From positions 64,001-128,000 of the IMG/VR virus record IMGVR_UViG_3300046710_000261: a stretch of 64,000 nt of DNA, one strand, 5' to 3'. Numbering within the stretch: the first letter of the stretch is position 1; every line of letters begins with the position of its first letter. Shown piece by piece: positions 1 through 64,000 of the stretch. The DNA is from a virus (taxonomy: Duplodnaviria; Caudoviricetes). Both the position numbers and the translations under genes were made by a program. The notes beneath the pieces were generated by a model. The model did not search any database. It was not told the DNA's origin and saw nothing but the letters and a program-made list of their open reading frames with translations.

Positions 1-75
1 TATTTGTATTCTTATTCCCTCTTTTTTATCATTGCCTTCATTTAGAAAATTGTCAATTTTTTCGGTTATATTCAT
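1..75 (-). CDS. Partial CDS (runs off the window), putative internal head protein
   Basis: ATG at 75 after GGAG RBS; reads MNITEKIDNFLNEGND..., carrying the shared xxF/Y-L-x-E N-terminal motif. Confidence 0.6.
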   Translation of the reverse strand, partial: MNITEKIDNFLNEGNDKKEGIRIQI

Positions 76-135
76 TACTTTCTCCATCCTACTATTATAC
101 CATAAAACTTGTCAATTGTAACCATCAAATTATTG

Positions 136-774
136 TTATTTTATATGTCTTTTTTGCTTCCCTTCCATATAAACCATTTGATTTGCTCTGAATATTGGAG
201 AGCCTTTACAGATCATTCCCCAATGCTCATACTTCTCCCCTGTATCGTCTTGATCGTGCCATCTGTCGTTTAATAATTGATAACTTAACCATGTTCTGCG
301 GGGATCAGATGGGTCTTCAAAATAAAATTTCTGGTCATCATATCCTATTGCCACAACATAATGTCCCTCATTCCATATATCATTATATGTAAATCCTATT
401 TGATGTCTTTTATCATAATCTGCCCATGCTTGTAAAGTTATTATGACAGGCCAACCATTATCAATAGAATTTTTAAGGTCATCTATTGTCAACCCACTTC
501 TTGTTTCTACATCTATACCATAATATGTTGCCCCCACAATTAAACTTGTAACGGGTGTCCCATGCTCGGGTGATGATCCTAATTGTTTCATTATCATCTC
601 TTCTCTCATATCCAAACCATAATATGCCAGAACAGATTGTAATGATAATGCTCCACAGTCATAATCATATGCTTGGCGCAATTCGGGGAAGTCCAAAACT
701 TTTGCTGTTTTGGGTATTACTCCAACTGCCCCTCCGCCAATTTGTTCATCTACTATATATTTTTTTAGGCGCAT
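136..774 (-). CDS. C39-like cysteine peptidase with capsid-targeting-like N-terminus
   Basis: Q-x4-DCGA catalytic Cys, GHYVVAIGYD His, DPS Asp; paralogue of 41185..41763. Confidence 0.8.
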   Translation of the reverse strand: MRLKKYIVDEQIGGGAVGVIPKTAKVLDFPELRQAYDYDCGALSLQSVLAYYGLDMREEMIMKQLGSSPEHGTPVTSLIVGATYYGIDVETRSGLTIDDLKNSIDNGWPVIITLQAWADYDKRHQIGFTYNDIWNEGHYVVAIGYDDQKFYFEDPSDPRRTWLSYQLLNDRWHDQDDTGEKYEHWGMICKGSPIFRANQMVYMEGKQKRHIK

Positions 775-777
775 TGT

Positions 778-1110
778 TTATACCGTTATTGCTCTATTGA
801 TTTTGTTGATAGCATCTTTAACACTATTTACTGTTGTCTTACGAAATTTTATTCTACCTGAAATATATTCTATAATACCAGCATATGAATAGTGGAGTTT
901 TACATAGTTAGAATTTTCTATTATTCCACTAATCCATTTTTCCTTTGGGTCAAGAGATATAGTTATCAATATTGATGTACGATGTTCCCCACCAAGAGTG
1001 CTTTTATATACCTTGACATAAGGTGCTTTTATTCCTGTTTTCAGTTTTTCTATTGCTGAATCCGCTTCTTCTGGCGTAAATGATTCGGTTATATATTTTT
1101 GTAGTCTCAT
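778..1110 (-). CDS. Hypothetical protein (MRLQKYITE N-terminus)
   Basis: Start reassigned to ATG 1110 behind GAGGA RBS. Confidence 0.7.
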   Translation of the reverse strand: MRLQKYITESFTPEEADSAIEKLKTGIKAPYVKVYKSTLGGEHRTSILITISLDPKEKWISGIIENSNYVKLHYSYAGIIEYISGRIKFRKTTVNSVKDAINKINRAITV

Positions 1111-1111
1111 T

Positions 1112-1288
1112 TTAATTCCTCTCTTCAATGAGATATTTGTCTACTAATTGGTCTATACTTTCCTTTTTCATCATTGGTTTCATTCCCTTCATTCCACACT
1201 TTGGACAACTGCTTCTATATGATGAAAATTCAGATTGTAATGTATGACCGCAATGACTACATTTAAATTCATTTTTATGTGTTTCCAT
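1112..1288 (-). CDS. Small zinc-ribbon protein, 58 aa (not in ORF track)
   Basis: METHKNEFKCSHCG...CPKCG...IDQLVDKYLIEERN; ATG overlaps the cca stop (TAATG). Confidence 0.7.
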   Translation of the reverse strand: METHKNEFKCSHCGHTLQSEFSSYRSSCPKCGMKGMKPMMKKESIDQLVDKYLIEERN

Positions 1289-2730
1289 TATCGTGATTCT
1301 CCATTTTTTACTAATTGATGAGAATAATAGTCTATAATCAGTTTGTCAATTTCCTTTTCATCGGTAATGCCGTGATCTAAAACATATTCGGTTACATACT
1401 TTATTATCTCACCGACCTGTTTCCCTGGTTTCATTCCAGTAAGTTTCATGACATTATCGCCACTTACTATCTTCACCGTATTATTTATGACTTTCTGCCC
1501 AAACTTTTCCTTCGTCTCTATTGCCTTGTTCACGATTTCTTCAAATTCGTGACTATCCATAAATTGCTCACCACGGGATGCCCAGTCTGCTTTAGCAACA
1601 GCAACCAGAACGTCCCAATTCTTATCTGTGGCAATCTTGAAAATTTTGCTTGGTTTCATATCCATTATTTTATGAAACTTCATATGATTAGCAACAGCAA
1701 AGAAAAGTTTTTCTTTTTCATCATTGCTGAACTTCAATCTATCACCAATCTGGTTGACTAAATCTATACCCTTCTCTTCATGCTCAAGGTATGTTGGTGT
1801 TCCATCTGGTTTTCGAGCAAATGTAATACCCTTGCCTACATCATGCAATAAAATTGCTATATTGATAAGAGGGTCTTTGAGTTTGTTTGCTTTCAATGCT
1901 GATAAAATATGTTGCCAAACATCACCTTCGGGGTGATGTTCTATTTTCTGTTCCATTCCTTTCAGTTTGGTAATTTCGGGAAGTATCAATTCCAATATTC
2001 CCATTTCATCAAGATAGATAAGATACTTTGCAAATTTATCTCCTGTCTGTCCCGCTGCTTTCCATATTTCGTCCTTTACTCTTTCCACAGAAAGTTTCAA
2101 TATGTTTGGTGCTAAATCTTTAACTGCTTTGCTTGTTTCGGGGTCTATTTCTAAATCAAATCTGGATGCAAATCGCGCTGCCCTCATCATACGAAGATGG
2201 TCTTCACCAAATCTGTCTCTTGGATTTCCAACAGTTCTCAAAACTTTATTTTTTATATCCTTCTGCCCGTCAAAGTAGTCAATGATATTTCCATCTTTAT
2301 CAACTGCCATTGCATTGATAGTGAAATCTCTTCTTTTTGCATCTGCTTCAAATGACACAGCGACCTTCACGCTCTCGGGTCGTCTGCCATCGAGATATTC
2401 TCCATCTTCTCTAAATTGAGCAACTTCAAAACTATGCCCCTCTTCTCTGACAACTACTATACCAAAATCTTTTGATTTACCTATGTCATATGTTTTGTAT
2501 AGTTTTTGAAGTTCTTCAATGGGCATGTTGGATGCTATATCAATATCATGTGGATCTATGCCCAAGATAATATCTCGCACACTTCCGCCCGTTATGTATG
2601 CTTCATAACCTTTAGCAGTAATTTTTTCTAAGACTTTGATGGCGGCACGGAGCATAGAATTAGATTTGACATATGCTTGCCATTTTTTGAGTTGTTCTGC
2701 TTCAAATAGATAAAATCGTCTGAAGTCCAT
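1288..2730 (-). CDS. cca: CCA-adding tRNA nucleotidyltransferase, class II, with HD domain
   Basis: GGSVRD, DIDI, RRDFTINAM, EDHLRMMRAARF motifs; HHPEG...LLHDVGK HD domain. Confidence 0.92.
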   Translation of the reverse strand: MDFRRFYLFEAEQLKKWQAYVKSNSMLRAAIKVLEKITAKGYEAYITGGSVRDIILGIDPHDIDIASNMPIEELQKLYKTYDIGKSKDFGIVVVREEGHSFEVAQFREDGEYLDGRRPESVKVAVSFEADAKRRDFTINAMAVDKDGNIIDYFDGQKDIKNKVLRTVGNPRDRFGEDHLRMMRAARFASRFDLEIDPETSKAVKDLAPNILKLSVERVKDEIWKAAGQTGDKFAKYLIYLDEMGILELILPEITKLKGMEQKIEHHPEGDVWQHILSALKANKLKDPLINIAILLHDVGKGITFARKPDGTPTYLEHEEKGIDLVNQIGDRLKFSNDEKEKLFFAVANHMKFHKIMDMKPSKIFKIATDKNWDVLVAVAKADWASRGEQFMDSHEFEEIVNKAIETKEKFGQKVINNTVKIVSGDNVMKLTGMKPGKQVGEIIKYVTEYVLDHGITDEKEIDKLIIDYYSHQLVKNGESR

Positions 2731-3359
2731 TAGTATATAAACTCCCCCACCTGATGAACCGTTATATTAAAGGTGCTAAAAAGAATGAGAACTTCTTTCA
2801 GGCATTCATTCTTTCCACCACCACAAATATAAGACCCCTGCCATTGCTTTAGAAAACCAATATTTATTTCTCCTGGAAGAAAAATGGGTTCACTATACCA
2901 GACACTACTTTCTTTACGCCATGGTGCAATATGTTTTGGTGTTCCTCCAGATTCGGCATCTAAATTGGGTATTGCTTTTCGCCAATCTTCTTCTTCTATA
3001 TCTCTGGAATCGGTAACTCTTTTTTCCAGCATAAAACGAATTGCTTTCTTCAATGTTCCTGGTTCTATACCTATATCCATCCAGCCCCGAAAGAAACCAT
3101 ATCCCTTATCTATATATTCAGCATCTTCTACTTTGGCTTCATTCATATCATAATCATATAACCAATTTTTTATTGAGTCTTTATTATCTTCTGAACCAAC
3201 GGTTTCCCCATTATAGAAAAACAGAAGATTTCGCTGAACATTCAAAAATTCAACAAAGGCATTCATTTTAAAGTGAATATATTTTTTATATTGAGGTTGA
3301 ACGTCAACGATGATAACATTATTTGTTCTCTTATCTGAAATGAATTGTTGAAGTCTCAT
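2730..3359 (-). CDS. Isochorismatase/cysteine-hydrolase-fold protein
   Basis: IIVDVQ and ICGG...EC motifs; MRLQQFISD N-terminus. Confidence 0.5.
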   Translation of the reverse strand: MRLQQFISDKRTNNVIIVDVQPQYKKYIHFKMNAFVEFLNVQRNLLFFYNGETVGSEDNKDSIKNWLYDYDMNEAKVEDAEYIDKGYGFFRGWMDIGIEPGTLKKAIRFMLEKRVTDSRDIEEEDWRKAIPNLDAESGGTPKHIAPWRKESSVWYSEPIFLPGEINIGFLKQWQGSYICGGGKNECLKEVLILFSTFNITVHQVGEFIY

Positions 3360-3360
3360 T

Positions 3361-3585
3361 CTACCACCTTGGCATTTTGCCTGATGCTTCTTTCTTCAAA
3401 TAATCAATGGCAAATTTCATTAATGCCTTATTTACACTTCTTGTTCCTGGTGGATGAAGGATTTTGTTCATTCTCGCAAATATTTCATCAAGTTCTTCAT
3501 CTATTGCTTTTTTTATAAACTCTTTCTTTTCTTCGTCCGATGCTTCAACTTCATCATATTCTGTTAGATATTTGTTTAGCTTCAT
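3361..3585 (-). CDS. Small hypothetical protein (MKLNKYLTE N-terminus)
   Basis: ORF with RBS, tightly packed in operon. Confidence 0.65.
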   Translation of the reverse strand: MKLNKYLTEYDEVEASDEEKKEFIKKAIDEELDEIFARMNKILHPPGTRSVNKALMKFAIDYLKKEASGKMPRW

Positions 3586-3642
3586 TTCACTTCCTTTTTC
3601 GAAAATGCATTCACAGCTTTTAGCACTTTTATTATTTTATTA

Positions 3643-3942
3643 TTATTTCGTTGGAGTTGTCGTTGTTGGTTGTGATAGTGTACCGCTTGCTACACCATTT
3701 AAGAATTTGTAGCCGAATTCTGCTCCTGCAACAGACAAACCACCAATGATCACGAAATGCACCCAATTAAACGGTGTTGTATTGTATCCTGTTTCAGCAA
3801 GGGCCAAAAGAACAGTTATAAGACCAGCCGCCGGCTGTACTGCCCAACTTGGCAACCATTTCTTTATATATTGAGTAACTAAAATCGTGAACGACCCGAT
3901 TTCCAATATAGCATTAATATCTATAAAACTTGGTAGTGGCAT
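3643..3942 (-). CDS. Holin-like membrane protein
   Basis: 99 aa, three hydrophobic segments, GAGGTG RBS, same late operon as the endolysin. Confidence 0.5.
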   Translation of the reverse strand: MPLPSFIDINAILEIGSFTILVTQYIKKWLPSWAVQPAAGLITVLLALAETGYNTTPFNWVHFVIIGGLSVAGAEFGYKFLNGVASGTLSQPTTTTPTK

Positions 3943-3954
3943 TTTATCACCTCA

Positions 3955-4206
3955 CTATACTTTCGATTTAATCTTTGATATAATATTCTCAATAAAAGTC
4001 TTTGCATCCCCTGCCAATTGAGAACTGATTTTCTCTAAATCTGGAATAGTATCTAAAATCAAATGATTTTTTATTGTTTCGATCTCTGCACCAACTGTTA
4101 ACCATTGGTTGTCAAAATATGTTTTGACTGATTTATTTTGAAAATAGTTGACAACAATTATTATAACACCAATTACACCTACTGCTCCCAAATATAAAAG
4201 TTCCAT
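3955..4206 (-). CDS. Single-TM membrane protein
   Basis: N-terminal hydrophobic helix; GGAGG RBS. Confidence 0.6.
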   Translation of the reverse strand: MELLYLGAVGVIGVIIIVVNYFQNKSVKTYFDNQWLTVGAEIETIKNHLILDTIPDLEKISSQLAGDAKTFIENIISKIKSKV

Positions 4207-4281
4207 TGTATTTCCCTCCTACAATTATTTTATGTGGTTTACTACATTGTTAATATAATCACTCTCTCCTAAAAGGTCAAA

Positions 4282-4608
4282 TTATTTTACTTTTCTCATA
4301 TAATTTCCATCTTTTGTTCTTACCCAAAATGGACGGTTATATCTTGTTTTCTGCATATATTGAGTTATTGCATCACTTGACTTAAATCTCAATCTCTGTC
4401 TGTCTGCTCGCAAATTGTTATAAAAATCATCTGTCTCTACATCAAATACAGGAAGATCTTGTTTCATACCATCTGCAAAAATATCATCTACATCTGTTGC
4501 AATCTTTCCGGGCTCAACACTTCCCTTATCATGTGTCGCCACCGTCGCGTCTTGCTCCGGTGATGTTCCTGTTCCATATCCTAATTCACCCATTTTATTT
4601 TCCTCCAA
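4282..4608 (-). CDS. Hypothetical protein
   Basis: ORF in operon; likely start MGELGYG after GGAGG. Confidence 0.6.
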   Translation of the reverse strand: MEENKMGELGYGTGTSPEQDATVATHDKGSVEPGKIATDVDDIFADGMKQDLPVFDVETDDFYNNLRADRQRLRFKSSDAITQYMQKTRYNRPFWVRTKDGNYMRKVK

Positions 4609-4999
4609 TTCTTACATATCTATCATGAAAATCTGCCAAATCTTTAGCAGTATGTTCTCGCCTTCCGATCTTCTTCTTATCTTTATCTTTTGGTTTCTTT
4701 CCGAAGATTTTTTTAACAGTATCTTTTATTCCTTCATTCGTGCTTCCTAATAAGAATTTTTCTATTTTTCTTTCTATTGTTTCACTCACTCCAAATATTG
4801 GGTTGTCTTCATATATTTCCTTTACCAATTTCATGATTATCTCATGAACTTCATCTGGTGTCTTAACCTTATATTCATCTACCATACTGGTTAATCGGGC
4901 AAGGGCCATCCAATATAAACGAGCACTCTCGTCCCCATTTGTGGCTAAATCGCCCACAATCTTGAATGTCATGTTTTTTATCTCTTCTGTTATAATCAT
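4595..4999 (-). CDS. Hypothetical protein
   Basis: ORF in operon; internal IEKFLLGSTNE motif. Confidence 0.6.
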   Translation of the reverse strand: MIITEEIKNMTFKIVGDLATNGDESARLYWMALARLTSMVDEYKVKTPDEVHEIIMKLVKEIYEDNPIFGVSETIERKIEKFLLGSTNEGIKDTVKKIFGKKPKDKDKKKIGRREHTAKDLADFHDRYVRIGGK

Positions 5000-5083
5000 A
5001 ACTACATTCTTTTTATGAGAAATACATCAACAAGATAACTAAAATTGTTCCTACTAAACCTAATCCCAACATATCATTATCTC

Positions 5084-5164
5084 CTATAAATAAAATTTAT
5101 AAATCAAACCAAGTGCTACAAAAAGAATTATCGTTCCGACTAATAGTAATAATGGTTTACTCAT
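5084..5164 (-). CDS. 26-aa membrane peptide (not in ORF track)
   Basis: MSKPLLLLVGTIILFVALGLIYKFYL; ATGA overlap with the upstream stop. Confidence 0.5.
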   Translation of the reverse strand: MSKPLLLLVGTIILFVALGLIYKFYL

Positions 5165-5526
5165 TTTTCCTGTTTCTCCATTGTAATAATATTTTTTATA
5201 TGTTTCAAAATTCTGCCGATGATGCCTATCTTTTCATCTTTAGGCGCATCGTCTTTTCTGATTTCAATCCAATGACCTATCTTTGATGGATTATGGGGCC
5301 TAAACACATTTCTCATCATTCTGTATCTTACTCTCATTTGTGGATTTGCTTTAACATAATACCATAGGAGAGCAGACCTAAATCCTCTTCTCTTCATTAT
5401 TTCAGCAATAGCATTGAACTTTTCTGCATATTCAGGCGGTTCAACTTCCTCTGGATGTTGTAATTTATCCAATAAAAAGAACAAACAAAAATCTGCAAAT
5501 TCTGATGCTGAAAGTGTAAGTTTCAT
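5161..5526 (-). CDS. Hypothetical protein
   Basis: ORF coupled to neighbours. Confidence 0.6.
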   Translation of the reverse strand: MKLTLSASEFADFCLFFLLDKLQHPEEVEPPEYAEKFNAIAEIMKRRGFRSALLWYYVKANPQMRVRYRMMRNVFRPHNPSKIGHWIEIRKDDAPKDEKIGIIGRILKHIKNIITMEKQEK

Positions 5527-6062
5527 TATGCCAATCCTTTTATATGTTCTGGTCGAACCACTTTAAAAAATTCTTCCATATCAAAAAATTCTGCTCTAAT
5601 TAAATCTTTATAAGTTACTGTAAGGCTTTCTGGTAATTCTATTTGTTGACTTAATGAATTTACAGTAATAACATCAACTGCCAGAATTATATTCTTACCT
5701 TTCTTTTTAAATATCAACATTCCTCTTTTTTCTGCTTTAGTTGCATCTCTTGTGCATTGCTTCCAAAACTCTTTTATTTCATCATTCTTTAAACTTTTAA
5801 AATGTTTCCAGAAATCTGCTTGCGGGTATCCAGTTTTTACTTCAATGCTGAATTTATCAGTCAAAAATTCTGCTTCTGGTGCTAACGAAATTATATCTCC
5901 CGAAGTATTTTCTCGTTCTTTTGATATTGTCTGTAATACACCAGAGCTTGGTGAACGCCAATATAAATAAGGCGATTCTTTGCCTGATACCCACTTTGTT
6001 AAAATCTTTGCAATCTTCCGTTCAAATTCACTACCTTTTGCTTTACCATTTGACATATACAC
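5526..6062 (-). CDS. Holliday junction resolvase-like PD-(D/E)xK nuclease
   Basis: KGSEFERKIA, SGDI, IEVK motifs. Confidence 0.75.
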   Translation of the reverse strand: MYMSNGKAKGSEFERKIAKILTKWVSGKESPYLYWRSPSSGVLQTISKERENTSGDIISLAPEAEFLTDKFSIEVKTGYPQADFWKHFKSLKNDEIKEFWKQCTRDATKAEKRGMLIFKKKGKNIILAVDVITVNSLSQQIELPESLTVTYKDLIRAEFFDMEEFFKVVRPEHIKGLA

Positions 6063-6065
6063 CTC

Positions 6066-6413
6066 TTAATCGTGTCTTTCAGAACTTTTTTCTCTTTTTA
6101 TGGATATTATCTTGAACCCGTGTTTGGTCAATTCATCTCTCACTTCTTTTTCTGTTTTCCTTCCTGTTCTTGTGTCTTTCAGCTTCTGCCCGTATTTATC
6201 TTCATATTCTACTTTCCAATCAGGCTCTTCTTTTTTCTGCTCTGGTTTTTCTCCCTGTTCTTTAGATGGTTTGTATGTTGACCTGGAAGCCGCTTTAATT
6301 GCACTATGACTATATGGGCTTCTTTTACTTCCAGAATATGTTGCTCCTCCTCTTCCACCACGGGGCTTCCAATCTGCTTCGTTCAAATATTTTTCTATAA
6401 TTTTATCTATCAT
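6066..6413 (-). CDS. Basic hypothetical protein (MIDKIIEKYLNE N-terminus)
   Basis: RG/K-rich; shared motif; GGAG RBS. Confidence 0.65.
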   Translation of the reverse strand: MIDKIIEKYLNEADWKPRGGRGGATYSGSKRSPYSHSAIKAASRSTYKPSKEQGEKPEQKKEEPDWKVEYEDKYGQKLKDTRTGRKTEKEVRDELTKHGFKIISIKREKSSERHD

Positions 6414-6422
6414 AATATTCTC

Positions 6423-7016
6423 CTAAAAATTTACATCTTGATATGAATTTTCATCGGCATATCCCAATTTTGTCCACATTTCATCTTCTGCTTTTGAAAG
6501 TCCTTTATATGAACCCATTTTTTTACCATCCATATAGAAATCGACTTCTTTGCCATATTGATGAAATGGTGAATCACTTACCAGTTCTATTAGATGCTTT
6601 CTCTTATTTCTATCATATAATTCCTTGAAATTTACATATGGGTCATTACTTGAATATTTTCTTTCCTTGAATGCTTCTCTTCCTGGCATCCAAGTATCTT
6701 TCGATCTTCTCTCGCATAGTAGAAATTTATTCATTCTTATTGTTATATCTTCCTTTTTGACTTTCTTGGGCTTATCTGTTGCGTGCATACATTGAGGGCA
6801 AAGTTCTCCGCGAGGCCACCTATTAGGGTTGGCCTTATCGCCCAATGGTGTATCGGGCAAATTGGGATCGGGCACAAATATATCTTTCATTAATCTCTTA
6901 CACTTCTTACATCTTTTAGGCCCAGGATCTTTATTTGACAAGTCTTGGAAACTGGAGATATCATCTACCGCGCCCATAAATTCTTCGTTTGTCAACATAT
7001 GCTTTTCTCTATACAA
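6423..7016 (-). CDS. Hypothetical protein with CxxC...CxxC zinc finger
   Basis: CKKC and CPQC; internal RMNKFLLCE motif. Confidence 0.6.
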   Translation of the reverse strand: MYREKHMLTNEEFMGAVDDISSFQDLSNKDPGPKRCKKCKRLMKDIFVPDPNLPDTPLGDKANPNRWPRGELCPQCMHATDKPKKVKKEDITIRMNKFLLCERRSKDTWMPGREAFKERKYSSNDPYVNFKELYDRNKRKHLIELVSDSPFHQYGKEVDFYMDGKKMGSYKGLSKAEDEMWTKLGYADENSYQDVNF

Positions 7017-7248
7017 GACTGTCTACATCCTTATCATACATTACTTGTTTAGTAGTCATCATTTTCTTTAAGTCTTCAAGATGTTTTCGAAAAGAGTCAA
7101 TCTCCACCTGAATTTTTTTCGGAACAACTACATTATTGAATTGTTCTTCCTCATGAAAGAAAGTGGATATATCCTTATCTGAATTGGGATATGTGAAATT
7201 GAACTCCGCACTACTCAATTCTTCTTTTAAAAACTTATTTAATCTCAT
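7009..7248 (-). CDS. Small hypothetical protein (MRLNKFLKEE N-terminus)
   Basis: GGAG RBS; shared motif. Confidence 0.65.
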   Translation of the reverse strand: MRLNKFLKEELSSAEFNFTYPNSDKDISTFFHEEEQFNNVVVPKKIQVEIDSFRKHLEDLKKMMTTKQVMYDKDVDSLV

Positions 7249-7262
7249 ATGTAAATCTCCTA

Positions 7263-8129
7263 TTATAATCCATATCTTGCTTTCGTTGCATTGTAAAGTT
7301 GTTCTCTGGTCATTCCTGAATAAGTTCCATAGGCGTTAAACCAAAGTGTTTCTCCAAGAATACCATCTAAAGATCCTGTCCCCGCAGGTGCTTGTGCTCC
7401 TATATAAAATAATTGTGAGTTTGGCTCAGAGGGAGTATATAAAGTACCCGCTGGAACGTCAAGGGCTACTCCATCAATAGAAATAACCGCTCCAACATTT
7501 CTGTCAATTTCGTACCCAAATAAACGCCAACCTGTTATTGAAGTTGGAGTATTACTTACAAAATAACGAAGTCCTGGTGGTGATGGTGCTGGAAATATGT
7601 TGTTTTCCGCAAATACAGCACCTGTAGAAAAATTAGGAGCCATAAACATAAACCCGCCTGATAATGATGGGGATGAGAATGGAAAAATATTAAACAAAAT
7701 CTGGGAACTCCCATTATTCGTAAGATTTGCCCAAAAGAAATAAGCAAAGTCACTGGCTCCAAATTGTAGAGAAGGAGCAAGGGGTACTGAAACATACTTC
7801 CCAGTTGTCCCATCAAATTCTAAACCTAAAAGTCCAAATGTAGCCACATTGACTGTTCCATTATTTCTATAACTAGAATGATCTATTGCTGTCCCATCCC
7901 AGTAAGCATGATAGAGAACACAATCCGAATCTACTGGAAGATATGGTGAAACAATAATTTGTTCCAATTGATTATGAACAATTTCTTTTGCCAATATTTG
8001 ATCATTTCCAGAAAGCCCACTAAGATTATTATGAATAATTTTATCAGCTAAATCTTTTTCATTTGCTGGAACATTCCAAATATTATTATGAATAATATCA
8101 TCTGCTAAATTTTTATTTGTATATGACAT
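7263..8129 (-). CDS. LamG/concanavalin-like domain virion protein with triple ADxIIHN N-terminal repeat
   Basis: DHSSYRNNGT, LEFDG, YIG...GILGE..WFN, QLYNATKARYG are LamG-type signatures. Confidence 0.7.
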   Translation of the reverse strand: MSYTNKNLADDIIHNNIWNVPANEKDLADKIIHNNLSGLSGNDQILAKEIVHNQLEQIIVSPYLPVDSDCVLYHAYWDGTAIDHSSYRNNGTVNVATFGLLGLEFDGTTGKYVSVPLAPSLQFGASDFAYFFWANLTNNGSSQILFNIFPFSSPSLSGGFMFMAPNFSTGAVFAENNIFPAPSPPGLRYFVSNTPTSITGWRLFGYEIDRNVGAVISIDGVALDVPAGTLYTPSEPNSQLFYIGAQAPAGTGSLDGILGETLWFNAYGTYSGMTREQLYNATKARYGL

Positions 8130-8330
8130 TTATTCTTTCTCCCTGCACGTTGTGCATTTTCTGTTTGGCTCGTCTGGATGAAATGATTGAAATGTTTTTC
8201 CACATCCAGGACATTTTACTTGCTTTGATTTTACTGCTCCCCGATTTTTTATTGCTATCATTGAACCTTTAGACATTCTTGGTTTCAATCCTTCTATTAA
8301 ATATTTATCTATTATTTTGTTTATATCCAT
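8130..8330 (-). CDS. Small zinc-ribbon protein (MDINKIIDKYLIE N-terminus)
   Basis: CPGC...CTTC; start reassigned to ATG 8330. Confidence 0.6.
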   Translation of the reverse strand: MDINKIIDKYLIEGLKPRMSKGSMIAIKNRGAVKSKQVKCPGCGKTFQSFHPDEPNRKCTTCREKE

Positions 8331-8857
8331 ATTATTTGTCCTTTTTTGAACATCATATATAACCTGAAATATATTTCCCACTGGGTTCTATTATGATTTA
8401 CTTTCAGATTATCTTTCAGGCATAGTGTAATTAAATTGTTTGGATGGCAATGTCTCTTATTATAATCAATATGATGAACAATATTTCCATATTCCATACA
8501 AAGTTGACAAGTATAATTGTCTCGTTCACGAATTTGAGTTTTTAATTTATGGTCAAATTCTTGTGGATATTCATCAAAAGAAACGCCACCTTTCCAATTT
8601 GAATTATTTTCTCCTTTTGTTTTTTCTTTCATTAATGCTGAATGTTCGGGTCTTTTCTTTCCAAAAAATGGATGTTTTTGCCCTATTCTTTTTTTATTTC
8701 TTTCCGATACATCAGGTCTTTTCTTTCCTGTATTCCATGGGATTTGTCCTTTATGAGCAATGCTTAAATTTTTTATATGCTCTTCTGAAAACACTTTCCC
8801 CATATGTGCTATACTTAACTTTCTTTTATGCTCTTCTGTCACTATTTTCCTTCCCAA
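8321..8857 (-). CDS. NUMOD3 + HNH homing endonuclease
   Basis: Repeated EEHKRKLSIAH.GK motifs; RDNYTCQLC...VHHID...NLITLC. Confidence 0.85.
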   Translation of the reverse strand: MGRKIVTEEHKRKLSIAHMGKVFSEEHIKNLSIAHKGQIPWNTGKKRPDVSERNKKRIGQKHPFFGKKRPEHSALMKEKTKGENNSNWKGGVSFDEYPQEFDHKLKTQIRERDNYTCQLCMEYGNIVHHIDYNKRHCHPNNLITLCLKDNLKVNHNRTQWEIYFRLYMMFKKGQIIWI

Positions 8858-9390
8858 ACAAATTGGTATTGTTGTATTCTATGCATCCACCCTCGCGCCC
8901 ACTGCGCCTGTGATGGCTTGTTAGCAATTATTTCTTTATAATGTATATATTTTTCACAATTGATCGTTGTGAAAAAGGCCCTTCTATCTTTTTGGCCCCA
9001 TTTGTTTATCAAATTGATTGTTATCGGGCCAATAGCACCATCTACTGTAATGATTTCTTCTAAATGAACTAATGCTTTTTGCGCTATTTTTCCAGGGGCA
9101 CCCTGACCCATATTTACACAACAATCAAAAAGTGTTGCTGATATATACTTGTCGCTTATCAAATCAAGTTTTACATCTTGATAATACATGACAAAATAAA
9201 TTTGTTTTGCTTCATCTGCTGTAAGGTTCTTTACAACATTATGAGAAACAATTCCTCTTCTATATGCTTCATCAAGAGTTATATGAGTAATTCCAAACTT
9301 TGTTTCCCCGCCCGGGTCTCCAGGATCATTACTATATCCACCTTCTAAATCCAATGTCTGTGATACAGCATAATTGAAATTCTCCGTCAT
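8842..9390 (-). CDS. Glycoside hydrolase family 108 endolysin with PG-binding tail
   Basis: EGGYSNDPGDPGGETKFGI, DGAIGPIT, GWMHRI. Confidence 0.9.
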   Translation of the reverse strand: MTENFNYAVSQTLDLEGGYSNDPGDPGGETKFGITHITLDEAYRRGIVSHNVVKNLTADEAKQIYFVMYYQDVKLDLISDKYISATLFDCCVNMGQGAPGKIAQKALVHLEEIITVDGAIGPITINLINKWGQKDRRAFFTTINCEKYIHYKEIIANKPSQAQWARGWMHRIQQYQFVWEGK

Positions 9391-9422
9391 AATATTCTCC
9401 CATGGACATTATATTTCTCTAT

Positions 9423-9430
9423 TATTTATA
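9423..9430 (-). promoter_or_regulatory. T4-type late promoter (TATAAATA)
   Basis: Exact T4 gp55 consensus 33 nt upstream of the endolysin start, heading the leftward late operon. Confidence 0.7.
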
Positions 9431-9537
9431 AAAATTATATAAGAATGGTGGGGAGAATGGTAGTAAAAAGAAAGCCCCCAGAGGTTGTAAAGGGTAAATA
9501 CAATCTGTGGAGGCTGTTTTTCGAGAGAGGTTGGAGA

Positions 9538-10539
9538 TTAAATTTTATCTAATTCTCTTAGAAGTTCTTCATCTGTCTGTGTTCTTTCTGCGCCTTTCTT
9601 TGGAGCATCTTTCTTATTTTCCATTTTTGCTTGTTGAACAACTTCTTCTATTTTTTCTGGCGGGGTCAAATTAGGAATATCTTCTTCCTGACTTGGGGGT
9701 ATTTGTTCTTTGACGGGTTTGGCTGCTTCTGCTCGACCCATATTTGCAGTCCAATCGCTTTCAATCATATCCCACAACATTTCTGTTTTGAGAGCCGTTA
9801 TCAAATTCTCAATGGGAATTTTCAGGCTTTGAATATATTCATCAAGGTCGAATGTTGTTTCCATAATTTTCTTTATATCAGCATCAGAACCAAGTGCCGA
9901 TGCTTTTCTTGAAAATACGGAATCACTATAATCAGGATATGTCTTTCCTGACTGATCTGGTTTGGTTGACTTTACTTTCAGGATGAAATTATATCCTTCT
10001 TCACCTGGGTCAAATATCTTATAACCAAGACCTTCTCTCTTATCGGTAATTTCCATCTTGACTTTAGATTCTACTTTATCAGGGAACTCATAAATCCTTA
10101 AGGTATTGGCCACTTTATGATTTGGTTCTTTTGCTTCAGCATCTCTGGGGTCATCAATAATATAAAAATTTCCTGCGTGTTTCACCTTTCTCTTGTAGTT
10201 ATTCGCTGCTGTTTTGTCTTTCTGTGTTCCCATATATAACTTTGAAGTTATTGAGCACATTGGGCACCAGTGGGAAAAGTTTTCGGTTTTTGGGCATAGA
10301 TAATGAACCCATGTTTCGCCTGTCCTGAACATATGATAGTAATACTTTTTCGTGAAATTTCCTTTCTTGTCAGGAAGAAATCTTCCTTCATAAACTTTCG
10401 GTTTGTCTACTGTTCCCGCCTGTGGTGTTCTCCATACCATATTGCTTCGGAACATCCCTCCTGGCTTCTTCTCTTCTTCCTCCTTTTCTTTAGTTTCTAC
10501 ATACTTGTCAAATAGTGCTTTGTTTACCCATTTCGTCAT
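9538..10539 (-). CDS. gp32: Single-stranded DNA-binding protein, T4 gp32-like
   Basis: RFLP, YYHMF...CP..CPMC, FDP.EGYNF.LK, YPDYSDS.F, acidic tail. Confidence 0.85.
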   Translation of the reverse strand: MTKWVNKALFDKYVETKEKEEEEKKPGGMFRSNMVWRTPQAGTVDKPKVYEGRFLPDKKGNFTKKYYYHMFRTGETWVHYLCPKTENFSHWCPMCSITSKLYMGTQKDKTAANNYKRKVKHAGNFYIIDDPRDAEAKEPNHKVANTLRIYEFPDKVESKVKMEITDKREGLGYKIFDPGEEGYNFILKVKSTKPDQSGKTYPDYSDSVFSRKASALGSDADIKKIMETTFDLDEYIQSLKIPIENLITALKTEMLWDMIESDWTANMGRAEAAKPVKEQIPPSQEEDIPNLTPPEKIEEVVQQAKMENKKDAPKKGAERTQTDEELLRELDKI

Positions 10540-10757
10540 TATTTTCTCCTTGATACTATTGGCCCGTTTGTTTGATTTGTTCTATTGTGGTTTGTTTTTG
10601 TATAAGTTTTGATGCCAAAGTATCTATATATAAATTTATTATAACAGATACAGAACGTATTGTAAATGTATGATATTATTGTTATATTATATGTGTAATT
10701 CGTTGATGGTTGAAAAATTTACGATCTGTGCATTTGATGAGTTATCATTACAGGACA

Positions 10758-11630
10758 TTATCTCTTTGCAAAAGGAAGATTTTTTATCACCATTCCTGCT
10801 GCACCTTTATGGCCCCCTGCTGATATTGCACCTTTTTCTTCCCCTAATTTTTTTGCTAGTGCTGACACATCAATTATCTCCGAATAGAACGAGAGGGAAT
10901 AATTTGTTCCATCAAAAACATAGGATGCTACAAAATTATATTTTTTTAATAGGTCTCCAAATCCTTGAGAACCAAATCGGTAAAGATTGACTGCAAATCC
11001 TTTATGACCATAAACATCTATTTCATATCCATAAGATTTGATCATATCGTTGCAATAGTTGTTTCGATATTTTATACACGTATCTCCTGTTTCTACTATT
11101 TCATTTACCAAATCCTTTGCAAAGAATTGGTCGGTTTCCAGGAGCATTTCCCATATTTTCGCTTTTGGTTCTGTATTTGCCAATTTTAATCCTTCATAAA
11201 ATTGGAAACATCGTGGAGCAAATTTCAATGCCCATTTATCATAATCCCCAAGTAATTGTATTGCTTCAGGAACGGGTTCTGCCGCCACAATATATTTCCA
11301 TGTCAATTCACATGCTGCATTCATTTTGTCTCTGAAATCTCTCTTGCCATTTATAAAATTATTATATGGATAATCTTTTGCTGTTGCATGATGGTCAATC
11401 CAGGTAATATATCCTGTCTTCTTTGAGACAGCATCCATTACTTCTGGTTTGAAAGAAAAATCAACAATTATTACTTCTTCATTTTTTCTTATATTATCAA
11501 CATTGATTGGGTCTTTATAATCGGCTTCTATAAATTCACATCCTCTTATTCCAGTTGCTTTTATTTTATAAATATAAATGATGGCGGCTGAACATCTTCC
11601 ATCCAAATCGTTATGAAAGAACACTTTCAT
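10758..11630 (-). CDS. DHH/DHHA1 phosphoesterase
   Basis: HNDLDG, IVDFS, IDHH, GGHKGAAG. Confidence 0.88.
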   Translation of the reverse strand: MKVFFHNDLDGRCSAAIIYIYKIKATGIRGCEFIEADYKDPINVDNIRKNEEVIIVDFSFKPEVMDAVSKKTGYITWIDHHATAKDYPYNNFINGKRDFRDKMNAACELTWKYIVAAEPVPEAIQLLGDYDKWALKFAPRCFQFYEGLKLANTEPKAKIWEMLLETDQFFAKDLVNEIVETGDTCIKYRNNYCNDMIKSYGYEIDVYGHKGFAVNLYRFGSQGFGDLLKKYNFVASYVFDGTNYSLSFYSEIIDVSALAKKLGEEKGAISAGGHKGAAGMVIKNLPFAKR

Positions 11631-11772
11631 TTTTTGATCTCCTTTTTCTCATTCAGATTATTTTCACTATAACCAATTTTATATATTTTGGGATAATCTT
11701 TATCGTGCAACAATTCTGCTCCACTTGGAGTTTGTGTTCCCCATAGTTTATTCCCTTGCTTTATTTTTTTGC

Positions 11773-12396
11773 TCACTTATTCAATTCCTCCTCCAACCAT
11801 TTCACGATGTCTGGTTGGCTATAAAGTTTTGTATGATAGAGATTGTAATTTTGAACTATAAGAGGCACAACCATTCTTTCTTCATCGGTAAGAACAAGAT
11901 AATGCTTTCCTATAAGCCAAGATACTGTAAATTTGTCTATATTGTTTTCAATGAAATGTCTGATAGGCATACTTTCCCCTTCTCTGAAAAGACAGTATTG
12001 TTTTATCATTGATAGGTCTTCTCTATGGGGTCGTATTCTCATATACCCTTTTATAAATTCGATAGATTTTTTTATACCAATCAAATTCAAATCCCATTCC
12101 CGTTTAATTATCTTATCCCTTTCGATATACAACCGCAATATCCTGCGGTCAAAGAATTTTGTGTAGGTGAAATTCTTTTTGAACAATTCAAAACCGCATT
12201 GGAAAAATCTTTCAGGGGCTATGTTTCTCCAAATAGTATTGAAATGCCCTGTTGCCATTTCCAATGCTTCCCTGTTTCTTGGGTTCATTTTGGTTTCAAG
12301 ATAATTGTCAAAATCTTTGGGAATACGATATGGCCTGTTCAAACAATCTGATTGTGCTATTCTGAATAATAAATAAATATCATATGTCGATAACAT
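11773..12396 (-). CDS. Hypothetical protein, possibly gp59 helicase-loader-like
   Basis: 207 aa, helical and aromatic-rich, near gp32; assignment by size and context only. Confidence 0.35.
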   Translation of the reverse strand: MLSTYDIYLLFRIAQSDCLNRPYRIPKDFDNYLETKMNPRNREALEMATGHFNTIWRNIAPERFFQCGFELFKKNFTYTKFFDRRILRLYIERDKIIKREWDLNLIGIKKSIEFIKGYMRIRPHREDLSMIKQYCLFREGESMPIRHFIENNIDKFTVSWLIGKHYLVLTDEERMVVPLIVQNYNLYHTKLYSQPDIVKWLEEELNK

Positions 12397-12403
12397 ATTA
12401 CCT

Positions 12404-12706
12404 CTATTCTATTTCAAATAATTCTTTTGGAAGTTTAAATTTTTCTGGTTCTTCTTCTTTAGTCACCGTATGCTTCATTATCTCTCTAACAAAATATTCA
12501 TAATCAATCTGCTCAAAATTTCTAATAGGAGGTGGGGATGCAAGCTCTTGCATCCTTCTGTTTTTTTCATATTCTTCCACCTTTCTTTCCAATTCAAACA
12601 TACGGACTTGAATGCGGTCGTAAATGCGCGCCACTTCCTGTGCTTTTTGCCCTTTTCCGCCGTCGTTCATTATTATCCGATTTTCAAAATCTTCCCATGT
12701 TAGCAT
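12404..12706 (-). CDS. Hypothetical protein
   Basis: ORF in operon; C-terminal KLPKELFEIE. Confidence 0.6.
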   Translation of the reverse strand: MLTWEDFENRIIMNDGGKGQKAQEVARIYDRIQVRMFELERKVEEYEKNRRMQELASPPPIRNFEQIDYEYFVREIMKHTVTKEEEPEKFKLPKELFEIE

Positions 12707-13008
12707 ATCTTCCCGCCATGTCTATATGGTCTTGTTTTGTTGAACTCATGTTTCTTATTTACTTCAACGATGATGTCAATCCCATTTGCTTCCGCCGTAT
12801 CAAATATTCTTATTATACAATCTGCGAGTTCCTCTCCTATCCATCCTTTCTCTCCAGGAGAAATTTGTTTTCTATGTGCTTCCATTGCTTCTGCCAATTC
12901 AGTTACCATAAGCATCAATACTTCTGGTATAGGTCTTTCTCTATCATACCATCCTTTATCTATTGCTAATTGATGAATTTCTTTCGGTGTTACTATATCA
13001 ATCATCAC
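12700..13008 (-). CDS. MazG-like nucleotide pyrophosphohydrolase
   Basis: ELAEAMEA...EELADCIIRIFD; NKTRPYRHGGK tail. Confidence 0.8.
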   Translation of the reverse strand: MMIDIVTPKEIHQLAIDKGWYDRERPIPEVLMLMVTELAEAMEAHRKQISPGEKGWIGEELADCIIRIFDTAEANGIDIIVEVNKKHEFNKTRPYRHGGKIC

Positions 13009-13333
13009 TTCCTCTCTCTTTTACCACCACTTCATACTTTTGCAATAAGGCTCGTTTAAGCATTCGTCCTATTTCTTCTTTTATCCAATCTTCTAAAGGT
13101 TCTGGATCGCCATAAAAACGTCTGTCCTTAAATCCCTCTTTTACAATCGTTATAATCGTGTTCAAAATCTGTTGTTGTAACCATTTGCTGTTGAGCATTC
13201 CTTTCAATTCTTTCTCAACACATTTTTCAATATGCTCACGGACAATATCAAAAATCACTTCACGGTTTATCTTTTCTGTATTGATAATATAGTTTTTTAT
13301 TGCTCGGTATTCGGGTGTTTTGCGGGTTGACAT
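12998..13333 (-). CDS. Hypothetical protein
   Basis: ORF coupled to neighbours. Confidence 0.6.
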   Translation of the reverse strand: MSTRKTPEYRAIKNYIINTEKINREVIFDIVREHIEKCVEKELKGMLNSKWLQQQILNTIITIVKEGFKDRRFYGDPEPLEDWIKEEIGRMLKRALLQKYEVVVKERGSDD

Positions 13334-13334
13334 T

Positions 13335-13547
13335 TTATTCTCCCTTTTCCCAATTTGGGCATCTTGTTATCATCATATCAACATTGGATAATCGGGAAAT
13401 ATTTGAAAATAGAACTGACCATTGGCATTTCTTAAATCTTATGCCACAATTCCAACAAAGGCATTCTTCTTCAGTCAATGGATAGGTATCATTATTCGCC
13501 CAAATTTTGTTTTTTCTTTTGTAGTATTGTTCTGGTTTATGTTTCAT
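13335..13547 (-). CDS. Small Cys-rich protein
   Basis: CLCWNC...C...CP. Confidence 0.6.
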   Translation of the reverse strand: MKHKPEQYYKRKNKIWANNDTYPLTEEECLCWNCGIRFKKCQWSVLFSNISRLSNVDMMITRCPNWEKGE

Positions 13548-14094
13548 AGTTTATTATTTTATCTATTTCTAGCCAATCGTATACTCGTGTGATATTACCA
13601 TGAATGCTTCCTTGATTATATGATTTGTCGATAAGATATACTTGAATTCCCTTTGATGCTATCTCATTTGCGAAGTCAAGACGATCCTCAATAAAAATCT
13701 TCACGGCATTATTCAATAATGATTTTCCTTTTTCGGCCTGGGAGGTAAATATAACATCAAAAGGAACAGTTATATGTTTTTCTAAGAGATCAAGAGTACA
13801 ACGAAGATGTCTCATATCTCTTCCAGTTACAAATAATACAGTATCCTGTGTTCTTTTGTGATATTTTTCAATAAAGGATATTGCCTCTGGATATGGTTTC
13901 AGCATATCAATATCTGCCAATGCGGCATCAATACATTCATCAACAATTTTTCTTGATACACCCAATTCTTTTTCAAGATTATAACTTTTCCATAATCCAG
14001 GAAATTTTATTCCATGGAGTTTGTCGAAATAATGAAAAAGGGCAGGATTCATATCTACAACACAGCCGTCAATATCATAAGCTATTTTTTTCAT
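13537..14094 (-). CDS. HAD-family 5'(3')-deoxyribonucleotidase
   Basis: DIDG, VTGR, K, FIEDR, YN motifs. Confidence 0.82.
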   Translation of the reverse strand: MKKIAYDIDGCVVDMNPALFHYFDKLHGIKFPGLWKSYNLEKELGVSRKIVDECIDAALADIDMLKPYPEAISFIEKYHKRTQDTVLFVTGRDMRHLRCTLDLLEKHITVPFDVIFTSQAEKGKSLLNNAVKIFIEDRLDFANEIASKGIQVYLIDKSYNQGSIHGNITRVYDWLEIDKIINYET

Positions 14095-15137
14095 TCTAAT
14101 CTCTTTCCAAATAAACTCAAATATGCTTCAATATATTTTCTAATATTATTGTTATCTTCCCAATAAAGTTGATCTTTTATTGTAGCATAATCCTTCTCAA
14201 ATGTCAATTTCCTCAAATCTACATCTTCAACTAATCGTTCTATGTTAGATATAAATTCATCTTCTGTCTCTGATACCAAATAAGCATCTTTATATGGCTC
14301 GGCTTTGGAATATACTCCGGGACAACCAATAGCAGTAAATTCAAGCATCTTAATATTGCTTTTGCTGTCATTAAAAACTCCTGACATTAAAGGAGCAATG
14401 CATATATCCATCTCTAGGCTTTTCAAAAATGCAGGATAATGGAGAATATCTGTCCATCCATGATATTCAATTCCATTATTCTTTAGATCGTCTAATTCAC
14501 TGGGGAACCCGCCACAAATAACCCATTGATAATCATTTATTGTTTTCCTTATGAAGTGAATTAATTTCTGACCGAAATCACCGCCTTTGATGCCTTTCTT
14601 TATCAATTGCTTTGTAGCAAAATGATTTTCGCTCCCAGCATAAAGTATTCGTGGTCTCTTCCTTTTTAAAAATCCATCAAGATCAGTAACAGAACAAGTA
14701 TTGCCCCAAAGAAATTTAGGAAGATGATTGGGAATGACTACAATGTTCTTATTAAATTCAGAATAGATTTTTTTCAATGTTTCAGTTGATGTTGTTATTC
14801 CATCACTGATCTTCATCATTTCTTTGATATAGACAGAATTTTCTTTGTAATAATCATGGGCATAATTCCATTCGGGTATGTTCATAAGTAGATCATCTAT
14901 TTCATAGATAATAGGAATTTTGCATTGCTTTCTAATATTATCATGGAAATACTTGAATACCTGATAATGGGAACTAAGGGCAGAACGTTGGAATTGAACA
15001 AACGTGAAATTCTTATAGAACCGCGCATCAAGGACAAAATTCACGGAGTACAATGCCACAAAACGATAATTTGGAATACGGGCAAGATTAAGAAGCATGG
15101 TAGGAAAAACAACACGGATATGTCCACAACCTTGCAA
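14091..15137 (-). CDS. GT-B glycosyltransferase (5' part interrupted by in-frame TAA)
   Basis: QGCGHIR, YEIDDL, DICIAPL...FNDSKSNIKMLE; the frame continues upstream of TAA 15138-15140. Confidence 0.75.
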   Translation of the reverse strand: MQGCGHIRVVFPTMLLNLARIPNYRFVALYSVNFVLDARFYKNFTFVQFQRSALSSHYQVFKYFHDNIRKQCKIPIIYEIDDLLMNIPEWNYAHDYYKENSVYIKEMMKISDGITTSTETLKKIYSEFNKNIVVIPNHLPKFLWGNTCSVTDLDGFLKRKRPRILYAGSENHFATKQLIKKGIKGGDFGQKLIHFIRKTINDYQWVICGGFPSELDDLKNNGIEYHGWTDILHYPAFLKSLEMDICIAPLMSGVFNDSKSNIKMLEFTAIGCPGVYSKAEPYKDAYLVSETEDEFISNIERLVEDVDLRKLTFEKDYATIKDQLYWEDNNNIRKYIEAYLSLFGKRLE

Positions 15138-15299
15138 TTACAAATCCCCAGCATACGAAAAAAAACTAATCGAGGTTGGGGATTTGATGGGAGTTAAACC
15201 ATTCACTTTGGCATCACCACCTTTTTCCTCTCTCACAATTTTATTGTGTTTGATAAAATTTTAAAACAAGGGGGCCATTGTTGACCCCCCAAGCATGGA

Positions 15300-15875
15300 T
15301 TATATCAATCCATATTCTTTCAATACACCATCCAATCCCAATCTCTGAATTTGGATAAGCATAAATTCATGAATGGTTGGGGCAAAGGGGCGTTTCTTCA
15401 GAAACATTCCTGCCTTTTCTGGTGTTCTGTTATCCTTTTTGTTGTTACATGGGAAACATGCTGTTACCACGTTCTCAAAGGTAGACTGTCCACCTTTTGA
15501 TCTTGGGGTAACATGATCCAAAGACAAACGTGGATGTTTCACTCCGCAATAGCAACAAGTAAACCCATCTCTGATGAAAACGTTTCTCTTGTTGAAAGGA
15601 ACCCGCTGTCTATATAGCATACGGACAAACTTCAGCAAACGGATTAACTTCGGTACAAGAAAAGTAATTGTTCTTGAAACGGTATGGATAACCTTTTCAG
15701 AATATTTTAGTACCTCTGCTTTTCCTTTCATAACCAAACGAATAGCCCTGCGCCAATTGATAACACCCATTGGGCGATAATCTGCGTTAAGCAAAATTGT
15801 TTGATCAACAGTTAGTGTAGCAACTGGCCTGAAAGGTAATTCATCCAGAATTTGCTTCTGCTCTTGTGATAACAT
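15300..15875 (-). CDS. HNH endonuclease (McrA-like)
   Basis: LLNADY.P, RDGFTCCYCG, DHVTPRSKGG, NVVTACFPCNNKK. Confidence 0.88.
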   Translation of the reverse strand: MLSQEQKQILDELPFRPVATLTVDQTILLNADYRPMGVINWRRAIRLVMKGKAEVLKYSEKVIHTVSRTITFLVPKLIRLLKFVRMLYRQRVPFNKRNVFIRDGFTCCYCGVKHPRLSLDHVTPRSKGGQSTFENVVTACFPCNNKKDNRTPEKAGMFLKKRPFAPTIHEFMLIQIQRLGLDGVLKEYGLI

Positions 15876-15890
15876 TGTCTTTTCCTTTCT

Positions 15891-16157
15891 TTAAATTACT
15901 AACTTCTTTGGGATTTTATCGCTTTTCCCATGCGCAGTGTCTTTGAGAATGTCTTGTTTTTCTCTCAACATTCTCATAAATTTCTTATACTCTTCAATTA
16001 TATCTTGTCTTGTTGCTCGTAACGATTTATTTTTTCCATACCTGATTTCGCCTATATTGTTCATACAAAAAATACACATCTTGTCTTCGGGATGTTTTGG
16101 AACCTCATCTACAAAATCAGGAGGGAAAAATGCATTACATTTCACGCATTTCGGCAT
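15891..16157 (-). CDS. Small zinc-finger protein
   Basis: CVKC...CIFC; GGAG RBS. Confidence 0.65.
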   Translation of the reverse strand: MPKCVKCNAFFPPDFVDEVPKHPEDKMCIFCMNNIGEIRYGKNKSLRATRQDIIEEYKKFMRMLREKQDILKDTAHGKSDKIPKKLVI

Positions 16158-16221
16158 ATTTCACTCCTATATTGTCTTATTATATCATAAACAGAATAAT
16201 CTGTCAATACTTATTTATAAA

Positions 16222-16743
16222 TTATCTATGGCCTCCGCCGTGTCCTCCACCATGAGAACCACCACCACCATGACCACCACCATAACCACCGCCGTGTCCA
16301 CCGCCATAACCGCCACCGTGACCTCCCCCTCTTGGAGCATACCCTCTATGGAATCCATAACTATGTCCAGGGAAGGAACGATGTCCCCATGATCCGCTTA
16401 TTCCGCGTCTTCCATACCAACCTCCATTATAGTATCTATAATAGAAACCACCATACCAGAAATAAGGATATGAACTATATGGATAATAATAATATCCTGG
16501 ATATCCTGGATATGCTTCAAATTCAGATGGGGGAATCTGACCTTGAACGTCTTCCATATCTGGTGGAGGAATTTGTGATTGAACTTGGGCGACAACAACT
16601 GGTTGTTGAACAACAACAGCGGGTCTTAAGACTTCTGTTGCAATGATAGTGCCTGCTATCCCACCAAGGATAAATGGTGCGGCTCCTCTACACCCGACTA
16701 ATGCTAACACCAAAATCAAAACCAAAAAAATTGTTCTTTTCAT
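16222..16743 (-). CDS. Lipoprotein with Tyr-rich core and Gly/His-repeat tail
   Basis: Lipobox LVGC; GGGHGGGY repeats. Confidence 0.75.
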   Translation of the reverse strand: MKRTIFLVLILVLALVGCRGAAPFILGGIAGTIIATEVLRPAVVVQQPVVVAQVQSQIPPPDMEDVQGQIPPSEFEAYPGYPGYYYYPYSSYPYFWYGGFYYRYYNGGWYGRRGISGSWGHRSFPGHSYGFHRGYAPRGGGHGGGYGGGHGGGYGGGHGGGGSHGGGHGGGHR

Positions 16744-16758
16744 AGTAATTCCCCTTTT

Positions 16759-17127
16759 TTATAATTGGTTCATTAAGTAACTAAACCCGACAATGGGTTC
16801 TAGTCCCAGTTTTACAATAGGTTTTAAATACCCATGTTCTGTAATAAATTCTGCTACAACAGGTGAATGTTTGTAATATTCATCTGTTAGGAATGTACCA
16901 ACACTATTTGTCAATAGGTATTTATCCCTGAACTCTCTCAAAATCATCACATGAGGATGATTTACATCGTCATAGGTTGCGGTTGCAATAAAGCACCATA
17001 TTCCAGGCCCACGACCACCGTGACCACCACGGGCATATGGGGTAAGACTTGTCTGACAATCTGCAATCACTACACCCAAGAATGAGATACATAAAAATAA
17101 ACACACCGCATACATCAGTTTTTTCAT
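16759..17127 (-). CDS. Secreted CFI-box-CTERM domain protein
   Basis: Signal peptide; CFIATATY...LREFRDKYL...YYKHSP..A..I. Confidence 0.8.
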   Translation of the reverse strand: MKKLMYAVCLFLCISFLGVVIADCQTSLTPYARGGHGGRGPGIWCFIATATYDDVNHPHVMILREFRDKYLLTNSVGTFLTDEYYKHSPVVAEFITEHGYLKPIVKLGLEPIVGFSYLMNQL

Positions 17128-17142
17128 TTTACTTCCTCCTGT

Positions 17143-17292
17143 TTACCAACAAATTAAGGTCACGCCCTGCCATTGTCTTTCTGTGTCCCTTTCAATTATA
17201 GTAATTGTATTGTCGGGGCATCGAAGAGTTTTGACTGTCGCGCAACCAGTAAATAAAACAATCATTATCAGAAATATAATCATCTTCTTCAT
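17143..17292 (-). CDS. 49-aa lipoprotein (not in ORF track)
   Basis: MKKMIIFLIMIVLFTGCATVK...; GGAG RBS; TTGACA-17-TATAAT promoter upstream. Confidence 0.7.
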   Translation of the reverse strand: MKKMIIFLIMIVLFTGCATVKTLRCPDNTITIIERDTERQWQGVTLICW

Positions 17293-17402
17293 ACTCCACT
17301 CCTATGTATATTATACCATATCTGTAAGGAAATGTCAATAAACAAAAAAAGGGAACTGATTTCTCAATTCCCTTTCAGTTTCTCTACTATGATCCTTTTC
17401 GT

Positions 17403-17978
17403 TTACCTTTTCTTTTGAGGAACTGGTCTCGGAGCAGGTCTTGCTGGCGCGGATTGTGGCGCAGGTCTATTGTGAATTTGCGGTGCTGGCCTTTGAGCAG
17501 GCGCGGGTCTATTGTGAATTTGCGGTGCTGGCCTTGGGGTATTATGTAGTGGTTCATGATGAATACCGGGACCGCGATTTATTCCTCCACGATGTTCATT
17601 TCGATAATTTGGATGATCATGATGAAATCTTTCAAAATGTCCACGGTGTCCATTATTCCAATGATCGTGATAAAAGCCTCTTTCACCAAATGGAACTCTG
17701 TGATGGAAATAATATGCTCCACTTCCTCCAATCGTGAAAAACGCTCCATCATAATAGAACACTGAAACTCCATCGACAATAAACGGCCCGTCATAAAATA
17801 TTTCGGGGGATGCTTCAGGTCCTGGTGCACCAATTGCCAAATCAACTTCTACTGGTTCGGAAACTGCCACTTCTCCTGTGGGGCCTGATACTTCAACACT
17901 TGATGGGCGAACCGACATGGCGCAACCCATAAAAACAAAAATTCCTGCTAACAAACCAAAAATCAAAATTTTTTTCAT
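17403..17978 (-). CDS. Lipoprotein with His/Pro-rich repeat tail
   Basis: Lipobox FMGC; PAPQIHNRPAP tandem repeat (about 17456-17535). Confidence 0.75.
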   Translation of the reverse strand: MKKILIFGLLAGIFVFMGCAMSVRPSSVEVSGPTGEVAVSEPVEVDLAIGAPGPEASPEIFYDGPFIVDGVSVFYYDGAFFTIGGSGAYYFHHRVPFGERGFYHDHWNNGHRGHFERFHHDHPNYRNEHRGGINRGPGIHHEPLHNTPRPAPQIHNRPAPAQRPAPQIHNRPAPQSAPARPAPRPVPQKKR

Positions 17979-18039
17979 TTTATTTTACCTCTTTTTTATT
18001 TTACGATATTGAAATCATTCCTTCTATTTAAGGAACTAT

Positions 18040-18630
18040 TCAATTCTTTTTTACTCTCTTCTTAATGAAGGGAACAATACCAACCATTCCGATACCAAGG
18101 AGCATCATAGTTCCTGGCTCAGGGACTGATTGATGGACAAGGAATTCTTGGGCAGTACCTCTGGTATCTGTTAGAATAGTCCATCCAGACCCATTGAATG
18201 TACCATAATTGTTTTGGGCAAGTGTAACATAATATAGGGTGTCTGAATCAGCATAATGGCCACCACTAAAATTCCAAATGGCTTGTTGAATAGAAACCTG
18301 ATTCCCCCCATTGTTATAAATGGAAGCAAGATAGCCCATCTCCAGGTATGCCATTGGATTTTTCAGATATGTTAAATCAAATGAGCCAGAATAGGTAGTG
18401 GTATTTGCCAACCATGACGTATTCAGATAGGATTCATGGTTGAAGTCAACACAGAAAGCATAAACATTTGAAATTCCATTTACTGTAAGGTAGTATGGGG
18501 CAATATAGTATTGTCCATTGTTAACCCCTCCTACTCCTGTCAGGGTAACATCTACCTGATCGGCTGGGGCAGCCATCGGCAGTAAAAATAGTGAAACCAA
18601 TGCAAGAATACAAATCAGAAAACGTTTCAT
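18040..18630 (-). CDS. PEP-CTERM sorting-domain surface protein
   Basis: Signal peptide; C-terminal VPEPGTMMLLGIGMVGIVPFIKKRVKKN. Confidence 0.9.
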   Translation of the reverse strand: MKRFLICILALVSLFLLPMAAPADQVDVTLTGVGGVNNGQYYIAPYYLTVNGISNVYAFCVDFNHESYLNTSWLANTTTYSGSFDLTYLKNPMAYLEMGYLASIYNNGGNQVSIQQAIWNFSGGHYADSDTLYYVTLAQNNYGTFNGSGWTILTDTRGTAQEFLVHQSVPEPGTMMLLGIGMVGIVPFIKKRVKKN

Positions 18631-18697
18631 CTCACTCTCCTTTTTTAATTTTTAAAAGGTGGGGACTAAATCCCCACCCTAGATTATGGTTGTCTGT

Positions 18698-19945
18698 TTA
18701 CTTAGGGCAACAATCTACGCCGGCGTCTCGTCCATCACAGATTTGATGCTGTACTTCTGTCTGGCCCTTTTCCGTCTGGAAGAAAACCACGATCATCGTG
18801 GCATCGTATACACGAGATCCCCATGAGTGCGCAATACCAGTACCACCGCCACCCGTAAGGCCATTCTCTTTCTCAGATCCACTTAATTGACTTTGCGTAT
18901 AGGCCAGTCCTAAACCAACCGTAGTTGAACTTGGCTCAGTCAGTTCGTTTTGGGTCAGGATAACAAATGCATTCCGACCACTCTGCATGGTAAGAAGTGC
19001 TGCTGTACCTACTAAATCGTCCGTAACTCCAGGCTCTCCAAAAAGCCATGGTTGCTTTGTGCGTAAATAGGCACGACCAATCAGCTTTGCATCCACAGGA
19101 ATATAGCTCAAGCGATTCACATAGTCAAACTCATACTTAAGCTCAACCGTCATTCTAACAGTAGACTGCACTGTACCCTTAACCAGCATCTTCGCATCTG
19201 CTTGGCAAAACTTTGTAGGAATACCAGAGGCATCCATCAATTCTTTCGGAAGAATAACCCAACCCTTGCCAGTGCCTTCATGTCTCTGAGTATTCATGGG
19301 ACCAGGCATCTCCAGATTATTCGTGAACTGTCTTCCCGTCCCAGGAGCAACCGCTGCCACGTTCTGAGTCAAAGACTGCTGAGGGGCAATCGTCTGGCCA
19401 TTATTCTGACCTTGAACTAAAGTAGGATTCATCGTTTGGGTATTGGTTTGTGTAGGTTTAACGATATTTACATTTTTAACATCGTTCTGTACGGCACCCG
19501 CTGCAATTGTGGAATTACCACTACCAACAATAGCTTGTCCCTGTTGCTGCTGTTGCTTCTGGCCCTGTTGCTGACCCTGAATATTGGTCATCTTCGGGTC
19601 AACGGTAATTTTCGGGTCAACGGTAACGGTGTTCTGCACTGCACCCTTCTGAATTGTAGCAGAAGGTGAAAAGTTCCCAATTCCATTACCAATATTATTG
19701 GTAGAGTTCCCGCTATCCCTTACAGAACCCCCTGTTGCTGATGCGTTTCCGCCTGTTAAGGTGTTAGTATTGGTAACGCTATTATTAGAATCCCCACCCT
19801 GGCCACCATTGCCGCCCTGGCCACCGTTGCCGCCCTGGCCACCGTTGTTTACTCCCCCATTGCCGATACCATTATCAGTAGCCAATGCAGGAATTGCGAA
19901 AATCAGCATTAACGCAAAAACCAATAAAACAATTTTCTTCAACAT
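18698..19945 (-). CDS. Secreted low-complexity (G/N/Q-rich) protein
   Basis: Signal peptide MLKKIVLL...PALA; GGQGGN repeats, polyQ; start reassigned to 19945. Confidence 0.75.
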   Translation of the reverse strand: MLKKIVLLVFALMLIFAIPALATDNGIGNGGVNNGGQGGNGGQGGNGGQGGDSNNSVTNTNTLTGGNASATGGSVRDSGNSTNNIGNGIGNFSPSATIQKGAVQNTVTVDPKITVDPKMTNIQGQQQGQKQQQQQGQAIVGSGNSTIAAGAVQNDVKNVNIVKPTQTNTQTMNPTLVQGQNNGQTIAPQQSLTQNVAAVAPGTGRQFTNNLEMPGPMNTQRHEGTGKGWVILPKELMDASGIPTKFCQADAKMLVKGTVQSTVRMTVELKYEFDYVNRLSYIPVDAKLIGRAYLRTKQPWLFGEPGVTDDLVGTAALLTMQSGRNAFVILTQNELTEPSSTTVGLGLAYTQSQLSGSEKENGLTGGGGTGIAHSWGSRVYDATMIVVFFQTEKGQTEVQHQICDGRDAGVDCCPK

Positions 19946-20114
19946 GTTTTTTCTCTCCTTCATATTTTTTTTCGGGTTATTTTTATGTCTTACCCTTGAC
20001 AAATTTTACTATTGGTGACAATCAAATAATCACCCTTTCAATTATTCAATAACCATTGTAGCATATTCTGATTGTATTGTAAACATATTTTTTCAAGAAT
20101 TTTACAATTCATTA

Positions 20115-21110
20115 TTATTCTTCATCTTTCAATAAATAGTCGTTATTCAGAATCTTTACAGATAATCTTCTCTTCAAGGCTTCACTGAAGCGATTTATGG
20201 TAGGTCGAATGACAATTCCTTCCCTTCTGTTTTGCGTTCCCTGATAAACACCTTTTGCCATTTCCAAAAGTTGTTCAATCGTGTGATTAAAAATAAAAAT
20301 GTCGGCAAGAGGAACCATTGGTATCTCATATCTGGTACAGAAATCCCTTAATTCGGGAAAGTCAAAGTATTCTTGTTTGTCAATATCCCAAACATCGAAT
20401 ATAAAAATTTCATGGCTGGTAAGTTGCATTCTGTTTTTCTGAATTGAGGGACCGCAAATTTCGCCCTGGATAGCAATGTTTCCGGCATCCTTTAATACGT
20501 CTTCGATGTTGAATTTTTTTGCTATCTGCCAGTAAAGCAATTCGTTTGTTTCTTTGTATCCCCAATTGCGAGAGCAAATCCAAATGTCTCCATCTTTGTT
20601 TATAAATGAACTGCTTGTTCCATCACACTTTACGGTAGAATAACATTCCACCCCTCGAAATTCTTCAATTACACCAGGATAACTTTGAATCCGTGGTTCA
20701 TCGGTCCTGGAAACATAAGCAGGGAAATTGCCTTTGATCTGTCCACGTAAGGAAGCAGGAATGGGTTTCTCATAATGAATGATGCCAAGAATTTCTGAAA
20801 CGTCTGTGTCTTCCAGAAATAATACGTTATCGGTTTCAGGAAGAATAGACATAGGAAAGACAATTCCTTGAGATAGATTTCCGCGAAGTTTTACTGTTTT
20901 TATCCTGAATTTCTTGTTTCTCAAAAATTCAAATGCAGGATTGCTGTCAGGCAGAAGACTATCAATCTCCACAAAGCAAATCAAATCCCCCACAGAGAAT
21001 TCGTTTCTTTTCGTGACGATCTGCCATCCCAAAACTTTGACAACATCTAAGTTATCAGAATTTTCAGCGGGACGAGTATCAAGAATTTTTTGGATTGTTG
21101 CTTCTCTCAT
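20115..21110 (-). CDS. ATP-dependent RNA ligase (DRB0094-type)
   Basis: N-terminal EIDS.LP...LRG..SQG; KCDGTS motif I, QGE, FDV, REGIVIR, K. Confidence 0.88.
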   Translation of the reverse strand: MREATIQKILDTRPAENSDNLDVVKVLGWQIVTKRNEFSVGDLICFVEIDSLLPDSNPAFEFLRNKKFRIKTVKLRGNLSQGIVFPMSILPETDNVLFLEDTDVSEILGIIHYEKPIPASLRGQIKGNFPAYVSRTDEPRIQSYPGVIEEFRGVECYSTVKCDGTSSSFINKDGDIWICSRNWGYKETNELLYWQIAKKFNIEDVLKDAGNIAIQGEICGPSIQKNRMQLTSHEIFIFDVWDIDKQEYFDFPELRDFCTRYEIPMVPLADIFIFNHTIEQLLEMAKGVYQGTQNRREGIVIRPTINRFSEALKRRLSVKILNNDYLLKDEE

Positions 21111-21310
21111 ATCTTAAACACACTTTTAGGAATTTCTACTTTGAATGGTTTATATTCAACACATTGGGCATCGGCCCCGACGGGAGCAAAACTACAATTC
21201 CCTGGTCCCCATCCCCCACCCCACGGTGCGGGTTGTTTGCCCCTTCAGTCTTTATGAAAGCAGTCACCACTGACTTCTGCACTACATATGAACAGTTTTT
21301 CTTCTTTCAC
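21107..21310 (-). CDS. Cys-rich 67-codon gene with in-frame TGA (candidate selenoprotein; not in ORF track)
   Basis: GTG start behind AAGGA RBS; TGA at codon 22 (21245-21247); frame ends in an ATGA overlap with the RNA ligase. Confidence 0.6.
21213..21232 (-). promoter_or_regulatory. Putative bacterial SECIS hairpin
   Basis: CCC-G-CACC[GUGG]GGUG-GGG; apical loop starts 20 nt after the UGA and begins with GU. Confidence 0.5.
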
Positions 21311-21312
21311 AA

Positions 21313-21510
21313 TTATCCTTCTTTTATTTCTTCTGTCTCTGACAATTCAATCCAGTCTCCATAATCACCACATCTTCGAAGATAATCATGACCGCCATCA
21401 GCAGAAACCATACCACACTTGCAAGTTTGGAAATCGTGACGATGCTTGCTCTCAATAACATCGTCACAAAACTTACATTGTATCCTGTTACGGATAATTT
21501 TCATTTTCAT
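21313..21510 (-). CDS. Small Cys-rich conserved phage protein
   Basis: IQCKFCDDVIESKHRHDFQTCKCG..SADGG.DYLRR. Confidence 0.7.
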   Translation of the reverse strand: MKMKIIRNRIQCKFCDDVIESKHRHDFQTCKCGMVSADGGHDYLRRCGDYGDWIELSETEEIKEG

Positions 21511-21533
21511 TTTGCTACTAAAACATCCTTTCT

Positions 21534-21749
21534 TTAGACTTTCTGATAATCAAAATTGTCTTTGATCTGCTCATTGAAAAATACTCCAGCGGATTCTGAA
21601 AACATAAACTCTGTTACCAATCCCTTCGGAACATCAAAGTATTGGTAAGTGTCTCCGCTCTGGAAACTGATTTCCAAAGTCTTGTTTTCTACATCATAAC
21701 CCACATCTTCAATCAATGAAGAATCCATTTCATAACTAACATTAATCAT
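21534..21749 (-). CDS. KTSC domain protein
   Basis: SSLIEDVGYD..LEISF.SG..YQYFDVP......SESAG.FFN..IK. Confidence 0.85.
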   Translation of the reverse strand: MINVSYEMDSSLIEDVGYDVENKTLEISFQSGDTYQYFDVPKGLVTEFMFSESAGVFFNEQIKDNFDYQKV

Positions 21750-21967
21750 AACGTCCTCCTATATTTTTTCTTTTGTTCTTCTTCCTTTATTCCTTCTTGG
21801 ATTTTGAACGCCTCTATTGCTTCATTACATTCATTTTCAGTCTTCCCGCACGGGCAAGCCCATTTTCTTTTCAATTCTTCTCTCGCGCGATTTCTTATTT
21901 TGTTTCCCCAAAGTATGTTTATCAATTCAAATATCATTTTATTCCAACTCCATAGGTATTTCTGCAA
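21746..21967 (-). CDS. Hypothetical protein
   Basis: ORF coupled to neighbours; CPCG...C. Confidence 0.45.
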   Translation of the reverse strand: MQKYLWSWNKMIFELINILWGNKIRNRAREELKRKWACPCGKTENECNEAIEAFKIQEGIKEEEQKKKYRRTL

Positions 21968-22319
21968 GGTCTTTTTCTACATCTTTTATTCTATTCTTGG
22001 GTAATTCCTTATTCTCATCAAGATATTTTTTTATAGCACCCGATATTGCACTTCGAGTTTTTTGGGAAGGAAAAGAAACTCTGCTCGCCTCTCGGGGAAT
22101 TTTGAAAAAGGTCAACCCAACAGAAAAACCAATTCTCTGTTTTGTCTCTCGTATCTCTGCTGCGTCTCCATTTCTGCCATTTTTAAGTTTGAAAGAAATA
22201 GTTGCCTGACCAGCATAAGTAAATCGTTTATATGTCTCATACCCGATGCCTGAAAATATCAACATACTCTTTTCATCTATCGGTATATATGGTATGCCTG
22301 TAACAGAATATTTTATCAT
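21939..22319 (-). CDS. Hypothetical protein
   Basis: ATGA overlap with the upstream gene. Confidence 0.55.
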   Translation of the reverse strand: MIKYSVTGIPYIPIDEKSMLIFSGIGYETYKRFTYAGQATISFKLKNGRNGDAAEIRETKQRIGFSVGLTFFKIPREASRVSFPSQKTRSAISGAIKKYLDENKELPKNRIKDVEKDLAEIPMELE

Positions 22320-22513
22320 TTTACACCATCACGATATTCTTTTATTTTTTCATCAGCAATTATTCTTGCTTTTGTATCATGGAATGTTCTATTGCTTTTA
22401 CATCGTGAGCATCCACCATGGTTACAGCAGGAACTATCAAAATTTCTGCTATCAAAACCAGGATAGGCCGTTCTCCAATCTTTTCTGTTAGGATATAAAT
22501 TGTAAAAACCCAT
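22316..22513 (-). CDS. Small Cys/His-rich basic protein
   Basis: FDSSCCNHGGCSRCKSNR; own TTTACA-17-TATAAT promoter. Confidence 0.65.
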   Translation of the reverse strand: MGFYNLYPNRKDWRTAYPGFDSRNFDSSCCNHGGCSRCKSNRTFHDTKARIIADEKIKEYRDGVK

Positions 22514-22563
22514 ATACTACCTTCCTATTTTATTATTATACCATAAACAAAGTAAATTGTAAA

Positions 22564-22650
22564 TGGAGGAAGAGGCGGGATTTGAACCCGCAAAGGTTTT
22601 ACCCCTGACAGTTTTCGAAACTGTTTGGCCTACCAAATGCCCACCCTTCC
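22564..22650 (-). tRNA. tRNA-Ser(CGA)
   Basis: GGAAGGG/CTCTTCC acceptor, ACAGT-TTCGAAA-ACTGT anticodon arm, long variable arm, GGTTCAAATCC T-loop, encoded CCA. Confidence 0.92.
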
Positions 22651-22848
22651 TTAATTTTTCAGGGCCAACGCTTGGCCGATCTTCAATTCTTTGATGAGAA
22701 TGATTTGCTCCCAAGTAAAATATTCTGAGAGTTCTTTTCGATGAACAATAATGTTTTCAATTTCTCGGCACTCGCTATCAATGGTGCGTTTCCAAAATTC
22801 ATCTTCTCCATGTCTTCTTACAGTTCTTCTTCTGTTTTCTGGTATCAT
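22651..22848 (-). CDS. Hypothetical protein
   Basis: ORF with GGAG RBS. Confidence 0.5.
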   Translation of the reverse strand: MIPENRRRTVRRHGEDEFWKRTIDSECREIENIIVHRKELSEYFTWEQIILIKELKIGQALALKN

Positions 22849-22873
22849 TGTCTTTCTCCCTCTCCTATTTTAT

Positions 22874-23095
22874 TTATATCTCTGAAGTCAATTTTTCAAT
22901 TTCTTTCTTGAAATCATCAAATGGGTCAACCAAAGACCTTTTCGTCTTTATGAATTGGATATGTTGACACTCTATCCGCTTGAATATCCATTTCGGACAG
23001 GAACACCCATAATTACCATTACGGTCAATAGCAACGGTCCGGATGCTATCTGTACCTTCAACTTGCCACCTTTGTACCCATCTATCTCTCCGCAT
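22874..23095 (-). CDS. SWIM zinc-finger protein
   Basis: CSCPKW.....CQHI. Confidence 0.7.
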   Translation of the reverse strand: MRRDRWVQRWQVEGTDSIRTVAIDRNGNYGCSCPKWIFKRIECQHIQFIKTKRSLVDPFDDFKKEIEKLTSEI

Positions 23096-23333
23096 TTTTT
23101 TCTCTCTTACACTTTAGCATTCTGATGAACTGCACTTCAAAGAATGCATTTCCCGCCGTTTTCATATCTTCGGTCATATAAATCTTGAGTGATCTATCAC
23201 GGAGTTTTTCTATACCCCATTTCTGCTTTCCGAAAACATTGTATAAAAGAAACATTTCCAGAAATCTCAGCCTCTTTGCTTTGGGTATTCTTCTGATCTG
23301 TTTTCGATCTAATAAATTTCGTGAGATAAACAT
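23082..23333 (-). CDS. Hypothetical protein
   Basis: ORF in packed early operon. Confidence 0.55.
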   Translation of the reverse strand: MFISRNLLDRKQIRRIPKAKRLRFLEMFLLYNVFGKQKWGIEKLRDRSLKIYMTEDMKTAGNAFFEVQFIRMLKCKREKNAER

Positions 23334-23334
23334 T

Positions 23335-23640
23335 TTATTTTCCTTCCTTGGTTAGAATGTTATTCCAGGCTCTTGCTTTTTCCATTCTTTCCTGGATTTC
23401 ATATCGCGTGATTTCGAGAATTTTCTCACAAGTCTCTTCTGCCAGACAAAGATTGCCGCCCAATAATCCCAAAAGATATTCAATCTTCAACTCTGACACC
23501 ATGGTGTCTTTATTGGTGAGATTGGCCTCTCCAAAATCATCGACAAGTTTACATGTGCAGATGGCCAGTTGATTTATCGCTATTTGCAAGCGGGAAATTC
23601 GAGCGTGAATTTTTATTGGATTTTTCTTGGATATTCGCAT
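23335..23640 (-). CDS. Hypothetical protein
   Basis: ORF in packed early operon. Confidence 0.55.
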   Translation of the reverse strand: MRISKKNPIKIHARISRLQIAINQLAICTCKLVDDFGEANLTNKDTMVSELKIEYLLGLLGGNLCLAEETCEKILEITRYEIQERMEKARAWNNILTKEGK

Positions 23641-23855
23641 TTTATTACTTCCTCCAAAATCAAATTATTTCGCTCTGCCAGATCATTCCGAAATTGGTCA
23701 AGGTCAATTATGTTATTCTTTGAATCGCGGAGTACCCATCGACCAGCCATGTCATTTCCATTGGGTGTTTGGCCAAATTCTCGGCGCATTATAGTCAATC
23801 CACTATCTGAAGTATATATGCTGTCGGATACATGCTTCAAAATTATTTTATCCAT
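23613..23855 (-). CDS. Hypothetical protein
   Basis: ORF with RBS. Confidence 0.55.
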   Translation of the reverse strand: MDKIILKHVSDSIYTSDSGLTIMRREFGQTPNGNDMAGRWVLRDSKNNIIDLDQFRNDLAERNNLILEEVIKCEYPRKIQ

Positions 23856-23865
23856 ATTTCCTTCC

Positions 23866-24111
23866 TTAAATGTAGTTCAATGCCAGCAACCAAGAGGGCA
23901 AACCGTGTTGGCAATGTCCATCAGGTTCGACCTTGCAACCATCAAGGGCCTTTGCCACACCGTCAAAGGACCATTTTTCCAGGGTCTTGAGGGTAGGCGG
24001 CTTCTTACAAACAATGGGTTTCACGGCGAAGGCATGCGCCACGGCGTATTGTTCAAGGGTAACATCTTCTTTCAACTTCCTGACACCGCGTTCAGCAGAA
24101 TAAACGTACAT
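23866..24111 (-). CDS. Hypothetical protein (DGC.VEPDG.C.HG..SWL motif)
   Basis: Motif-rich ORF in operon. Confidence 0.65.
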   Translation of the reverse strand: MYVYSAERGVRKLKEDVTLEQYAVAHAFAVKPIVCKKPPTLKTLEKWSFDGVAKALDGCKVEPDGHCQHGLPSWLLALNYI

Positions 24112-24113
24112 TT

Positions 24114-24323
24114 TTATTTCCTTTCATTCCATTTCAATAATGCTTCCATTTCCATATGCTCTTGTGTTCCTTTGGCATAAATCCAAGGGCCACATGCGCC
24201 ACATTCAACACAAATTACATTGACGGGTGTTCCTTCTCTGTCTGGGGTGCCAAATTGATAATCAATATTGGTTTTTTTACAAAATGGACATTTTTTTACT
24301 TTCATTTTTACCTTCTCTCCCAT
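24114..24323 (-). CDS. Lar-family restriction-alleviation-like zinc finger
   Basis: CPFC...VICVECGACGP...A...WNER. Confidence 0.7.
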   Translation of the reverse strand: MGEKVKMKVKKCPFCKKTNIDYQFGTPDREGTPVNVICVECGACGPWIYAKGTQEHMEMEALLKWNERK

Positions 24324-24514
24324 CCAATTCTTTTTGAGGCAGCGACATAGGCATCATTATCTTGATCTCGGAGTTCAGACAGCCTTTTCAGCCAATACGG
24401 TCCTGTCTCTCCCATAAACCATTTATCACCCACAGGGGCGAAGCGAACACGGCCAAGAAGTTGTTCAACGTCAAGGCTGTCAATATATTCCTTATTTTCT
24501 TTAGTCAAGTCCAT
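24308..24514 (-). CDS. Hypothetical protein
   Basis: Start MDLTKENK; C-terminal ASKRIGW. Confidence 0.6.
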   Translation of the reverse strand: MDLTKENKEYIDSLDVEQLLGRVRFAPVGDKWFMGETGPYWLKRLSELRDQDNDAYVAASKRIGWERR

Positions 24515-24516
24515 TT

Positions 24517-24915
24517 TTACTTTCCTTCCTTTACACAAAATTGATCTGACAAATACCATCCACTATTTACAAATTTGACCAGGCCGAAAATTTCAGCCTC
24601 CCGCAGAGAACCATGAGAATTTGGCCTCCAGCCTTTTCCTTTCAGAGCAATGGCATCAAGACCAGGATTTTTACTTATGATGGAGAGCATCTTTTCATAT
24701 TGAATTTTGTATTCCCATCGGCCATCACGCTTACCCCATAAATTAAGCAAGGTCTGAAGGTCTTTGTGAGTATGGCAAAAAATTCTCTGAACACCCGAAT
24801 CACCCTTTACGGTATGTTTCCAAGTATAGAAAAATTCTCGCAGACTTAATTCGAGTGCTTCCCTTTCCAAGAAAGTGTAGGTCACTCCAGCTTCGATGTA
24901 ATGTTTTTCGTACAT
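24517..24915 (-). CDS. Hypothetical protein
   Basis: ORF in operon. Confidence 0.55.
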   Translation of the reverse strand: MYEKHYIEAGVTYTFLEREALELSLREFFYTWKHTVKGDSGVQRIFCHTHKDLQTLLNLWGKRDGRWEYKIQYEKMLSIISKNPGLDAIALKGKGWRPNSHGSLREAEIFGLVKFVNSGWYLSDQFCVKEGK

Positions 24916-25058
24916 TATTTTCCCCTACTTTTGTTTTCGTTTATAATTGCCATGTATCCTTCAAACATCGCATCTTCGGGAGTAGATATTCTTTCACCCA
25001 CACAAAATTCCTTCAACCACCACCAAATCAATCCGGAAATCTTTTTCACTTTTTTCTC

Positions 25059-25280
25059 CTATTCAATCCGCGCATCGAAGGCCATGCTGATAACTGGCTC
25101 GGTATAACTGACAGATACTTTCTTTCCTACAATGTCTTCTTTCTTGAAATCAATGAGACCAGGCTCATCAAAGAAACTGAATTTGATGCGTTCATCCATC
25201 CCATCTTCATCCACGCAAACATGAACATCTTCTTCCTTGTCATATTCTTTCACGAAAAAATACTGTCTCATTTTATTCAT
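25059..25280 (-). CDS. Hypothetical acidic protein
   Basis: ORF in operon. Confidence 0.5.
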   Translation of the reverse strand: MNKMRQYFFVKEYDKEEDVHVCVDEDGMDERIKFSFFDEPGLIDFKKEDIVGKKVSVSYTEPVISMAFDARIE

Positions 25281-25410
25281 TCCTTTTCAAATATGCTTTG
25301 TGACAAATCTTTTTGTGTGATTGCCATTCCCATTTGGGAATGAATTTTCGACAACCTTTACACCACCATGTATATTTTCTTTTCAGCCCTTTGCCTTGCA
25401 TTTTTTTCTC

Positions 25411-25749
25411 TTATCTGTAAATGACAAATTCTTTTTCTGCTAAAGGAACCAAACCAAATTGTTTCATGACTGATTTCCACGGCCTTCCATGTCCCCAATA
25501 TTTTCGGTCAATCCAAGTTTTACAATGGGCAACTTCATGGGCAATTGTGTCTTCGATTTCTTCGGGATGAAGTCTAAGATGAAATCTTGAGACCTGGATA
25601 GCAAGAAAATTTCCAATTTTCCAGGTTGTTCCCCATGCATGGGGAAGTTTTCTGGTAATTCCAAAACGGATTCTTGAAAGGGGAAGTCCTGCGATTTCCA
25701 TGTACTCTTCAAAAGCCTTTTCGATTTCCTTGTCAATTGTCATTTTCAT
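25411..25749 (-). CDS. SprT-like zinc metalloprotease
   Basis: DTIAHEVAH...GHGRPWKSVM. Confidence 0.8.
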   Translation of the reverse strand: MKMTIDKEIEKAFEEYMEIAGLPLSRIRFGITRKLPHAWGTTWKIGNFLAIQVSRFHLRLHPEEIEDTIAHEVAHCKTWIDRKYWGHGRPWKSVMKQFGLVPLAEKEFVIYR

Positions 25750-25755
25750 ATATAG

Positions 25756-25815
25756 ATTATAACAAATTTTGAAAGTATTGTCAAGAAAAATCTTTCATAA
25801 TGATTTCAAGAGGTT
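25756..25815 (-). promoter_or_regulatory. Strong sigma70-type early promoter with conserved 37-bp upstream element
   Basis: TTGACA(25784-25779)-17-TATAAT; element shared with 28661-28697 and 63862-63898. Confidence 0.8.
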
Positions 25816-25933
25816 GGATAGTAAAATAGGTAGGTAATTTTATTGAGGTTTTTTGTATTGTGGGGTAATGGTTTTGTATTACCCCACCAAGAAAGTCCAG
25901 CCACAGGGCAATTTTGAGCGATTTTTGGTATCT

Positions 25934-26038
25934 TTAAGGGAAAACCATGCATGACCCGATCAAATAGAGTATACCGAAAATAACCAAACCTAAAAAACAT
26001 CCCCACAAAAATTTTAGGCCACTTACACCGTTTGCCAT
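25934..26038 (-). CDS. 34-aa membrane peptide (not in ORF track)
   Basis: MANGVSGLKFLWGCFLGLVIFGILYLIGSCMVFP, AAGGA RBS, followed by hairpin 25860-25887. Confidence 0.5.
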   Translation of the reverse strand: MANGVSGLKFLWGCFLGLVIFGILYLIGSCMVFP

Positions 26039-26067
26039 TTTTATCCTTTTTACCTTTTCTGCCCTTT

Positions 26068-26679
26068 TTATTCAAACCAGACTGAAAGTACCAGATTTTT
26101 CTCTTTCTCCAATGTTTCGGCTTTCGGTGAAAAATCCTCTTTCCAGTTGTTTTCTTTCTTTCCAAAAAAAGTTTCGGGATTTGGTTTCCTTTTCCCATTT
26201 GTCAGGGCAATTTTTAAACTCGTTTCTCCATGTTCCAATTGTGTCAGGATGCAGCAACCCAAGAGAAATTTTTTGACAACCCTTTTCAGAACGGTAAAGG
26301 TAATATTGTACCCGAAGAAAAAAGTGTAACCACGTTCAAAGTCTCCCCTCTTATCGGTGATTGAAACTTCCAAGCAAAGAGGAAAGCCGATGGTATTTGC
26401 ATAACTTGCACGAGAAGACCATGGACCTTTCAATACCTTTTCGCCCTCTTTGGTTTTGATGGTAAAAGAAGAACCACCAAATCCATTGCGATTTTTATCA
26501 CTCCCGTCATGGGAATAAAATTTCACCCATCCCTCTTTGTTACGAGCAAACCAAAGACCTTTATTATACCGATAAAGAAAATCGGCATTGTTAGGAAATT
26601 CATCCACCAGAAGCATGAGCCGTGGGGAATTATCCCATTTCTCTGCCCAATCCATTTTTGCATCAAGAATTTTTGCCAT
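26068..26679 (-). CDS. Hypothetical protein (GFGG...LKGPWSS motif)
   Basis: 203-aa ORF with GGAG RBS. Confidence 0.65.
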   Translation of the reverse strand: MAKILDAKMDWAEKWDNSPRLMLLVDEFPNNADFLYRYNKGLWFARNKEGWVKFYSHDGSDKNRNGFGGSSFTIKTKEGEKVLKGPWSSRASYANTIGFPLCLEVSITDKRGDFERGYTFFFGYNITFTVLKRVVKKFLLGCCILTQLEHGETSLKIALTNGKRKPNPETFFGKKENNWKEDFSPKAETLEKEKNLVLSVWFE

Positions 26680-26693
26680 TATTTTTTCTCCTA

Positions 26694-27125
26694 TTATCTC
26701 ACCTTTTCGGAAGTATAATTTCCCCTGATTTCCCGATGGTAAAAACTACCAGCAGAAGAGGCGGAAAGTAAATCTTGGGCAAGGTACAAGGGAACATCTG
26801 AATATTTGTAAGATGCACCGCTGATGAAATTGATAATCAATTCAACTTTGGGAGAATCCACATTGGGTTGTGGCCTGTCATCAAATTCCACTGATTGAAT
26901 GTTAGACGACTCGACTCCATAAATCATCCTTCTCGGCGTTCTCTGTGCTTCAGCAATGGTCAGGCCAGTAATTAAAGCGAAAACACTATCCGATTGCGTT
27001 TTGATCCCCCCAATGATGTTCCTGAGTTTTTCATCATCATTTATTGGGGTATTATCCAATTCATCCAAAAGACTTCTGATGGTTTCCGATACGTTGAGAA
27101 TTTTTCCAGCTTCTTTGATCTTCAT
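26694..27125 (-). CDS. Protein with C-terminal KTSC domain
   Basis: ESSNIQSVEFD...F.SG.SYKYSDVP......ASSAGSFYHREIRG. Confidence 0.8.
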   Translation of the reverse strand: MKIKEAGKILNVSETIRSLLDELDNTPINDDEKLRNIIGGIKTQSDSVFALITGLTIAEAQRTPRRMIYGVESSNIQSVEFDDRPQPNVDSPKVELIINFISGASYKYSDVPLYLAQDLLSASSAGSFYHREIRGNYTSEKVR

Positions 27126-27137
27126 TTTTATCCTTTC

Positions 27138-27551
27138 TTATTCACCGATCTGAATGTTTTGGTTCAATGACAGGAAGGTACGCAACATCTTATCATTATC
27201 GGTAAGAATTTGAAATTGCGTATATCTATTGCATCCACCAGTATAATCCTTCATATTCGTGATCGTTCGATAGAGAATATTGTACTGTGGATTGCTGTGG
27301 AACTGATCTTTGTTCATCGTGATATAAATCCCATTGCCTTCACTCCACATACCCATAAGGGTAAGATCACCAGAGCAGGCAGGGCCAGCATGATTGAAAC
27401 GAACATCAAATTCCTTCAATTCCAGCACAGAGGCCAATTCCCGCATGGCCTTTTTGCCCGTCCGGCAAAATCTTCGCTTCAATTCAGAATTGTGGTAGGG
27501 GTCTTCATTACTCAACATCAGGGCAGATAATTTTTTCAGACTATCCATCAT
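27138..27551 (-). CDS. Hypothetical protein (N.AGPACSGD..L...YR....KDYTGG.N motif)
   Basis: ORF with RBS; motif resembles mobile-element early proteins. Confidence 0.65.
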   Translation of the reverse strand: MMDSLKKLSALMLSNEDPYHNSELKRRFCRTGKKAMRELASVLELKEFDVRFNHAGPACSGDLTLMGMWSEGNGIYITMNKDQFHSNPQYNILYRTITNMKDYTGGCNRYTQFQILTDNDKMLRTFLSLNQNIQIGE

Positions 27552-27560
27552 TTTCCTTTC

Positions 27561-28112
27561 TTATGAAAGAATTTGTGAAAGAACCTTTGCGGTCCTTTTA
27601 TCGGTTTTTTTGCTGAATTGCATATTGGTTATGCTGATAGGTGAAGAAACATTTTTTTGGGTATTTTCAAAGGGCTTATTCCAATGACCGATGTTCAGAT
27701 GCATGTAGAAATTGCAATTGAAATAATCGGTTTGAATATCAGACTTGTCCCAATGATATTGACCGATAATCGCGTATGTCCTTCTCATTGCAGTCCAGGC
27801 TTTATGGGTTAGTGGAGTACCATTACAAAATGGATCATGTTCATCATACTCATCCCTTAATTGGTATTGGTTCAATTGAGCATATCCTTTTTCTTGGAGG
27901 TATTCAATAGTCTTTTTGTGATCTTCACTGGTAGGATTGAATCGGGAAATGTCATACCGAAACACATCAAAGGGGGCTTTCATCAAGGAAACATGAAGAG
28001 ATTGACCCATAGAGTATCTTTGAATGGTAACAGAAAACGTGGCTTTCGGAAATTCCCTTTTGAGTTGATTTCTGACTTTCAGCGCGATTTCTTTGATGCC
28101 TGTGTATTCCAT
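27561..28112 (-). CDS. LPD29-like (large polyvalent protein-associated) domain protein
   Basis: A..VR..LK..FP...FSV...YSMG.S; D.SDIQTDYF. Confidence 0.7.
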   Translation of the reverse strand: MEYTGIKEIALKVRNQLKREFPKATFSVTIQRYSMGQSLHVSLMKAPFDVFRYDISRFNPTSEDHKKTIEYLQEKGYAQLNQYQLRDEYDEHDPFCNGTPLTHKAWTAMRRTYAIIGQYHWDKSDIQTDYFNCNFYMHLNIGHWNKPFENTQKNVSSPISITNMQFSKKTDKRTAKVLSQILS

Positions 28113-28115
28113 TTT

Positions 28116-28274
28116 TTACTCCTTCACGATTTCAAATTGAATGGCAGATACTTCGCGTTCATCATATTGCCCAGCAAATAAAAACTCTCCGGTATTAGCA
28201 ACAGAAAAACCATCCTTCTCCAATTTTTCTCTTACGATTTTTTCTACTTCTTCGATAGACAATACGATTTTCAT
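28116..28274 (-). CDS. Small hypothetical early protein
   Basis: Start MKIVLSIEE behind GAGG; TTGACA-17-TATAAT at 28325-28297. Confidence 0.55.
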   Translation of the reverse strand: MKIVLSIEEVEKIVREKLEKDGFSVANTGEFLFAGQYDEREVSAIQFEIVKE

Positions 28275-28334
28275 TTTTTCCTCACTTTCTAAATTTATTA
28301 TACCAAATTTTGGTTTCTGTGTCAAGTCTTTTTT

Positions 28335-28571
28335 TTAGATATTTTCCCCCGCTCTCATTTCTATAATTTCATTGTCAAGATTATCAATTTTTTTTTGTTG
28401 TTCATCCACCAATTTTTTGAAAGATTTTCTTAACCTATTGATTCTTTTATCTAATATTTCAATGTCTCTTACTTCATTTCCAGAAAATTCGGAAATTGAG
28501 GTGATTGTTTCTTGCCTGTAATCTTCTAACAACATATTGTATTTATTCATCAATTTTTTGTTTATGTCCAC
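28335..28571 (-). CDS. Small coiled-coil early protein
   Basis: GTG start behind GAGGG; TTGACA-17-TATAAT at 28622-28594. Confidence 0.55.
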   Translation of the reverse strand: MDINKKLMNKYNMLLEDYRQETITSISEFSGNEVRDIEILDKRINRLRKSFKKLVDEQQKKIDNLDNEIIEMRAGENI

Positions 28572-28593
28572 TTTTCCCTCACTTTCTAATATC

Positions 28594-28842
28594 ATTATAC
28601 CAAAATTTTGCTTGCCTGTCAAGTCTTTTTTTCATTTTTCTTCAAATTATTTTGGGGTATAACTTCTTGAAATCATTATGAAAGATTTTTCTTGACAAAA
28701 TATTCAATTTTTGGTATACTAGATAATAGAAAGTGAGAGAAAATGTTTTTAGAAATTATGTTTTATTGCTTTTTGATCAATGTAATATTTTTTGAAATTG
28801 GCAAAAAAATTTCTTGACATTGCATTTTTTGTATGGTAGAAT
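28594..28842. promoter_or_regulatory. Divergent early promoter cluster at the strand switch
   Basis: Minus: TTGACA 28622-28617/TATAAT; plus: TTGACA 28692/TATACT 28715 and TTGACA 28814/TAGAAT 28837, all with 17-nt spacers. Confidence 0.8.
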
Positions 28843-28863
28843 AAGAGAAAATGGAGGGAAGAA

Positions 28864-29049
28864 ATGAAAGTGAATATGGAAAATGTGGTTGTTCCTTTTT
28901 GGGCAAAATTTGCAGTTTTATTTGAAGATTGTTCTTTTGTCTTCTTTGGTTCAAAACGTGGAACTGCTGAAAGTGTTTCAAATCATTGGAATGCCAAAGG
29001 CTGGAAGAATGAAGTTAAACCCGTAAATCAAGATGAATCAGTGAAATAA
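28864..29049 (+). CDS. Hypothetical early protein
   Basis: GGAGG RBS downstream of promoter. Confidence 0.55.
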   Translation: MKVNMENVVVPFWAKFAVLFEDCSFVFFGSKRGTAESVSNHWNAKGWKNEVKPVNQDESVK

Positions 29050-29289
29050 ATGGAAGTCAAAAGAGATAGAATTACTTTTTGGTTTGGTAAGTTGACATTT
29101 GAAGTCTATTGGATAGATTTTCAATGGTCAAAAACAACCAAGGGATTTTTTGCCCCCACAATGCTTTTGTATCGTCCCAATAAGAGTTGGGAATGGCAAT
29201 GGGCAGTTGTGGCAAGAGTTTTAGGTTTCGGTTTCGGTTTGTCCTGGATGCATGTTAGTAACCCAAACATCAAGAAGGAAAGTAAATAG
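29050..29289 (+). CDS. Trp-rich hypothetical protein
   Basis: Abuts the previous gene. Confidence 0.55.
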   Translation: MEVKRDRITFWFGKLTFEVYWIDFQWSKTTKGFFAPTMLLYRPNKSWEWQWAVVARVLGFGFGLSWMHVSNPNIKKESK

Positions 29290-29492
29290 TGTTTTTCATT
29301 GGCAGCAAACATATAATCACAAAGCAATGGTTTGATTTTTTCAATCCTGATGCCAAAAAATTGAGGGATAATGAGGCAAAGAGATTGAAGAAAGAGGGAT
29401 TTAAAGTCAAAAAAGAAAACTGGAATTGCAGTATTGAACGTGGAAGCAAATGTTTCAAACTTCGGGCAGAAAGACCCATATCTTTCAAATAA
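29289..29492 (+). CDS. Hypothetical protein
   Basis: Coupled ORF. Confidence 0.5.
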   Translation: MFFIGSKHIITKQWFDFFNPDAKKLRDNEAKRLKKEGFKVKKENWNCSIERGSKCFKLRAERPISFK

Positions 29493-29504
29493 GGAGAATA
29501 AATA

Positions 29505-29963
29505 ATGTTACTGGAAAAAGGAACACTCTGTATCGTCAAGCGTGGATATAAATGGTATCGTGCCCGTTTCGGTGGAAAGCGTGATGCGTTTTATGGCATG
29601 GACAGAATTTCCTCTTTATCCGAAACGAGAGGTAAGAAATTTGTCACTCTCGCGGCTTATCTTCGCCTGAATAAAATCAAAGAGAATGAGGAAAAAATTC
29701 TCAAGGGATTTGCTGTTGAACGGCTTTACATCAAATTTAAGAAACCCGTCAGGGTGAAGAAGGCGAAGAGGGTAAAGGCAGTGAATAAGGAAACACTCAA
29801 CCCTGGTGAGAAGATTTCCGACAAAAAGGTCGAAAAACATTGGTGGTCAGCATCGAATGAAATTTGTTTATCCTGCACCAAGTCTTGCAAACAGAGTGGT
29901 TTTGTTACCATCGTTCAATGCAAGTCATATACCAAGAAAGCAAAAGAGGAAGCGAATGCTTGA
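29505..29963 (+). CDS. Basic protein with C-terminal Cys cluster
   Basis: AAGGAG RBS; CLSCTKSCKQS...C. Confidence 0.6.
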   Translation: MLLEKGTLCIVKRGYKWYRARFGGKRDAFYGMDRISSLSETRGKKFVTLAAYLRLNKIKENEEKILKGFAVERLYIKFKKPVRVKKAKRVKAVNKETLNPGEKISDKKVEKHWWSASNEICLSCTKSCKQSGFVTIVQCKSYTKKAKEEANA

Positions 29964-30147
29964 TTTAGGATCATATGTTTGTTGCAAAAATTGCAAGAAT
30001 TATGAGAGTTACCATAACGGATATTCCCATCGTTGTCCTGCCCTTCGCCATGAAATTGATATTGACATTGGTGGAGATGGATACGTAAGGGAAGTTGAGC
30101 CTTCCGATGAGAATACCTTTTTCTGCCGATTATTTGAGAAGGTATAA
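29956..30147 (+). CDS. Small Cys-rich protein
   Basis: CKNCKNY...C...FFCRLFE. Confidence 0.55.
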   Translation: MLDLGSYVCCKNCKNYESYHNGYSHRCPALRHEIDIDIGGDGYVREVEPSDENTFFCRLFEKV

Positions 30148-30788
30148 TGCCAGCCATTACAACAAAAGAATTTTACATAATGCTGATCAAGCGGGTTCAT
30201 CCTGACAGAAATCCAAATGTGCCTGATGCTGTCAGGAAAACCCAAGAAGTAAATTCAGTAAAAAATAATTTGAATGCCCTCATACGATTAGCAATACGAT
30301 GGGGATTCATGAAGGGAACACCGCCACCCGAAAGAACGAGAACAAGAACGAGAGAAACACAATATTGGGAAACCATAACCGATTTGAGGTTTGCAACATA
30401 TGTAATTTTCAAAATGGGAAGTTACAAAGTTTTAGGAAAAACGGGTGTGGTTATATTGGTTCAAAACATCAATGGCGGGAAATTTAACGGGGAGAAAAAA
30501 TACACGATTTATGTCAGGGGTGTAGGTCTTTTTGAATTGAAAATAAGAAGGAAAGACTTGCCGAAATTTTTCAGCAAAATTTATCATTCTGGAATGGTTT
30601 ACAACCCCTTATATAATGAGGGTGTTTTATACTTCAATAATATAAAACAAAGGACGTTGGATAGGGAACATGAAAAAGTAAAAAATATAGTGAGAGATAT
30701 TCATAGAGATATAAAAACGAAAAAGGAATATTGGGAAACGAAACAAGCGGAAGAGGAAAAGAAAAAATGGTGGCGAAAAAGAAAATGA
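30147..30788 (+). CDS. J-domain (DnaJ-like, HPD) protein
   Basis: Y..LIKRVHPDRNP......TQEVN. Confidence 0.65.
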   Translation: MPAITTKEFYIMLIKRVHPDRNPNVPDAVRKTQEVNSVKNNLNALIRLAIRWGFMKGTPPPERTRTRTRETQYWETITDLRFATYVIFKMGSYKVLGKTGVVILVQNINGGKFNGEKKYTIYVRGVGLFELKIRRKDLPKFFSKIYHSGMVYNPLYNEGVLYFNNIKQRTLDREHEKVKNIVRDIHRDIKTKKEYWETKQAEEEKKKWWRKRK

Positions 30789-30985
30789 AAATGAAAAGGA
30801 TAAAAAATACAAACAGAATAAAAATTCGTATTCCTCTTTCAACAAGGTCAGGGCATCGCATTGGAACAAAGAAGGGCAAAAAAGGATATGATAGGAAAGG
30901 GGGAAAGGAACAAAGAAAATTCTATTGGGATTATGGTGATGATTTTTGAAAGGGGGCCAGAAGGCCCCCGCACTACCTTTGCTGA

Positions 30986-31189
30986 TTATCTGGGAAGATA
31001 ATCATGGAGAGGGGTAATCCATTTGTTGACAAAGACACCCTTTGATTCAGCATTCATCAGACGATCATATGTTCTTTTGTTCACATCATAATAATCATAT
31101 GTTCTTCCGCCGTGACGAAACGTGATGGATAGTCTCTGACTTTCCACATCATACTTCACATTACTTATTGCATTTGACTTTACTCTCAT
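30986..31189 (-). CDS. KTSC domain protein
   Basis: VKSNAISNVKYD...L.ITF..G.TYDYYDV......LMNAESKG.FVN..I; own promoter and terminator (30951-30970). Confidence 0.85.
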   Translation of the reverse strand: MRVKSNAISNVKYDVESQRLSITFRHGGRTYDYYDVNKRTYDRLMNAESKGVFVNKWITPLHDYLPR

Positions 31190-31432
31190 CGAAATTCCTC
31201 CTTCTTGAGATTTATTACTCTTATTATAGCATATCAAGAATATAATTGTAAACATTTGATTTCAAAAATTTTTTCTGGTTTTGAAAAAAGTGTTTACTCA
31301 TAATATTTATTTCATTTCAAATATTTGTAAGTCATTATTTGAATAATATCCGATGTTTACAATTCGGATTGGATAGTATATAATAATGAGTGAATATGGC
31401 AATTGCCTTATAAAATTATAGGAGGAAAGTAT

Positions 31433-31750
31433 ATGAATCGAGCAGATTTAACAATTGATTTGGCCGCTGAATTGGGAATTTCCAAAAAGCAAGCGAAAGA
31501 CGCTGTAACATTAATCTTTGATCAGATTGCAAAAGGAATGGTATCAGAGGGAAAAGTTACAATAGTCGATTTCGGTTCTTTCATGGCAGTTCACAAACCA
31601 GCCCGACCAGCCAGAAATCCAAGAACGGGTGAAGCAGTAACCGTTCCTGCAAGGATTGTTCCCAAATTCAAGGCTGCAAAAGCATTGAAGGCACTGGTAA
31701 GAAACGCCGATGTTCCTGAAGAATCCGCGCCAGAAGAACCAACAGAATAA
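31433..31750 (+). CDS. hup: HU/IHF-family DNA-binding protein
   Basis: MNRADL, FGSF, ARNPRTGE, PKFKAAKALK. Confidence 0.92.
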   Translation: MNRADLTIDLAAELGISKKQAKDAVTLIFDQIAKGMVSEGKVTIVDFGSFMAVHKPARPARNPRTGEAVTVPARIVPKFKAAKALKALVRNADVPEESAPEEPTE

Positions 31751-31795
31751 TTATGATGGGGGCTGAAAGGCCCCCAAATAATTTCCAGGAAAAAC

Positions 31796-32704
31796 ATGAT
31801 GACAAATGAATTTGATAGCACAGAAATGTGGCCCTTCAAGCATGAACCAGTTTCTCTTGACGAAATGGTTTTGAGTAATGATATACGAGAGAGACTGAAA
31901 AAAATTATAAAAACTAGACCCAACATATTATTAATCGGTCCTGCGGGAGTTGGTAAGGGAACATTCACCAATATATTTCTGAAAGAAACAGGATTGGATA
32001 GCATGAAAATAAACTGTTCTGATGAAACATCCATTGATAATGTCAGGAATAATATAAAATCTTTTGCTACCGCACTTGGTAGAAATCCATTGAAGGTTGT
32101 TATAATGAATGAAATGGATTGGCTCAGTCTCCCCGCGCAAGCTATGTTGAGAGATTTGATAGAAAAGGTCGAAAAAATAACTCGATTTATTTTCATGTGT
32201 AATTATGGAGATAAATTGATGCCCGAATTAGTGTCCCGCTGCCAAGTAATTTCACTTAATGCTCCACCAGAAAAGGATATAATAATTTTTTGCTGGAAAA
32301 TACTTAAAAAAGAAAAAGTTATTATAAAGGATAAGATAGCAATCATCGAAATGATAAGAAAACTCTATCCTGATATAAGAGGAATAATAAATACTCTTCA
32401 ATACAATACAATAGATAACACGATTGATGAAATAAAAATAATAGAAGTCAGCATTATATATAAAGAAGTGTTGGAAAATATTAAAAAGGTCGATCTCAAT
32501 GAGATAAGAAGAATTTTGAGAAGCAATGCGGTAAACTATTCAGACCTATACAATTTCTTATTTTCAAGCATAGATGAATTTAAATCGCCAGGGGATATGA
32601 TAATTGAAATCGGGGATGCGTTGTATAGAGATAGTTTCTTCTCAATCAAGGAAATTAATTTCATGAGATTTATTGCTAGGTGTATAAAGGAAAAATACAT
32701 ATAA
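31796..32704 (+). CDS. gp44: Clamp loader large subunit (gp44/RFC-like)
   Basis: W..KH.P..L, GPAGVGKGT, NEMD, AQAMLR..IE, SRC, PDIR. Confidence 0.9.
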   Translation: MMTNEFDSTEMWPFKHEPVSLDEMVLSNDIRERLKKIIKTRPNILLIGPAGVGKGTFTNIFLKETGLDSMKINCSDETSIDNVRNNIKSFATALGRNPLKVVIMNEMDWLSLPAQAMLRDLIEKVEKITRFIFMCNYGDKLMPELVSRCQVISLNAPPEKDIIIFCWKILKKEKVIIKDKIAIIEMIRKLYPDIRGIINTLQYNTIDNTIDEIKIIEVSIIYKEVLENIKKVDLNEIRRILRSNAVNYSDLYNFLFSSIDEFKSPGDMIIEIGDALYRDSFFSIKEINFMRFIARCIKEKYI

Positions 32705-33075
32705 TGGCTGTGAATAAATTTGGGGAAGTTATAAATTCGATTTATGATAAGAGAGAGATTGATTATAAACAAAGCGATCTTCCACCTTATATACTATCCT
32801 TGTATTTTTCCCACGACAAAAACCTGATTGAAATTGTAAATAGAATAAATGAAATCCAATTCTTCCTGCCGGCAAAAATGATTTATAAATACTATTTTTA
32901 CAAGATACCCAAAGGCAGACGATGGATAAAGTGGGTAAAGAAAGAAGAGAGTGGTATTTTGGATGAACAATTAGAAGAGGCGCGGGAAAGACTGGGAATA
33001 TCAAGATTGGAAATGTCTAAATTCTTGCCCTTTATAAAAATGAAATGGAAAGAAAAAAATGGGGATGGGAAGTAG
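32704..33075 (+). CDS. gp62: Clamp loader small subunit (gp62-like)
   Basis: Directly after gp44; IPKGRRWIKWVKK motif. Confidence 0.75.
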   Translation: MAVNKFGEVINSIYDKREIDYKQSDLPPYILSLYFSHDKNLIEIVNRINEIQFFLPAKMIYKYYFYKIPKGRRWIKWVKKEESGILDEQLEEARERLGISRLEMSKFLPFIKMKWKEKNGDGK

Positions 33076-33499
33076 TTTTGATTCTTATTGGGAAGAAAAC
33101 CAAAAAGGAAGAAAGAGAATGTCAAAAAATTTTTGGGTAGAAAGTAAAGCCTTGGAAGAATCTTTTCAGGGTTCGCCTGGAAGAAAAAAGAAAAGTAATT
33201 ATGGTGTATGTAACCAATGTAAACATTTCAGAATGCAGATTTTAGAATTTGGTGGCGACAGAGCATTGTGTGATAGTGGTTATTATGGTGAAAATGTTAT
33301 TTGGTCACAACCCAATAAGGTAGACCCCATTGTTGAATGTTCCATGTATTATCCTAAAGGACAATTAGACTTGGCGGATATGTCTGGAATAGCAACACTG
33401 ATTGATGTTAAACCCAAAGAGAAAGCAGGATTTAACTTGGGGAATGGTGAATTAGAAGTGGTGATAACACCACCAAAAGAAAAGAAGGAGGAAGAATAA
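33059..33499 (+). CDS. Cys-rich hypothetical protein
   Basis: CNQC...C...CSMY; lies between gp62 and gp45. Confidence 0.6.
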   Translation: MGMGSSFDSYWEENQKGRKRMSKNFWVESKALEESFQGSPGRKKKSNYGVCNQCKHFRMQILEFGGDRALCDSGYYGENVIWSQPNKVDPIVECSMYYPKGQLDLADMSGIATLIDVKPKEKAGFNLGNGELEVVITPPKEKKEEE

Positions 33500-34255
33500 A
33501 TGCGCTTACATGTGGGAGAGTTCAAAAAAATTCTCAAAAAAGCAACAGTGAATTTTGCTTTTGAAAGTGTTCAAATTAACTTTAAGAAAAATTCAGTAAA
33601 GAGTGGAATGATAGCGAAGGCAAATGATGTCATATCTATCATTAATATTCCGAGCAATGATGCCCTTATTGAAATGGATACAGTCCAGGATATATCTCTT
33701 AATTTCAATGACCCCAATACAAATGTTCTGCCTTATCTAAATGTATATGATGATGGGGATGTAATTAATGTTGAAACATCTTTGGAAAAAATGGTTCTAT
33801 CTATGGACGCACAGAAGGTTAATATTCACTTCTGCCCATCAGAGCTTGTTACAATATTCACAAGTGATACCATACGTTCTGATGTAAAATGTTTTCATGA
33901 AATGAAATTAGATGATGTTTTCATCAGAAACTTTCTAAAGATCAAGAAAATAGGAGCAACATTCGGGAAAGTTTATTTCGGGGTTGATAATAACATTTTA
34001 TATATGGAGACTACGGACCAGAAAAATACTTATGCAAATTCTTTGAGGGTGAATTTAGTTCCTCTCAAGATGGAAAATTTGGCTTTATTCTTCCAATATA
34101 AAGATTTGGTAAATGTTTTCTCTGTTATCGGGGAAGAGTATGCTGATTTTGTTCTTAGTTTGTCATGGACTAAATCTCAAGATTTAGGAATGATTTCATT
34201 CATTAAAACGGATAGTAGCGAAAAATATTATCTTTTATCAAAATTAGATCAATAG
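33500..34255 (+). CDS. gp45: DNA sliding clamp (gp45/PCNA-like)
   Basis: 251 aa, two-repeat beta/alpha pattern, C-terminal KYYL, next to the clamp loader. Confidence 0.7.
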   Translation: MRLHVGEFKKILKKATVNFAFESVQINFKKNSVKSGMIAKANDVISIINIPSNDALIEMDTVQDISLNFNDPNTNVLPYLNVYDDGDVINVETSLEKMVLSMDAQKVNIHFCPSELVTIFTSDTIRSDVKCFHEMKLDDVFIRNFLKIKKIGATFGKVYFGVDNNILYMETTDQKNTYANSLRVNLVPLKMENLALFFQYKDLVNVFSVIGEEYADFVLSLSWTKSQDLGMISFIKTDSSEKYYLLSKLDQ

Positions 34256-34259
34256 GACG

Positions 34260-34288
34260 TTTACAATTTGAAATGAATATGTTATAAT
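34260..34288 (+). promoter_or_regulatory. Promoter of the Ubl gene
   Basis: TTTACA-17-TATAAT with TG extension. Confidence 0.75.
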
Positions 34289-34342
34289 TATTTCATAATC
34301 GTAAAACGATAAAGTTGCAAAATCCAAATTTGGAGGTTAATT

Positions 34343-34618
34343 ATGTCAGAGAGAGACGAAAGAGAAGTATGGGCAAGAGAAGAAAGTCCCAGAAACCTTG
34401 AGGGATTGGGAACCTTTGCGTTAGTCAATGGAGCACAGATTCCTTTGACCGCAGGTGCCAGCTTCAAGGATACTTGTCTCCAGCTTTCCCGTGATGCGGG
34501 TTTCGGAAAGTTCCGTGTTTATCTAAACGGTTCAGAGATTACCCCATCCCAGGCACCCGAAACATTGAATGAGGGTGACAAAATGGAGATAAGAGCTTTT
34601 GACGTTGCTGGTAGATAA
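34343..34618 (+). CDS. Ubiquitin-like (beta-grasp, MoaD/ThiS-like) protein
   Basis: FRVYLNG...L.EGD.MEIR..DVAGR; adjacent to E1 and JAB genes. Confidence 0.75.
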   Translation: MSERDEREVWAREESPRNLEGLGTFALVNGAQIPLTAGASFKDTCLQLSRDAGFGKFRVYLNGSEITPSQAPETLNEGDKMEIRAFDVAGR

Positions 34619-34661
34619 AAGCTGTCAAATTTTCGAAAATTTGTAAACGCCAGCGTTGCTT

Positions 34662-34697
34662 GAGGAAGAAAGAGAAATTTTTCTTCCTCTTTTTTTA
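34662..34697 (+). terminator. Intrinsic terminator after the Ubl gene
   Basis: GAGGAAGAAA...TTTCTTCCTC followed by T-run. Confidence 0.75.
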
Positions 34698-34774
34698 TGT
34701 TTACATATTGATGTTTTTATGTTATAATATAAGTAGAATTGTATTGTCTATTTTTCAATATAGGAGAGAAAAAC

Positions 34775-35728
34775 ATGGCAGAAAAAAATCTTGATGATCT
34801 GAAATCGGAAATGACCAATTGCCTCAATGTTGTAGATATTGAGAAGATCAAATTGGATAAAGTGACAATGAGAGTTGGAAACAAGATCGTTCAGCTTGCC
34901 GTTGTCGGTGATGCTTCTTCCACATCTGTTGATCAGGAAATCAGAAAAGAATATAGCGAAAAACTAACCAAGAAACTTGCTCAAATTGGAGATATAATCA
35001 ATAACAAGATGAGTGAAGTTACGGCCATGGTCAGTCAGATCAAAAGTGAATATGATCGAAAAGAAAAAATCATAAATGACAGAATGAGAAATATGTCTCC
35101 CATGCCTGATGTAAATTTAGATATGGCAAGAAAGGGAATGTATGTTTTCAAGGGAGATAGTGGAGAAGTTTGCTATCTTATCAGGGGAAAATATCGTCCT
35201 CTTATGATCGACCAGAAGCCCCTTAAACCTGTCCAGGCCAAAAAACTTGAAGCAGATATTTTCATTATGTTCAATGTAAAAGATGGAAAAAACATATCAA
35301 TGGTGTCTACCAGAGATATAAACACTCTTGACTATTTTGATCATTATCACCAAGCAAAACCCGATTGTTGGGGGAAATGGATGTGGCCGAAAGATTTTAA
35401 AACTCCTTATGATCTGTTTTCTATTGCTAGAACAGCAGAAGGTGTTTTGGAAAATATCAATACTGGTTCTATAGCAAATAGAAATCCAAGGATATATCCA
35501 AAGATTGATGTTCTGAGAAAATACATTATTGACACTGATGAATTGAAATCTGAATTGGATGGCATGAAAAAGGGAAAGAAGAAATCCTGGATGGAAATGG
35601 ATGAATTGGAATTGGAAAGACTTGCTGAAGGAAGAATGCCGGAACCAGAAGTGGCCCAGCCCCTACCAGGAGAAGAATTAAGACCTCAGAGACGAGAAGG
35701 CACGGAAACTTGGGATACAGGAAGGTAA
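34775..35728 (+). CDS. Coiled-coil + putative E2-like (H...C) domain protein, paralogue 1
   Basis: FDHYHQAKPDCWG; own promoter 34700-34728; between Ubl and E1. Confidence 0.5.
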   Translation: MAEKNLDDLKSEMTNCLNVVDIEKIKLDKVTMRVGNKIVQLAVVGDASSTSVDQEIRKEYSEKLTKKLAQIGDIINNKMSEVTAMVSQIKSEYDRKEKIINDRMRNMSPMPDVNLDMARKGMYVFKGDSGEVCYLIRGKYRPLMIDQKPLKPVQAKKLEADIFIMFNVKDGKNISMVSTRDINTLDYFDHYHQAKPDCWGKWMWPKDFKTPYDLFSIARTAEGVLENINTGSIANRNPRIYPKIDVLRKYIIDTDELKSELDGMKKGKKKSWMEMDELELERLAEGRMPEPEVAQPLPGEELRPQRREGTETWDTGR

Positions 35729-35734
35729 ACCAAT

Positions 35735-36481
35735 ATGGCATTCATATGGCAATCAAGCGATTTGAAGGTAGACTTTGAAGAATATAAAAAAAGGTGTGTT
35801 CAAACTATGAAAGCAACAGAACCCAAACCCGTTGACCCGAAATATTTCAAGAGATGGATGGAAGAAATGACTGTCATGGTTGATCAAATACGGAAAGAAT
35901 ATGAGAGAAAAGAAAAATCATTATATAACAAAATGAAAAATACTGCTCCCATGCCTGATGTAGATTTTGATTATGCCAGAAGGGGAATGACAGTATTCAA
36001 TGGGAAAAATGGAAGAGTATGTTATTTGATAAAGGGAGAATATCGCCCCAAAATGGTTGATAATGCGTTTATTTCTTCTATTCAGGCGAAAAAAATGAGG
36101 CATGATATTTATTTTTTGGTTGAAATGGTAAAAAGCAAGATATACAGCATTTCAACCAGAAGAATAAAAGACCTTGCTTTTTTTGACCACTATCATCAAG
36201 CACATCCTGATTGTTGGGGTAGTTATCGGTGGCCAGAAGAAATTAATTCCCCTGAAGAATTATTTCATATAATAATAAATGCAGAGACTGTCTTGGAAAA
36301 TATCAATACACATTCTATTGCTCGCCGTGACCCAAAAGATTTACCAGAGATTGATGTTTTGAAAAAGAAATATTTGAGAAAAACACTAATAAACAAAAGG
36401 ATTGTGAAAAACAAATCAGCATGGTATAGCAGAAGCAGTTCAAGCGAATATGATGAATATGGTGATGGAGATGACTATTAA
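35735..36481 (+). CDS. Coiled-coil + putative E2-like (H...C) domain protein, paralogue 2
   Basis: FDHYHQAHPDCWG; shares PMPDV, LENINT.SIA.R.P, IDVL with paralogue 1. Confidence 0.5.
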   Translation: MAFIWQSSDLKVDFEEYKKRCVQTMKATEPKPVDPKYFKRWMEEMTVMVDQIRKEYERKEKSLYNKMKNTAPMPDVDFDYARRGMTVFNGKNGRVCYLIKGEYRPKMVDNAFISSIQAKKMRHDIYFLVEMVKSKIYSISTRRIKDLAFFDHYHQAHPDCWGSYRWPEEINSPEELFHIIINAETVLENINTHSIARRDPKDLPEIDVLKKKYLRKTLINKRIVKNKSAWYSRSSSSEYDEYGDGDDY

Positions 36482-36499
36482 AAGAAAGGAGAATGAAAA

Positions 36500-37087
36500 A
36501 TGACAATGTTGTATGATAGGCAAAAGGCTTTACAGTTGAGAACCCCATCTATTACCGTTGTAGGATGCGGTGGTATTGGATTTTGGGTTGGAAAATTTTG
36601 CGCCATGGCCGGGATAGAGACAATCCATTTATTCGACCCTGATACAATTGAAGATCATAATAGAAACCGATTGGATTTGACCGAAAAAGCAATCGGTGTA
36701 AATAAAGCACAAGTTCTCAAAGACCTTATCGTTGAATTGAGGCCCGAAGTGTCTTGCTATGCAATGCCTTTCAAATATCAGGAACATCTGGCCAAAAAAA
36801 CCGATTGGGTTATTGATTGCACCGATTTGTCAAAGTCCCAAGAAGAAAATTTGAAGATAGCCAAAAAATTCGGAAGCAAATATGTAAAAGCGGGTTATGA
36901 TGGAGAACATATCTCTATCAATAACAATTTGGCAGAATGGGGTGTTGCCGAAGATGGATATACAGTAATTCCGTCTTGGGTTGTTCCTGCTGTCATTGTC
37001 GCCGCGCTGACCGTAGCAAAAATTATGAAGTATGACAAAGAAGAAATTTCAACAACAATCCAAAGATTGTTTTCGTTAAAACATTAG
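36500..37087 (+). CDS. ThiF/MoeB/E1-like adenylyltransferase
   Basis: YDRQ, VVGCGGIG, FDPDTIE.HN.NRL, IGVNKA, VIDCTD. Confidence 0.9.
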   Translation: MTMLYDRQKALQLRTPSITVVGCGGIGFWVGKFCAMAGIETIHLFDPDTIEDHNRNRLDLTEKAIGVNKAQVLKDLIVELRPEVSCYAMPFKYQEHLAKKTDWVIDCTDLSKSQEENLKIAKKFGSKYVKAGYDGEHISINNNLAEWGVAEDGYTVIPSWVVPAVIVAALTVAKIMKYDKEEISTTIQRLFSLKH

Positions 37088-37099
37088 AAGGGGGATGCA

Positions 37100-39031
37100 A
37101 TGGGTGATCAGATGCCGATAAAGAAAGAGGTATTCGCGGGTATAAAAGAACTGGGAGAGAAAGAACCTAATACTTGGGTTTATTTGATCGGTGATGGTAA
37201 GACGGTCAGCTCTTTCAAAAAACTAACAGAATTTTCTGCTGTTCCAGCAGGGAATAAAATCATGGGAAAAATGCTGGCCGGCAGGGCAAACACCACAAAG
37301 GAAATAGAGTTGAAAAATTCTGAAAAGAAAGATGAAATCAGTCCTTCAGCCCCAAAAGAAGAAGTTAGAACATATACTGCCCATAGAGCAGGATTTCAGA
37401 CATTTAAGGGGGGAAAATTGGCAAGCGAAGCAGATTCGTGGGAAGTCAAGCTGGATTGTGTAACTTCTTGTAGCAAAGCACCATCGGAAAAGGAAGTCAA
37501 ACTTCAGCCTATTGTCAAAATGAAAATTGATTCCCTGATGAGTAAATATAAAAATCAGGAATGGCTTGCTTATTATGTTGGGCCAAAAGACCAATATATT
37601 GTCAACGATTTGGTAATTCCAGAGCAAAAGGCATCTTCTGCCCATGTAGGAGAGGTTGAATATTCCGTTCCAGAAGGTCAATGCGTTGTTGGAGTAATTC
37701 ATTCCCATCACAGCATGTTTAAGGATTTTTCAGGAACAGATGATGCCTGGATTAATCAAAACCACAATATCAGTACAGTTGTTACTCATACGGGAAGCAA
37801 GACCCGTTGCAGAGTAAAAACTCCTTGTGGTTCATTGATAATTGTTCCAGGTAAACTGAAGATGCTTTACAATGTTGAATTTGACGAAACTGAATTTATC
37901 AAACTCGCAGAAGAGAAAATCAATCCACCAACTACAGTATATAGTCAACCAGCACATGGGGTTTACGGACCTGAAATGTATGGCGACTATGACGCTAACT
38001 TTTTTCGGAACGGGGGGAGTGAAGAAGGACAAAAGTCTTCCACAACCTCCCCCACATCTGACGAAAAAACAACTGAAGAAGTGGAAAAAGAGACAAAGAA
38101 GAGTGATGAGACAACAGAAAAATTGGAAATGAACTGTCTCCATTACATGGATAATAAAGGATGCTCAAATAACAAGATTACAGGGCCATATTGCACCTAT
38201 TTCAATGGCTGTCCTCAATTCGAAAATAAGAATGGTGAGGTAGTAGATGAACAATCGAAGAAATGCTCTGATTATTACACAGCAGCACAATCATCTACAA
38301 AACCTCACGGGTGCCACAATAGAAATGTCACGGGTGTTGAATGTATAGGAAGAGGAAAGTGTGGAGTTTTCAGTTATAAATTCACACCACCTTCGCCCAC
38401 TCCTACTCTCGTCTCTGGCAATTCTGCAAAATTGTGTTATTATTTCTCAAAAGGCGATTGCCGCCACAATAAAGTAATGTCGAAGAAATGTTTGGGATGG
38501 TCTGCATGCGGAACGAACTTTTCCCCCAACAGAAAAATAGCGCAAGGAAATGGTAGTGGAAGTGATGATGAATCCATTACCTGCAAACATTATTTTGTTA
38601 CAAATGAAAGTCCAGCAGGAAGATGCCGTAACCAAAAGGTATCGGGTTTATTCTGCATAGGAAAAGATGATTGTAAATCCTATGAAAAACTTGGACCAAT
38701 TGTTCATATTCCAGTTGCGAATAAAGATGAATGGAATACAAACACACCAACATCTTCTATATCCGCAAAGAGAAACAAATATGAAGTAACATACAAAGGT
38801 ATAGGAAAAGATGCCAAGGAAAACACATTTATCATTGATGGGGAAACAGAAGAGATAGCAAAAGGTCAATTCTCTAAAATCTTTATTCCCAAAGATTATG
38901 AATTTGTGAGCATAAAAATAATGGAAGATGCCCCCGCATCTATCAAGCCCACTGTTCCTGTAGTAGAATCGAAAGTAACAGAAAGTGGAATACAACCGCA
39001 ACCAATACAGGAGTTCCCAGTAGTAGAATAA
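37100..39031 (+). CDS. JAB/MPN+ (JAMM) metalloprotease with four Cys4 repeats
   Basis: E(WLAY)...HSH-x7-S-x2-D (HSHHSMFKDFSGTD). Confidence 0.85.
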   Translation: MGDQMPIKKEVFAGIKELGEKEPNTWVYLIGDGKTVSSFKKLTEFSAVPAGNKIMGKMLAGRANTTKEIELKNSEKKDEISPSAPKEEVRTYTAHRAGFQTFKGGKLASEADSWEVKLDCVTSCSKAPSEKEVKLQPIVKMKIDSLMSKYKNQEWLAYYVGPKDQYIVNDLVIPEQKASSAHVGEVEYSVPEGQCVVGVIHSHHSMFKDFSGTDDAWINQNHNISTVVTHTGSKTRCRVKTPCGSLIIVPGKLKMLYNVEFDETEFIKLAEEKINPPTTVYSQPAHGVYGPEMYGDYDANFFRNGGSEEGQKSSTTSPTSDEKTTEEVEKETKKSDETTEKLEMNCLHYMDNKGCSNNKITGPYCTYFNGCPQFENKNGEVVDEQSKKCSDYYTAAQSSTKPHGCHNRNVTGVECIGRGKCGVFSYKFTPPSPTPTLVSGNSAKLCYYFSKGDCRHNKVMSKKCLGWSACGTNFSPNRKIAQGNGSGSDDESITCKHYFVTNESPAGRCRNQKVSGLFCIGKDDCKSYEKLGPIVHIPVANKDEWNTNTPTSSISAKRNKYEVTYKGIGKDAKENTFIIDGETEEIAKGQFSKIFIPKDYEFVSIKIMEDAPASIKPTVPVVESKVTESGIQPQPIQEFPVVE

Positions 39032-39065
39032 GAAGTCCATCTTATCTAAATCATAACTCCAATAA

Positions 39066-39102
39066 GACCATCTTAGAGATTTTTCTTTAAGATGGTTTTT
39101 TT
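39066..39102 (+). terminator. Intrinsic terminator ending the Ubl operon
   Basis: GACCATCTTA...TAAGATGGTT followed by T-run. Confidence 0.75.
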
Positions 39103-39116
39103 ATGCTCACAGAATT

Positions 39117-39124
39117 TATAAATA
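39117..39124 (+). promoter_or_regulatory. T4-type late promoter (TATAAATA)
   Basis: Exact consensus directly after the terminator, heading the 39.3-49.5 kb array. Confidence 0.65.
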
Positions 39125-39290
39125 ATATTGGATAAAAGGAATGTTATAAAAAGTGAAGTATAAAAGGGAAATAAAACATTCAAAAACACATTATAATAAT
39201 AATATGTATCACGACCGGCTGTGATAAATCTATTGTAGCATGTACGAAGGGAATTGTAAACATACTTTTTTAATGGGAGTTAAATTATAT

Positions 39291-39719
39291 ATGATAAAAG
39301 ATTATATTTTAGATAAAGATGATAAATCAGTTCGTGGATCATTTATTAATGGTATGATAACTATTTCAATTCTGGCTTGTACGGTATATGGATTATTATT
39401 TAGTGATCTTGTAACTGTTCGACTTGAGAAGTTAGCGACTTTTATTATTGGATTTTTTACATCAAGTTACGGTCTGTGGAGTTTAAAGAAACATATGGAT
39501 AGTAGATTAAACTCAGCAGAAAATATTGCTAATATAGAACAAGGAAATGTGCTTCCTAAAACACCTTCTCCTGTTCCAGGCCAGCCCCCACAACCTGTTG
39601 TTTATCAACAACCTCCTGATGCTTCTTGTGTTACTCAACCAGTAGGTTATGATCCAGGCCCAGGGGTTGTAAGCGAAGATGGTGTAAAGCCTCCTGGTGT
39701 TCTAAAGATTGATGGTTAA
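39291..39719 (+). CDS. Two-TM membrane protein with Pro-rich tail (holin-like)
   Basis: Two hydrophobic helices; late context. Confidence 0.5.
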   Translation: MIKDYILDKDDKSVRGSFINGMITISILACTVYGLLFSDLVTVRLEKLATFIIGFFTSSYGLWSLKKHMDSRLNSAENIANIEQGNVLPKTPSPVPGQPPQPVVYQQPPDASCVTQPVGYDPGPGVVSEDGVKPPGVLKIDG

Positions 39720-39722
39720 AAT

Positions 39723-40547
39723 ATGAAATGGTTGGATTTTATTGCTCCTGAAATGAATATTGCTTATGAAGTAATGAATAATCTTTATTACTTCAACAAA
39801 AGACTTTTTGATGCTGCGAGAAGATGTAATTTTTCTATTTCCTCATTAGGAGAAATTGGTGATACAAAAAACCATATTTACCTATTGAAACGACCAAAGG
39901 TAAATGGTGGAAACGGTCTTATTACATCGGGATTTCATGGAAATGAAATTGCTGGCCCTTGGGGCGTCGTGAGGTTTTTAGAAAATACCGATTTGAATAT
40001 ATTTGACAATATAAACGTTTCAATTATTCCCCTAGTAAATCCCATGGGGTTTAGAATGAATATGAGGCATGGGGGATATGGTGACGATTCTAACAGGGGA
40101 TATATAAAAACTGATGATATACAACATATTCCTCAATTGTCTAAAGAAGGAGAGATTTTGAGGTCACACGGGGCTATCTATAAAGACTTGGCCAAGGATG
40201 GGTTGATATGTCTCCACGAGAATCCTGGATACGATTTTGACTATTTCATATACGGATATGAAAAATCGGCAGAACCAGGAAATTTCACCAATCTATTCAG
40301 AGACATAGAAACCAAATATTTCCTTCCTTTTGGATTTGGTGAATCTCCAAGTAAATGCGATGCCGTGATTGATTCGATTGTTTTCAAAAGATTTGATGGT
40401 GGATTTCAGGATTGGCTTTTTAGAGAGGGCATGACAGACAGGGCCGTTGTTACGGAAACTCCTGGAAATCAACCATTGGAAAAACGATTGAAGTGTAATG
40501 TTGAGATGATTGAAGCATTCATAAATTGGATACGAGATAATACATGA
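39723..40547 (+). CDS. M14/succinylglutamate-desuccinylase-like zinc carboxypeptidase
   Basis: GFHGNE, NP.G, D.NR, LHE, TETP. Confidence 0.8.
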   Translation: MKWLDFIAPEMNIAYEVMNNLYYFNKRLFDAARRCNFSISSLGEIGDTKNHIYLLKRPKVNGGNGLITSGFHGNEIAGPWGVVRFLENTDLNIFDNINVSIIPLVNPMGFRMNMRHGGYGDDSNRGYIKTDDIQHIPQLSKEGEILRSHGAIYKDLAKDGLICLHENPGYDFDYFIYGYEKSAEPGNFTNLFRDIETKYFLPFGFGESPSKCDAVIDSIVFKRFDGGFQDWLFREGMTDRAVVTETPGNQPLEKRLKCNVEMIEAFINWIRDNT

Positions 40548-41173
40548 GACTAAATGAATTTTTAAGTAAAGAAGATTTTTCAAAGAAATCAGAAGAAATA
40601 TGCGATATATTAAGAAAAGAATGCTTTGATTTTATCGTGGAATCCAAAGGTCAATCTCTTTATAGGGCAACATATCAGCCTGTGAATCATTATAGATTAT
40701 TTCAATCTCATGTTAAAAGCGGTCGTGAGCCAAGAAATACACCACCAGAGGTTCATGATTATTTGAATGACTTGTTTATAGAACATCTTGGATGGAAGGA
40801 ACGAGATGGTGTTTCTACAATGGGGCATGAATCTGGTTATTATGGTTATGCGTATTTGTTTTTTCCTGTAGGCGAATATCAGTATGCTTGGGCAGATGAT
40901 ATTTATGATATATATATTAAAATAAATGATATTGCTGATGAGGTTACGGGCCAGAGATCTATTCCTCATCTCTTCTTTTTGGATAAGTATAAGGAAGAAG
41001 CAAAAATAAGATTACAACAATTAGTGAAATCATATAACGATGATAGACTTGCAGAAGCAATTCATCAAGATGCGGAAGTAGTTTTTAATTGTAAAGAATA
41101 TTATCTTGTCAGTCAAGTGTATTTGGAAGATATAAGAAAAGCTATGAAGGTTAGGAAGAAATATATAAAGTAG
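40544..41173 (+). CDS. ART-fold-like paralogue A1
   Basis: LYRA...R.P...GW..RDGVST...YG..YLFFP.G.Y.Y.W...AEVVFNC. Confidence 0.55.
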   Translation: MRLNEFLSKEDFSKKSEEICDILRKECFDFIVESKGQSLYRATYQPVNHYRLFQSHVKSGREPRNTPPEVHDYLNDLFIEHLGWKERDGVSTMGHESGYYGYAYLFFPVGEYQYAWADDIYDIYIKINDIADEVTGQRSIPHLFFLDKYKEEAKIRLQQLVKSYNDDRLAEAIHQDAEVVFNCKEYYLVSQVYLEDIRKAMKVRKKYIK

Positions 41174-41184
41174 AGGGATTATAG

Positions 41185-41763
41185 ATGAGATTGAATGAAT
41201 TTATATCAGAAAAAATGATGGATTTTCCTCATGTAAGGCAGAGCACAAATTACTCTTGTGGTGCAGCCGCTGTTCAATCAGTTATAGCATATTATGAAAA
41301 CGATATGCCGAGAGAAACCGAAGTGATGAAATGGCTTCATACCGTTCCCTGTGATGTGATGAATATCGGCTCGGCAATTCAATCCGTTATATCTTTTCTA
41401 ACAGAGCGTGGATATACTCTTGAACATAAGGAATATTTTACTATAGAAGAGGTTGTTCAATATATTCAACGGGACATTCCTGTAATTGTCCTGATGCAAG
41501 CATGGGCAGAGCAAAGACCAAAAGACTATTCTATGACATATACCGATGGTCACTATATTGTTGCTATCGGTTATAACTTATTTCAGAAGAGATTATTTTT
41601 CGCCGACCCGTCTTTGGAAACAAGGGGATGGCTGGATTTTGATGAATTGAATGCGAGATGGCATGCAGTTGACGAAACAGGGAAAAAAGTAGAACATTAT
41701 GGTTTTGCAGTTTCAGGAAAGAAACCAAATTTCAGTAATAAGGTAATTAAAAAAATAGAATGA
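41185..41763 (+). CDS. C39-like cysteine peptidase, paralogue of 136..774
   Basis: QSTNYSCGA, GHYIVAIGY, ADPS. Confidence 0.8.
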   Translation: MRLNEFISEKMMDFPHVRQSTNYSCGAAAVQSVIAYYENDMPRETEVMKWLHTVPCDVMNIGSAIQSVISFLTERGYTLEHKEYFTIEEVVQYIQRDIPVIVLMQAWAEQRPKDYSMTYTDGHYIVAIGYNLFQKRLFFADPSLETRGWLDFDELNARWHAVDETGKKVEHYGFAVSGKKPNFSNKVIKKIE

Positions 41764-42563
41764 GACTAAACAATTATTTGGAAGAAGAAAGACGAAGCAG
41801 AAGTGTTAGTGTTACGACGAAATGGGTGAAAGATTTCATTTCTCATAATGATAATTCTGTTGAATCTTCTTCATTATATAGAGGCATCAAAGGGGCAACA
41901 GAACCATATTATTTTACAGACCCATCTAAAGGGGAGAGAGGTTCACGAGACACCTTTATATTCTATGTGTTAATGATGGATAATTTTCCAGAATGGAAGG
42001 AATATCCAAAACGAAGCAAATCAATTATTATGGGAACGAGTGATGATGTTGCCTATTCTTATGGTACGGCTATATATAGAGTTTTTCCAGTAAATAATGC
42101 TAAAATAGCAATCTCCCCGAAATTTGATGTGTGGTCTGCTTTTGTCTTTTCTCTTGGCTCGGGAATTGAAACTTTTAGCATTGAATTGAATACTATTTTT
42201 GGTCTTTTTCGCGAAGAGATACACAAGGAACAAAAAATAACATATGAAGAATTATTGAAAAAATTTAGTATCGCGGATAGGCCCAGAAATAAAGAAAGAA
42301 TTAAAACATATTATCAAGAAATGAGTTTAGGCTTAATGCGCAGTAAAATATTTCATGATAAATCTGAATATATCAATACACCTAAACTTAAATTAGTGGA
42401 TGTTTTGAGAGAAAAAATTAGTCCTAAAAATAACAATTTTGAATTGATAACTCTGAATAAACATATGATTCTTCCTCCCAGACGGGAAGCGTGGACGGAT
42501 AGTGAATGTGTTCTGGTGAGCGTAAATTCTTTAAAAAATATTTTAGATCCATCATTGCTTTGA
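41760..42563 (+). CDS. ART-fold-like paralogue B1
   Basis: LYRG, W..YPKRSKSIIMGTS, YRVFP, REAWTDS.CVL. Confidence 0.55.
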   Translation: MRLNNYLEEERRSRSVSVTTKWVKDFISHNDNSVESSSLYRGIKGATEPYYFTDPSKGERGSRDTFIFYVLMMDNFPEWKEYPKRSKSIIMGTSDDVAYSYGTAIYRVFPVNNAKIAISPKFDVWSAFVFSLGSGIETFSIELNTIFGLFREEIHKEQKITYEELLKKFSIADRPRNKERIKTYYQEMSLGLMRSKIFHDKSEYINTPKLKLVDVLREKISPKNNNFELITLNKHMILPPRREAWTDSECVLVSVNSLKNILDPSLL

Positions 42564-42573
42564 GGGTTTTTAG

Positions 42574-43365
42574 ATGAGATTAAATAATTATATATTGGAA
42601 GATAAAGCAGATAAGTATACAATGATTTCTGAAAAGAAAGCAATGGAAATAGTCAAGGCCAAATGTTCCGATGCCCATAATAGTGATACGAGATTATTTA
42701 GGGGATTGAATAGAACCGATCCCGCCTTTATCTATAAGCCATCATTATCACCGAGACATTCAAAAATTAGAATAGAATTTTTGATGTTACTTGCCGACAA
42801 TCTTCCATCATGGAAAGAATATCCAAAAAGGTCATTATCTATTTCTACTATAACAGGGAAGATGGGGCCAGGTGAATTTGGTAGTGTTTTATATAGAGTG
42901 TATCCTTTTAATGGGGCGAAATTGGCGGTCTGCCCAGCAATAGATTTTAATCAGGGTTCATTTAAGAAATCTTTGGGTGATATAGGTGAAGCAAGACTAT
43001 TATATTATCTTCAAGATATATTTGACAAAATTTTTAATTTGAAGGGGAACATAGAAAAATGGACAGACTTTGTTAAAGTTTTAAGTCTATGTGATAAGAA
43101 TAAAGATAAGATTGAGAAGTGGTATAGAACAACACAGCCAGAATTGGTACAAAAATATTTTATAGACCATGTAAAATATTTTGGTAGGAATATCAGTTTT
43201 TTGGATGCTCTTGATGAAGCACTTGACCCTAAAAAGAATGGATTTCGTATTGCTAATATCAAAACACAAATTCCAGAGGGGAAGGAAGTGTGGACAGATT
43301 CGGATTGTGTTCTTATTTTTAAAGGAAAAGCAGAACGCCGAGGATTTTCGGAGTTGATAAAATGA
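42574..43365 (+). CDS. ART-fold-like paralogue B2
   Basis: LFRG, WKEYPKRSLSIST, YRVYP, KEVWTDSDCVL. Confidence 0.55.
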   Translation: MRLNNYILEDKADKYTMISEKKAMEIVKAKCSDAHNSDTRLFRGLNRTDPAFIYKPSLSPRHSKIRIEFLMLLADNLPSWKEYPKRSLSISTITGKMGPGEFGSVLYRVYPFNGAKLAVCPAIDFNQGSFKKSLGDIGEARLLYYLQDIFDKIFNLKGNIEKWTDFVKVLSLCDKNKDKIEKWYRTTQPELVQKYFIDHVKYFGRNISFLDALDEALDPKKNGFRIANIKTQIPEGKEVWTDSDCVLIFKGKAERRGFSELIK

Positions 43366-44174
43366 GATTAGAAAATTATCTTGAAGAAAAAATAAAATAT
43401 GATGATAAAACAAGGTCTTCAGTTTTGGATTTGGCAAAGGGCCGAGAATTTATTTATTCATCTTGCTCTAAAGCACTTGATGCTCCTTATGCTATATATA
43501 GAGATTCGGCCACAACAGGAGATGTTCTTCTTGTGGAACCATCAAAATATGAAAGATATTCTGCCAATACTTTTAATTATTATACGTTGATGATAGATAA
43601 TTTTCCAGAATGGCAAAAGTATCCCAAAAGAAGCAAATCAATCATTTGTTCTACAAACCCAATATATGCCGAAGCCTTTGGTGAAAACTTATATAAAGTG
43701 TTTCCTATTGATGGAGCAAGAATTGGAGTATGCCCTAATTCTGATATATGGCCAACAAATATTGGTGGTAAAGCCCAATTGAGCGACCTTGTTGAAGCTA
43801 TTGATGACTTATTGATTATTTTTTATAATAACATTTTACACGAGGCCAAACCCGAATTGATAGACAGGGATTATAATAAGTTTAAAAAAGCTATGGAACT
43901 TATTGATAAGAACTTTGAGAAATTTGCGCATGAGTACAAAAACACAGGGCAGGAATATTATTCTAAGAAATATTATTGTAAGATTTGGAATGAATTGAAA
44001 TATTTTTCCAAGAAGGTCTCTTCTATTGATTTTTTGCGAAAGATTTTCAATCCAGAGACATGTAAATTTGAATTGAAAACATCTGGTGATTCTCTTCCTC
44101 TTGATAGAGAAGTCTGGATTGAAGATAAATCTGTTTTAGTCAACAGGGATGTCTGGAAAAAAATATTTTATTAA
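43362..44174 (+). CDS. ART-fold-like paralogue B3
   Basis: IYRD, WQKYPKRSKSIICST, YKVFP, REVWIE. Confidence 0.55.
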   Translation: MRLENYLEEKIKYDDKTRSSVLDLAKGREFIYSSCSKALDAPYAIYRDSATTGDVLLVEPSKYERYSANTFNYYTLMIDNFPEWQKYPKRSKSIICSTNPIYAEAFGENLYKVFPIDGARIGVCPNSDIWPTNIGGKAQLSDLVEAIDDLLIIFYNNILHEAKPELIDRDYNKFKKAMELIDKNFEKFAHEYKNTGQEYYSKKYYCKIWNELKYFSKKVSSIDFLRKIFNPETCKFELKTSGDSLPLDREVWIEDKSVLVNRDVWKKIFY

Positions 44175-44188
44175 AATGAGGGCCGATT

Positions 44189-44914
44189 ATGAGACTTGGT
44201 GGATTTATAGACGAAATAAATGAAACTGAATTAATTCAAGAAAGCATAAATGACTTGGGTATATTCAAAGCTGTTTTTATGGCAGGCTTCCCTGGCGCAG
44301 GGAAAACATATGTCTTGACAAAAGTTAAATCGGGACAAATTGAACCGCGAATGGTTAGTGTTGATAGATATGTTGAATTTAAAGATCCCAATGGTAAAGA
44401 TTATATGGCGTTTTATGATAGATCAAAAACTGTAACAGCCACACAACTTCTTCTTTATATCAATTCTCTTCTTCCTCTTGCCGTTGATGTTACATCTTCA
44501 AAGTCAACCACGGTTATCAGAAGATATAATATTCTGGAAAATTTGGGTTATGATATGGGTATGATATTTGTAAATACTTCTGCCGAAACATCATGGGAGA
44601 GGATACAGCAAAGATCAAGAAAAGTTGATCGAGATAGTTTTTTAAGATACTATGATCAAATCCAAAAAACGAAGGAATTTCTAAAAGGTAAATTTCCATT
44701 TTATATAGAAGCGAAGAACGATACGGGGGAATTGACTGATGAGGTTGTTTTAGGATCATATAAGAAGGTTTCATATTTTTATGAATCAAGTATAAAAAAT
44801 CCAATTGGCCAGGGTTATTATAATTTAATGAAAAGTTATGGCTGGAAATATTTTACTCCCAATGTAATGCCCATGGCAGAATTGAAAAGTAAGATTGCTG
44901 ATTGGTATAAATGA
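44189..44914 (+). CDS. P-loop kinase (zeta-toxin/AAA_33-like)
   Basis: KAVFMAGFPGAGKT, D.T, GYD..MIFVNTS.E....R...R.R. Confidence 0.75.
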   Translation: MRLGGFIDEINETELIQESINDLGIFKAVFMAGFPGAGKTYVLTKVKSGQIEPRMVSVDRYVEFKDPNGKDYMAFYDRSKTVTATQLLLYINSLLPLAVDVTSSKSTTVIRRYNILENLGYDMGMIFVNTSAETSWERIQQRSRKVDRDSFLRYYDQIQKTKEFLKGKFPFYIEAKNDTGELTDEVVLGSYKKVSYFYESSIKNPIGQGYYNLMKSYGWKYFTPNVMPMAELKSKIADWYK

Positions 44915-44926
44915 TAGGAGATAAAA

Positions 44927-45478
44927 ATGACTTGTAAAAAATGTGAAATTGATAAATTATGGACAGACGAATATTTTTATAGAAGGTCAGACAATGGAAG
45001 ATTGAGAAAAATATGTAAAGAATGTGTTATTGATAATCAAAGACAATATAATTTGAAACATAGAGATGAACAATTAAATTATCTACATTTATATTACGAG
45101 AATAATAAAGGAGAAATGATTAAACAAATTATACAATGTGAAAAAAATCGTATTCAAAGTGATATACAATTCAAAGTAATTAAAAGATTAAGAAGTCGTA
45201 TGTATTCAGCATTAAAAGGAAATTGGAAATTTGGTCATACAATTGAATTACTTGGATGTTCTATTGATGAATTCAAAAAATATTTTAAAGAGAAATTTCA
45301 GCTTGGAATGAATTGGGATAATTATGGTAAATGGCATATTGATCATGTAAGACCATGTGCTTTATTTGATATGAGCAAAGAAGAAGAACAGAGAAAATGT
45401 TTTCATTATACCAATCTTCAACCATTGTGGGCAAAAGATAATATTTGTAAGGGAGGAAAAATAAAAAATGAAATTTAA
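44927..45478 (+). CDS. HNH endonuclease (probable homing endonuclease)
   Basis: N-terminal CKKC...CKEC; LLGCS, MNWDNYG.WHIDHVRP, CFHYTNLQPLW. Confidence 0.8.
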   Translation: MTCKKCEIDKLWTDEYFYRRSDNGRLRKICKECVIDNQRQYNLKHRDEQLNYLHLYYENNKGEMIKQIIQCEKNRIQSDIQFKVIKRLRSRMYSALKGNWKFGHTIELLGCSIDEFKKYFKEKFQLGMNWDNYGKWHIDHVRPCALFDMSKEEEQRKCFHYTNLQPLWAKDNICKGGKIKNEI

Positions 45479-45830
45479 AGATTTTTATGAAAGACCCATT
45501 ATGAAGAAAACGGAAGATATAGAAGAACGATTTGTTCTTTCTGAATCCACCCATATAGAAAATACTGATATGGAGCACTTCAAAAAGGTATTGAAAAATC
45601 CTACACATGGAAAATATGTATTAAGGAGTTACAGGAATAATTATACTGATGAAGAAAGAGAAGTAGACATTCTTGCTCTGGAAGGAAGAACAAGAATCGT
45701 GTTGACTTATAATGCTGATTTCTTGGAATTTACACAGGAAATGGTTGATTTATGTGACGATTTAAATTATACCACCAAGTATGATAAAGAAAGACAAATA
45801 AACACACAAACTCTTACGATATATAAGTAA
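45468..45830 (+). CDS. Hypothetical protein (MKFKDFYE N-terminus)
   Basis: ORF in array. Confidence 0.6.
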   Translation: MKFKDFYERPIMKKTEDIEERFVLSESTHIENTDMEHFKKVLKNPTHGKYVLRSYRNNYTDEEREVDILALEGRTRIVLTYNADFLEFTQEMVDLCDDLNYTTKYDKERQINTQTLTIYK

Positions 45831-45831
45831 A

Positions 45832-46449
45832 ATGAAAGCCAAAAGATATATAGCAGAAGCAATAGCAGGTGATAGAGAAATACTTGATTTTGTCAAGAAA
45901 CAATGCAGTAAATATCTTGCGGAATCAAAAGGTAATACTCTTTGGAGAGCGATTCCGCGTAGAATCAATAAGTATGAAGTTGTTCAATCGCATATTAGCA
46001 ATAGGGCACCAATGAATGTTCCTTTGGAATTTCATCATTATCTCAATTCTATTTTTGAAGAAAAGTTTGGCTGGCCTGTTAGAAACGGAACATTTTCATA
46101 TAGTGACAAAGAGAAAACATATTTTTATGGTCAGCCTTATATGTTTTTTCCGATTGGGGATTATAAGTTTGTATGGTCTCCTAATGTATCTGATCTTTTC
46201 GGTGCGTTATATTCTTTTATACCAAAAGAATATTTCGAACATTCAAGTTCTATGGGTGTATGGTGGAAAAAAAAGCCAGAAGAAGCAAAGAAAGTGGTGA
46301 GAACATTGTTAATAACATATACTGATAAAAATTTGGTTGAAGCAATAAAACACAGAGTTCATTTGGTAAGAGACGAAGGTTGCGAAATATCATTCAAATG
46401 TGGTAATTATGTTTTAGTGGACGAAGAATATCATTATTTATTTGCGTAA
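45832..46449 (+). CDS. ART-fold-like paralogue A2
   Basis: LWRA, FGWPVRNGTFS, YMFFPIG, WSP, CEISFKC. Confidence 0.55.
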   Translation: MKAKRYIAEAIAGDREILDFVKKQCSKYLAESKGNTLWRAIPRRINKYEVVQSHISNRAPMNVPLEFHHYLNSIFEEKFGWPVRNGTFSYSDKEKTYFYGQPYMFFPIGDYKFVWSPNVSDLFGALYSFIPKEYFEHSSSMGVWWKKKPEEAKKVVRTLLITYTDKNLVEAIKHRVHLVRDEGCEISFKCGNYVLVDEEYHYLFA

Positions 46450-46453
46450 AAAT

Positions 46454-47476
46454 ATGAGATTATATAAGAATATAAATGAAGCTAAAAATTATAATAACTG
46501 GATGTTTCCTTCTCACGAAACAATGGTGGCGGATTATGAAGAATATAAGAAAAAGGAACAGACCAAGTGGAAATCTAGGGTTGATCGCATTGGTTCACGA
46601 TTTCCGATATTCAAAGATTTTGAACATTTTCAACAAGCGTTGAAAAATGCCAAAGTAATAATATTGACAAAAAATATTGATGATAGAATAATGAATAGAA
46701 GCCATTCATTTAGCATAGAAAATTTAAAAGGTTTGGTTTCTTCATATATTCGCCCGCGCGATGTTGATAGAATAGTTAGCGGTTTCGAGGACAATGATAA
46801 AATTCCTTATCCTATTGTATTGAAAGGCAGCAAAGGAATGTGGATAATGGCAGGTAATACAAGACTTGATACATCATTCATTATGGAAATAACACCGAAA
46901 GTATTGATGGTTGATGTTTCTGATAAGGTAATGGAAGAACAAATACCTATAACTGCTGATAGAATTATTTATATACTTAAAAAGGATTGTAAGCCCTTTA
47001 TAAAAGAACTTGGTGGTCGTGGATTGTATTATAGATTTAGGCGGTTTCCTATGGTAGATAATATTCTGAAAATGGATGTAAGAAAAGATCGACAACCAAA
47101 AGATATGTCACTTGATATGCAAAGAATATTTGACCATATGTTTTTTAAAAAATTTGGATGGAAACCACGATCAGAGGGTGTATTTGCTTTGCCTCAATCT
47201 GAAATACTGGATGATGCGACATATAATTATGGCAAACAATTTATATTTTTTCCTATTGGAATATATAAGTATATTTGGTCTTCAAGAATAATTGATTTAT
47301 ATGGTTCTATTCCTGCTTTACGTGGCAAGGATAAAAACGAAGAGGCCAAAAGATTGGTTAGCAGTTATATAGACAATAGTCTTCCTATGGATACACCACA
47401 TGAAGTTACATTTTTGTGTGAATATTATTACTTGGTAAACATGAAATATGATAAAGCTATCAGGAATGCTATATGA
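46454..47476 (+). CDS. ParB/Srx-like domain fused to ART-fold-like paralogue A3
   Basis: YPIVL...IMAGNTRL; then FGWKPRSEGVF, FFPIG, HEVTFLC. Confidence 0.55.
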   Translation: MRLYKNINEAKNYNNWMFPSHETMVADYEEYKKKEQTKWKSRVDRIGSRFPIFKDFEHFQQALKNAKVIILTKNIDDRIMNRSHSFSIENLKGLVSSYIRPRDVDRIVSGFEDNDKIPYPIVLKGSKGMWIMAGNTRLDTSFIMEITPKVLMVDVSDKVMEEQIPITADRIIYILKKDCKPFIKELGGRGLYYRFRRFPMVDNILKMDVRKDRQPKDMSLDMQRIFDHMFFKKFGWKPRSEGVFALPQSEILDDATYNYGKQFIFFPIGIYKYIWSSRIIDLYGSIPALRGKDKNEEAKRLVSSYIDNSLPMDTPHEVTFLCEYYYLVNMKYDKAIRNAI

Positions 47477-48378
47477 GATTGAATACTATTTTGAAAGAAG
47501 AAGAAGATAGAAATACCAGGTGGGAAGAACTGAAAGTCTTCATTCAGAAGCATTGTGTCAAATTCATGATAGAATGCGCCGAAAAGAATATTATCTTGTG
47601 GAGAGGTTCTAATAAATTTCCTATTGATCCCTATAACATATGGGATGTATATCCATCTCGTATTTCTAGTGGAAGAGCACCGATGAGTACAAGTAAATTT
47701 CTTCATGATCTGGCAAATAAAACATTCATTGAGAAATTTGGTTGGCCTGTTCGAGACGGGATTTTTACCACCAAAGATTTTAGTGTAGCAGATAGTTATG
47801 GGAGAGCATTTATTTTTATTCCTGTGGATAGTTATCAGTATGCGTGGTCTCCTAAAATTTCAGATTTTTATATGTATGTAACATCACAAACTACTAAATT
47901 AACATATTTTGATATTGGCGGTGGTGATCCTGATGCTATGATGTATCGTTTATGGATAGAAAAATATGGGCCAAAAACAATTCATGATAATGGTGGTGAA
48001 TGGTTTGATGTTGTTAAAAATGAAATTATCAAAATGGATAGTTATGAAAAGAAAAGTAAAGTCTTTTTATCTAACCATAAAGTAGGAGATGAAATAGTTC
48101 TTGGTGTCTATCATAAACGAGCAGAAAGAATAAATGTTTTTTGGAAGCCAACAGTTGATTTTAACCAATTTAAGAAAGAAGAATGGCTTCAACTGGAAGG
48201 AGAAATGCGAAGTATTGTTAATACATATACAGGTAAAGTTTTAGTTGCGGCGAACGAAAAACATGAAATTCTTTTCAATTGTGATAAATATATTATGATA
48301 TGGGTGCCGAGAGTTGAGTCAACTGAAAAGGAAAAGATACTTTCTGAATATTTTAAAATATTGAGGGAATACAAATGA
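47473..48378 (+). CDS. ART-fold-like paralogue A4 with insertion
   Basis: LWRG, FGWPVRDGIFTT, WSPKISD, HEILFNC. Confidence 0.55.
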   Translation: MRLNTILKEEEDRNTRWEELKVFIQKHCVKFMIECAEKNIILWRGSNKFPIDPYNIWDVYPSRISSGRAPMSTSKFLHDLANKTFIEKFGWPVRDGIFTTKDFSVADSYGRAFIFIPVDSYQYAWSPKISDFYMYVTSQTTKLTYFDIGGGDPDAMMYRLWIEKYGPKTIHDNGGEWFDVVKNEIIKMDSYEKKSKVFLSNHKVGDEIVLGVYHKRAERINVFWKPTVDFNQFKKEEWLQLEGEMRSIVNTYTGKVLVAANEKHEILFNCDKYIMIWVPRVESTEKEKILSEYFKILREYK

Positions 48379-48698
48379 TAGATATACTTGAGAAAATAAA
48401 ATTTATTTTGGAACAGAACGCAGTAACTTCATATGGCAGACAGGCTCAACAGCAGAAAACCGCCACATCAAGTGCATATAAATCATCTGTCACGGCTCAG
48501 AGGTCTGCTGCCGCTTCAAGAGTAAGAACACAAAAGGCTCGACAAGCAACTCCAAAGAAAAGCACTCAAGGCCCATCTAGTAATAAAGAATGGTGGAATA
48601 AAATCAAAAGTCAGAGACAACGACATTCAGACGTTATAAATAAAAGAAAATCGGCCAATACAAGTGGCTATCAATCGAGATTAGCAAGGACAAAATAA
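48375..48698 (+). CDS. Highly basic low-complexity protein (putative internal DNA-binding protein)
   Basis: MIDILEKIKFILE followed by an R/K/S/Q-rich tail. Confidence 0.6.
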   Translation: MIDILEKIKFILEQNAVTSYGRQAQQQKTATSSAYKSSVTAQRSAAASRVRTQKARQATPKKSTQGPSSNKEWWNKIKSQRQRHSDVINKRKSANTSGYQSRLARTK

Positions 48699-48907
48699 TG
48701 GAAAAAGTAAACATCAATGTGGGAACGTTGCCTAATGTAGTTTGTGATTGCGGTAATGAATTTTTCGAAAACCTATTTATCGTGAAAAAACTTTCTGCTT
48801 TACAAAGCCCAACAGGCAAAGAAGAAGCTATGCCAATTCCTCTTATGATTTGTAGTAAATGTGGAAAGAGTTTGGAAGAAATTCTAACAAAACCTACATT
48901 ACAATGA
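48698..48907 (+). CDS. Small zinc-ribbon protein
   Basis: CDCGN..F...KKLSALQSPTG.E...CSKCG. Confidence 0.7.
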   Translation: MEKVNINVGTLPNVVCDCGNEFFENLFIVKKLSALQSPTGKEEAMPIPLMICSKCGKSLEEILTKPTLQ

Positions 48908-49506
48908 GACTTGAACAATACATAACAGAAAAAAGATCACCAGTTGATATTCCGGGCTATGATATGGAAAAGAATGCATCTATTATTAAGACGGATTGCC
49001 AGCCCTTTTTCAAGGAAAATACTTCTGGTAGATTTCTCTATCGCGGTACAAATAAAAGTATAGGTGAAATAGAGAAAATAATTCCAAGAAAAGAAAGAAA
49101 ACCTTCTGATATGCCACGATTTTTGCACAATGAATTGAATATAGTATTCGCAAAAAAGTTTGGATGGCCAGTAAGAAATGGCGTATTTGCTACTTCAGAT
49201 GATCGCGAGGCTGAAGAATATGGTGATCTATACTTATTTTTCCCAATAGGTAATTACAAATATGTTTGGTCTCCGAAAATACCTGATCTTTGGAAGTTGT
49301 TTGATAAAAATACCGGTATTTTCAAAGATTTGATGCATATGACGAGTATCAAACCAAGCGAGGAAAAATATTTGGAAAAATCTGTTGATACATATATAGA
49401 TAAAGATTTATCAAAAGCAATGAAAACAAATAAATCCCATGAGATTTCTTTTTTGTGTGAAGCATATTATATGATAGACCCTCTATACGAAGAATATCTA
49501 TTATAA
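48904..49506 (+). CDS. ART-fold-like paralogue A5
   Basis: MRLEQYITE start; LYRG, FGWPVRNGVFATS, WSPKIPDL, HEISFLC. Confidence 0.55.
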   Translation: MRLEQYITEKRSPVDIPGYDMEKNASIIKTDCQPFFKENTSGRFLYRGTNKSIGEIEKIIPRKERKPSDMPRFLHNELNIVFAKKFGWPVRNGVFATSDDREAEEYGDLYLFFPIGNYKYVWSPKIPDLWKLFDKNTGIFKDLMHMTSIKPSEEKYLEKSVDTYIDKDLSKAMKTNKSHEISFLCEAYYMIDPLYEEYLL

Positions 49507-50946
49507 ATCTGGAACAATCCCATCAATGGCATCGCCTTCCTCCAATACATGCTCGATGATATTGAAACCCTCAGAACCATAATATCGAGACCTCTTCACA
49601 CCAAATTCCAATAAATATTTGATTTCATCCACTATATCGAATACAACAGAACCTTTTGATTTATCGGTATGAAGTCTCAGTGACCTGCCGATGGATTGTA
49701 ATACTCTTATTTTGCTTTTGAATGGGGATGTCAGAACGATATATTTGAGGGATGGGATGTTTATGCCCATCTGGAATGTTCCATAGGTTGCTATGAGAAT
49801 TATGTTCTTTCTTTTTTCGCATTCCTTTCTCCATTTTTCTCTCTCTTCAACATCTACTCCACCATGGATGAATACGATTTCTCGCAACCATAAATTATTA
49901 CATCCTTTGAAATAATCAAATAATAACTGTCCTTCTTTTTCTATTTTTCCAACAAGCAGAAGAATGTTATGGTCAACGGCTGATACTATATAATGGAGCA
50001 ACATCATTCTATATTTGTTTCTGAAAATCTTGTCCTTTATATCGTTATATTCTCCATCATATTCTTGCTGATATTTCAGGTTGATTGAGACAACATTACA
50101 TTTGCTTATATAACCTTTTTCTGCCAATTCATTTGCTGTATATTCTCTCCATACAGGGCCGATGAACGCCTTGACATTCCATAAATCCATTTTTGATGAG
50201 GGGAGGGTTCCAGTAAGACCATATCGGTATTCTGCGCTTGTGCATTTTTCCATGATCTTTTTTATTTCATGTGCTTTTGCCTGATGGACCTCATCACAGA
50301 TAACACAATCATATAATTTCAATGCGGTATGGTTGTCTTTCAATGTTTGCCAAGTTGATATAACAATCGGTTTGTCAAACTCTTTTGCCTTTTCCCAAAC
50401 TTGTCCTATATCATCTTTTGGTATGCCATATTCAATCATATCATTTTTGAATTGTTCGACAAGGGAAATTGTAGGAACAATAATCAACGAATGTTTTACT
50501 GGAAGATTTTTTATGATATAAGCTATGACCAAACTCTTCCCGCTTGCCGTTGCTGCCCTGAAAATTCCTTTGGAATACTTCAAAGCGATTTCTATCATCT
50601 CTTGCTGGTAATCTCTTGGGGGCAATTTCAAATCATATTTTATTTCGCCCACTGATGGATTTTTGAACATATCCATTACATCTTTTTCTACTTTCATTTC
50701 CAGCATCGGATATTCGTCTTTTTTGAAACGGATGAGATCTATGAATAAGCCATAAGGAAGGGTATTTCGGTATGCATTATACATGCTTATCTTCCCAGAC
50801 CAATAGCCCGATTTGAATTTCGGGTTGAATTGATAGTTTTCTACATAGTCTGAAAAGTGATTTTTTACTGCATCAAGAAAACCTTTCTCTTCGAAGTCTG
50901 CATCCAATGTTATAAATAACTTTCCGTACTTCTCTACTCTTATCAT
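49501..50946 (-). CDS. uvsW: UvsW-like SF2 DNA helicase
   Basis: PRDYQ, ATASGKS, DEVH, GLTGT, LQSIGRSLR. Confidence 0.92.
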   Translation of the reverse strand: MIRVEKYGKLFITLDADFEEKGFLDAVKNHFSDYVENYQFNPKFKSGYWSGKISMYNAYRNTLPYGLFIDLIRFKKDEYPMLEMKVEKDVMDMFKNPSVGEIKYDLKLPPRDYQQEMIEIALKYSKGIFRAATASGKSLVIAYIIKNLPVKHSLIIVPTISLVEQFKNDMIEYGIPKDDIGQVWEKAKEFDKPIVISTWQTLKDNHTALKLYDCVICDEVHQAKAHEIKKIMEKCTSAEYRYGLTGTLPSSKMDLWNVKAFIGPVWREYTANELAEKGYISKCNVVSINLKYQQEYDGEYNDIKDKIFRNKYRMMLLHYIVSAVDHNILLLVGKIEKEGQLLFDYFKGCNNLWLREIVFIHGGVDVEEREKWRKECEKRKNIILIATYGTFQMGINIPSLKYIVLTSPFKSKIRVLQSIGRSLRLHTDKSKGSVVFDIVDEIKYLLEFGVKRSRYYGSEGFNIIEHVLEEGDAIDGIVPDL

Positions 50947-51375
50947 TTACATACCGATTTTGGTTGTCTCAATGAAGGACTTCATTGACCAGGACATTTT
51001 TTCAAGAGAGGATGCGCAAAGTTCGAAGAAATCTACTCTCTGTTGTTGTCTTCGTATCAATTTATTCAACTGAATAATTTTGGGATCTTTGGGAAGGTAG
51101 TATGTTGTAATTTCTGATGGTTTCAAATCTTTATCGCCTTCAAACCGATAATGGTCATATAAATCACAGATTGTTTTTTCTTTCAGCGCATTCAATTTGT
51201 CAAGTTGTATTCTTTCTTTCATGTAAAGCTCTTTATATTTGACCACTTCAAATGTATTGGTTTGTAATTTTTCCAATATGCTGAACTCTGTAAATTGTAC
51301 CATCGTTTCTATTGGATGTTGTTGTATCAGTTCCTGCAATAATTCTTCTTCAGTTTTTTCTGGTTCTTCGGCCAT
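50947..51375 (-). CDS. uvsY: UvsY-like recombination mediator
   Basis: Helical protein of about 142 aa next to uvsW; Y.HY.F...D..I...MSWSMKS.IE. Confidence 0.65.
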   Translation of the reverse strand: MAEEPEKTEEELLQELIQQHPIETMVQFTEFSILEKLQTNTFEVVKYKELYMKERIQLDKLNALKEKTICDLYDHYRFEGDKDLKPSEITTYYLPKDPKIIQLNKLIRRQQQRVDFFELCASSLEKMSWSMKSFIETTKIGM

Positions 51376-51671
51376 AATTTCTCCTGTAATATCTCTATTT
51401 ATTATAGCATAAATGAGCAGGAAAGTAATCATTTTCTTTTTTTGTTTCAAAGAGTTATTGTAAAATAAGGAAAATTCAATGGGTTTACTTTTGGCCTATT
51501 TTCTGTTATAATAGATATATGAGAAAAATTATTTATAGATGCGATGAAAGAGATCCTGATGATGAAGAAGATATAAATGAAGTCTGCGTGTTCTGTATTA
51601 TGGAATGTAAAAAATCCAGTTCGGAGATTGTGTCATGTTCTCCGACCTATGAACCATATTGGTGGTAAAAC

Positions 51672-53039
51672 ATGGATAGTGTAAATTTGGAACGCCTGAT
51701 AATAAAGACGGCATTGGAAGACAAGCCTTTCTTGGTGACTATAAGTTCTGTGTTTCAAGATAATTACTTTGAAGATTTGACTATCAGAAGTGTTTTTACA
51801 TTACTGAAAGGCCATGTTCAAAAGTATGATAACATAATGCCAAGGTCTGGTGTTATTTCTGAAATAGGAACGGATGAAGTAAAAAATCTATTCAAAGAAA
51901 TAGATGCTCTGGATTTCAATGTTACAAAAAACTACGAATGGGTATTTGACGAAACGAACAAATATCTGAAGGAAAGAGCAATCAAGTGTGCTATATTGGA
52001 TTCAGTTGAGTTGATTGAGAAGAAGGAAGCATATGCGCAGATTTCTTCTTTGATTGAAGATGCTCTTATCAGAGATTTACGGATTGATTTGGGCATCAAT
52101 TATTTTGATACATTGAATGAACGCATCAGAAGGATTTTGGAAAACAGTACCATTCGAGTTCCGACATACTATCCAGAATTTGATGAATATATAAATGGTG
52201 GCTTTCCTCCATATACATTGTCTGTTTTTGTTTCCAGGATTCATGGTTGGAAGTCGGCAACACTGGCAAACTTCACGGCTCGACAAGTTATGCATGGTCA
52301 TAATGTTTTGTTATTGACTATGGAAATGGCGGAAGATGCCTTTGCCCAAAGGTTTGATGCTATCTTTACAAAACTTGATATAAACAAAATGTATAATGTA
52401 AAGACAGAAACCTTGAAGATGATACAGGGGTTGAAGGCAGTAAAAGAAACTCCAGGCAGGGGCCAGTTATGGATAAAACAATTTCCTACTGGGGAAGCAA
52501 CAGTTCTCGATTTCAAGCGATATGTCAGAGAATTGAAAATGAGGGGCGTCATTCCCTCTATCATTCTTGTTGATTATATAAACTTGATGAAGTCAGCGGA
52601 AGATGTTGGAACAGAATTATATTCCAAAGTCAAAAAAATATCTGAAGAATTGAGAGCATTGTCTTTTGTTTTTGATTGTCCTGTTATTACGGTCTCACAG
52701 TTGAATAGGCCAGGATCGGTTGTTGCATTCGATGAATTGGATTTCGTATATATCTGTGAGTCGATGGGTCTTCCTGCTACCGCAGACTTCATGATGATAT
52801 ATGGTGAAGATGAGGACAAAATGGTTTATGAAAGCGAGTTGAATTATATCATCATAAAAAATAGATTGGGTGGTCGTGTAAGGGAGCAGAACAAATTTTA
52901 CTATGATTCTCGTTCATTGAAGATGTATGACCAATCGGAATTGGATTTGTGGATGGAAGAAGCAAAGATTTCTGGTGATGATAGAAAACTTGCCGAGCAG
53001 AAGGAAGAGAAAAGGGTTCCAGGAAGGAGTAAGAGATGA
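51672..53039 (+). CDS. gp41: Replicative DnaB-like helicase (gp41)
   Basis: TMEMAE, KQFPTG, VDYINLM, EELRAL, SQLNR, ES.GLPATAD, KNRLG. Confidence 0.9.
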   Translation: MDSVNLERLIIKTALEDKPFLVTISSVFQDNYFEDLTIRSVFTLLKGHVQKYDNIMPRSGVISEIGTDEVKNLFKEIDALDFNVTKNYEWVFDETNKYLKERAIKCAILDSVELIEKKEAYAQISSLIEDALIRDLRIDLGINYFDTLNERIRRILENSTIRVPTYYPEFDEYINGGFPPYTLSVFVSRIHGWKSATLANFTARQVMHGHNVLLLTMEMAEDAFAQRFDAIFTKLDINKMYNVKTETLKMIQGLKAVKETPGRGQLWIKQFPTGEATVLDFKRYVRELKMRGVIPSIILVDYINLMKSAEDVGTELYSKVKKISEELRALSFVFDCPVITVSQLNRPGSVVAFDELDFVYICESMGLPATADFMMIYGEDEDKMVYESELNYIIIKNRLGGRVREQNKFYYDSRSLKMYDQSELDLWMEEAKISGDDRKLAEQKEEKRVPGRSKR

Positions 53040-53181
53040 TTTGTCCTACATGTATGATAAAATGTTTTATGATTTGTCCATCTTGTTTTGAGGGAGTATT
53101 TTCCAAGTGGCATGAAACTGAAGATGCAAAAAAATTTGGAGCGGAGATGAAAAAAGAGCGGAAAGAAAAAGAGGACAAAAA

Positions 53182-53397
53182 ATGAAAATTGGTGATAGAG
53201 TAGAAATATTGAGACAAGATATTTTTGCTTTGAACCATCGCAAAATTCGTACTGGAAGAATAAGAAGTATTGATGGTGCTTATATTCTGGTACGCCCTTC
53301 TTGGTGTTGGTGGATAACTGAGGTGTATCCAAACGAGATAAAAGTATTAGGTAAATGGAAGGGCAAGGCTCGAATAAAAAGAAGAGGAAGAAAATGA
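53182..53397 (+). CDS. Small SH3/KOW-like hypothetical protein
   Basis: MKIGDRV...G.I...E.YPNEI. Confidence 0.5.
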   Translation: MKIGDRVEILRQDIFALNHRKIRTGRIRSIDGAYILVRPSWCWWITEVYPNEIKVLGKWKGKARIKRRGRK

Positions 53398-53544
53398 CAG
53401 AAACCAGAAAACTTGATTTGATAAAAAATACAATGGTAGCATGGAAAGAAGGTGGATTATCTGATAAAACAGTCTGTAAAATAATCCATGATATTCTTTT
53501 TACAAAATCAATAGCCGAGGAAGAAAAAATTCAAGGAAGAAAAA

Positions 53545-53736
53545 ATGACAAAACTTAATCGAATAAAAGAAGCAATAAAAGATTGGGGAGATGGAAAACT
53601 TTCATCAGGCGGTTGTTGTTTTGCAATAAATGATATTCTTTATTGGAAACCACCAACAAGAGAAGAAAAGAAACAGATGATAGAGTGGGGAGAAAAAGAA
53701 ATGAAGGAATTAAGGAAAAAAGGAGTGATAAAATAA
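53545..53736 (+). CDS. Small hypothetical protein
   Basis: Resembles the preceding ORF (W..G.LS....I.DIL). Confidence 0.5.
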   Translation: MTKLNRIKEAIKDWGDGKLSSGGCCFAINDILYWKPPTREEKKQMIEWGEKEMKELRKKGVIK

Positions 53737-53860
53737 TGTCAAGTCCAGTTATGATAAAATGTTGGAAATGTGGCCAATTTTTTTATTTCATTCACGATGT
53801 AAGAACCAAATGCCCGAATTGTGGCGAAGAGTATAAATCTTTCAGAGATTGAGGAGTTTT

Positions 53861-54442
53861 ATGAAAACAATTATAAGTTGCCATCTTGACAGCGTGTTTA
53901 CTTCTCCAATGGCAGATGTAAAGAACGGAATACATACAGGATGCTGTGATAATCTCAGCGGTGTATTGGCAGTTGCACAACTTATACAGAATGATGATAT
54001 TTGTATTGAATTTACGAACGGGGAAGAGACAAATTTGGAAGGTGCGAAATGGGTTGCCAATCATTATTCTGCGAGTGAATGGTTTATCATTGTGGTTGAT
54101 ACTACTGATAGGTCAACTCATTGGAAAAATATACAGTTCACGGTAGAAAATCCAGGTCATGTTGATATAAAACATATCAAGAGGGCATTGAGACCTTTCT
54201 ATGGAAAATATAAATTGAGGGAGTTTGGTGTCGAAAGCGAAGCATGGCTTTATAAGAGAGAAGGATTTTCCTGTGTAGAGATTGATGTCCCTGTTGCACT
54301 TGGATTGCACAATCTTCATAATAAAGCAAAAGTGTCAGACATTATAATTTGTTCAGAGGCAATGAAAGTGATTGCTGATTATATGAAAGAGAAAACACGG
54401 GAACAAATTTTACCTGTTGAACATACAGAAGAAAGACGATAA
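53861..54442 (+). CDS. M28/M20-like metallopeptidase
   Basis: HLDSV, DNLSG, GEET, VDT, LHN. Confidence 0.7.
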   Translation: MKTIISCHLDSVFTSPMADVKNGIHTGCCDNLSGVLAVAQLIQNDDICIEFTNGEETNLEGAKWVANHYSASEWFIIVVDTTDRSTHWKNIQFTVENPGHVDIKHIKRALRPFYGKYKLREFGVESEAWLYKREGFSCVEIDVPVALGLHNLHNKAKVSDIIICSEAMKVIADYMKEKTREQILPVEHTEERR

Positions 54443-54443
54443 A

Positions 54444-54899
54444 ATGGAAGAAGATATTATCAGAGAATTTCAAGGCAAATACAGATGGTTGTCAAATTTC
54501 TGGTTTTTTGATGGGACAACGGTGGAACATTTATATCAAGCTGCGAAAGCAATCAATAAGAAAGATGAAGAATATATTCTTTCTTCTTCTAATCCTGGTG
54601 TTGCAAAACGTCGAGCGAAAATGATACACCTGCGCGAAGAGTGGGAAGATATAAAAGTTGGTATTATGCACAATCTTCTTCAAAGAAAATTCAAAAATCC
54701 TATATTGAGAAAGAACCTTCTGGCAACAGGAAATAAAATTCTTCAAGAAGGGAACAGATGGTATGATACTTTTTGGGGTATAGATTTGAGAACTGGGCTG
54801 GGAGAAAATAACTTGGGTAAACTTATTATGCAAGTAAGAGATGAAATCCGTCAAGAAGGAATACCCAAAATTGATAAGGAATTATTTAAAATTGACTGA
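54444..54899 (+). CDS. NADAR family protein
   Basis: LSNF, VEHLYQAAK, W...K...M......KF, LLATG, EGN.W.DTFWG, G.N.LGKLIM.VR. Confidence 0.9.
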   Translation: MEEDIIREFQGKYRWLSNFWFFDGTTVEHLYQAAKAINKKDEEYILSSSNPGVAKRRAKMIHLREEWEDIKVGIMHNLLQRKFKNPILRKNLLATGNKILQEGNRWYDTFWGIDLRTGLGENNLGKLIMQVRDEIRQEGIPKIDKELFKID

Positions 54900-55461
54900 T
54901 AAACAAATCAGAATGCTCCAATTATTGGATGAACAAATTTTATCCTGCACCAAGTGCGAACTTCATGTCAATGGTCATGCCAAGCCTTATTGGATTGAAG
55001 ATGCTCGATATATCATTGTAGGAGAAGCACCAGGATTGACAGAAATTCAACAATGCACACCTTTTGTTGGCAAGGCAGGAGAAATTCTCTGGAATACCAT
55101 GAAGAGATATTGTTTGTATAGAGAGGATTTTCTTATTATCAATTCTGTCAATTGTCGTCCTGTAGATGGAAATAAGAATGGTAAACCAACTCCAACTCAA
55201 ATGAGGCTGTGCAAATCGTGGATAGATAAATACTTGTATGTTCTGCAACCCACAAAAATTCTTTTATTGGGAAAATACGCGGTAGAAACTATGTGGTCTC
55301 CTGTAAGAAGTATTATTAGCATCAACAGTGACGTTGCCGTAAATAAAGTTTATGGAGCATGGATGATGTTTTCTGTTCACCCAGCCTTTTGTATCTATAA
55401 TGAAAATCAAGGAAAAAAATTATTAGAGGAAAGCATAAGAAAGTTTAGTGAATTATTATGA
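54892..55461 (+). CDS. Uracil-DNA glycosylase family 4 (4Fe-4S)
   Basis: CTKC, VGEAPG..E, PFVG.AG, N.VNCRP, C, HPA. Confidence 0.88.
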   Translation: MTDKQIRMLQLLDEQILSCTKCELHVNGHAKPYWIEDARYIIVGEAPGLTEIQQCTPFVGKAGEILWNTMKRYCLYREDFLIINSVNCRPVDGNKNGKPTPTQMRLCKSWIDKYLYVLQPTKILLLGKYAVETMWSPVRSIISINSDVAVNKVYGAWMMFSVHPAFCIYNENQGKKLLEESIRKFSELL

Positions 55462-55877
55462 GCAAACAAACTAAATACGTTGATATTTTGGTTGACGGCA
55501 GAGGATATGTTGGTCTTATTGAAGAACAAAAAGCAATAGGTTATATTATTGCTCCATGTATTTCAATAATAAAATATATGAGCGAAGATGCTATAATCAA
55601 ATGGATTGAACAGGCTTGTGAGATGGTGAAGGAAACAAGCGAAGGAAAAGATGCTTCTGTTAATAGAAAAATTGGTTCAATAATAACACATTTAAAAGAA
55701 AGGGAATATACATTAGAAGAACTACAGCAAATAGCTGTAAACATTCATCTGAATTGTTCTGATTTGGGGTTGCTCCCAGGATTTAAATATGGGAAGGTGG
55801 ATGCTAAAGGTAGGATTGTATCGAAGAGAGATATAAATCCTGAGTATTTGTCAACATATAAACTAGAAAACAAATAG
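55458..55877 (+). CDS. Hypothetical protein
   Basis: Coupled ORF. Confidence 0.55.
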   Translation: MSKQTKYVDILVDGRGYVGLIEEQKAIGYIIAPCISIIKYMSEDAIIKWIEQACEMVKETSEGKDASVNRKIGSIITHLKEREYTLEELQQIAVNIHLNCSDLGLLPGFKYGKVDAKGRIVSKRDINPEYLSTYKLENK

Positions 55878-55886
55878 GAGAACACA

Positions 55887-56102
55887 ATGAGACAGTACCT
55901 AAGAGTGGAAACTTATATTGGTCGTGTCGCGGGTGTGGATGTTGATGTTGTTTATGAGGACGAAAAGAAAAAGATTATAAAAGATATGTTTGGTATAAAA
56001 GTTTTGGAAAATGTGGGAAAGTATTGGATAGTGGCGAATCAGCATAAGAATATTTCTGATATGCCCCAAGAGGAATTGAAAGCAGGAAAATTTTTATTAT
56101 AG
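55887..56102 (+). CDS. Hypothetical protein
   Basis: GGAG RBS. Confidence 0.55.
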   Translation: MRQYLRVETYIGRVAGVDVDVVYEDEKKKIIKDMFGIKVLENVGKYWIVANQHKNISDMPQEELKAGKFLL

Positions 56103-56169
56103 GAGGTGAAATAGTAACTTTGGCCATTGTAGCAGATAGTAAAACTTTTATTATGGAAGGAGAATTAAA

Positions 56170-56433
56170 ATGCTAAATATGGAGAATAAAATTCAATTGG
56201 AAGAAAAGAAGAAACAACAAATCATTCCTGGTGATGTTTCAGAAAGTGTATATTTTCAGATGAAAGATGAAACAAAAAAACAGATATATGATTTACTCGA
56301 TGATTCTTTGGTCATGGTTCAAGACTTATTAGGAGATATGCAAAGAAAAAGGAAAACGAAAGGCATCGAAAATATGTGGTTGGTTTCAGAAAATTTGGCC
56401 AAAGTAAAAACACTTGTTGATGATAGATTATAA
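56170..56433 (+). CDS. Hypothetical protein
   Basis: GGAG RBS; followed by hairpin 56435-56462. Confidence 0.55.
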   Translation: MLNMENKIQLEEKKKQQIIPGDVSESVYFQMKDETKKQIYDLLDDSLVMVQDLLGDMQRKRKTKGIENMWLVSENLAKVKTLVDDRL

Positions 56434-56529
56434 GAAAAAGGGGAACTTCGTTCCCCTTTTTCTTTATTTTCTCTTACCTACCGAAAAGAGAATATATTAT
56501 TTTCCATCTTATAATGCACCAAATATAGC

Positions 56530-56829
56530 TTACGATACTTTCAAGTTGGTAGGTGGCGCAGGTGCAATGAAATCGAAAGGGGTTGTTATCGTTGCTATGT
56601 CAGATTCATTTCCTGCATTATCGACAGCAGTTAATCCCAAAGTTACATTTCCGTTTACGGATGGCATTCCTGCTACAGGAATTTGTATGGTTGTTACCTT
56701 TCCTAAATCCAAATATGTCGTGCTATAATCAATTACAGCAGGGGGTACGGCCCATCTCAACCTGTATCCCACAACATCAGTATCAACGCTTGCGCCCCAC
56801 GTCAATGTATATGTCCTTATTTTTGCCAT
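56530..56829 (-). CDS. Fibronectin type III-like single-domain protein
   Basis: LTW.AS.D.DVVGY.L.W...LTAVD.AGNES...P.PPTNL. Confidence 0.75.
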   Translation of the reverse strand: MAKIRTYTLTWGASVDTDVVGYRLRWAVPPAVIDYSTTYLDLGKVTTIQIPVAGMPSVNGNVTLGLTAVDNAGNESDIATITTPFDFIAPAPPTNLKVS

Positions 56830-56844
56830 TACTTCTTCACCTCC

Positions 56845-57342
56845 TTATTTTATTATTATAGGACCTATTGGTCCTGACGGTCTCCACCGTATTTTCCATG
56901 CTCCATTTACTCCTGTTATTAATTTCGCACAACCAGCATCTGTTGATTGGCACCAATCAGATGGGTCAACCCCTGCTTTTGCTGCCCTCACCTCTACAGT
57001 AAATACTCCACTCATCGGTTTTGCTATGGTTATGCCTGTTGTGGTTATTTGATATTTCCAGATTTGTCCCGAAATGTCTCTTATAAGCCAAACATCATAA
57101 TAATCTACTGTTGATGTTTCATCCCAATTAATTGTTACAGTATTCTTTGTTAAGGTATATGCTCCATCTTCAAATTTGGGGTCTTGACCATTTGAAGAAG
57201 ATGTAAAAAAGAGCATCATGAGAAGGAAAAAAGGGATGATGTAATTTTTAAGATTGAAAATTCTCTTTCTCATGTATCTATTTATGTTCGTTCCTTGCTT
57301 TTGTAAACTACTGATATTAAAATATTTTTTTGATTGTAGCAT
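56845..57342 (-). CDS. Membrane-anchored or secreted FN3-like protein
   Basis: Hydrophobic segment, then VTINWD...YYDV...VEVRA...SDW. Confidence 0.6.
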   Translation of the reverse strand: MLQSKKYFNISSLQKQGTNINRYMRKRIFNLKNYIIPFFLLMMLFFTSSSNGQDPKFEDGAYTLTKNTVTINWDETSTVDYYDVWLIRDISGQIWKYQITTTGITIAKPMSGVFTVEVRAAKAGVDPSDWCQSTDAGCAKLITGVNGAWKIRWRPSGPIGPIIIK

Positions 57343-57475
57343 TTTGTGTTCTCCTTTATATAGGATTTTCTGCTTATATTATAACACAAATTGAACGAAT
57401 TGTAAATATAAAATGGTGTCCTTGAAGAAAGAATTTTACCTATACAATTGCTTCCGAATATGGTATAATAATAAT

Positions 57476-60130
57476 ATGTTTCGGAATATATTTTATAATT
57501 CAAGAAATAGTCAAATACATTTATGGGAACAATTTTCTGGAAAGGATGAGTATACATGTATAGATTGGACGCCATATGTGTTTGTGCCCTCTGTCGATGG
57601 AGAAATCAGGAGCATCGAAGGCCAGTCTGTTCAGAAAAAAATTTTCAAATCTTACACAGAATATTATGAATATCTGAAAAAGAATAGTGATGATGAAAAT
57701 GTTTTTGAAAATAATGTAAAACCAGAAATTCAATTTCTTGCTGAAAGATATAGTGGAATTGCTGACGATAAGATGGAAGTTCCCAAACTTACCGTTTATT
57801 TTTTGGATATAGAAAACTATAGCGAGACGGGATTTTCTAAACCTTCAGAAGCAAATGCTCCTATAGTTTCTATTTCTGTTCATAATGCATTGAAAAACAG
57901 GACAACCGTTTTTGGTTTGAAGGAATATAATGGTAAATGGAAAGGCCAGGAATTTTTGAATTATATTCATGCTAGAGACGAAAAGACACTTTTGAGAATG
58001 TTTTTTATTTTCATGAATAGGTATCCTTGTGATGTAATTTCAGGTTGGAATGTTCTCGGTTATGATATTTTATATCTGATAAATAGGACGAAAAAATTCT
58101 TTGGGGATGACACAAATATATATAAGGCAATGTCTCCTATCAATACTGTTAGGATATGGGAAGAGGAAAAAGGTCCTGCGAAATTGGATATAGCGGGTGT
58201 TACCGTATTAGATTATATGGATTTGTATAAACGATATTCTCCGAAGAAACTGGAAAGATATTCTCTTGATTTTGTAAGTAAACATGAATTAGAAAAAGGT
58301 AAAGTTGATTATTCGGAATATAAAGATTTGAATGAATTTTACAATAAAAATCATGATTTGTTCATCGAATATAATGTAATGGATACAATCAGGCCGAAAC
58401 AACTGGAAGAAAAACTTGGCTATATAAAACTGGTTCAATCATTATCTTTGTTGTGCAAAGTACCGATGAAATTTTATGTGGCGCAGACCCAATTGATTGA
58501 AGGTCTTTTTATTGCATATTTCAGAAGAAATGGTTTGTGCGCACCGCACTTTTCTGGCGGAAAACAGGAGACATTTGAAGCGGCTTATGTCAAAGAACCG
58601 CAAAGTGGAATGTATGATTGGATTTGTGATTTTGATATTACATCATCTTATCCAACCCATATTATAGCACTCAATATGTCAAAGGAAACTTATTTTGGGC
58701 GCATTACAGGGATACCAGAAGACAAGATTATTTTTTATGTGGTGAGCAGAAATTTTCCATCATTTACCATAACCAAATTGAACGGTGAGCAGGATATATT
58801 TGAAGGACAAAAACTATCTACCTTCAATGCTCTTTTAGAAAGACGGGCATTGGCTGTTGCCCCAAATGGTTCTGTATTCAGAACCAAACCAGAGGGTGTT
58901 CTCGCAAAATTGGAAAGAAGCATTTTCGATATAAGAAAAGACACAAAGAAGAGAATGATAAAAGTAAAACAGTCTCTTCCAGAATTGCGTGATGTAAATC
59001 TCAATAACGCGAAGGAAAGAATAGAGCAATTAAACTCAATTCAAAATTCTTTGAAAATTGTAATGAATGCTCAATTTGGAATTACAGCAGTTCCATATTC
59101 GAGATACTTTAACGTCAACCTATCGGAAGCGATTGCTTCTTGTGGTAGAATTACTGTTCGATATGGAGAAAAATTTATCAATGAATTTTTCCAGCAAGGG
59201 ATATATGCAAAAAATAAGGAAATGAAAGATGTTCTTGGGCAGATGGGCATAACAGAATATCCTGAAATAAAAAATGATATGGTGGCTTATGGAGATACGG
59301 ATTCACTGTATGTCAAAATGGGTTATTTTATGGATGTTGTTGGCGGAAAAATTTGGCAAGAATTGGATGAAAAAAAGAAAATTCATTATTTGATTAGAGT
59401 ATCCCGTATTGTTTATGAATATATAAATGATAGAGAATATAAGGAAATACAGCGGGGATTTTATAATTCAGCAGTTACGGATTTCAAGATAACATTCAAA
59501 CAGGAAATGGTTGCCAAGACAGCATTATTTGTAAAGAAGAAAAAATATTCCATGTGGATTGTTGATGAAGAAGGTGCTACTGTAGATGAAATAAAAACAA
59601 AAGGATTGGAAATTATTCGTTCAGAAACACCAGAAGCCATTCGCCCTAAACTCAAAGAAATAATGGAAATGATTTTGAAAAGAAAATCAGATAATGAGAT
59701 AACAGAAAAGATAAATACATATAAAGCCGAGTTGATGAATTGTATTCCCGAAGAAATCTCAATGAATATTGGGATAAGAGGAATGAGTGATTATATCAAA
59801 GGAAATGTGGTTTTAAAAGGTGCCCCATGGCATGTAAAAGGTGTTCATGCTTATCGGTACTTATTGAAACATCTCAAGCTGACAGATAAATATGAAGAGT
59901 TAGTTGATGGTAATAAGACAAAGGTAGTTTATTTGAAACCTAATGTTTTTGGATTTGAAGAAGTTTCTTTTTTACGTTGGCCGAAAGAATTTGACAGAAT
60001 TATTCAAATAGATTATAATAAGCAAATAGAAAACAATTTTACTGAAAAGATAAAAATGCTTCTTGCTCCAATGAATAAAACAAATTTATTGAATGATTCG
60101 GGATATAGGTTAAGTCTCTTCTTTAAATAA
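57476..60130 (+). CDS. gp43: Family B DNA polymerase (gp43-like)
   Basis: DIE exo I, GWN..GYD, DITSSYP, K...NAQFG, YGDTDS, KKKY, KGLE. Confidence 0.95.
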   Translation: MFRNIFYNSRNSQIHLWEQFSGKDEYTCIDWTPYVFVPSVDGEIRSIEGQSVQKKIFKSYTEYYEYLKKNSDDENVFENNVKPEIQFLAERYSGIADDKMEVPKLTVYFLDIENYSETGFSKPSEANAPIVSISVHNALKNRTTVFGLKEYNGKWKGQEFLNYIHARDEKTLLRMFFIFMNRYPCDVISGWNVLGYDILYLINRTKKFFGDDTNIYKAMSPINTVRIWEEEKGPAKLDIAGVTVLDYMDLYKRYSPKKLERYSLDFVSKHELEKGKVDYSEYKDLNEFYNKNHDLFIEYNVMDTIRPKQLEEKLGYIKLVQSLSLLCKVPMKFYVAQTQLIEGLFIAYFRRNGLCAPHFSGGKQETFEAAYVKEPQSGMYDWICDFDITSSYPTHIIALNMSKETYFGRITGIPEDKIIFYVVSRNFPSFTITKLNGEQDIFEGQKLSTFNALLERRALAVAPNGSVFRTKPEGVLAKLERSIFDIRKDTKKRMIKVKQSLPELRDVNLNNAKERIEQLNSIQNSLKIVMNAQFGITAVPYSRYFNVNLSEAIASCGRITVRYGEKFINEFFQQGIYAKNKEMKDVLGQMGITEYPEIKNDMVAYGDTDSLYVKMGYFMDVVGGKIWQELDEKKKIHYLIRVSRIVYEYINDREYKEIQRGFYNSAVTDFKITFKQEMVAKTALFVKKKKYSMWIVDEEGATVDEIKTKGLEIIRSETPEAIRPKLKEIMEMILKRKSDNEITEKINTYKAELMNCIPEEISMNIGIRGMSDYIKGNVVLKGAPWHVKGVHAYRYLLKHLKLTDKYEELVDGNKTKVVYLKPNVFGFEEVSFLRWPKEFDRIIQIDYNKQIENNFTEKIKMLLAPMNKTNLLNDSGYRLSLFFK

Positions 60131-60147
60131 AGGAAAGGAGTTTTTAG

Positions 60148-60408
60148 ATGTTAAGCCGAAGAGAAATTACAGAAATACAAGAAGAACAACTTAAGATGTG
60201 TCATAGATGTATATTTTGGGATGCGATTAAAGGTTGTCCTGATGTATTTGTTGCGGGACAAGTCAAAATAACATCATGCCAAACATATAATCCCAAACCA
60301 GAAGGAGAGGGGAAATTGAAATGCAGGCATCATCCACGATATGGCGGAAAAATTAAACCAAAAGTCAGTTGTGATGTTTGCTGGAAAATATATCTTGATA
60401 GAAATTAG
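60148..60408 (+). CDS. Cys-rich hypothetical protein
   Basis: CHRC...C...C, CRHHPRY...P...CDVCW. Confidence 0.65.
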   Translation: MLSRREITEIQEEQLKMCHRCIFWDAIKGCPDVFVAGQVKITSCQTYNPKPEGEGKLKCRHHPRYGGKIKPKVSCDVCWKIYLDRN

Positions 60409-60417
60409 AAAAATTAC

Positions 60418-60491
60418 AGGGGGATCGTTCAACGGCAGGACGGTAGGCTCTGAACTTACAGATCAAGGTTCGATTCCTTGTCCCCCTGCCA
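60418..60491 (+). tRNA. tRNA-Gln(CTG)
   Basis: AGGGGGA/TCCCCCT acceptor, GTAGG-CTCTGAA-CTTAC anticodon arm, GGTTCGATTCC, encoded CCA. Confidence 0.9.
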
Positions 60492-60497
60492 CGATAA

Positions 60498-60572
60498 GCG
60501 GGTATAACCTAGTGGTTAGGTGTCACGTTGCCAATGTGATTTAGGTGGGTTCGATTCCCATTACCCGCTCCA
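60498..60572 (+). tRNA. tRNA-Gly(GCC)
   Basis: GCGGGTA/TACCCGC acceptor, U73, TCACG-TTGCCAA-TGTGA anticodon arm, encoded CCA. Confidence 0.92.
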
Positions 60573-60865
60573 ATCTTCATTACTTCAAATCATCAGAAGT
60601 CCTTAGTATTACAATACAATAATAAATTTTTTGAATCCTTTTGCAGATACTTTCATCTAAATAGATGTATGGAGAAGAGGTGTAAACTATAGGATGTGAA
60701 AATCCGAGAGAGGGAATGTAAATGGAGAAAAATTCATTTTTGGAAGAACGGAAAAAGAAAATGTGGAGTCGCATACCTTTTATGTTTAATTTCGGAACTA
60801 TTATTTTTAATGGAGAAGAGTTCCACAGAAGAAAATCAAAGTATACTTTAAAAGGAGGAAAATTC

Positions 60866-61246
60866 ATGTATATTGTAAAAGACACACAGCCCGATGTAGC
60901 ATTTCAACTATCTTTCCAGGTATTGGATGCTGAAGGAAGCCCTGTTATTGATCCAGCAGTTTTGAGTGCATTGAAAGTTGAGGTCGTTTCAGATAATCCA
61001 TCATCAGTAGCAGTTATTGCTGACCCTGATGGAAACCCACTGAAAGGAACAGTAACATTTGGTTCACCCAACACAGACGGAACGCCATCGAATGCCAATA
61101 TTAATATAACTGTTTCCGAAACAGATGGAACAGTCATTGGTGTATTTGGTGCACAGTTCACAGTAACCGCAGGTGATCCTGCTGCTATTGCCAGTGGAAC
61201 AATCGTATTTGCTGGTCTATCAGAAACATCTACTGCTAAAAAATAA
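60866..61246 (+). CDS. Ig-like beta-sandwich protein
   Basis: AAGGAGG RBS at ATG 60866; beta-rich composition; a longer start at 60722 is possible. Confidence 0.6.
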   Translation: MYIVKDTQPDVAFQLSFQVLDAEGSPVIDPAVLSALKVEVVSDNPSSVAVIADPDGNPLKGTVTFGSPNTDGTPSNANINITVSETDGTVIGVFGAQFTVTAGDPAAIASGTIVFAGLSETSTAKK

Positions 61247-61317
61247 ATTAGCACAGATGTAACAACCCACCAAACCCTCATATTGGAAACAGGATGGGGG
61301 TTTTTCTTTTCCATAAA

Positions 61318-61325
61318 TATAAATA
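61318..61325 (+). promoter_or_regulatory. T4-type late promoter (TATAAATA)
   Basis: Exact consensus after a terminator (61272-61306), upstream of the IPT-repeat gene. Confidence 0.65.
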
Positions 61326-61366
61326 GATATAGAAACGCATCTATTAATAATTATGGGAGAAAATAA

Positions 61367-62923
61367 ATGGCATACACAATAAGAAATTTAGCAGACGATA
61401 TTATTCATAATAATATTAGGAATATACCAGCGGAATGGAGAACAATTGCTGATGATATTATACATAACAGACTTTGGGAAGTCCCAACTTCTCGTACTTT
61501 CAACAGGGATGAGTTTTTGAATGAACTTTTACATAATTATATTTCTGAAATTTCTCCTGATCCTGTTAATCCACCAGGGCCGACAATTACAAGTTTAGAT
61601 CCCAACAACATAGAGGTTAATAGTCCTGCCTTTCCTCTTACAGTTAACGGCACAAATTTTGTCGATAATTCTGTAGTAAAATGGGGTGGTTCATCAAGGG
61701 ATACTCTATATGTTGGTTCTACACAACTTATAGCAGAAATTCTTGAAACTGATGTTGCCGATCCTGAAACGGTTGCTGTTACTGTATTTACTCCAACTCC
61801 TGGCGGCGGAACATCAAATGCGCAAACATTTACGATCAATGAACCAATACCATATATTTTAAGTTTAACACCAAATTCTGCCGAAGTAGGTGATGATGCT
61901 TTTACTTTGGAAGTAAGTGGAACATTGTTTGATCAAGATACTGTAGTGAGATGGGAAGGTTCAGATAGAGATACAACTTTTGTCAGTTATACAAGTTTAA
62001 CTGCTGAAATAAGTGCTTCTGATATTGCTGATGGTGGAGAATTTGATGTAACAGTATTCAATCCCTCTCCTAGTGGTGGATTATCAAATCCTGAAGTATT
62101 CACGGTAAATAATCCTGTTCCAACACTTATAGGTATGAGTCCATCAAGCAGGATAGCAGGAAGCGTAGCATTTACTTTGACTATTTCTGGAACAAATTTT
62201 GAAAATAATTCAACAGTACAATTGGATGGTTCTGATAGAGATACAACCTTTGTTAGCGGGGCATCACTAACTGCTGAAATAAGTGCTTCTGACATTACAG
62301 ATGAAGGAACAGTAAATGTTACTGTATTCAATCCAGCTCCAGGTGGCGGTGAATCAGATGCTTTGACATTTACAGTAAATAATCCAGCTCCTGCATTATC
62401 AAATATAAGTCCTTCAGGTGCTATAGAAGGTGGTATTTCATTTACCTTAACTGTTTGTGGATCAAACTTTGTTGATGATTCAGTAGTAAAATGGGCATCG
62501 GTTTCAAAGACTACAACATATGTTAGTCCCACAGAGTTGACAGCAGCAATTCCCGACACTAATATTGCTCTTGCCAATAATTATGCTGTAACAGTGTTTA
62601 ACTCAAGCCCAGGTGGAGGAACCTCTGGTTCTTTGATATTTGAGGTTGATCATCCGCTTCCTGAATTAGATAGTATAACACCATCTACAACGGGAGCAAG
62701 TGGATCATCATTTACATTGACAGCCAATGGAACAAATTTTGTCAACAATTCTGTTGTAAAGTGGGGTGGTTCGAACAGAACAACAACTTATGTTAGTTCT
62801 ATTAAACTTACAGCATCAATTCTTGAGGCTGATGTTGCCGATCCTGGAACTGTTGCCGTTACTGTATTTACCCCAACTCCAGGTGGTGGAACATCAAATG
62901 ATCAAACATTTACAATTACTTAA
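61367..62923 (+). CDS. Virion decoration/adhesin protein with five IPT/TIG repeats and ADDIIHN N-terminal module
   Basis: Five repeats of about 90 aa: P.....P......FTL...G.NF...SVV.W....R.T..VS...LTA.I...D......VTVF.P.PGGG.S....FT. Confidence 0.82.
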   Translation: MAYTIRNLADDIIHNNIRNIPAEWRTIADDIIHNRLWEVPTSRTFNRDEFLNELLHNYISEISPDPVNPPGPTITSLDPNNIEVNSPAFPLTVNGTNFVDNSVVKWGGSSRDTLYVGSTQLIAEILETDVADPETVAVTVFTPTPGGGTSNAQTFTINEPIPYILSLTPNSAEVGDDAFTLEVSGTLFDQDTVVRWEGSDRDTTFVSYTSLTAEISASDIADGGEFDVTVFNPSPSGGLSNPEVFTVNNPVPTLIGMSPSSRIAGSVAFTLTISGTNFENNSTVQLDGSDRDTTFVSGASLTAEISASDITDEGTVNVTVFNPAPGGGESDALTFTVNNPAPALSNISPSGAIEGGISFTLTVCGSNFVDDSVVKWASVSKTTTYVSPTELTAAIPDTNIALANNYAVTVFNSSPGGGTSGSLIFEVDHPLPELDSITPSTTGASGSSFTLTANGTNFVNNSVVKWGGSNRTTTYVSSIKLTASILEADVADPGTVAVTVFTPTPGGGTSNDQTFTIT

Positions 62924-62938
62924 TATAGGAGAAATATT

Positions 62939-63343
62939 ATGCCAGTAACGGTTAGTAATTCAGTAAAAAGTGGGGTGCTGGTTTCGTTTACCAACCCCTC
63001 TTCAGGCACATATGAAATTCAATATAATATAGTTAGATATTCTGGAATGTATCTGTATGTGAATTATACAAAAGGTAGCGAATCGAGTGTTGATTTCTTT
63101 TTCAAAGCATCTGATAGTTTATTTGCTGCTTCCGTTCCGCCTTCTGGCGCATACTATGTTATTAAAACAAATTCTTCAAGTGTAGCAAGTCAATATTTCA
63201 TTAGGTTGACTTCAACGGGCAAATATGTAATGCCTGTTCCAAGTCCCGAATCGGCAGATTTTCTTACTGCGGAAATAGTATTTAATGGGCCAGATGATGG
63301 AACTATAAATGTGTTTGGAAATTATGACGATAGTTATGCATAA
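62939..63343 (+). CDS. Beta-rich hypothetical (probably virion) protein
   Basis: GGAG RBS, late context. Confidence 0.6.
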   Translation: MPVTVSNSVKSGVLVSFTNPSSGTYEIQYNIVRYSGMYLYVNYTKGSESSVDFFFKASDSLFAASVPPSGAYYVIKTNSSSVASQYFIRLTSTGKYVMPVPSPESADFLTAEIVFNGPDDGTINVFGNYDDSYA

Positions 63344-63495
63344 TAGAGGAAGATGTGAATGTTTATATGATACCTCTCAAAAGTCTTGATGGGTCGGGAG
63401 TTAATCCAACGGAATTGGCATTAATGATCGGAATATTGATTGAAGAACCAGAAGACAAAAAAGAATGTTTACATTTATAAATAGATATGGTATAA

Positions 63496-63732
63496 TTGAA
63501 AATGGATGAAATAATCATTGACGAAAAAACAAGGAAGATTTTAGAAGAACTTACGGGAATAATTATGGAAAGTCGAGCGAGAATACATACAATTTGCACC
63601 ACCCTCTTGAATTATAATAATTTAGAGGGAGAGTTTTCTCTATCATCCAATTGTTCTGCACTGATTAGAAAACCGAAAAATACACCAGAACAAACAGCAG
63701 ATACAGGCAAACAAGAGGGGGAAAAAGGATAA
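63496..63732 (+). CDS. Hypothetical protein
   Basis: Promoter TTTACA-17-TATAAT upstream; terminator 63759-63796 downstream. Confidence 0.5.
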   Translation: MKMDEIIIDEKTRKILEELTGIIMESRARIHTICTTLLNYNNLEGEFSLSSNCSALIRKPKNTPEQTADTGKQEGEKG

Positions 63733-63861
63733 ACCAATTTCCCATATAATAGATGATGAAAAACCCCTCTTGGAGAAATCAAAGTGGGGTTTTTTGTTTC
63801 ACAAGTTTAAAATTGTCTTTATTTGAGTACCATGGGTAAGGGAAAGCAGTAATAAGAAGGT

Positions 63862-63953
63862 AAGTTATTGATTTTATTATGAAAGATTTTTCTTGACATG
63901 GCTTCAGTTTTTTGATATAATAAAGACTGAAAATGAGTAATTGATCTTTGACA
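63862..63953 (+). promoter_or_regulatory. Early promoter with conserved upstream element and downstream boxA-like sequence
   Basis: TTGACA 63893-17-TATAAT 63916; TGATCTTTGACA at 63942-63953. Confidence 0.75.
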
Positions 63954-64000
63954 ACTGAATATTAATCTTGGAATTACTGATAGAAAGCGGAAATTATAAA

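What the first reader, a model, noticed from the sequence alone, without database searches (positions are those of the whole stretch)
21107..21310. Candidate phage selenoprotein: in-frame UGA plus SECIS-like hairpin, coupled to the RNA ligase
Seen: the gap between two genes is filled exactly by a GTG-started frame MKEEKLFICSAEVSGDCFHKD*RGKQPAPWGGGWGPGNCSFAPVGADAQCVEYKPFKVEIPKSVFKI. It has an RBS, its final TGA overlaps the ligase ATG (ATGA), and the internal TGA (21245-21247) sits in a Cys series (C9, C17, *22, C39, C50). A GC-rich hairpin CCCGCACC-GUGG-GGUGGGG follows, with the loop 20 nt after the UGA. Known: bacterial SECIS elements lie immediately 3' of the UGA with a G in the first loop positions. 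TGA is a true stop elsewhere in this window. Inference: Sec is inserted by host SelB, which could also make ligase translation selenium-dependent.
Basis: partly seen in the sequence, partly recalled or inferred. Interest (0 to 1): 0.85.

Follow-up and report, generated by a model that had tools for sequence, protein, structure and literature searches.

The report
Possible selenocysteine codon in phage microprotein
A small cysteine-rich gene of an uncultured peat phage has an internal UGA "stop" exactly where its relatives have a cysteine, followed by an RNA hairpin of the kind that directs selenocysteine insertion in bacteria; it is either a virus-encoded selenoprotein or a recently broken gene copy, and sequence data alone cannot yet decide.

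Summary
On the minus strand, 21310-21107 is a 67-codon frame between a DUF7695 gene and an RNA ligase gene, with one in-frame TGA (21247-21245).

What is new:
- The frame belongs to a family of more than 20 small Cys-rich proteins in this 156-kb T4-like peat phage.
- The TGA falls in a column that is Cys in 19 of 20 paralogues. It is TGC in the only syntenic orthologue found (L077).
- The hairpin after it meets all four constraints of the published bacterial SECIS consensus.
- The hairpin lies in one of only three 40-nt stretches of at least 72.5% GC in the whole record, and the Cys orthologue lacks it.
- The same TGA allele was assembled in at least four samples.

Against selenocysteine:
- Only one lineage carries the TGA, so there is no covariation.
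- The allele has lost the family's His and one Cys.
- The host is unknown, and the link to Desulfuromonadales (Sec-competent in all five genomes tested) is weak.
- The phage has no Sec genes of its own.

My odds are about 0.45 for Sec insertion by the host SelB, 0.38 for a null allele and 0.1 for other readthrough.

This scan has already noted better-supported phage UGA/SECIS candidates on other, unrelated DNA.

The parts
21107..21310 (-). Small Cys-rich ORF: 67 codons plus stop, GTG start, internal TGA at codon 22. It is a dispersed member of a phage microprotein family with more than 20 copies.
   Evidence: Translation. The family HMM scores it at 65.7 bits, within the range of the intact paralogues. 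Alignment A1. Syntenic orthologue P0139/L077.
21245..21247 (-). In-frame TGA. It aligns with a near-invariant Cys (C-x4-P-H motif) of the family and with TGC in the orthologue.
   Evidence: The same base is present in L119, L120, X3 and X4 record 4.
21204..21242 (-). SECIS-like stem-loop. Outer pairs are 21242-21241 with 21205-21204. The core hairpin is 21235-21210. The upper stem is 21228-21225 paired with 21220-21217. The loop GUGG is 21224-21221, 20 nt after the UGA.
   Evidence: RNA folds. All four constraints of the bSECIS consensus (PMC13188914) are met. The geometry lies within the range of FdhA and SelD SECIS elements taken from five Desulfuromonadales genomes.
21200..21222 (-). G-rich quasi-repeat (four G runs) that supplies the 3' arm of the hairpin. 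It is also one of only two G-quadruplex-type motifs in the 156-kb record. It codes for the Trp/Gly-rich stretch that replaces the family's His-containing stretch.
   Evidence: 72.5% GC over 40 nt, one of 3 such places in the genome, with no donor copy in the genome; absent from the L077 orthologue.
21316..21320 (-). AAGGA ribosome-binding site, 5 nt upstream of the GTG start.
   Evidence: Sequence.
20115..21110 (-). RNA ligase gene (PF09414 plus the PHA02142 OB domain). Its ATG overlaps the small ORF's final TGA (ATGA), and it has only a weak ribosome-binding site of its own.
   Evidence: Pfam. Translation-initiation region comparison. The same junction is present in L077.
21313..21510 (-). 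Upstream DUF7695 gene (65 aa). It has the same neighbour order in the L077 orthologous locus.
22535..22563 (-). Strong sigma-70-like promoter (TTTACA, 17 nt, TATAAT, with TG). It is likely to drive the co-oriented gene string that ends with the small ORF and the ligase.
   Evidence: consensus match only.

Best explanation
The ORF is a real member of a phage family of small Cys/His-rich (probably metal-binding) proteins. In this member the codon for a near-invariant Cys has become UGA. The roughly 30 nt downstream have been rebuilt into a GC-rich stem-loop with the geometry of a bacterial SECIS.

The most likely reading is that the host's SelB.GTP.Sec-tRNA(Sec) binds this stem-loop while the ribosome sits at the UGA. 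Selenocysteine is inserted at position 22 and translation continues to the conserved C-terminal tail. That tail's stop overlaps the RNA ligase start codon.

Shown here: the frame, its family membership, the Cys/TGA pairing, the fit of the hairpin to the consensus, its compositional oddity, and the reproducibility of the allele.

Inferred: that the hairpin binds SelB, that the host decodes Sec, and that ligase translation is coupled to read-through.
For: 1. Cys/TGA pair with conservation on both sides.
- The TGA column is Cys in 19 of 20 paralogues.
- It is TGC in the syntenic orthologue L077/P0139.
- The residues just after it (R-x-K-x-P) and the C-terminal tail are homologous and in the same frame.

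2. All four bSECIS constraints quoted in PMC13188914 are met.
- The loop is 4 nt and starts with GU.
- The upper stem has 4 bp.
- The spacing from the UGA is 20 nt.
- The energy is -14.1 kcal/mol.
- Only 1.7% of the genome's 6642 TGAs meet the model, and 0.2% at this energy.

3. The segment is a compositional outlier and is derived.
- It is one of 3 places of at least 72.5% GC in 156 kb.
- Among 22 family members, the one with TGA has the highest GC (0.71 against 0.33-0.56) and the lowest fold energy (-18.5 against -3.4 to -12.8) after that codon.
- The Cys orthologue has ordinary AT-rich codons there.
- Drift in a 35% GC genome would not make such a segment.

4. The rest of the gene looks maintained.
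- 45 codons after the TGA are open and keep the family's tail.
- The ATGA junction with the ligase is kept.
- There is no in-frame restart codon after the TGA.

5. The allele is identical in several independent assemblies. It persists in a strain that differs by 3 SNPs.

6. [quoted passage not shown] This is the same geometry. These genomes are the only taxonomic lead to the host. All five carry tRNA-Sec, selB and selD.
Against: - Only one lineage carries the TGA. No second TGA-bearing relative and no covariation were found.
- The only orthologue is a Cys form without the hairpin.
- Given its composition, the hairpin is not unusually stable (z = -0.73).
- The allele has lost the family's His (PH became PA) and one later Cys, and it starts with GTG where the orthologue has ATG. 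This also fits decay.
- Both SNPs seen inside the TGA-allele clade after the stop are non-synonymous, A46V and Q49R.
- There is no CxxU/UxxC redox motif, the context in which most Cys-to-Sec conversions are reported (PMC1794560).
- The phage has no tRNA-Sec, selA, selB or selD.
- The host is not established.
Confidence: 0.45

Rival explanations
1. Null allele. This is one redundant copy of a family of 20 to 30 members that was inactivated. A short GC-rich patch replaced the His-containing ligand stretch, and a TGC-to-TGA transversion hit the Cys codon. The fit to the SECIS model is then a by-product of a G-rich run pairing with a nearby C-rich run. Only a 21-residue peptide is made. The 3' end survives because it carries the translation-initiation region of the ligase.
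For: - A single lineage carries the TGA, and the orthologue has Cys and no hairpin.
- The conserved His, one Cys and the ATG start are lost.
- 45 of 200 composition-matched shuffles fold as well.
- Two of two SNPs downstream of the TGA are non-synonymous.
- The family is large and hypervariable, so loss of a copy is cheap.
- The orthologue itself has lost another 'invariant' Cys.
- The C-terminal tail doubles as the initiation region of the next gene, which explains why it is conserved without being translated.
- Gene callers leave the gap empty.
Against: - Only 2 of 28 single-base nonsense paths in this ORF give a TGA at SECIS spacing, and only 1 is the observed one.
- A 72.5% GC patch is nearly unique in the genome, has no donor copy, and is not what AT-biased decay produces.
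- There is no frameshift or second stop in 45 codons.
- The allele is unchanged across several samples.
- Early termination would uncouple a ligase gene that has a weak ribosome-binding site.
Confidence: 0.38
2. Sec-independent leaky read-through of the UGA by a near-cognate Trp or Cys tRNA. It may be helped by the downstream structure (hairpin or RNA G-quadruplex). This would give a small, fixed fraction of full-length protein and set a low level of coupled ligase translation.
For: - UGA is the leakiest stop, and phages are known to use UGA read-through (Qbeta A1; general knowledge).
- The G-rich tract is one of only two G-quadruplex-type motifs in the genome.
- The ATGA coupling to the ligase is kept.
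- The phage carries its own tRNA-Trp and tRNA-Cys.
Against: - Trp at a near-invariant Cys would probably spoil the fold.
- No such stimulatory element is established for bacteria.
- The spacing and the loop G fit the SelB model specifically.
- There is no opal-suppressor tRNA in the record.
Confidence: 0.1
3. Other recoding: a TGA sense-codon reassignment in this phage, a phage suppressor tRNA, or T4 gene-60-type ribosome hopping over the stop.
For: The phage is T4-like and carries 36 tRNA genes, one of them with an aberrant 8-nt anticodon loop.
Against: - TGA ends about 29% of long ORFs, and code 11 gives 89% coding cover.
- No tRNA has a UCA anticodon. The odd tRNA reads as an Ala(UGC)-like species.
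- The only downstream GAC that could serve as a landing codon is out of frame with the conserved tail.
- The codons right after the TGA are homologous to the orthologue's, so they are meant to be read.
Confidence: 0.03

Closest known systems
Bacterial selenoprotein genes with an in-ORF SECIS read by SelB (prototype E. coli fdhF; consensus model behind bSECISearch, as summarised in PMC13188914)
   Same: - An in-frame UGA replaces a Cys codon that is conserved in homologues.
- A stem-loop follows immediately 3' inside the coding sequence.
- The apical loop is small and starts with GU.
- The UGA-to-loop distance is 20 nt. In E. coli the loop G is nt 23 counted from the U of the UGA (from memory); here it is nt 24.
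- The energy is well below -7.5 kcal/mol.
   Different: - The gene is carried by a phage that has no Sec genes of its own.
- The protein is a 67-residue Cys/His microprotein of an undescribed family, not a redox enzyme with a CxxU/UxxC motif.
- The UGA and hairpin are seen in a single lineage only, without covariation.
FdhA and SelD selenoprotein genes of Desulfuromonadales/Geobacteraceae genomes (G001-G005, examined here)
   Same: - Spacing of 17-23 nt.
[quoted passage not shown]
- GC-rich upper stems of 5-8 bp, sometimes with a bulge.
- Similar fold energies.
   Different: There is no sequence similarity. That these bacteria are the host lineage rests only on similarity of a PEP-CTERM sorting tail.
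Phage UGA/SECIS candidates noted earlier in this scan on other genomes (e.g. e1-5362015, e1-5388806, e1-5659910)
   Same: A small gene of a large uncultured phage, with an internal UGA at a Cys position followed by a bSECIS-like hairpin.
   Different: Those notes report dozens of relatives that keep the UGA, with co-varying hairpins. Here there is one lineage and one Cys orthologue. There is no sequence relationship to them. I did not verify those notes.
tRNA-Sec genes predicted in Basilisk-like Bacillus phages (PMC6145125)
   Same: Both are a hint that phages can touch the selenocysteine system.
   Different: That is a predicted tRNA gene with no selenoprotein gene. Here it is a candidate selenoprotein gene with no tRNA-Sec.

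Membership tests
Bacterial-type selenoprotein gene (Sec-UGA plus bSECIS) | In-frame UGA aligned with Cys in homologues, with conserved sequence on both sides | tested here: met
   Cys in 19 of 20 paralogues (A1). TGC in the syntenic orthologue L077, with conserved flanks.
Bacterial-type selenoprotein gene (Sec-UGA plus bSECIS) | Stem-loop meeting the bSECIS consensus: loop of 3-9 nt, upper stem of 4-16 bp, a G in the first two loop positions, 16-37 nt from the UGA, MFE of -7.5 kcal/mol or lower | tested here: met
   Loop GUGG, stem of 4 bp (plus 3 bp after a G.G mismatch), spacing of 20 nt, -14.1 kcal/mol. Background rate is 1.7% of the genome's TGAs.
Bacterial-type selenoprotein gene (Sec-UGA plus bSECIS) | UGA and hairpin kept in independent relatives, ideally with compensatory changes | tested here: inconclusive
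   Only one allele carries them, although it is seen in several samples. The one orthologue is a Cys form without the hairpin. A diverged strain in run X4 has 148 unaligned letters there that the tool does not show.
Bacterial-type selenoprotein gene (Sec-UGA plus bSECIS) | Decoding machinery available (tRNA-Sec, SelA, SelB, SelD) | tested here: inconclusive
   Absent from the phage record. tRNA-Sec, selB and selD are present in all five genomes of the only candidate host lineage; selA was not searched there. That host link is weak.
Bacterial-type selenoprotein gene (Sec-UGA plus bSECIS) | Selenium actually incorporated at the UGA | not testable with these tools
   Needs 75Se labelling, mass spectrometry or a reporter assay.
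Phage Cys-rich microprotein family with the ..F-K-I-E-I-P-K-x-x-F-K-I tail (undescribed; no Pfam or PHROG) | N-terminal ..L-[FY]-I-C, spaced Cys residues, and the C-terminal C-[VI]-E-Y..F-K..I-P-K..F-K-I tail ending at an ATGA junction | tested here: met
   HMM score of 65.7 bits, alignment A1, junctions. No Pfam or PHROG match.
Phage Cys-rich microprotein family with the ..F-K-I-E-I-P-K-x-x-F-K-I tail (undescribed; no Pfam or PHROG) | C-x4-P-H motif and the following Cys pair | tested here: not met
   The motif here reads U/stop-x4-P-A, and one later Cys is missing. The orthologue has C-x4-P-G-H-H.
Stop-codon reassignment or suppressor-tRNA phage | TGA avoided as a stop and frequent inside genes; a tRNA with a UCA anticodon | tested here: not met
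   TGA ends 81 of 282 chosen ORFs. No UCA anticodon is present.
T4 gene-60-type translational bypass | Matching take-off and landing codons around a stop, with the downstream frame continuing from the landing site | tested here: not met
   The only downstream GAC is out of frame with the conserved tail, and the codons after the TGA are homologous to the orthologue's.

The most novel reading that the evidence does not exclude
A T4-like phage of an anaerobic peat bacterium encodes a genuine selenoprotein. One member of its hypervariable metal-binding microprotein family has converted a ligand Cys to Sec and evolved its own SECIS. Because the ORF is translationally coupled to the RNA ligase gene, expression of the phage's RNA-repair enzyme would then depend on the host's selenium status and SelB activity.
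Probability: 0.3. Interest if true: 0.85.

Novelty: new variant of a known kind. Interest (0 to 1): 0.62.

Why it matters
I found no phage-encoded selenoprotein in the literature I could search. A 2026 review of prokaryotic selenoproteomes does not mention phages or viruses at all. The only phage link found was a predicted tRNA-Sec.

If this UGA is read as Sec, several things would follow:
- Phages would be shown to exploit the host's SelB pathway.
- It would catch a Cys-to-Sec conversion together with the birth of a SECIS, next to a Cys orthologue. That is a rare view of how selenoprotein genes arise.
- It would add a non-redox, metal-ligand context for Sec.

There is also a practical point. 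Gene callers leave this ORF out, so phage annotation pipelines would miss such genes systematically.

If it is a null allele instead, it is a useful warning. The standard two criteria, a Cys/TGA pair plus a fit to bSECIS, can both be met by a broken gene.

Tried and rejected
**Searches for relatives**
- A blastn search of the phage collection with window 20000-22400 gave no match.
- A tblastn-type scan of IMG/VR with the read-through protein found nothing.
- The same scan with the orthologue found nothing.
- DNA patterns of the conserved tail found nothing.
- The protein word search found no scored homologue.
- Ligase-anchored searches of IMG/VR and JGI metagenomes gave 58 loci. None has a family member next to the ligase, and the nearest ligase is 61% identical.
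- The family alignment could not be used for a locus scan.
- Eight further family members in L105 and L106 have no in-frame stop.

**The diverged strain in run X4**
- It replaces 21160-21304 by 148 other letters, but the tool does not print them.
- Neither homologue look-ups nor contig look-ups recovered it.
- One close DUF7695 relative lies in a sample whose DNA could not be served.

**RNA and family libraries**
- Rfam at E up to 10 gave only chance hits and no SECIS family.
- Pfam and PHROGs gave nothing for the microprotein.
- The AlphaFold model was moderate (pLDDT 74), and Foldseek against the PDB gave nothing.

**Host**
- A DNA search of window 20001-40000 against 239 genomes of the candidate order gave two short matches. 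Neither lies in a repeat array.
- An order-wide protein search gave only 31-42% identity.

**Expression**
- No RNA holder was listed among the sequencing runs.

**Other in-frame UGA plus hairpin candidates in this genome**
- None is in a coding context.

**Readings rejected**
- TGA reassignment.
- A suppressor tRNA.
- Gene-60-type bypass.
- A terminator, because no U tract follows.
- Assembly error.

Full report
**1. The observation**

The window is bases 64001-128000 of a 155,948-bp virus record, about 70% complete and about 35% GC. Earlier notes of this scan describe it as T4-like. It carries 36 tRNA genes.

On the minus strand the gene order is KTSC-domain gene (21749-21534), DUF7695 gene (21510-21313), a 202-nt gap, then an RNA ligase gene (21110-20115). 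The gap is filled exactly by a GTG-started frame, 21310-21107:
- An AAGGA box lies 5 nt upstream of the GTG.
- There is one internal TGA, at codon 22 (21247-21245).
- The final TGA overlaps the ligase ATG.

TGA is a normal stop here: about 29% of long ORFs end in it, and code 11 gives 89% coding cover.

**2. What the frame is**

A six-frame search of the phage's own genome with the read-through product found ten intact look-alikes. A family HMM then found more. More than 20 small genes sit in tandem at 23-31.6 kb of the record, with further single copies elsewhere. The first-stage reader of a neighbouring window had noted this family as about 30 hypervariable microproteins with a conserved C-terminal tag (e1-5782019).

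Members share three features:
- an N-terminal ..L-[FY]-I-C;
- a variable Cys/His-rich middle with a C-x4-P-H motif;
- a tail C-[VI]-E-Y..F-K..I-P-K..F-K-I.

The family has no Pfam or PHROG model. A profile search of 1.84 billion representative proteins found only 56 members.

In the 21-sequence alignment, the TGA column is Cys in 19 of 20 paralogues, and the remaining one has a gap.

**3. The orthologue**

One of the 56 hits, P0139, is encoded on a 988-nt JGI contig (L077). It lies between a DUF7695 gene and the start of an RNA ligase gene, so it is the syntenic orthologue. That phage is moderately diverged: 87% nt identity in DUF7695 and 77% in the ligase.

In the DNA alignment:
- L077 has TGC where the window has TGA.
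- The flanks are conserved, including R-x-K-x-P right after the codon and an almost identical tail.
- About ten codons in between are completely different.

L077 has ordinary AT-rich codons for a His-rich stretch. The window has a G-rich quasi-repeat that supplies the 3' arm and, together with changed codons before it, the 5' arm of the hairpin. The TGA and the hairpin are therefore both derived in the window's lineage, by at least two separate events.

**4. How unusual is the hairpin?**

The published bacterial SECIS consensus asks for four things (PMC13188914):
- a loop of 3-9 nt;
- an upper stem of 4-16 bp;
- a G in the first two loop positions;
- 16-37 nt between the UGA and the loop, with an MFE of -7.5 kcal/mol or lower.

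Here the loop is GUGG, the stem is 4 bp plus 3 bp across a G.G mismatch, the spacing is 20 nt and the energy is -14.1 kcal/mol. All four are met.

Several measures put this in context:
- Of the 6642 TGA triplets in the record, 1.7% meet the model and 0.2% meet it at this energy. None of the others lies in a coding context.
- The 40 nt after the TGA are 72.5% GC, which is one of three such places in 156 kb. The G tract is one of two G-quadruplex-type motifs, and it has no donor copy in the genome.
- Among 22 family members compared at the homologous codon, the TGA member has by far the highest GC and the most stable fold downstream.

On the other hand, shuffles with the same dinucleotide content fold as well in 45 of 200 trials. 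The pairing is not extra evidence beyond the composition.

**5. Is the allele real and stable?**

Contigs from another peat study (X3), a virome study (X4 record 4), a JGI sample (L119) and a Logan run (L120) carry the same TGA and hairpin. L120 may be the same run as one of the coded runs.

The X4 strain differs at three positions. One is a synonymous change in the ligase. The other two are non-synonymous changes after the TGA, A46V and Q49R.

A second, more diverged strain in X4 replaces 145 nt of the ORF's middle by 148 other letters. The length change is in frame, but I could not see the letters.

**6. Decoding machinery and host**

The phage has no tRNA-Sec, selA, selB or selD, and no tRNA with a UCA anticodon. 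Any Sec insertion must therefore use the host's machinery.

The samples are peat, pond and virome metagenomes. The only taxonomic lead is a phage PEP-CTERM protein in a GC-richer island (window 16-20 kb). In a scan of one genome per species, its sorting tail matched Desulfuromonadales/Geobacteraceae in 8 of 9 hits.

This lead is weak:
- Order-wide identity is only 31-42%.
- No spacer-like match was found.

The five genomes reached this way all have tRNA-Sec, selB and selD over the cut-offs. They also have FdhA and, in two cases, SelD genes with in-frame TGA. Their SECIS elements have spacings of 17-23 nt and loops GUU, GGUCU, GGC and UGC. The phage hairpin falls inside this range. Geobacter species are reported to have eight selenoproteins each (PMC1794560).

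**7. Weighing the readings**

For selenocysteine:
- The Cys/TGA pair has conserved flanks.
- The hairpin fits the consensus fully.
- The GC-rich segment is derived and compositionally exceptional, and AT-biased drift would not produce it.
- The downstream frame and the coupling junction are intact.
- The allele has persisted across samples.

For a null allele:
- Only one lineage carries the TGA, so there is no covariation.
- The family's His, one Cys and the ATG start are lost.
- Both within-clade SNPs after the TGA are non-synonymous.
- The family is very redundant.
- The conserved tail also works as the initiation region of the next gene, so it would be kept even if it were untranslated. In the tandem array, P-K-E is coded as an AAAGAGG-type ribosome-binding site, and the tail ends in ..ATATGA.

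If the GC-rich patch came first and killed the gene, a later random nonsense mutation would give a TGA at SECIS spacing in 2 of 28 possible single-base paths. That is unlikely but not negligible.

Earlier notes of this scan report other phage UGA/SECIS genes on unrelated DNA, each with dozens of relatives that keep the UGA. I did not verify them. They raise my prior modestly, and they also show what stronger support looks like.

My odds are Sec 0.45, null allele 0.38, Sec-independent read-through 0.10 and other recoding 0.03. The remainder is unassigned.

**8. Mechanism proposed**

The gene string appears to be transcribed from a sigma-70-like promoter at 22563-22535. Ribosomes start at the GTG and reach the UGA at codon 22. 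The stem-loop 21242-21204 presents its GU loop about 20 nt downstream to SelB.GTP.Sec-tRNA(Sec). Sec is inserted, and translation continues to the ATGA junction, where the ligase is started by coupling.

The anatomy is shown by the sequence. SelB binding, Sec insertion and the coupling are inferred.

**9. Novelty**

The searchable literature holds no phage selenoprotein. The nearest item is a predicted tRNA-Sec in Bacillus phages. If real, this is the known bacterial mechanism in a new carrier and a new protein context, caught beside its Cys orthologue.

Noticed in passing
L020 (G000 22001-33000), e.g. junctions at L020 3333, 3515, 3709, 6719, 7988; window 21107-21110: The family's conserved C-terminal tail doubles as a gene junction. 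The codons for P-K-E form an AAAGAGG-type ribosome-binding site, and the last codons plus the stop read ..ATATGA, which contains the next gene's ATG. Part of the 'conserved tag' may therefore be conserved as a translational-coupling cassette rather than as peptide.
   Followed up: partly
G000 128534-128605 (534-605 nt past the window's end): A tRNA-like gene with an 8-nt anticodon loop (CAUUGCAA), which ARAGORN cannot name. It reads as an Ala(UGC)-like species with one extra loop base. It is not an opal suppressor.
   Followed up: partly
window 16000-20100: A GC-richer island (40-44% against about 34%). It holds a PEP-CTERM-tailed secreted protein (18040-18630) and a 434-aa Gly/Asn/Gln-rich protein (18698-20002). 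The PEP-CTERM tail resembles those of Desulfuromonadales/Geobacteraceae, which makes it a possible host-derived region and a host clue.
   Followed up: partly
L105 9819-11854: In another phage contig (ENA, 17.6 kb), three tandem members of the same microprotein family lie just upstream of a cpYpsA-domain gene and an RNA ligase gene. The family's link with the RNA ligase neighbourhood therefore recurs.
   Followed up: no
G000 23711-23735 (+ strand), inside the paralogue array: The only other G-quadruplex-type motif of the 156-kb record lies in an apparently non-coding stretch of the microprotein array.
   Followed up: no
window 22535-22650: tRNA-Ser(CGA) at 22564-22650 (minus strand) is followed directly by a near-consensus sigma-70-like promoter (TTTACA, 17 nt, TATAAT, with TG). 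The promoter heads the gene string that ends with the small ORF and the ligase.
   Followed up: no
window 21160-21304 as seen in run X4, record 5: A co-occurring, more diverged strain (roughly 85% identical in the ligase start) carries 148 unalignable letters in place of the 145-nt middle of the small ORF. The middle of this gene turns over much faster than its ends.
   Followed up: partly

Follow-up and report, generated by a model that had tools for sequence, protein, structure and literature searches.

Results

Organisation of the array

The window, that is, the whole 64-kb stretch of DNA analysed here, belongs to the 156-kb record of an uncultured T4-like phage, which carries about 25–28 leader-tagged genes over its full length. 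In the array described here, 13 of the 16 co-oriented genes lying between a TATAAATA motif (39117) and position 49506 start with a common N-terminal leader. A terminator-like hairpin with a T-run (39064–39099, plus strand; 16-pair stem) closes an upstream Ubl/JAB operon, and directly after it stands TATAAATA, a motif of the T4-late-promoter type (39117–39124, plus strand), at the head of the operon. The first gene after the motif (39291–39719, plus strand; an alternative ATG lies at 39240) is untagged and encodes a small membrane protein, Pro-rich in its tail, which had no match in Pfam and PHROG searches; in three relatives (L067, L009 and L011), too, a membrane protein of similar kind stands ahead of the array. 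At its right end the array meets a convergent UvsW helicase gene (49501–50946, minus strand; Pfam UvsW_N, ResIII and Helicase_C), which adjoins the array in 17 related loci and is thus a conserved border.

The tagged genes, all on the plus strand and numbered here in their order, encode eight paralogues with a predicted ADP-ribosyltransferase (ART) fold, a C39-like peptidase, a kinase, an M14-like metallopeptidase, a basic protein and a 120-aa protein. Gene 1 is a predicted zinc metallopeptidase of the M14-like/AstE-AspA type (39723–40547; variant leader MKWLDFIAPE), gene 2 an ART-fold paralogue of family A1 (40544–41173; MRLNEFLSKE) and gene 3 a C39-like papain-fold cysteine peptidase (41185–41763; MRLNEFISE). 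Three paralogues of family A2 follow: gene 4 (41760–42563; MRLNNYLEE), with a phrog_12810 N-terminal domain, gene 5 (42574–43365; MRLNNYILE) and gene 6 (43362–44174; MRLENYLEE), whose structure was modelled. Gene 7 (44189–44914; MRLGGFIDE), a Zeta_toxin/AAA_33-type P-loop kinase, is followed by an untagged HNH/endonuclease VII-like gene (44927–45478, plus strand; phrog_1035, E 7.6e-16), which L011, L009 and L067 lack in their syntenic arrays and which is probably a homing endonuclease inserted into the array. Gene 8 (45468–45830), conserved in relatives L011 and L038, encodes the 120-aa protein, to which no function was assigned; its weak variant leader, MKFKDFYE, does not have the consensus spacing. 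Next come three members of family A1: gene 9 (45832–46449; MKAKRYIAE), gene 10 (46454–47476; MRLYKNINE), which truly starts at the ATG at 46454 rather than at the TTG at 46442 and in which the ART-fold domain follows an additional N-terminal domain (about 165 aa), and gene 11 (47473–48378; MRLNTILKE), which has a large insertion. Gene 12 (48375–48698) encodes a 107-aa basic, low-complexity protein resembling internal proteins; its leader, MIDILEKIKFILE, represents a second, longer type that is also found in the head module of relative G003, on small ORFs. An untagged 69-aa zinc-ribbon protein (48698–48907, plus strand), conserved in L011, has an internal copy of TATAAATA (48635) 56 nt upstream of its gene, and the array closes with gene 13 (48904–49506; MRLEQYITE), an A1 paralogue whose structure was also modelled.

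By analogy, we take TATAAATA to be a late promoter. It occurs 14 times in the window, against 7.2 ± 2.8 copies expected, and each of the three tagged clusters has it upstream; in the relative G003 it precedes the portal gene by about 25 nt and stands at the head of the syntenic array as well. No match to T4 gp55 was found in the record. An earlier note on this DNA had placed the tagged genes behind such a promoter: the motif is indeed ahead of the array, but the membrane-protein gene intervenes before the first tagged gene.

A recurrent leader, selected as a peptide

All 13 N-termini listed in that note are present in the sequence where it had placed them. Their consensus is M-R-L-x-x-[F/Y]-[I/L]-x-E, and the leader is canonical in eight genes (2, in which it is one residue longer, 3–7, 9 and 13) and variant in five (1, 8 and 10–12). 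Over the whole 156-kb record, a strict form of the motif (M[RK][LF]..[FY][ILM].E) is found at 14 of 337 gene starts and a looser form at 23, while none of 914 internal Met positions fits it; the recurrence is far beyond chance. The codons used for the leader, all of them A/T-rich, differ synonymously from gene to gene and the DNA upstream is unrelated between genes, so the leader is selected as a peptide. Its residue classes are retained across representatives of thousands of clusters. In both AlphaFold models of array proteins the leader is the least confident segment and lies outside the well-modelled domain (pLDDT 46–57 in the first model; a helix at 58–66 in the second).

The leader is also portable across unrelated folds, including the M14-like and ART-fold proteins. 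In the record it lies N-terminal to the Pfam domain of C39 peptidases (two genes), the kinase, a NUDIX enzyme and RimK, and in relatives it is borne by NT5C, CCA-adding enzyme, RNA ligase, cREC_REC and CN_hydrolase proteins.

The putative cargo enzymes

The assignments of a C39 peptidase and a zeta-like kinase made in the earlier note are borne out by profiles above cut-off. Gene 3 matches Peptidase_C39_2 (PF13529; E 1.5e-15, 58.5 bits versus a cut-off of 24), and its translation has the catalytic Cys in NYSCG and the His in DGHY. Gene 7 matches both Zeta_toxin (PF06414; 36.2 bits, cut-off 22.3) and AAA_33 (PF13671; 32 bits, cut-off 27), has the Walker A motif GFPGAGKT and gives a weak match to a polynucleotide-kinase PHROG; it is the counterpart of the second domain in the fused protein of Atu_ph07 gp53 type (phrog_12810, positions 252–464). 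Gene 1 had been called an M14 carboxypeptidase. M14-like structures are matched (PDB metallopeptidases 2qvp, 3b2y and 3ieh, E 6e-41 to 5e-36), and there is an HGNE motif (HxxE zinc motif) and a match to the zinc carboxypeptidase phrog_4722, but Pfam AstE_AspA_cat scores 23.1 bits, under its cut-off of 25, and the protein is better described as an M14-like metallopeptidase of the 3b2y type.

The eight paralogues, five in one alignment (A1) and three in another (A2), are joined by hhalign at 97.5% probability, in agreement with the count first proposed, and make up a single superfamily, for which we predict an ART fold. Two independent AlphaFold models were obtained, with pLDDT 88 for A1 (gene 13) and 89.5 for A2 (gene 6). 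In the VIA-wide structure list, the first model retrieves almost exclusively ART-fold chains and ART-fold chains lead the list of the second; the best rows include BC2332 (Z 6.5 and 6.1 for the two models) and Arr (5.3 and 6.0), Z values that are modest, all being below 8, together with the diphtheria, PE and cholix toxins, DarT, PARPs and Tpt1. Candidates for the catalytic triad (R-S-E or H-Y-E, on strands β1, β2 and β5) can be read from alignments and models of the paralogues: an Arg, invariant in [LI]YRG, lies on a strand, a Ser/Thr ends the core strand that follows, and a Glu, also invariant, opens a late strand. At the level of database matches, Foldseek with an ART-fold paralogue returned nothing under E 0.1, the Pfam search of the paralogues no ART family at E 0.1 or below, and hhalign against T4 Alt a probability of 0.2–0.3%, that is, no sequence similarity.

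Head genes in relatives

The earlier note had expected a gp21-like protease elsewhere in the genome. None was found in the record, nor were a gp22-type scaffold, portal or capsid genes; since the record, at about 70% completeness, does not extend to the head genes, the prohead protease is inferred from relatives, in which it is present. Relatives with the tagged family encode Peptidase_S77, a T4_CASP scaffold, Portal_T4 and Gp23 (homologues of gp21, gp22, gp20 and gp23, respectively); G001–G003, which carry the family, have a PF03420 protease (E 2e-31) and a PF25623 scaffold. The relatives' protease begins ..HLITE or ..FLITE, to be compared with LIE-9 of T4 gp21, and VLNE or ILDE stands at residues 13–18 of their capsid protein. 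Leader-type N-termini are also present on small ORFs within these head modules.

Homologues in the virions of Atu_ph07

Absence of these proteins from virions had been named as the result that would speak against packaging; the opposite is seen, for the ART-like paralogues, in Agrobacterium phage Atu_ph07, the sole cultured phage with homologues. This phage has a homologous array of ART-fold paralogues (tblastn E 8e-9 to 2e-16) in which each gene opens with a short conserved leader ending in L-x-E, and it encodes a gp21-like protease (gp204). It differs in being a 490-kb jumbo phage, in its local leader, M[RK]WxQL[TN]E, and in gp53, where the kinase domain is fused to a paralogue domain, whereas here it forms a separate leader-bearing gene. 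Exactly 10 sites in Atu_ph07, every one a gene start, fit the strict leader M[RK]WxQLxE, and all 10 proteins (gp54–62 and the remote gp408) are in the published virion proteome, as are the leader variants gp53 and gp63, against a background of 131 detected among 714 proteins (PMC6102473). The virion peptides number 3–31 for the gp53–63 array and 6 for gp408 (PMC6102473). Gene numbering was verified, since computed molecular weights match the table of that paper. The proteins gp53–gp63 and gp408 are listed there as hypothetical, the word 'paralog' is absent from its text, and the proteome comes from a PEG-purified preparation without sub-virion localisation (Attai et al. 2018, PMC6102473). These data, which cover the ART-like paralogues only and not the other cargo classes, and concern a different local leader, show that the family is virion-associated, which does not in itself establish the targeting role of the leader.

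Discussion

In T4, the internal proteins IPII and IPIII start with MKTYQEFIAE (T4 record), and mutagenesis assigned targeting to residues 4 and 7 of the leader and processing to residues 8 and 10 (PMC9026906). The array leader resembles this capsid-targeting sequence (CTS) in several respects: (i) each is a leader of some 10 residues, placed at the very N-terminus and ending in aromatic-[I/L]-x-Glu (MKTYQEFIAE versus MRLNEFISE), with a hydrophobic or aromatic residue at P4, I/L at P3 and Glu at P1, and the aromatic, I/L and Glu are all retained; (ii) both stand on otherwise unrelated proteins; (iii) both occur in a T4-type lineage with gp20, gp21, gp22 and gp23 homologues, here known from relatives; (iv) the loci vary in content between relatives; and (v) ART-fold enzymes and a small basic protein are among the cargo. 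There are also differences. T4 has three internal proteins plus Alt, against about 25–28 tagged genes in the partial genome studied here; its internal proteins are small, basic and anti-restriction, whereas the cargo here is mostly enzymes; the array leader lacks one residue and has Arg-Leu where T4 has Lys-Thr-Tyr; in sequence, the ART-fold paralogues do not resemble Alt; and targeting is known experimentally in T4, whereas the present phage is known from its sequence alone.

Two other systems invite comparison. In phages phiKZ, 201phi2-1 and SPN3US, many head-internal proteins, of the ejection and inner-body kinds, likewise carry propeptides and are cut after Glu by a gp21-related prohead protease, with conserved N-termini common to paralogues; however, their propeptides are mostly at least 100 residues long, with the motif A/S/G-x-E, and they lack a short portable 9-residue tag (PMC5694885). 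Published surveys conclude that myovirus heads often package ARTs and Nudix enzymes (Iyer et al. 2022, PMC9503650), and the MuF and polyvalent-protein effectors (ART, Nudix, Macro) likewise place enzymes of NAD+/ADP-ribose metabolism in myovirus heads for early action on the host (PMC9503650). There, delivery relies on fusion to a structural domain or on a giant multidomain protein (PMC9503650), whereas here the enzymes are encoded by individual genes, each with a short, putatively cleavable leader of its own.

We also weighed what else the leader could be. It might mark proteins for a process other than packaging, such as recognition by the neighbouring phage-encoded cassette for ubiquitin-like (Ubl) conjugation and JAB, degradation or localisation, or assembly into a cytoplasmic enzyme complex, for example in RNA repair. 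A Ubl/E1/E2/JAB cassette does end 700 nt upstream of the array, and many of the tagged enzymes in relatives (CCA-adding enzyme, RNA ligase, cREC_REC, kinase) are of RNA-repair types that are normally cytoplasmic. However, of 64 related loci only 3 have the cassette beside the array, leader arrays are widespread without it, including those of Atu_ph07 and G003, and the agreement with the T4 CTS at functional residues, the tagged homologues in Atu_ph07 virions and the leader-type N-termini inside relatives' head modules all count against this explanation, which we consider improbable. Somewhat less probable still is that the leader does target the virion but the proteins stay there as structural or decoration parts (head interior, whiskers or tail). 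Although the Atu_ph07 proteomics speaks of virion association only, Alt and the internal proteins of T4 are ejected (PMC9026906), and the array products are unlikely to be building blocks, because they are mostly soluble enzymes with intact catalytic motifs. Finally, that the N-terminus is no signal, merely inherited from a paralogue ancestor or reflecting mRNA or translation initiation in an AT-rich genome, would fit the eight paralogues among the 13 genes, with the leader throughout their family, and its A/T-rich codons, but is very hard to reconcile with its presence outside the Pfam domains of unrelated folds, the absence of internal matches, the synonymous codon differences, the unconserved upstream DNA and the particular residue classes retained in so many clusters.

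The leader, 9–10 residues long and of the form M-[R/K]-[L/F]-x-x-[F/Y]-[I/L]-x-E, is thus, in our judgement, probably the version used by this lineage of the T4-type capsid-targeting and cleavage signal, carried by ejected cargo. Reading it as a T4-like capsid-targeting tag on injected cargo is supported, in that all the indirect tests favour it; against it stand the tagged CCA-adding enzyme, RNA ligase, RimK and nucleotidase, which are not classic virion cargo, and the variant form of five of the 13 array leaders. On this model, the array would be transcribed late from TATAAATA; by analogy with T4, the leader would dock the products onto the prohead's gp22-type scaffolding core during assembly, and a prohead protease of the gp21 family (S77) would cut after the Glu of [I/L]-x-E, releasing the mature enzymes within the head. 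At the next infection, the cargo would then be ejected along with the DNA and would act before any phage gene is expressed. If this is true, it suggests a phage head loaded with a large enzyme kit for injection together with the DNA.

A shared leader on the genes of the array

The phage is T4-like, and its source record, of which the window covers bases 64001-128000, comprises 155,948 bp and is about 70% complete (CheckV). The array is bounded at one end by a terminator-like hairpin (window 39064-39099) and a copy of TATAAATA (39117-39124), and at the other by the convergent gene of the UvsW helicase (49501-50946), which adjoins it. Between these limits (39117-49506), 16 genes are tightly packed in the same orientation, and all the N-termini listed in the earlier note are present as the starts of 13 of them. 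Eight genes (one with an extra residue) carry the canonical leader M-R/K-L-x-x-F/Y-I/L-x-E and four carry a variant, while the basic protein encoded at 48375 has a longer leader, MIDILEKIKFILE. The three genes lacking a leader encode a small membrane protein, an HNH/endonuclease VII-like protein and a 69-aa zinc ribbon. The HNH/endonuclease VII-like gene (44927-45478, plus strand; phrog_1035, E 7.6e-16), which lies inside the array and shares 11 nt with the following gene, is absent from the syntenic arrays of relatives and is therefore probably a homing endonuclease insertion. With the array as megablast query, no near-identical phage DNA was returned from 50,697 phage records.

Tagged genes occur in three clusters of the record, each downstream of TATAAATA: the first on the minus strand (window -3419 to 7248), the second being the array itself on the plus strand, and the third outside the window, behind a minus-strand TATAAATA (genome 142419-145319, minus strand; L003:4420-7320 in locus coordinates). 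In the third cluster every start reads MRLxxY[IL/M]xE, and the genes encode three small proteins, a NUDIX hydrolase and a fusion of a RimK-type ATP-grasp ligase with a Zn_protease domain. A solitary tagged gene of 223 aa, also outside the window (genome 140283-140954, plus strand; start MRYENFLVE), has its own late-type promoter candidate, a TATAAATA 28 nt upstream. The longer leader constitutes a second type, ..I[IL][ED]KI[DK]x[FY]LxE, present on small proteins at window 48375 and, on the minus strand, at 6066-6413, 8130-8330 and -134..87, as well as at L065:147-2930 in a related locus; several of these small proteins are encoded within the head module of a related genome, G003, beside its portal and protease genes. 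With this second type and a degenerate leader on a CCA-adding enzyme included, the tagged genes of the record number about 25-28. About 13 of the 29 copies of TATAAATA lie at most 120 nt upstream of a co-oriented start, a figure from crude ORF calls that is unusable as a statistic; in the intergenic-enrichment test of TATAAATA, the same calls label intergenic DNA wrongly.

The predicted ART-fold paralogues and the other cargo

The eight paralogues recognized previously form two alignment groups, A1 (genes at 40544, 45832, 46454, 47473 and 48904) and A2 (41760, 42574 and 43362), which are united by hhalign (probability 97.5%, E 5e-12). No Pfam family was found for either. In an exhaustive HMM search of metagenomic sequence clusters (50% identity), the A1 profile matched 6,318 cluster representatives at E <= 1e-3; among the best 151 of these, the strict leader is found on 100 and the loose one on 125, with the consensus M-[RK]-[LF]-x-x-[YF]-[LI]-[NT]-E. 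The best match to the profile, the metagenome protein P0014 (2,645 aa), contains five matched stretches of the ART-fold family and may be a polyvalent-type protein; that it is a polyprotein cut at internal leaders was rejected, as its domains are not preceded by leader motifs.

AlphaFold models of one member per group were confident (pLDDT 88 and 89.5, respectively). When they were scanned with VIA-align against about 48,000 PDB chains, the matches of the first model were almost purely ART-fold proteins and those of the second were led by them: the top matches were BC2332 (Z 6.5 and 6.1 for models 1 and 2), Arr (Z 5.3 and 6.0), diphtheria, PE, cholix and pertussis toxins, DarT, PARPs, Tpt1 and CteC. 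Foldseek against the PDB returned nothing below E 0.1 for a paralogue model, the ART fold being seen only in the VIA-align scan. Given the modest Z values and the empty Foldseek result, we assign the ART fold with moderate confidence. An invariant Arg (in [LI]YRG), a Ser/Thr ending the next core strand and an invariant Glu lie at places resembling those of the R-S-E triad. Homology of the paralogues to T4 Alt was discarded, there being no sequence link.

All enzymatic activities of the cargo are predicted. The identification of a C39 peptidase (gene 41185; Peptidase_C39_2, E 1.5e-15) and of a zeta-like kinase (gene 44189; a Zeta_toxin/AAA_33 P-loop kinase match) was borne out. The proposed M14 carboxypeptidase (gene 39723) fared less evenly: it has an HGNE motif and matches the PDB metallopeptidases 2qvp, 3b2y and 3ieh (E 6e-41 to 5e-36), but its Pfam AstE_AspA score falls slightly under the cut-off. 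The kinase matches the second domain of the PHROG built around gp53 of the Agrobacterium jumbo phage Atu_ph07, in which a single protein joins the paralogue to the kinase. In the window each has a gene of its own (paralogue domain, 43362-44174; P-loop kinase, 44189-44914) with its own leader, and the two align to positions 1-249 and 252-464, successive stretches of the phrog_12810 profile; the fused 778-aa gp53 appears to belong to this family. The arrangement reflects a gene split or a gene fusion, with the leader either retained or acquired.

Portability of the leader

Within the record, the leader stands N-terminal to Pfam domains of unrelated folds, namely C39 (twice), the kinase, NUDIX and RimK ATP-grasp plus Zn_protease, and in both AlphaFold models it is the least confident segment, placed outside the domain. 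The 64 related loci contain 1,329 ORFs, of which 111 start with the strict leader; these include 43 ART-like proteins, 12 CCA-adding enzymes and 4 kinases; further strict-leader ORFs encode an RNA ligase (L013:2729-3391), a cREC_REC domain (L035:11509-11856), CN_hydrolase, HAD/NT5C phosphatases, DUF5662 and many small unknowns. The CCA-adding enzyme is tagged in 12 of the loci (for example L009:8583-10004 and L067:6472-7899); in the window, a nucleotidyltransferase of the CCA-adding/poly(A) polymerase type (1288-2730, minus strand) has the degenerate leader MDFRRFYLFE. Together, the CCA-adding enzyme, RNA ligase, cREC_REC domain, kinase and phosphatases look like a tagged RNA-repair set. Such RNA-repair enzymes are not known as virion cargo, and their presence among the tagged proteins of the relatives is a real tension in the packaging reading. 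Either the leader has a wider meaning or RNA-repair enzymes are packaged, which would be new.

The gene content between the membrane-protein gene and UvsW varies among close relatives: one locus (L011) has 8 genes there, and another (L009) additionally holds RimK, the CCA-adding enzyme and a nucleotidase. [quoted passage not shown] In the related genome G002, a tagged gene of 159 aa (L066:6686-7165, minus strand; start MKLLKYINE) with its own TATAAATA immediately follows the major capsid gene.

Could the common start be explained at the mRNA level instead? Over the whole record, the strict pattern occurs at 14 of 337 gene starts and the loose one at 23 of 337. There are no matches at 914 internal Met, and the leader codons differ between genes (AGA and CGC; TTA, CTA and TTG; TTT and TAT), both of which weaken such an explanation. 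Since the DNA upstream of the leaders is also unrelated between genes, what is conserved is the peptide. A tie to a neighbouring Ubl/E1/E2/JAB-like cassette (34259-39103), which ends just upstream of the array and includes a weak Prok-JAB match in a 643-aa protein, is likewise weakened and was rejected as a general explanation, because the cassette adjoins tagged arrays in only 3 of the 64 related loci whereas synteny of array and UvsW is found in 17. A DNA repeat or recombination cassette as the source of the common start was rejected in view of the varied codons and unrelated flanks.

Homologues in the virions of Atu_ph07

By tblastn, homologues of the paralogues were found only in Atu_ph07, SCTP-2, RsoM2USA and two uncultured jumbo phages. 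In Atu_ph07 they form the array gp53-gp63, each starting with M[RK]W[x]QL[TN]E or a near variant, and all are virion proteins (3-31 unique peptides, 12-47% coverage; Attai et al. 2018, PMC6102473, Table S5), listed there only as hypothetical. The gene numbering was checked by the computed molecular weights, which match that table to 0.01 kDa. When the strict leader was searched for as a degenerate DNA pattern, the 490-kb Atu_ph07 genome gave exactly 10 sites, all of them gene starts, and the reversed control gave none; the lone site outside the array is gp408 (30.60 kDa), which the virion table lists along with the neighbouring gp407. Thus all 10 strict-leader proteins are in the virion, against a background of 131 of 714, with the caveats that each of the ten is an ART-like paralogue and that the virions had been purified with PEG. 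The published proteome fits the reading that tagged proteins are loaded into the capsid. The RsoM2USA paper identified only about 10 gel bands, too few to test the homologues. As regards gp407 (MF403008 303755-304783), which is abundant in the virion (17 peptides), a leader-like MKLINLLE begins at Met12 of the annotated protein, and so its annotated start may be too far upstream.

Comparison with T4 and the head machinery

The capsid-targeting sequence (CTS) of T4 is the textbook route for loading proteins into a phage head; to our knowledge, it serves only a handful of small proteins. In the T4 record, IPII and IPIII start with MKTYQEFIAE and IPI with MKTFKEF... The first 10 residues of IPIII are enough for packaging; targeting depends on residues 4 and 7 and processing on residues 8 and 10, with Asp at position 10 blocking cleavage but not targeting, and gp21 itself has LIE-9 (PMC9026906, a review of Black's work). 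Compared with the CTS, MRLNEFISE retains the aromatic residue (T4 F7), the I/L (I8) and the Glu (E10).

Relatives of the phage encode T4-type portal, protease, scaffold and capsid genes; the capsid protein of the clade shares only about 33% identity with its counterpart in any cultured phage. The proteases of the gp21 family (Peptidase_S77) begin with MITKAHLITE in G003, where the gene lies at L065:6647-7249, and with MKKGFLITE in G002, and the capsid proteins of these genomes have ..VLNE and ..ILDE, respectively, at residues 13-18; to judge from these N-termini, protease and capsid protein would fit a shared L/I-x-E specificity. Copies of TATAAATA are found in G003 some 25 nt ahead of the portal gene and at the head of the syntenic tagged array beside UvsW. 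A gp21-like protease, which the earlier note expected elsewhere in the genome, is absent from the incomplete record but present, as S77, in the relatives. In fact, neither Peptidase_S77, Portal_T4 nor Gp23 was found in the approximately 70% of the genome represented, where only a 59-aa portal-clip mini-ORF matched; without portal, prohead-protease or major-capsid gene in the record, the head module must lie on the missing part, and the record being incomplete, this absence is uninformative about the phage itself, as is the lack of a match to T4 gp55 within the record.

Discussion

We consider it probable that the leader works as in T4. The tagged proteins would be made late, the leader would dock them on the scaffold core, the S77 protease would cut after the leader Glu, and the cargo would be ejected together with the DNA. 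The principle is already known from the T4 CTS, from packaged Alt and from head-packaged ART and Nudix enzymes (PMC3012670, PMC9026906, PMC9503650). What differs here is the scale, the enzymatic cargo, an ART-fold family not described before and the wide occurrence among uncultured phages.

More tentatively, we propose that in a large, uncultured T4-like lineage and in jumbo phages of the Atu_ph07 type, one short portable leader pre-loads the capsid with at least two dozen separate enzymes, including an expanded ART-fold family (>6,000 metagenomic clusters) and, in relatives, an almost complete set for RNA repair (CCA-adding enzyme, RNA ligase, kinase and cyclic-phosphate-processing domain), so that takeover and the repair of defence-inflicted tRNA damage begin from injected protein before phage gene expression. 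If this is true, a simple sequence pattern could predict injected proteins from metagenomic phage genomes, and phage engineering would gain a second natural packaging tag. The large, uncharacterised ART-fold family would become a source of candidate injected host-modifying enzymes, the idea would be raised that RNA-repair enzymes arrive as protein, and the T4 device would run at about ten times its known scale both in an abundant uncultured T4-like lineage and in cultured jumbo phages.
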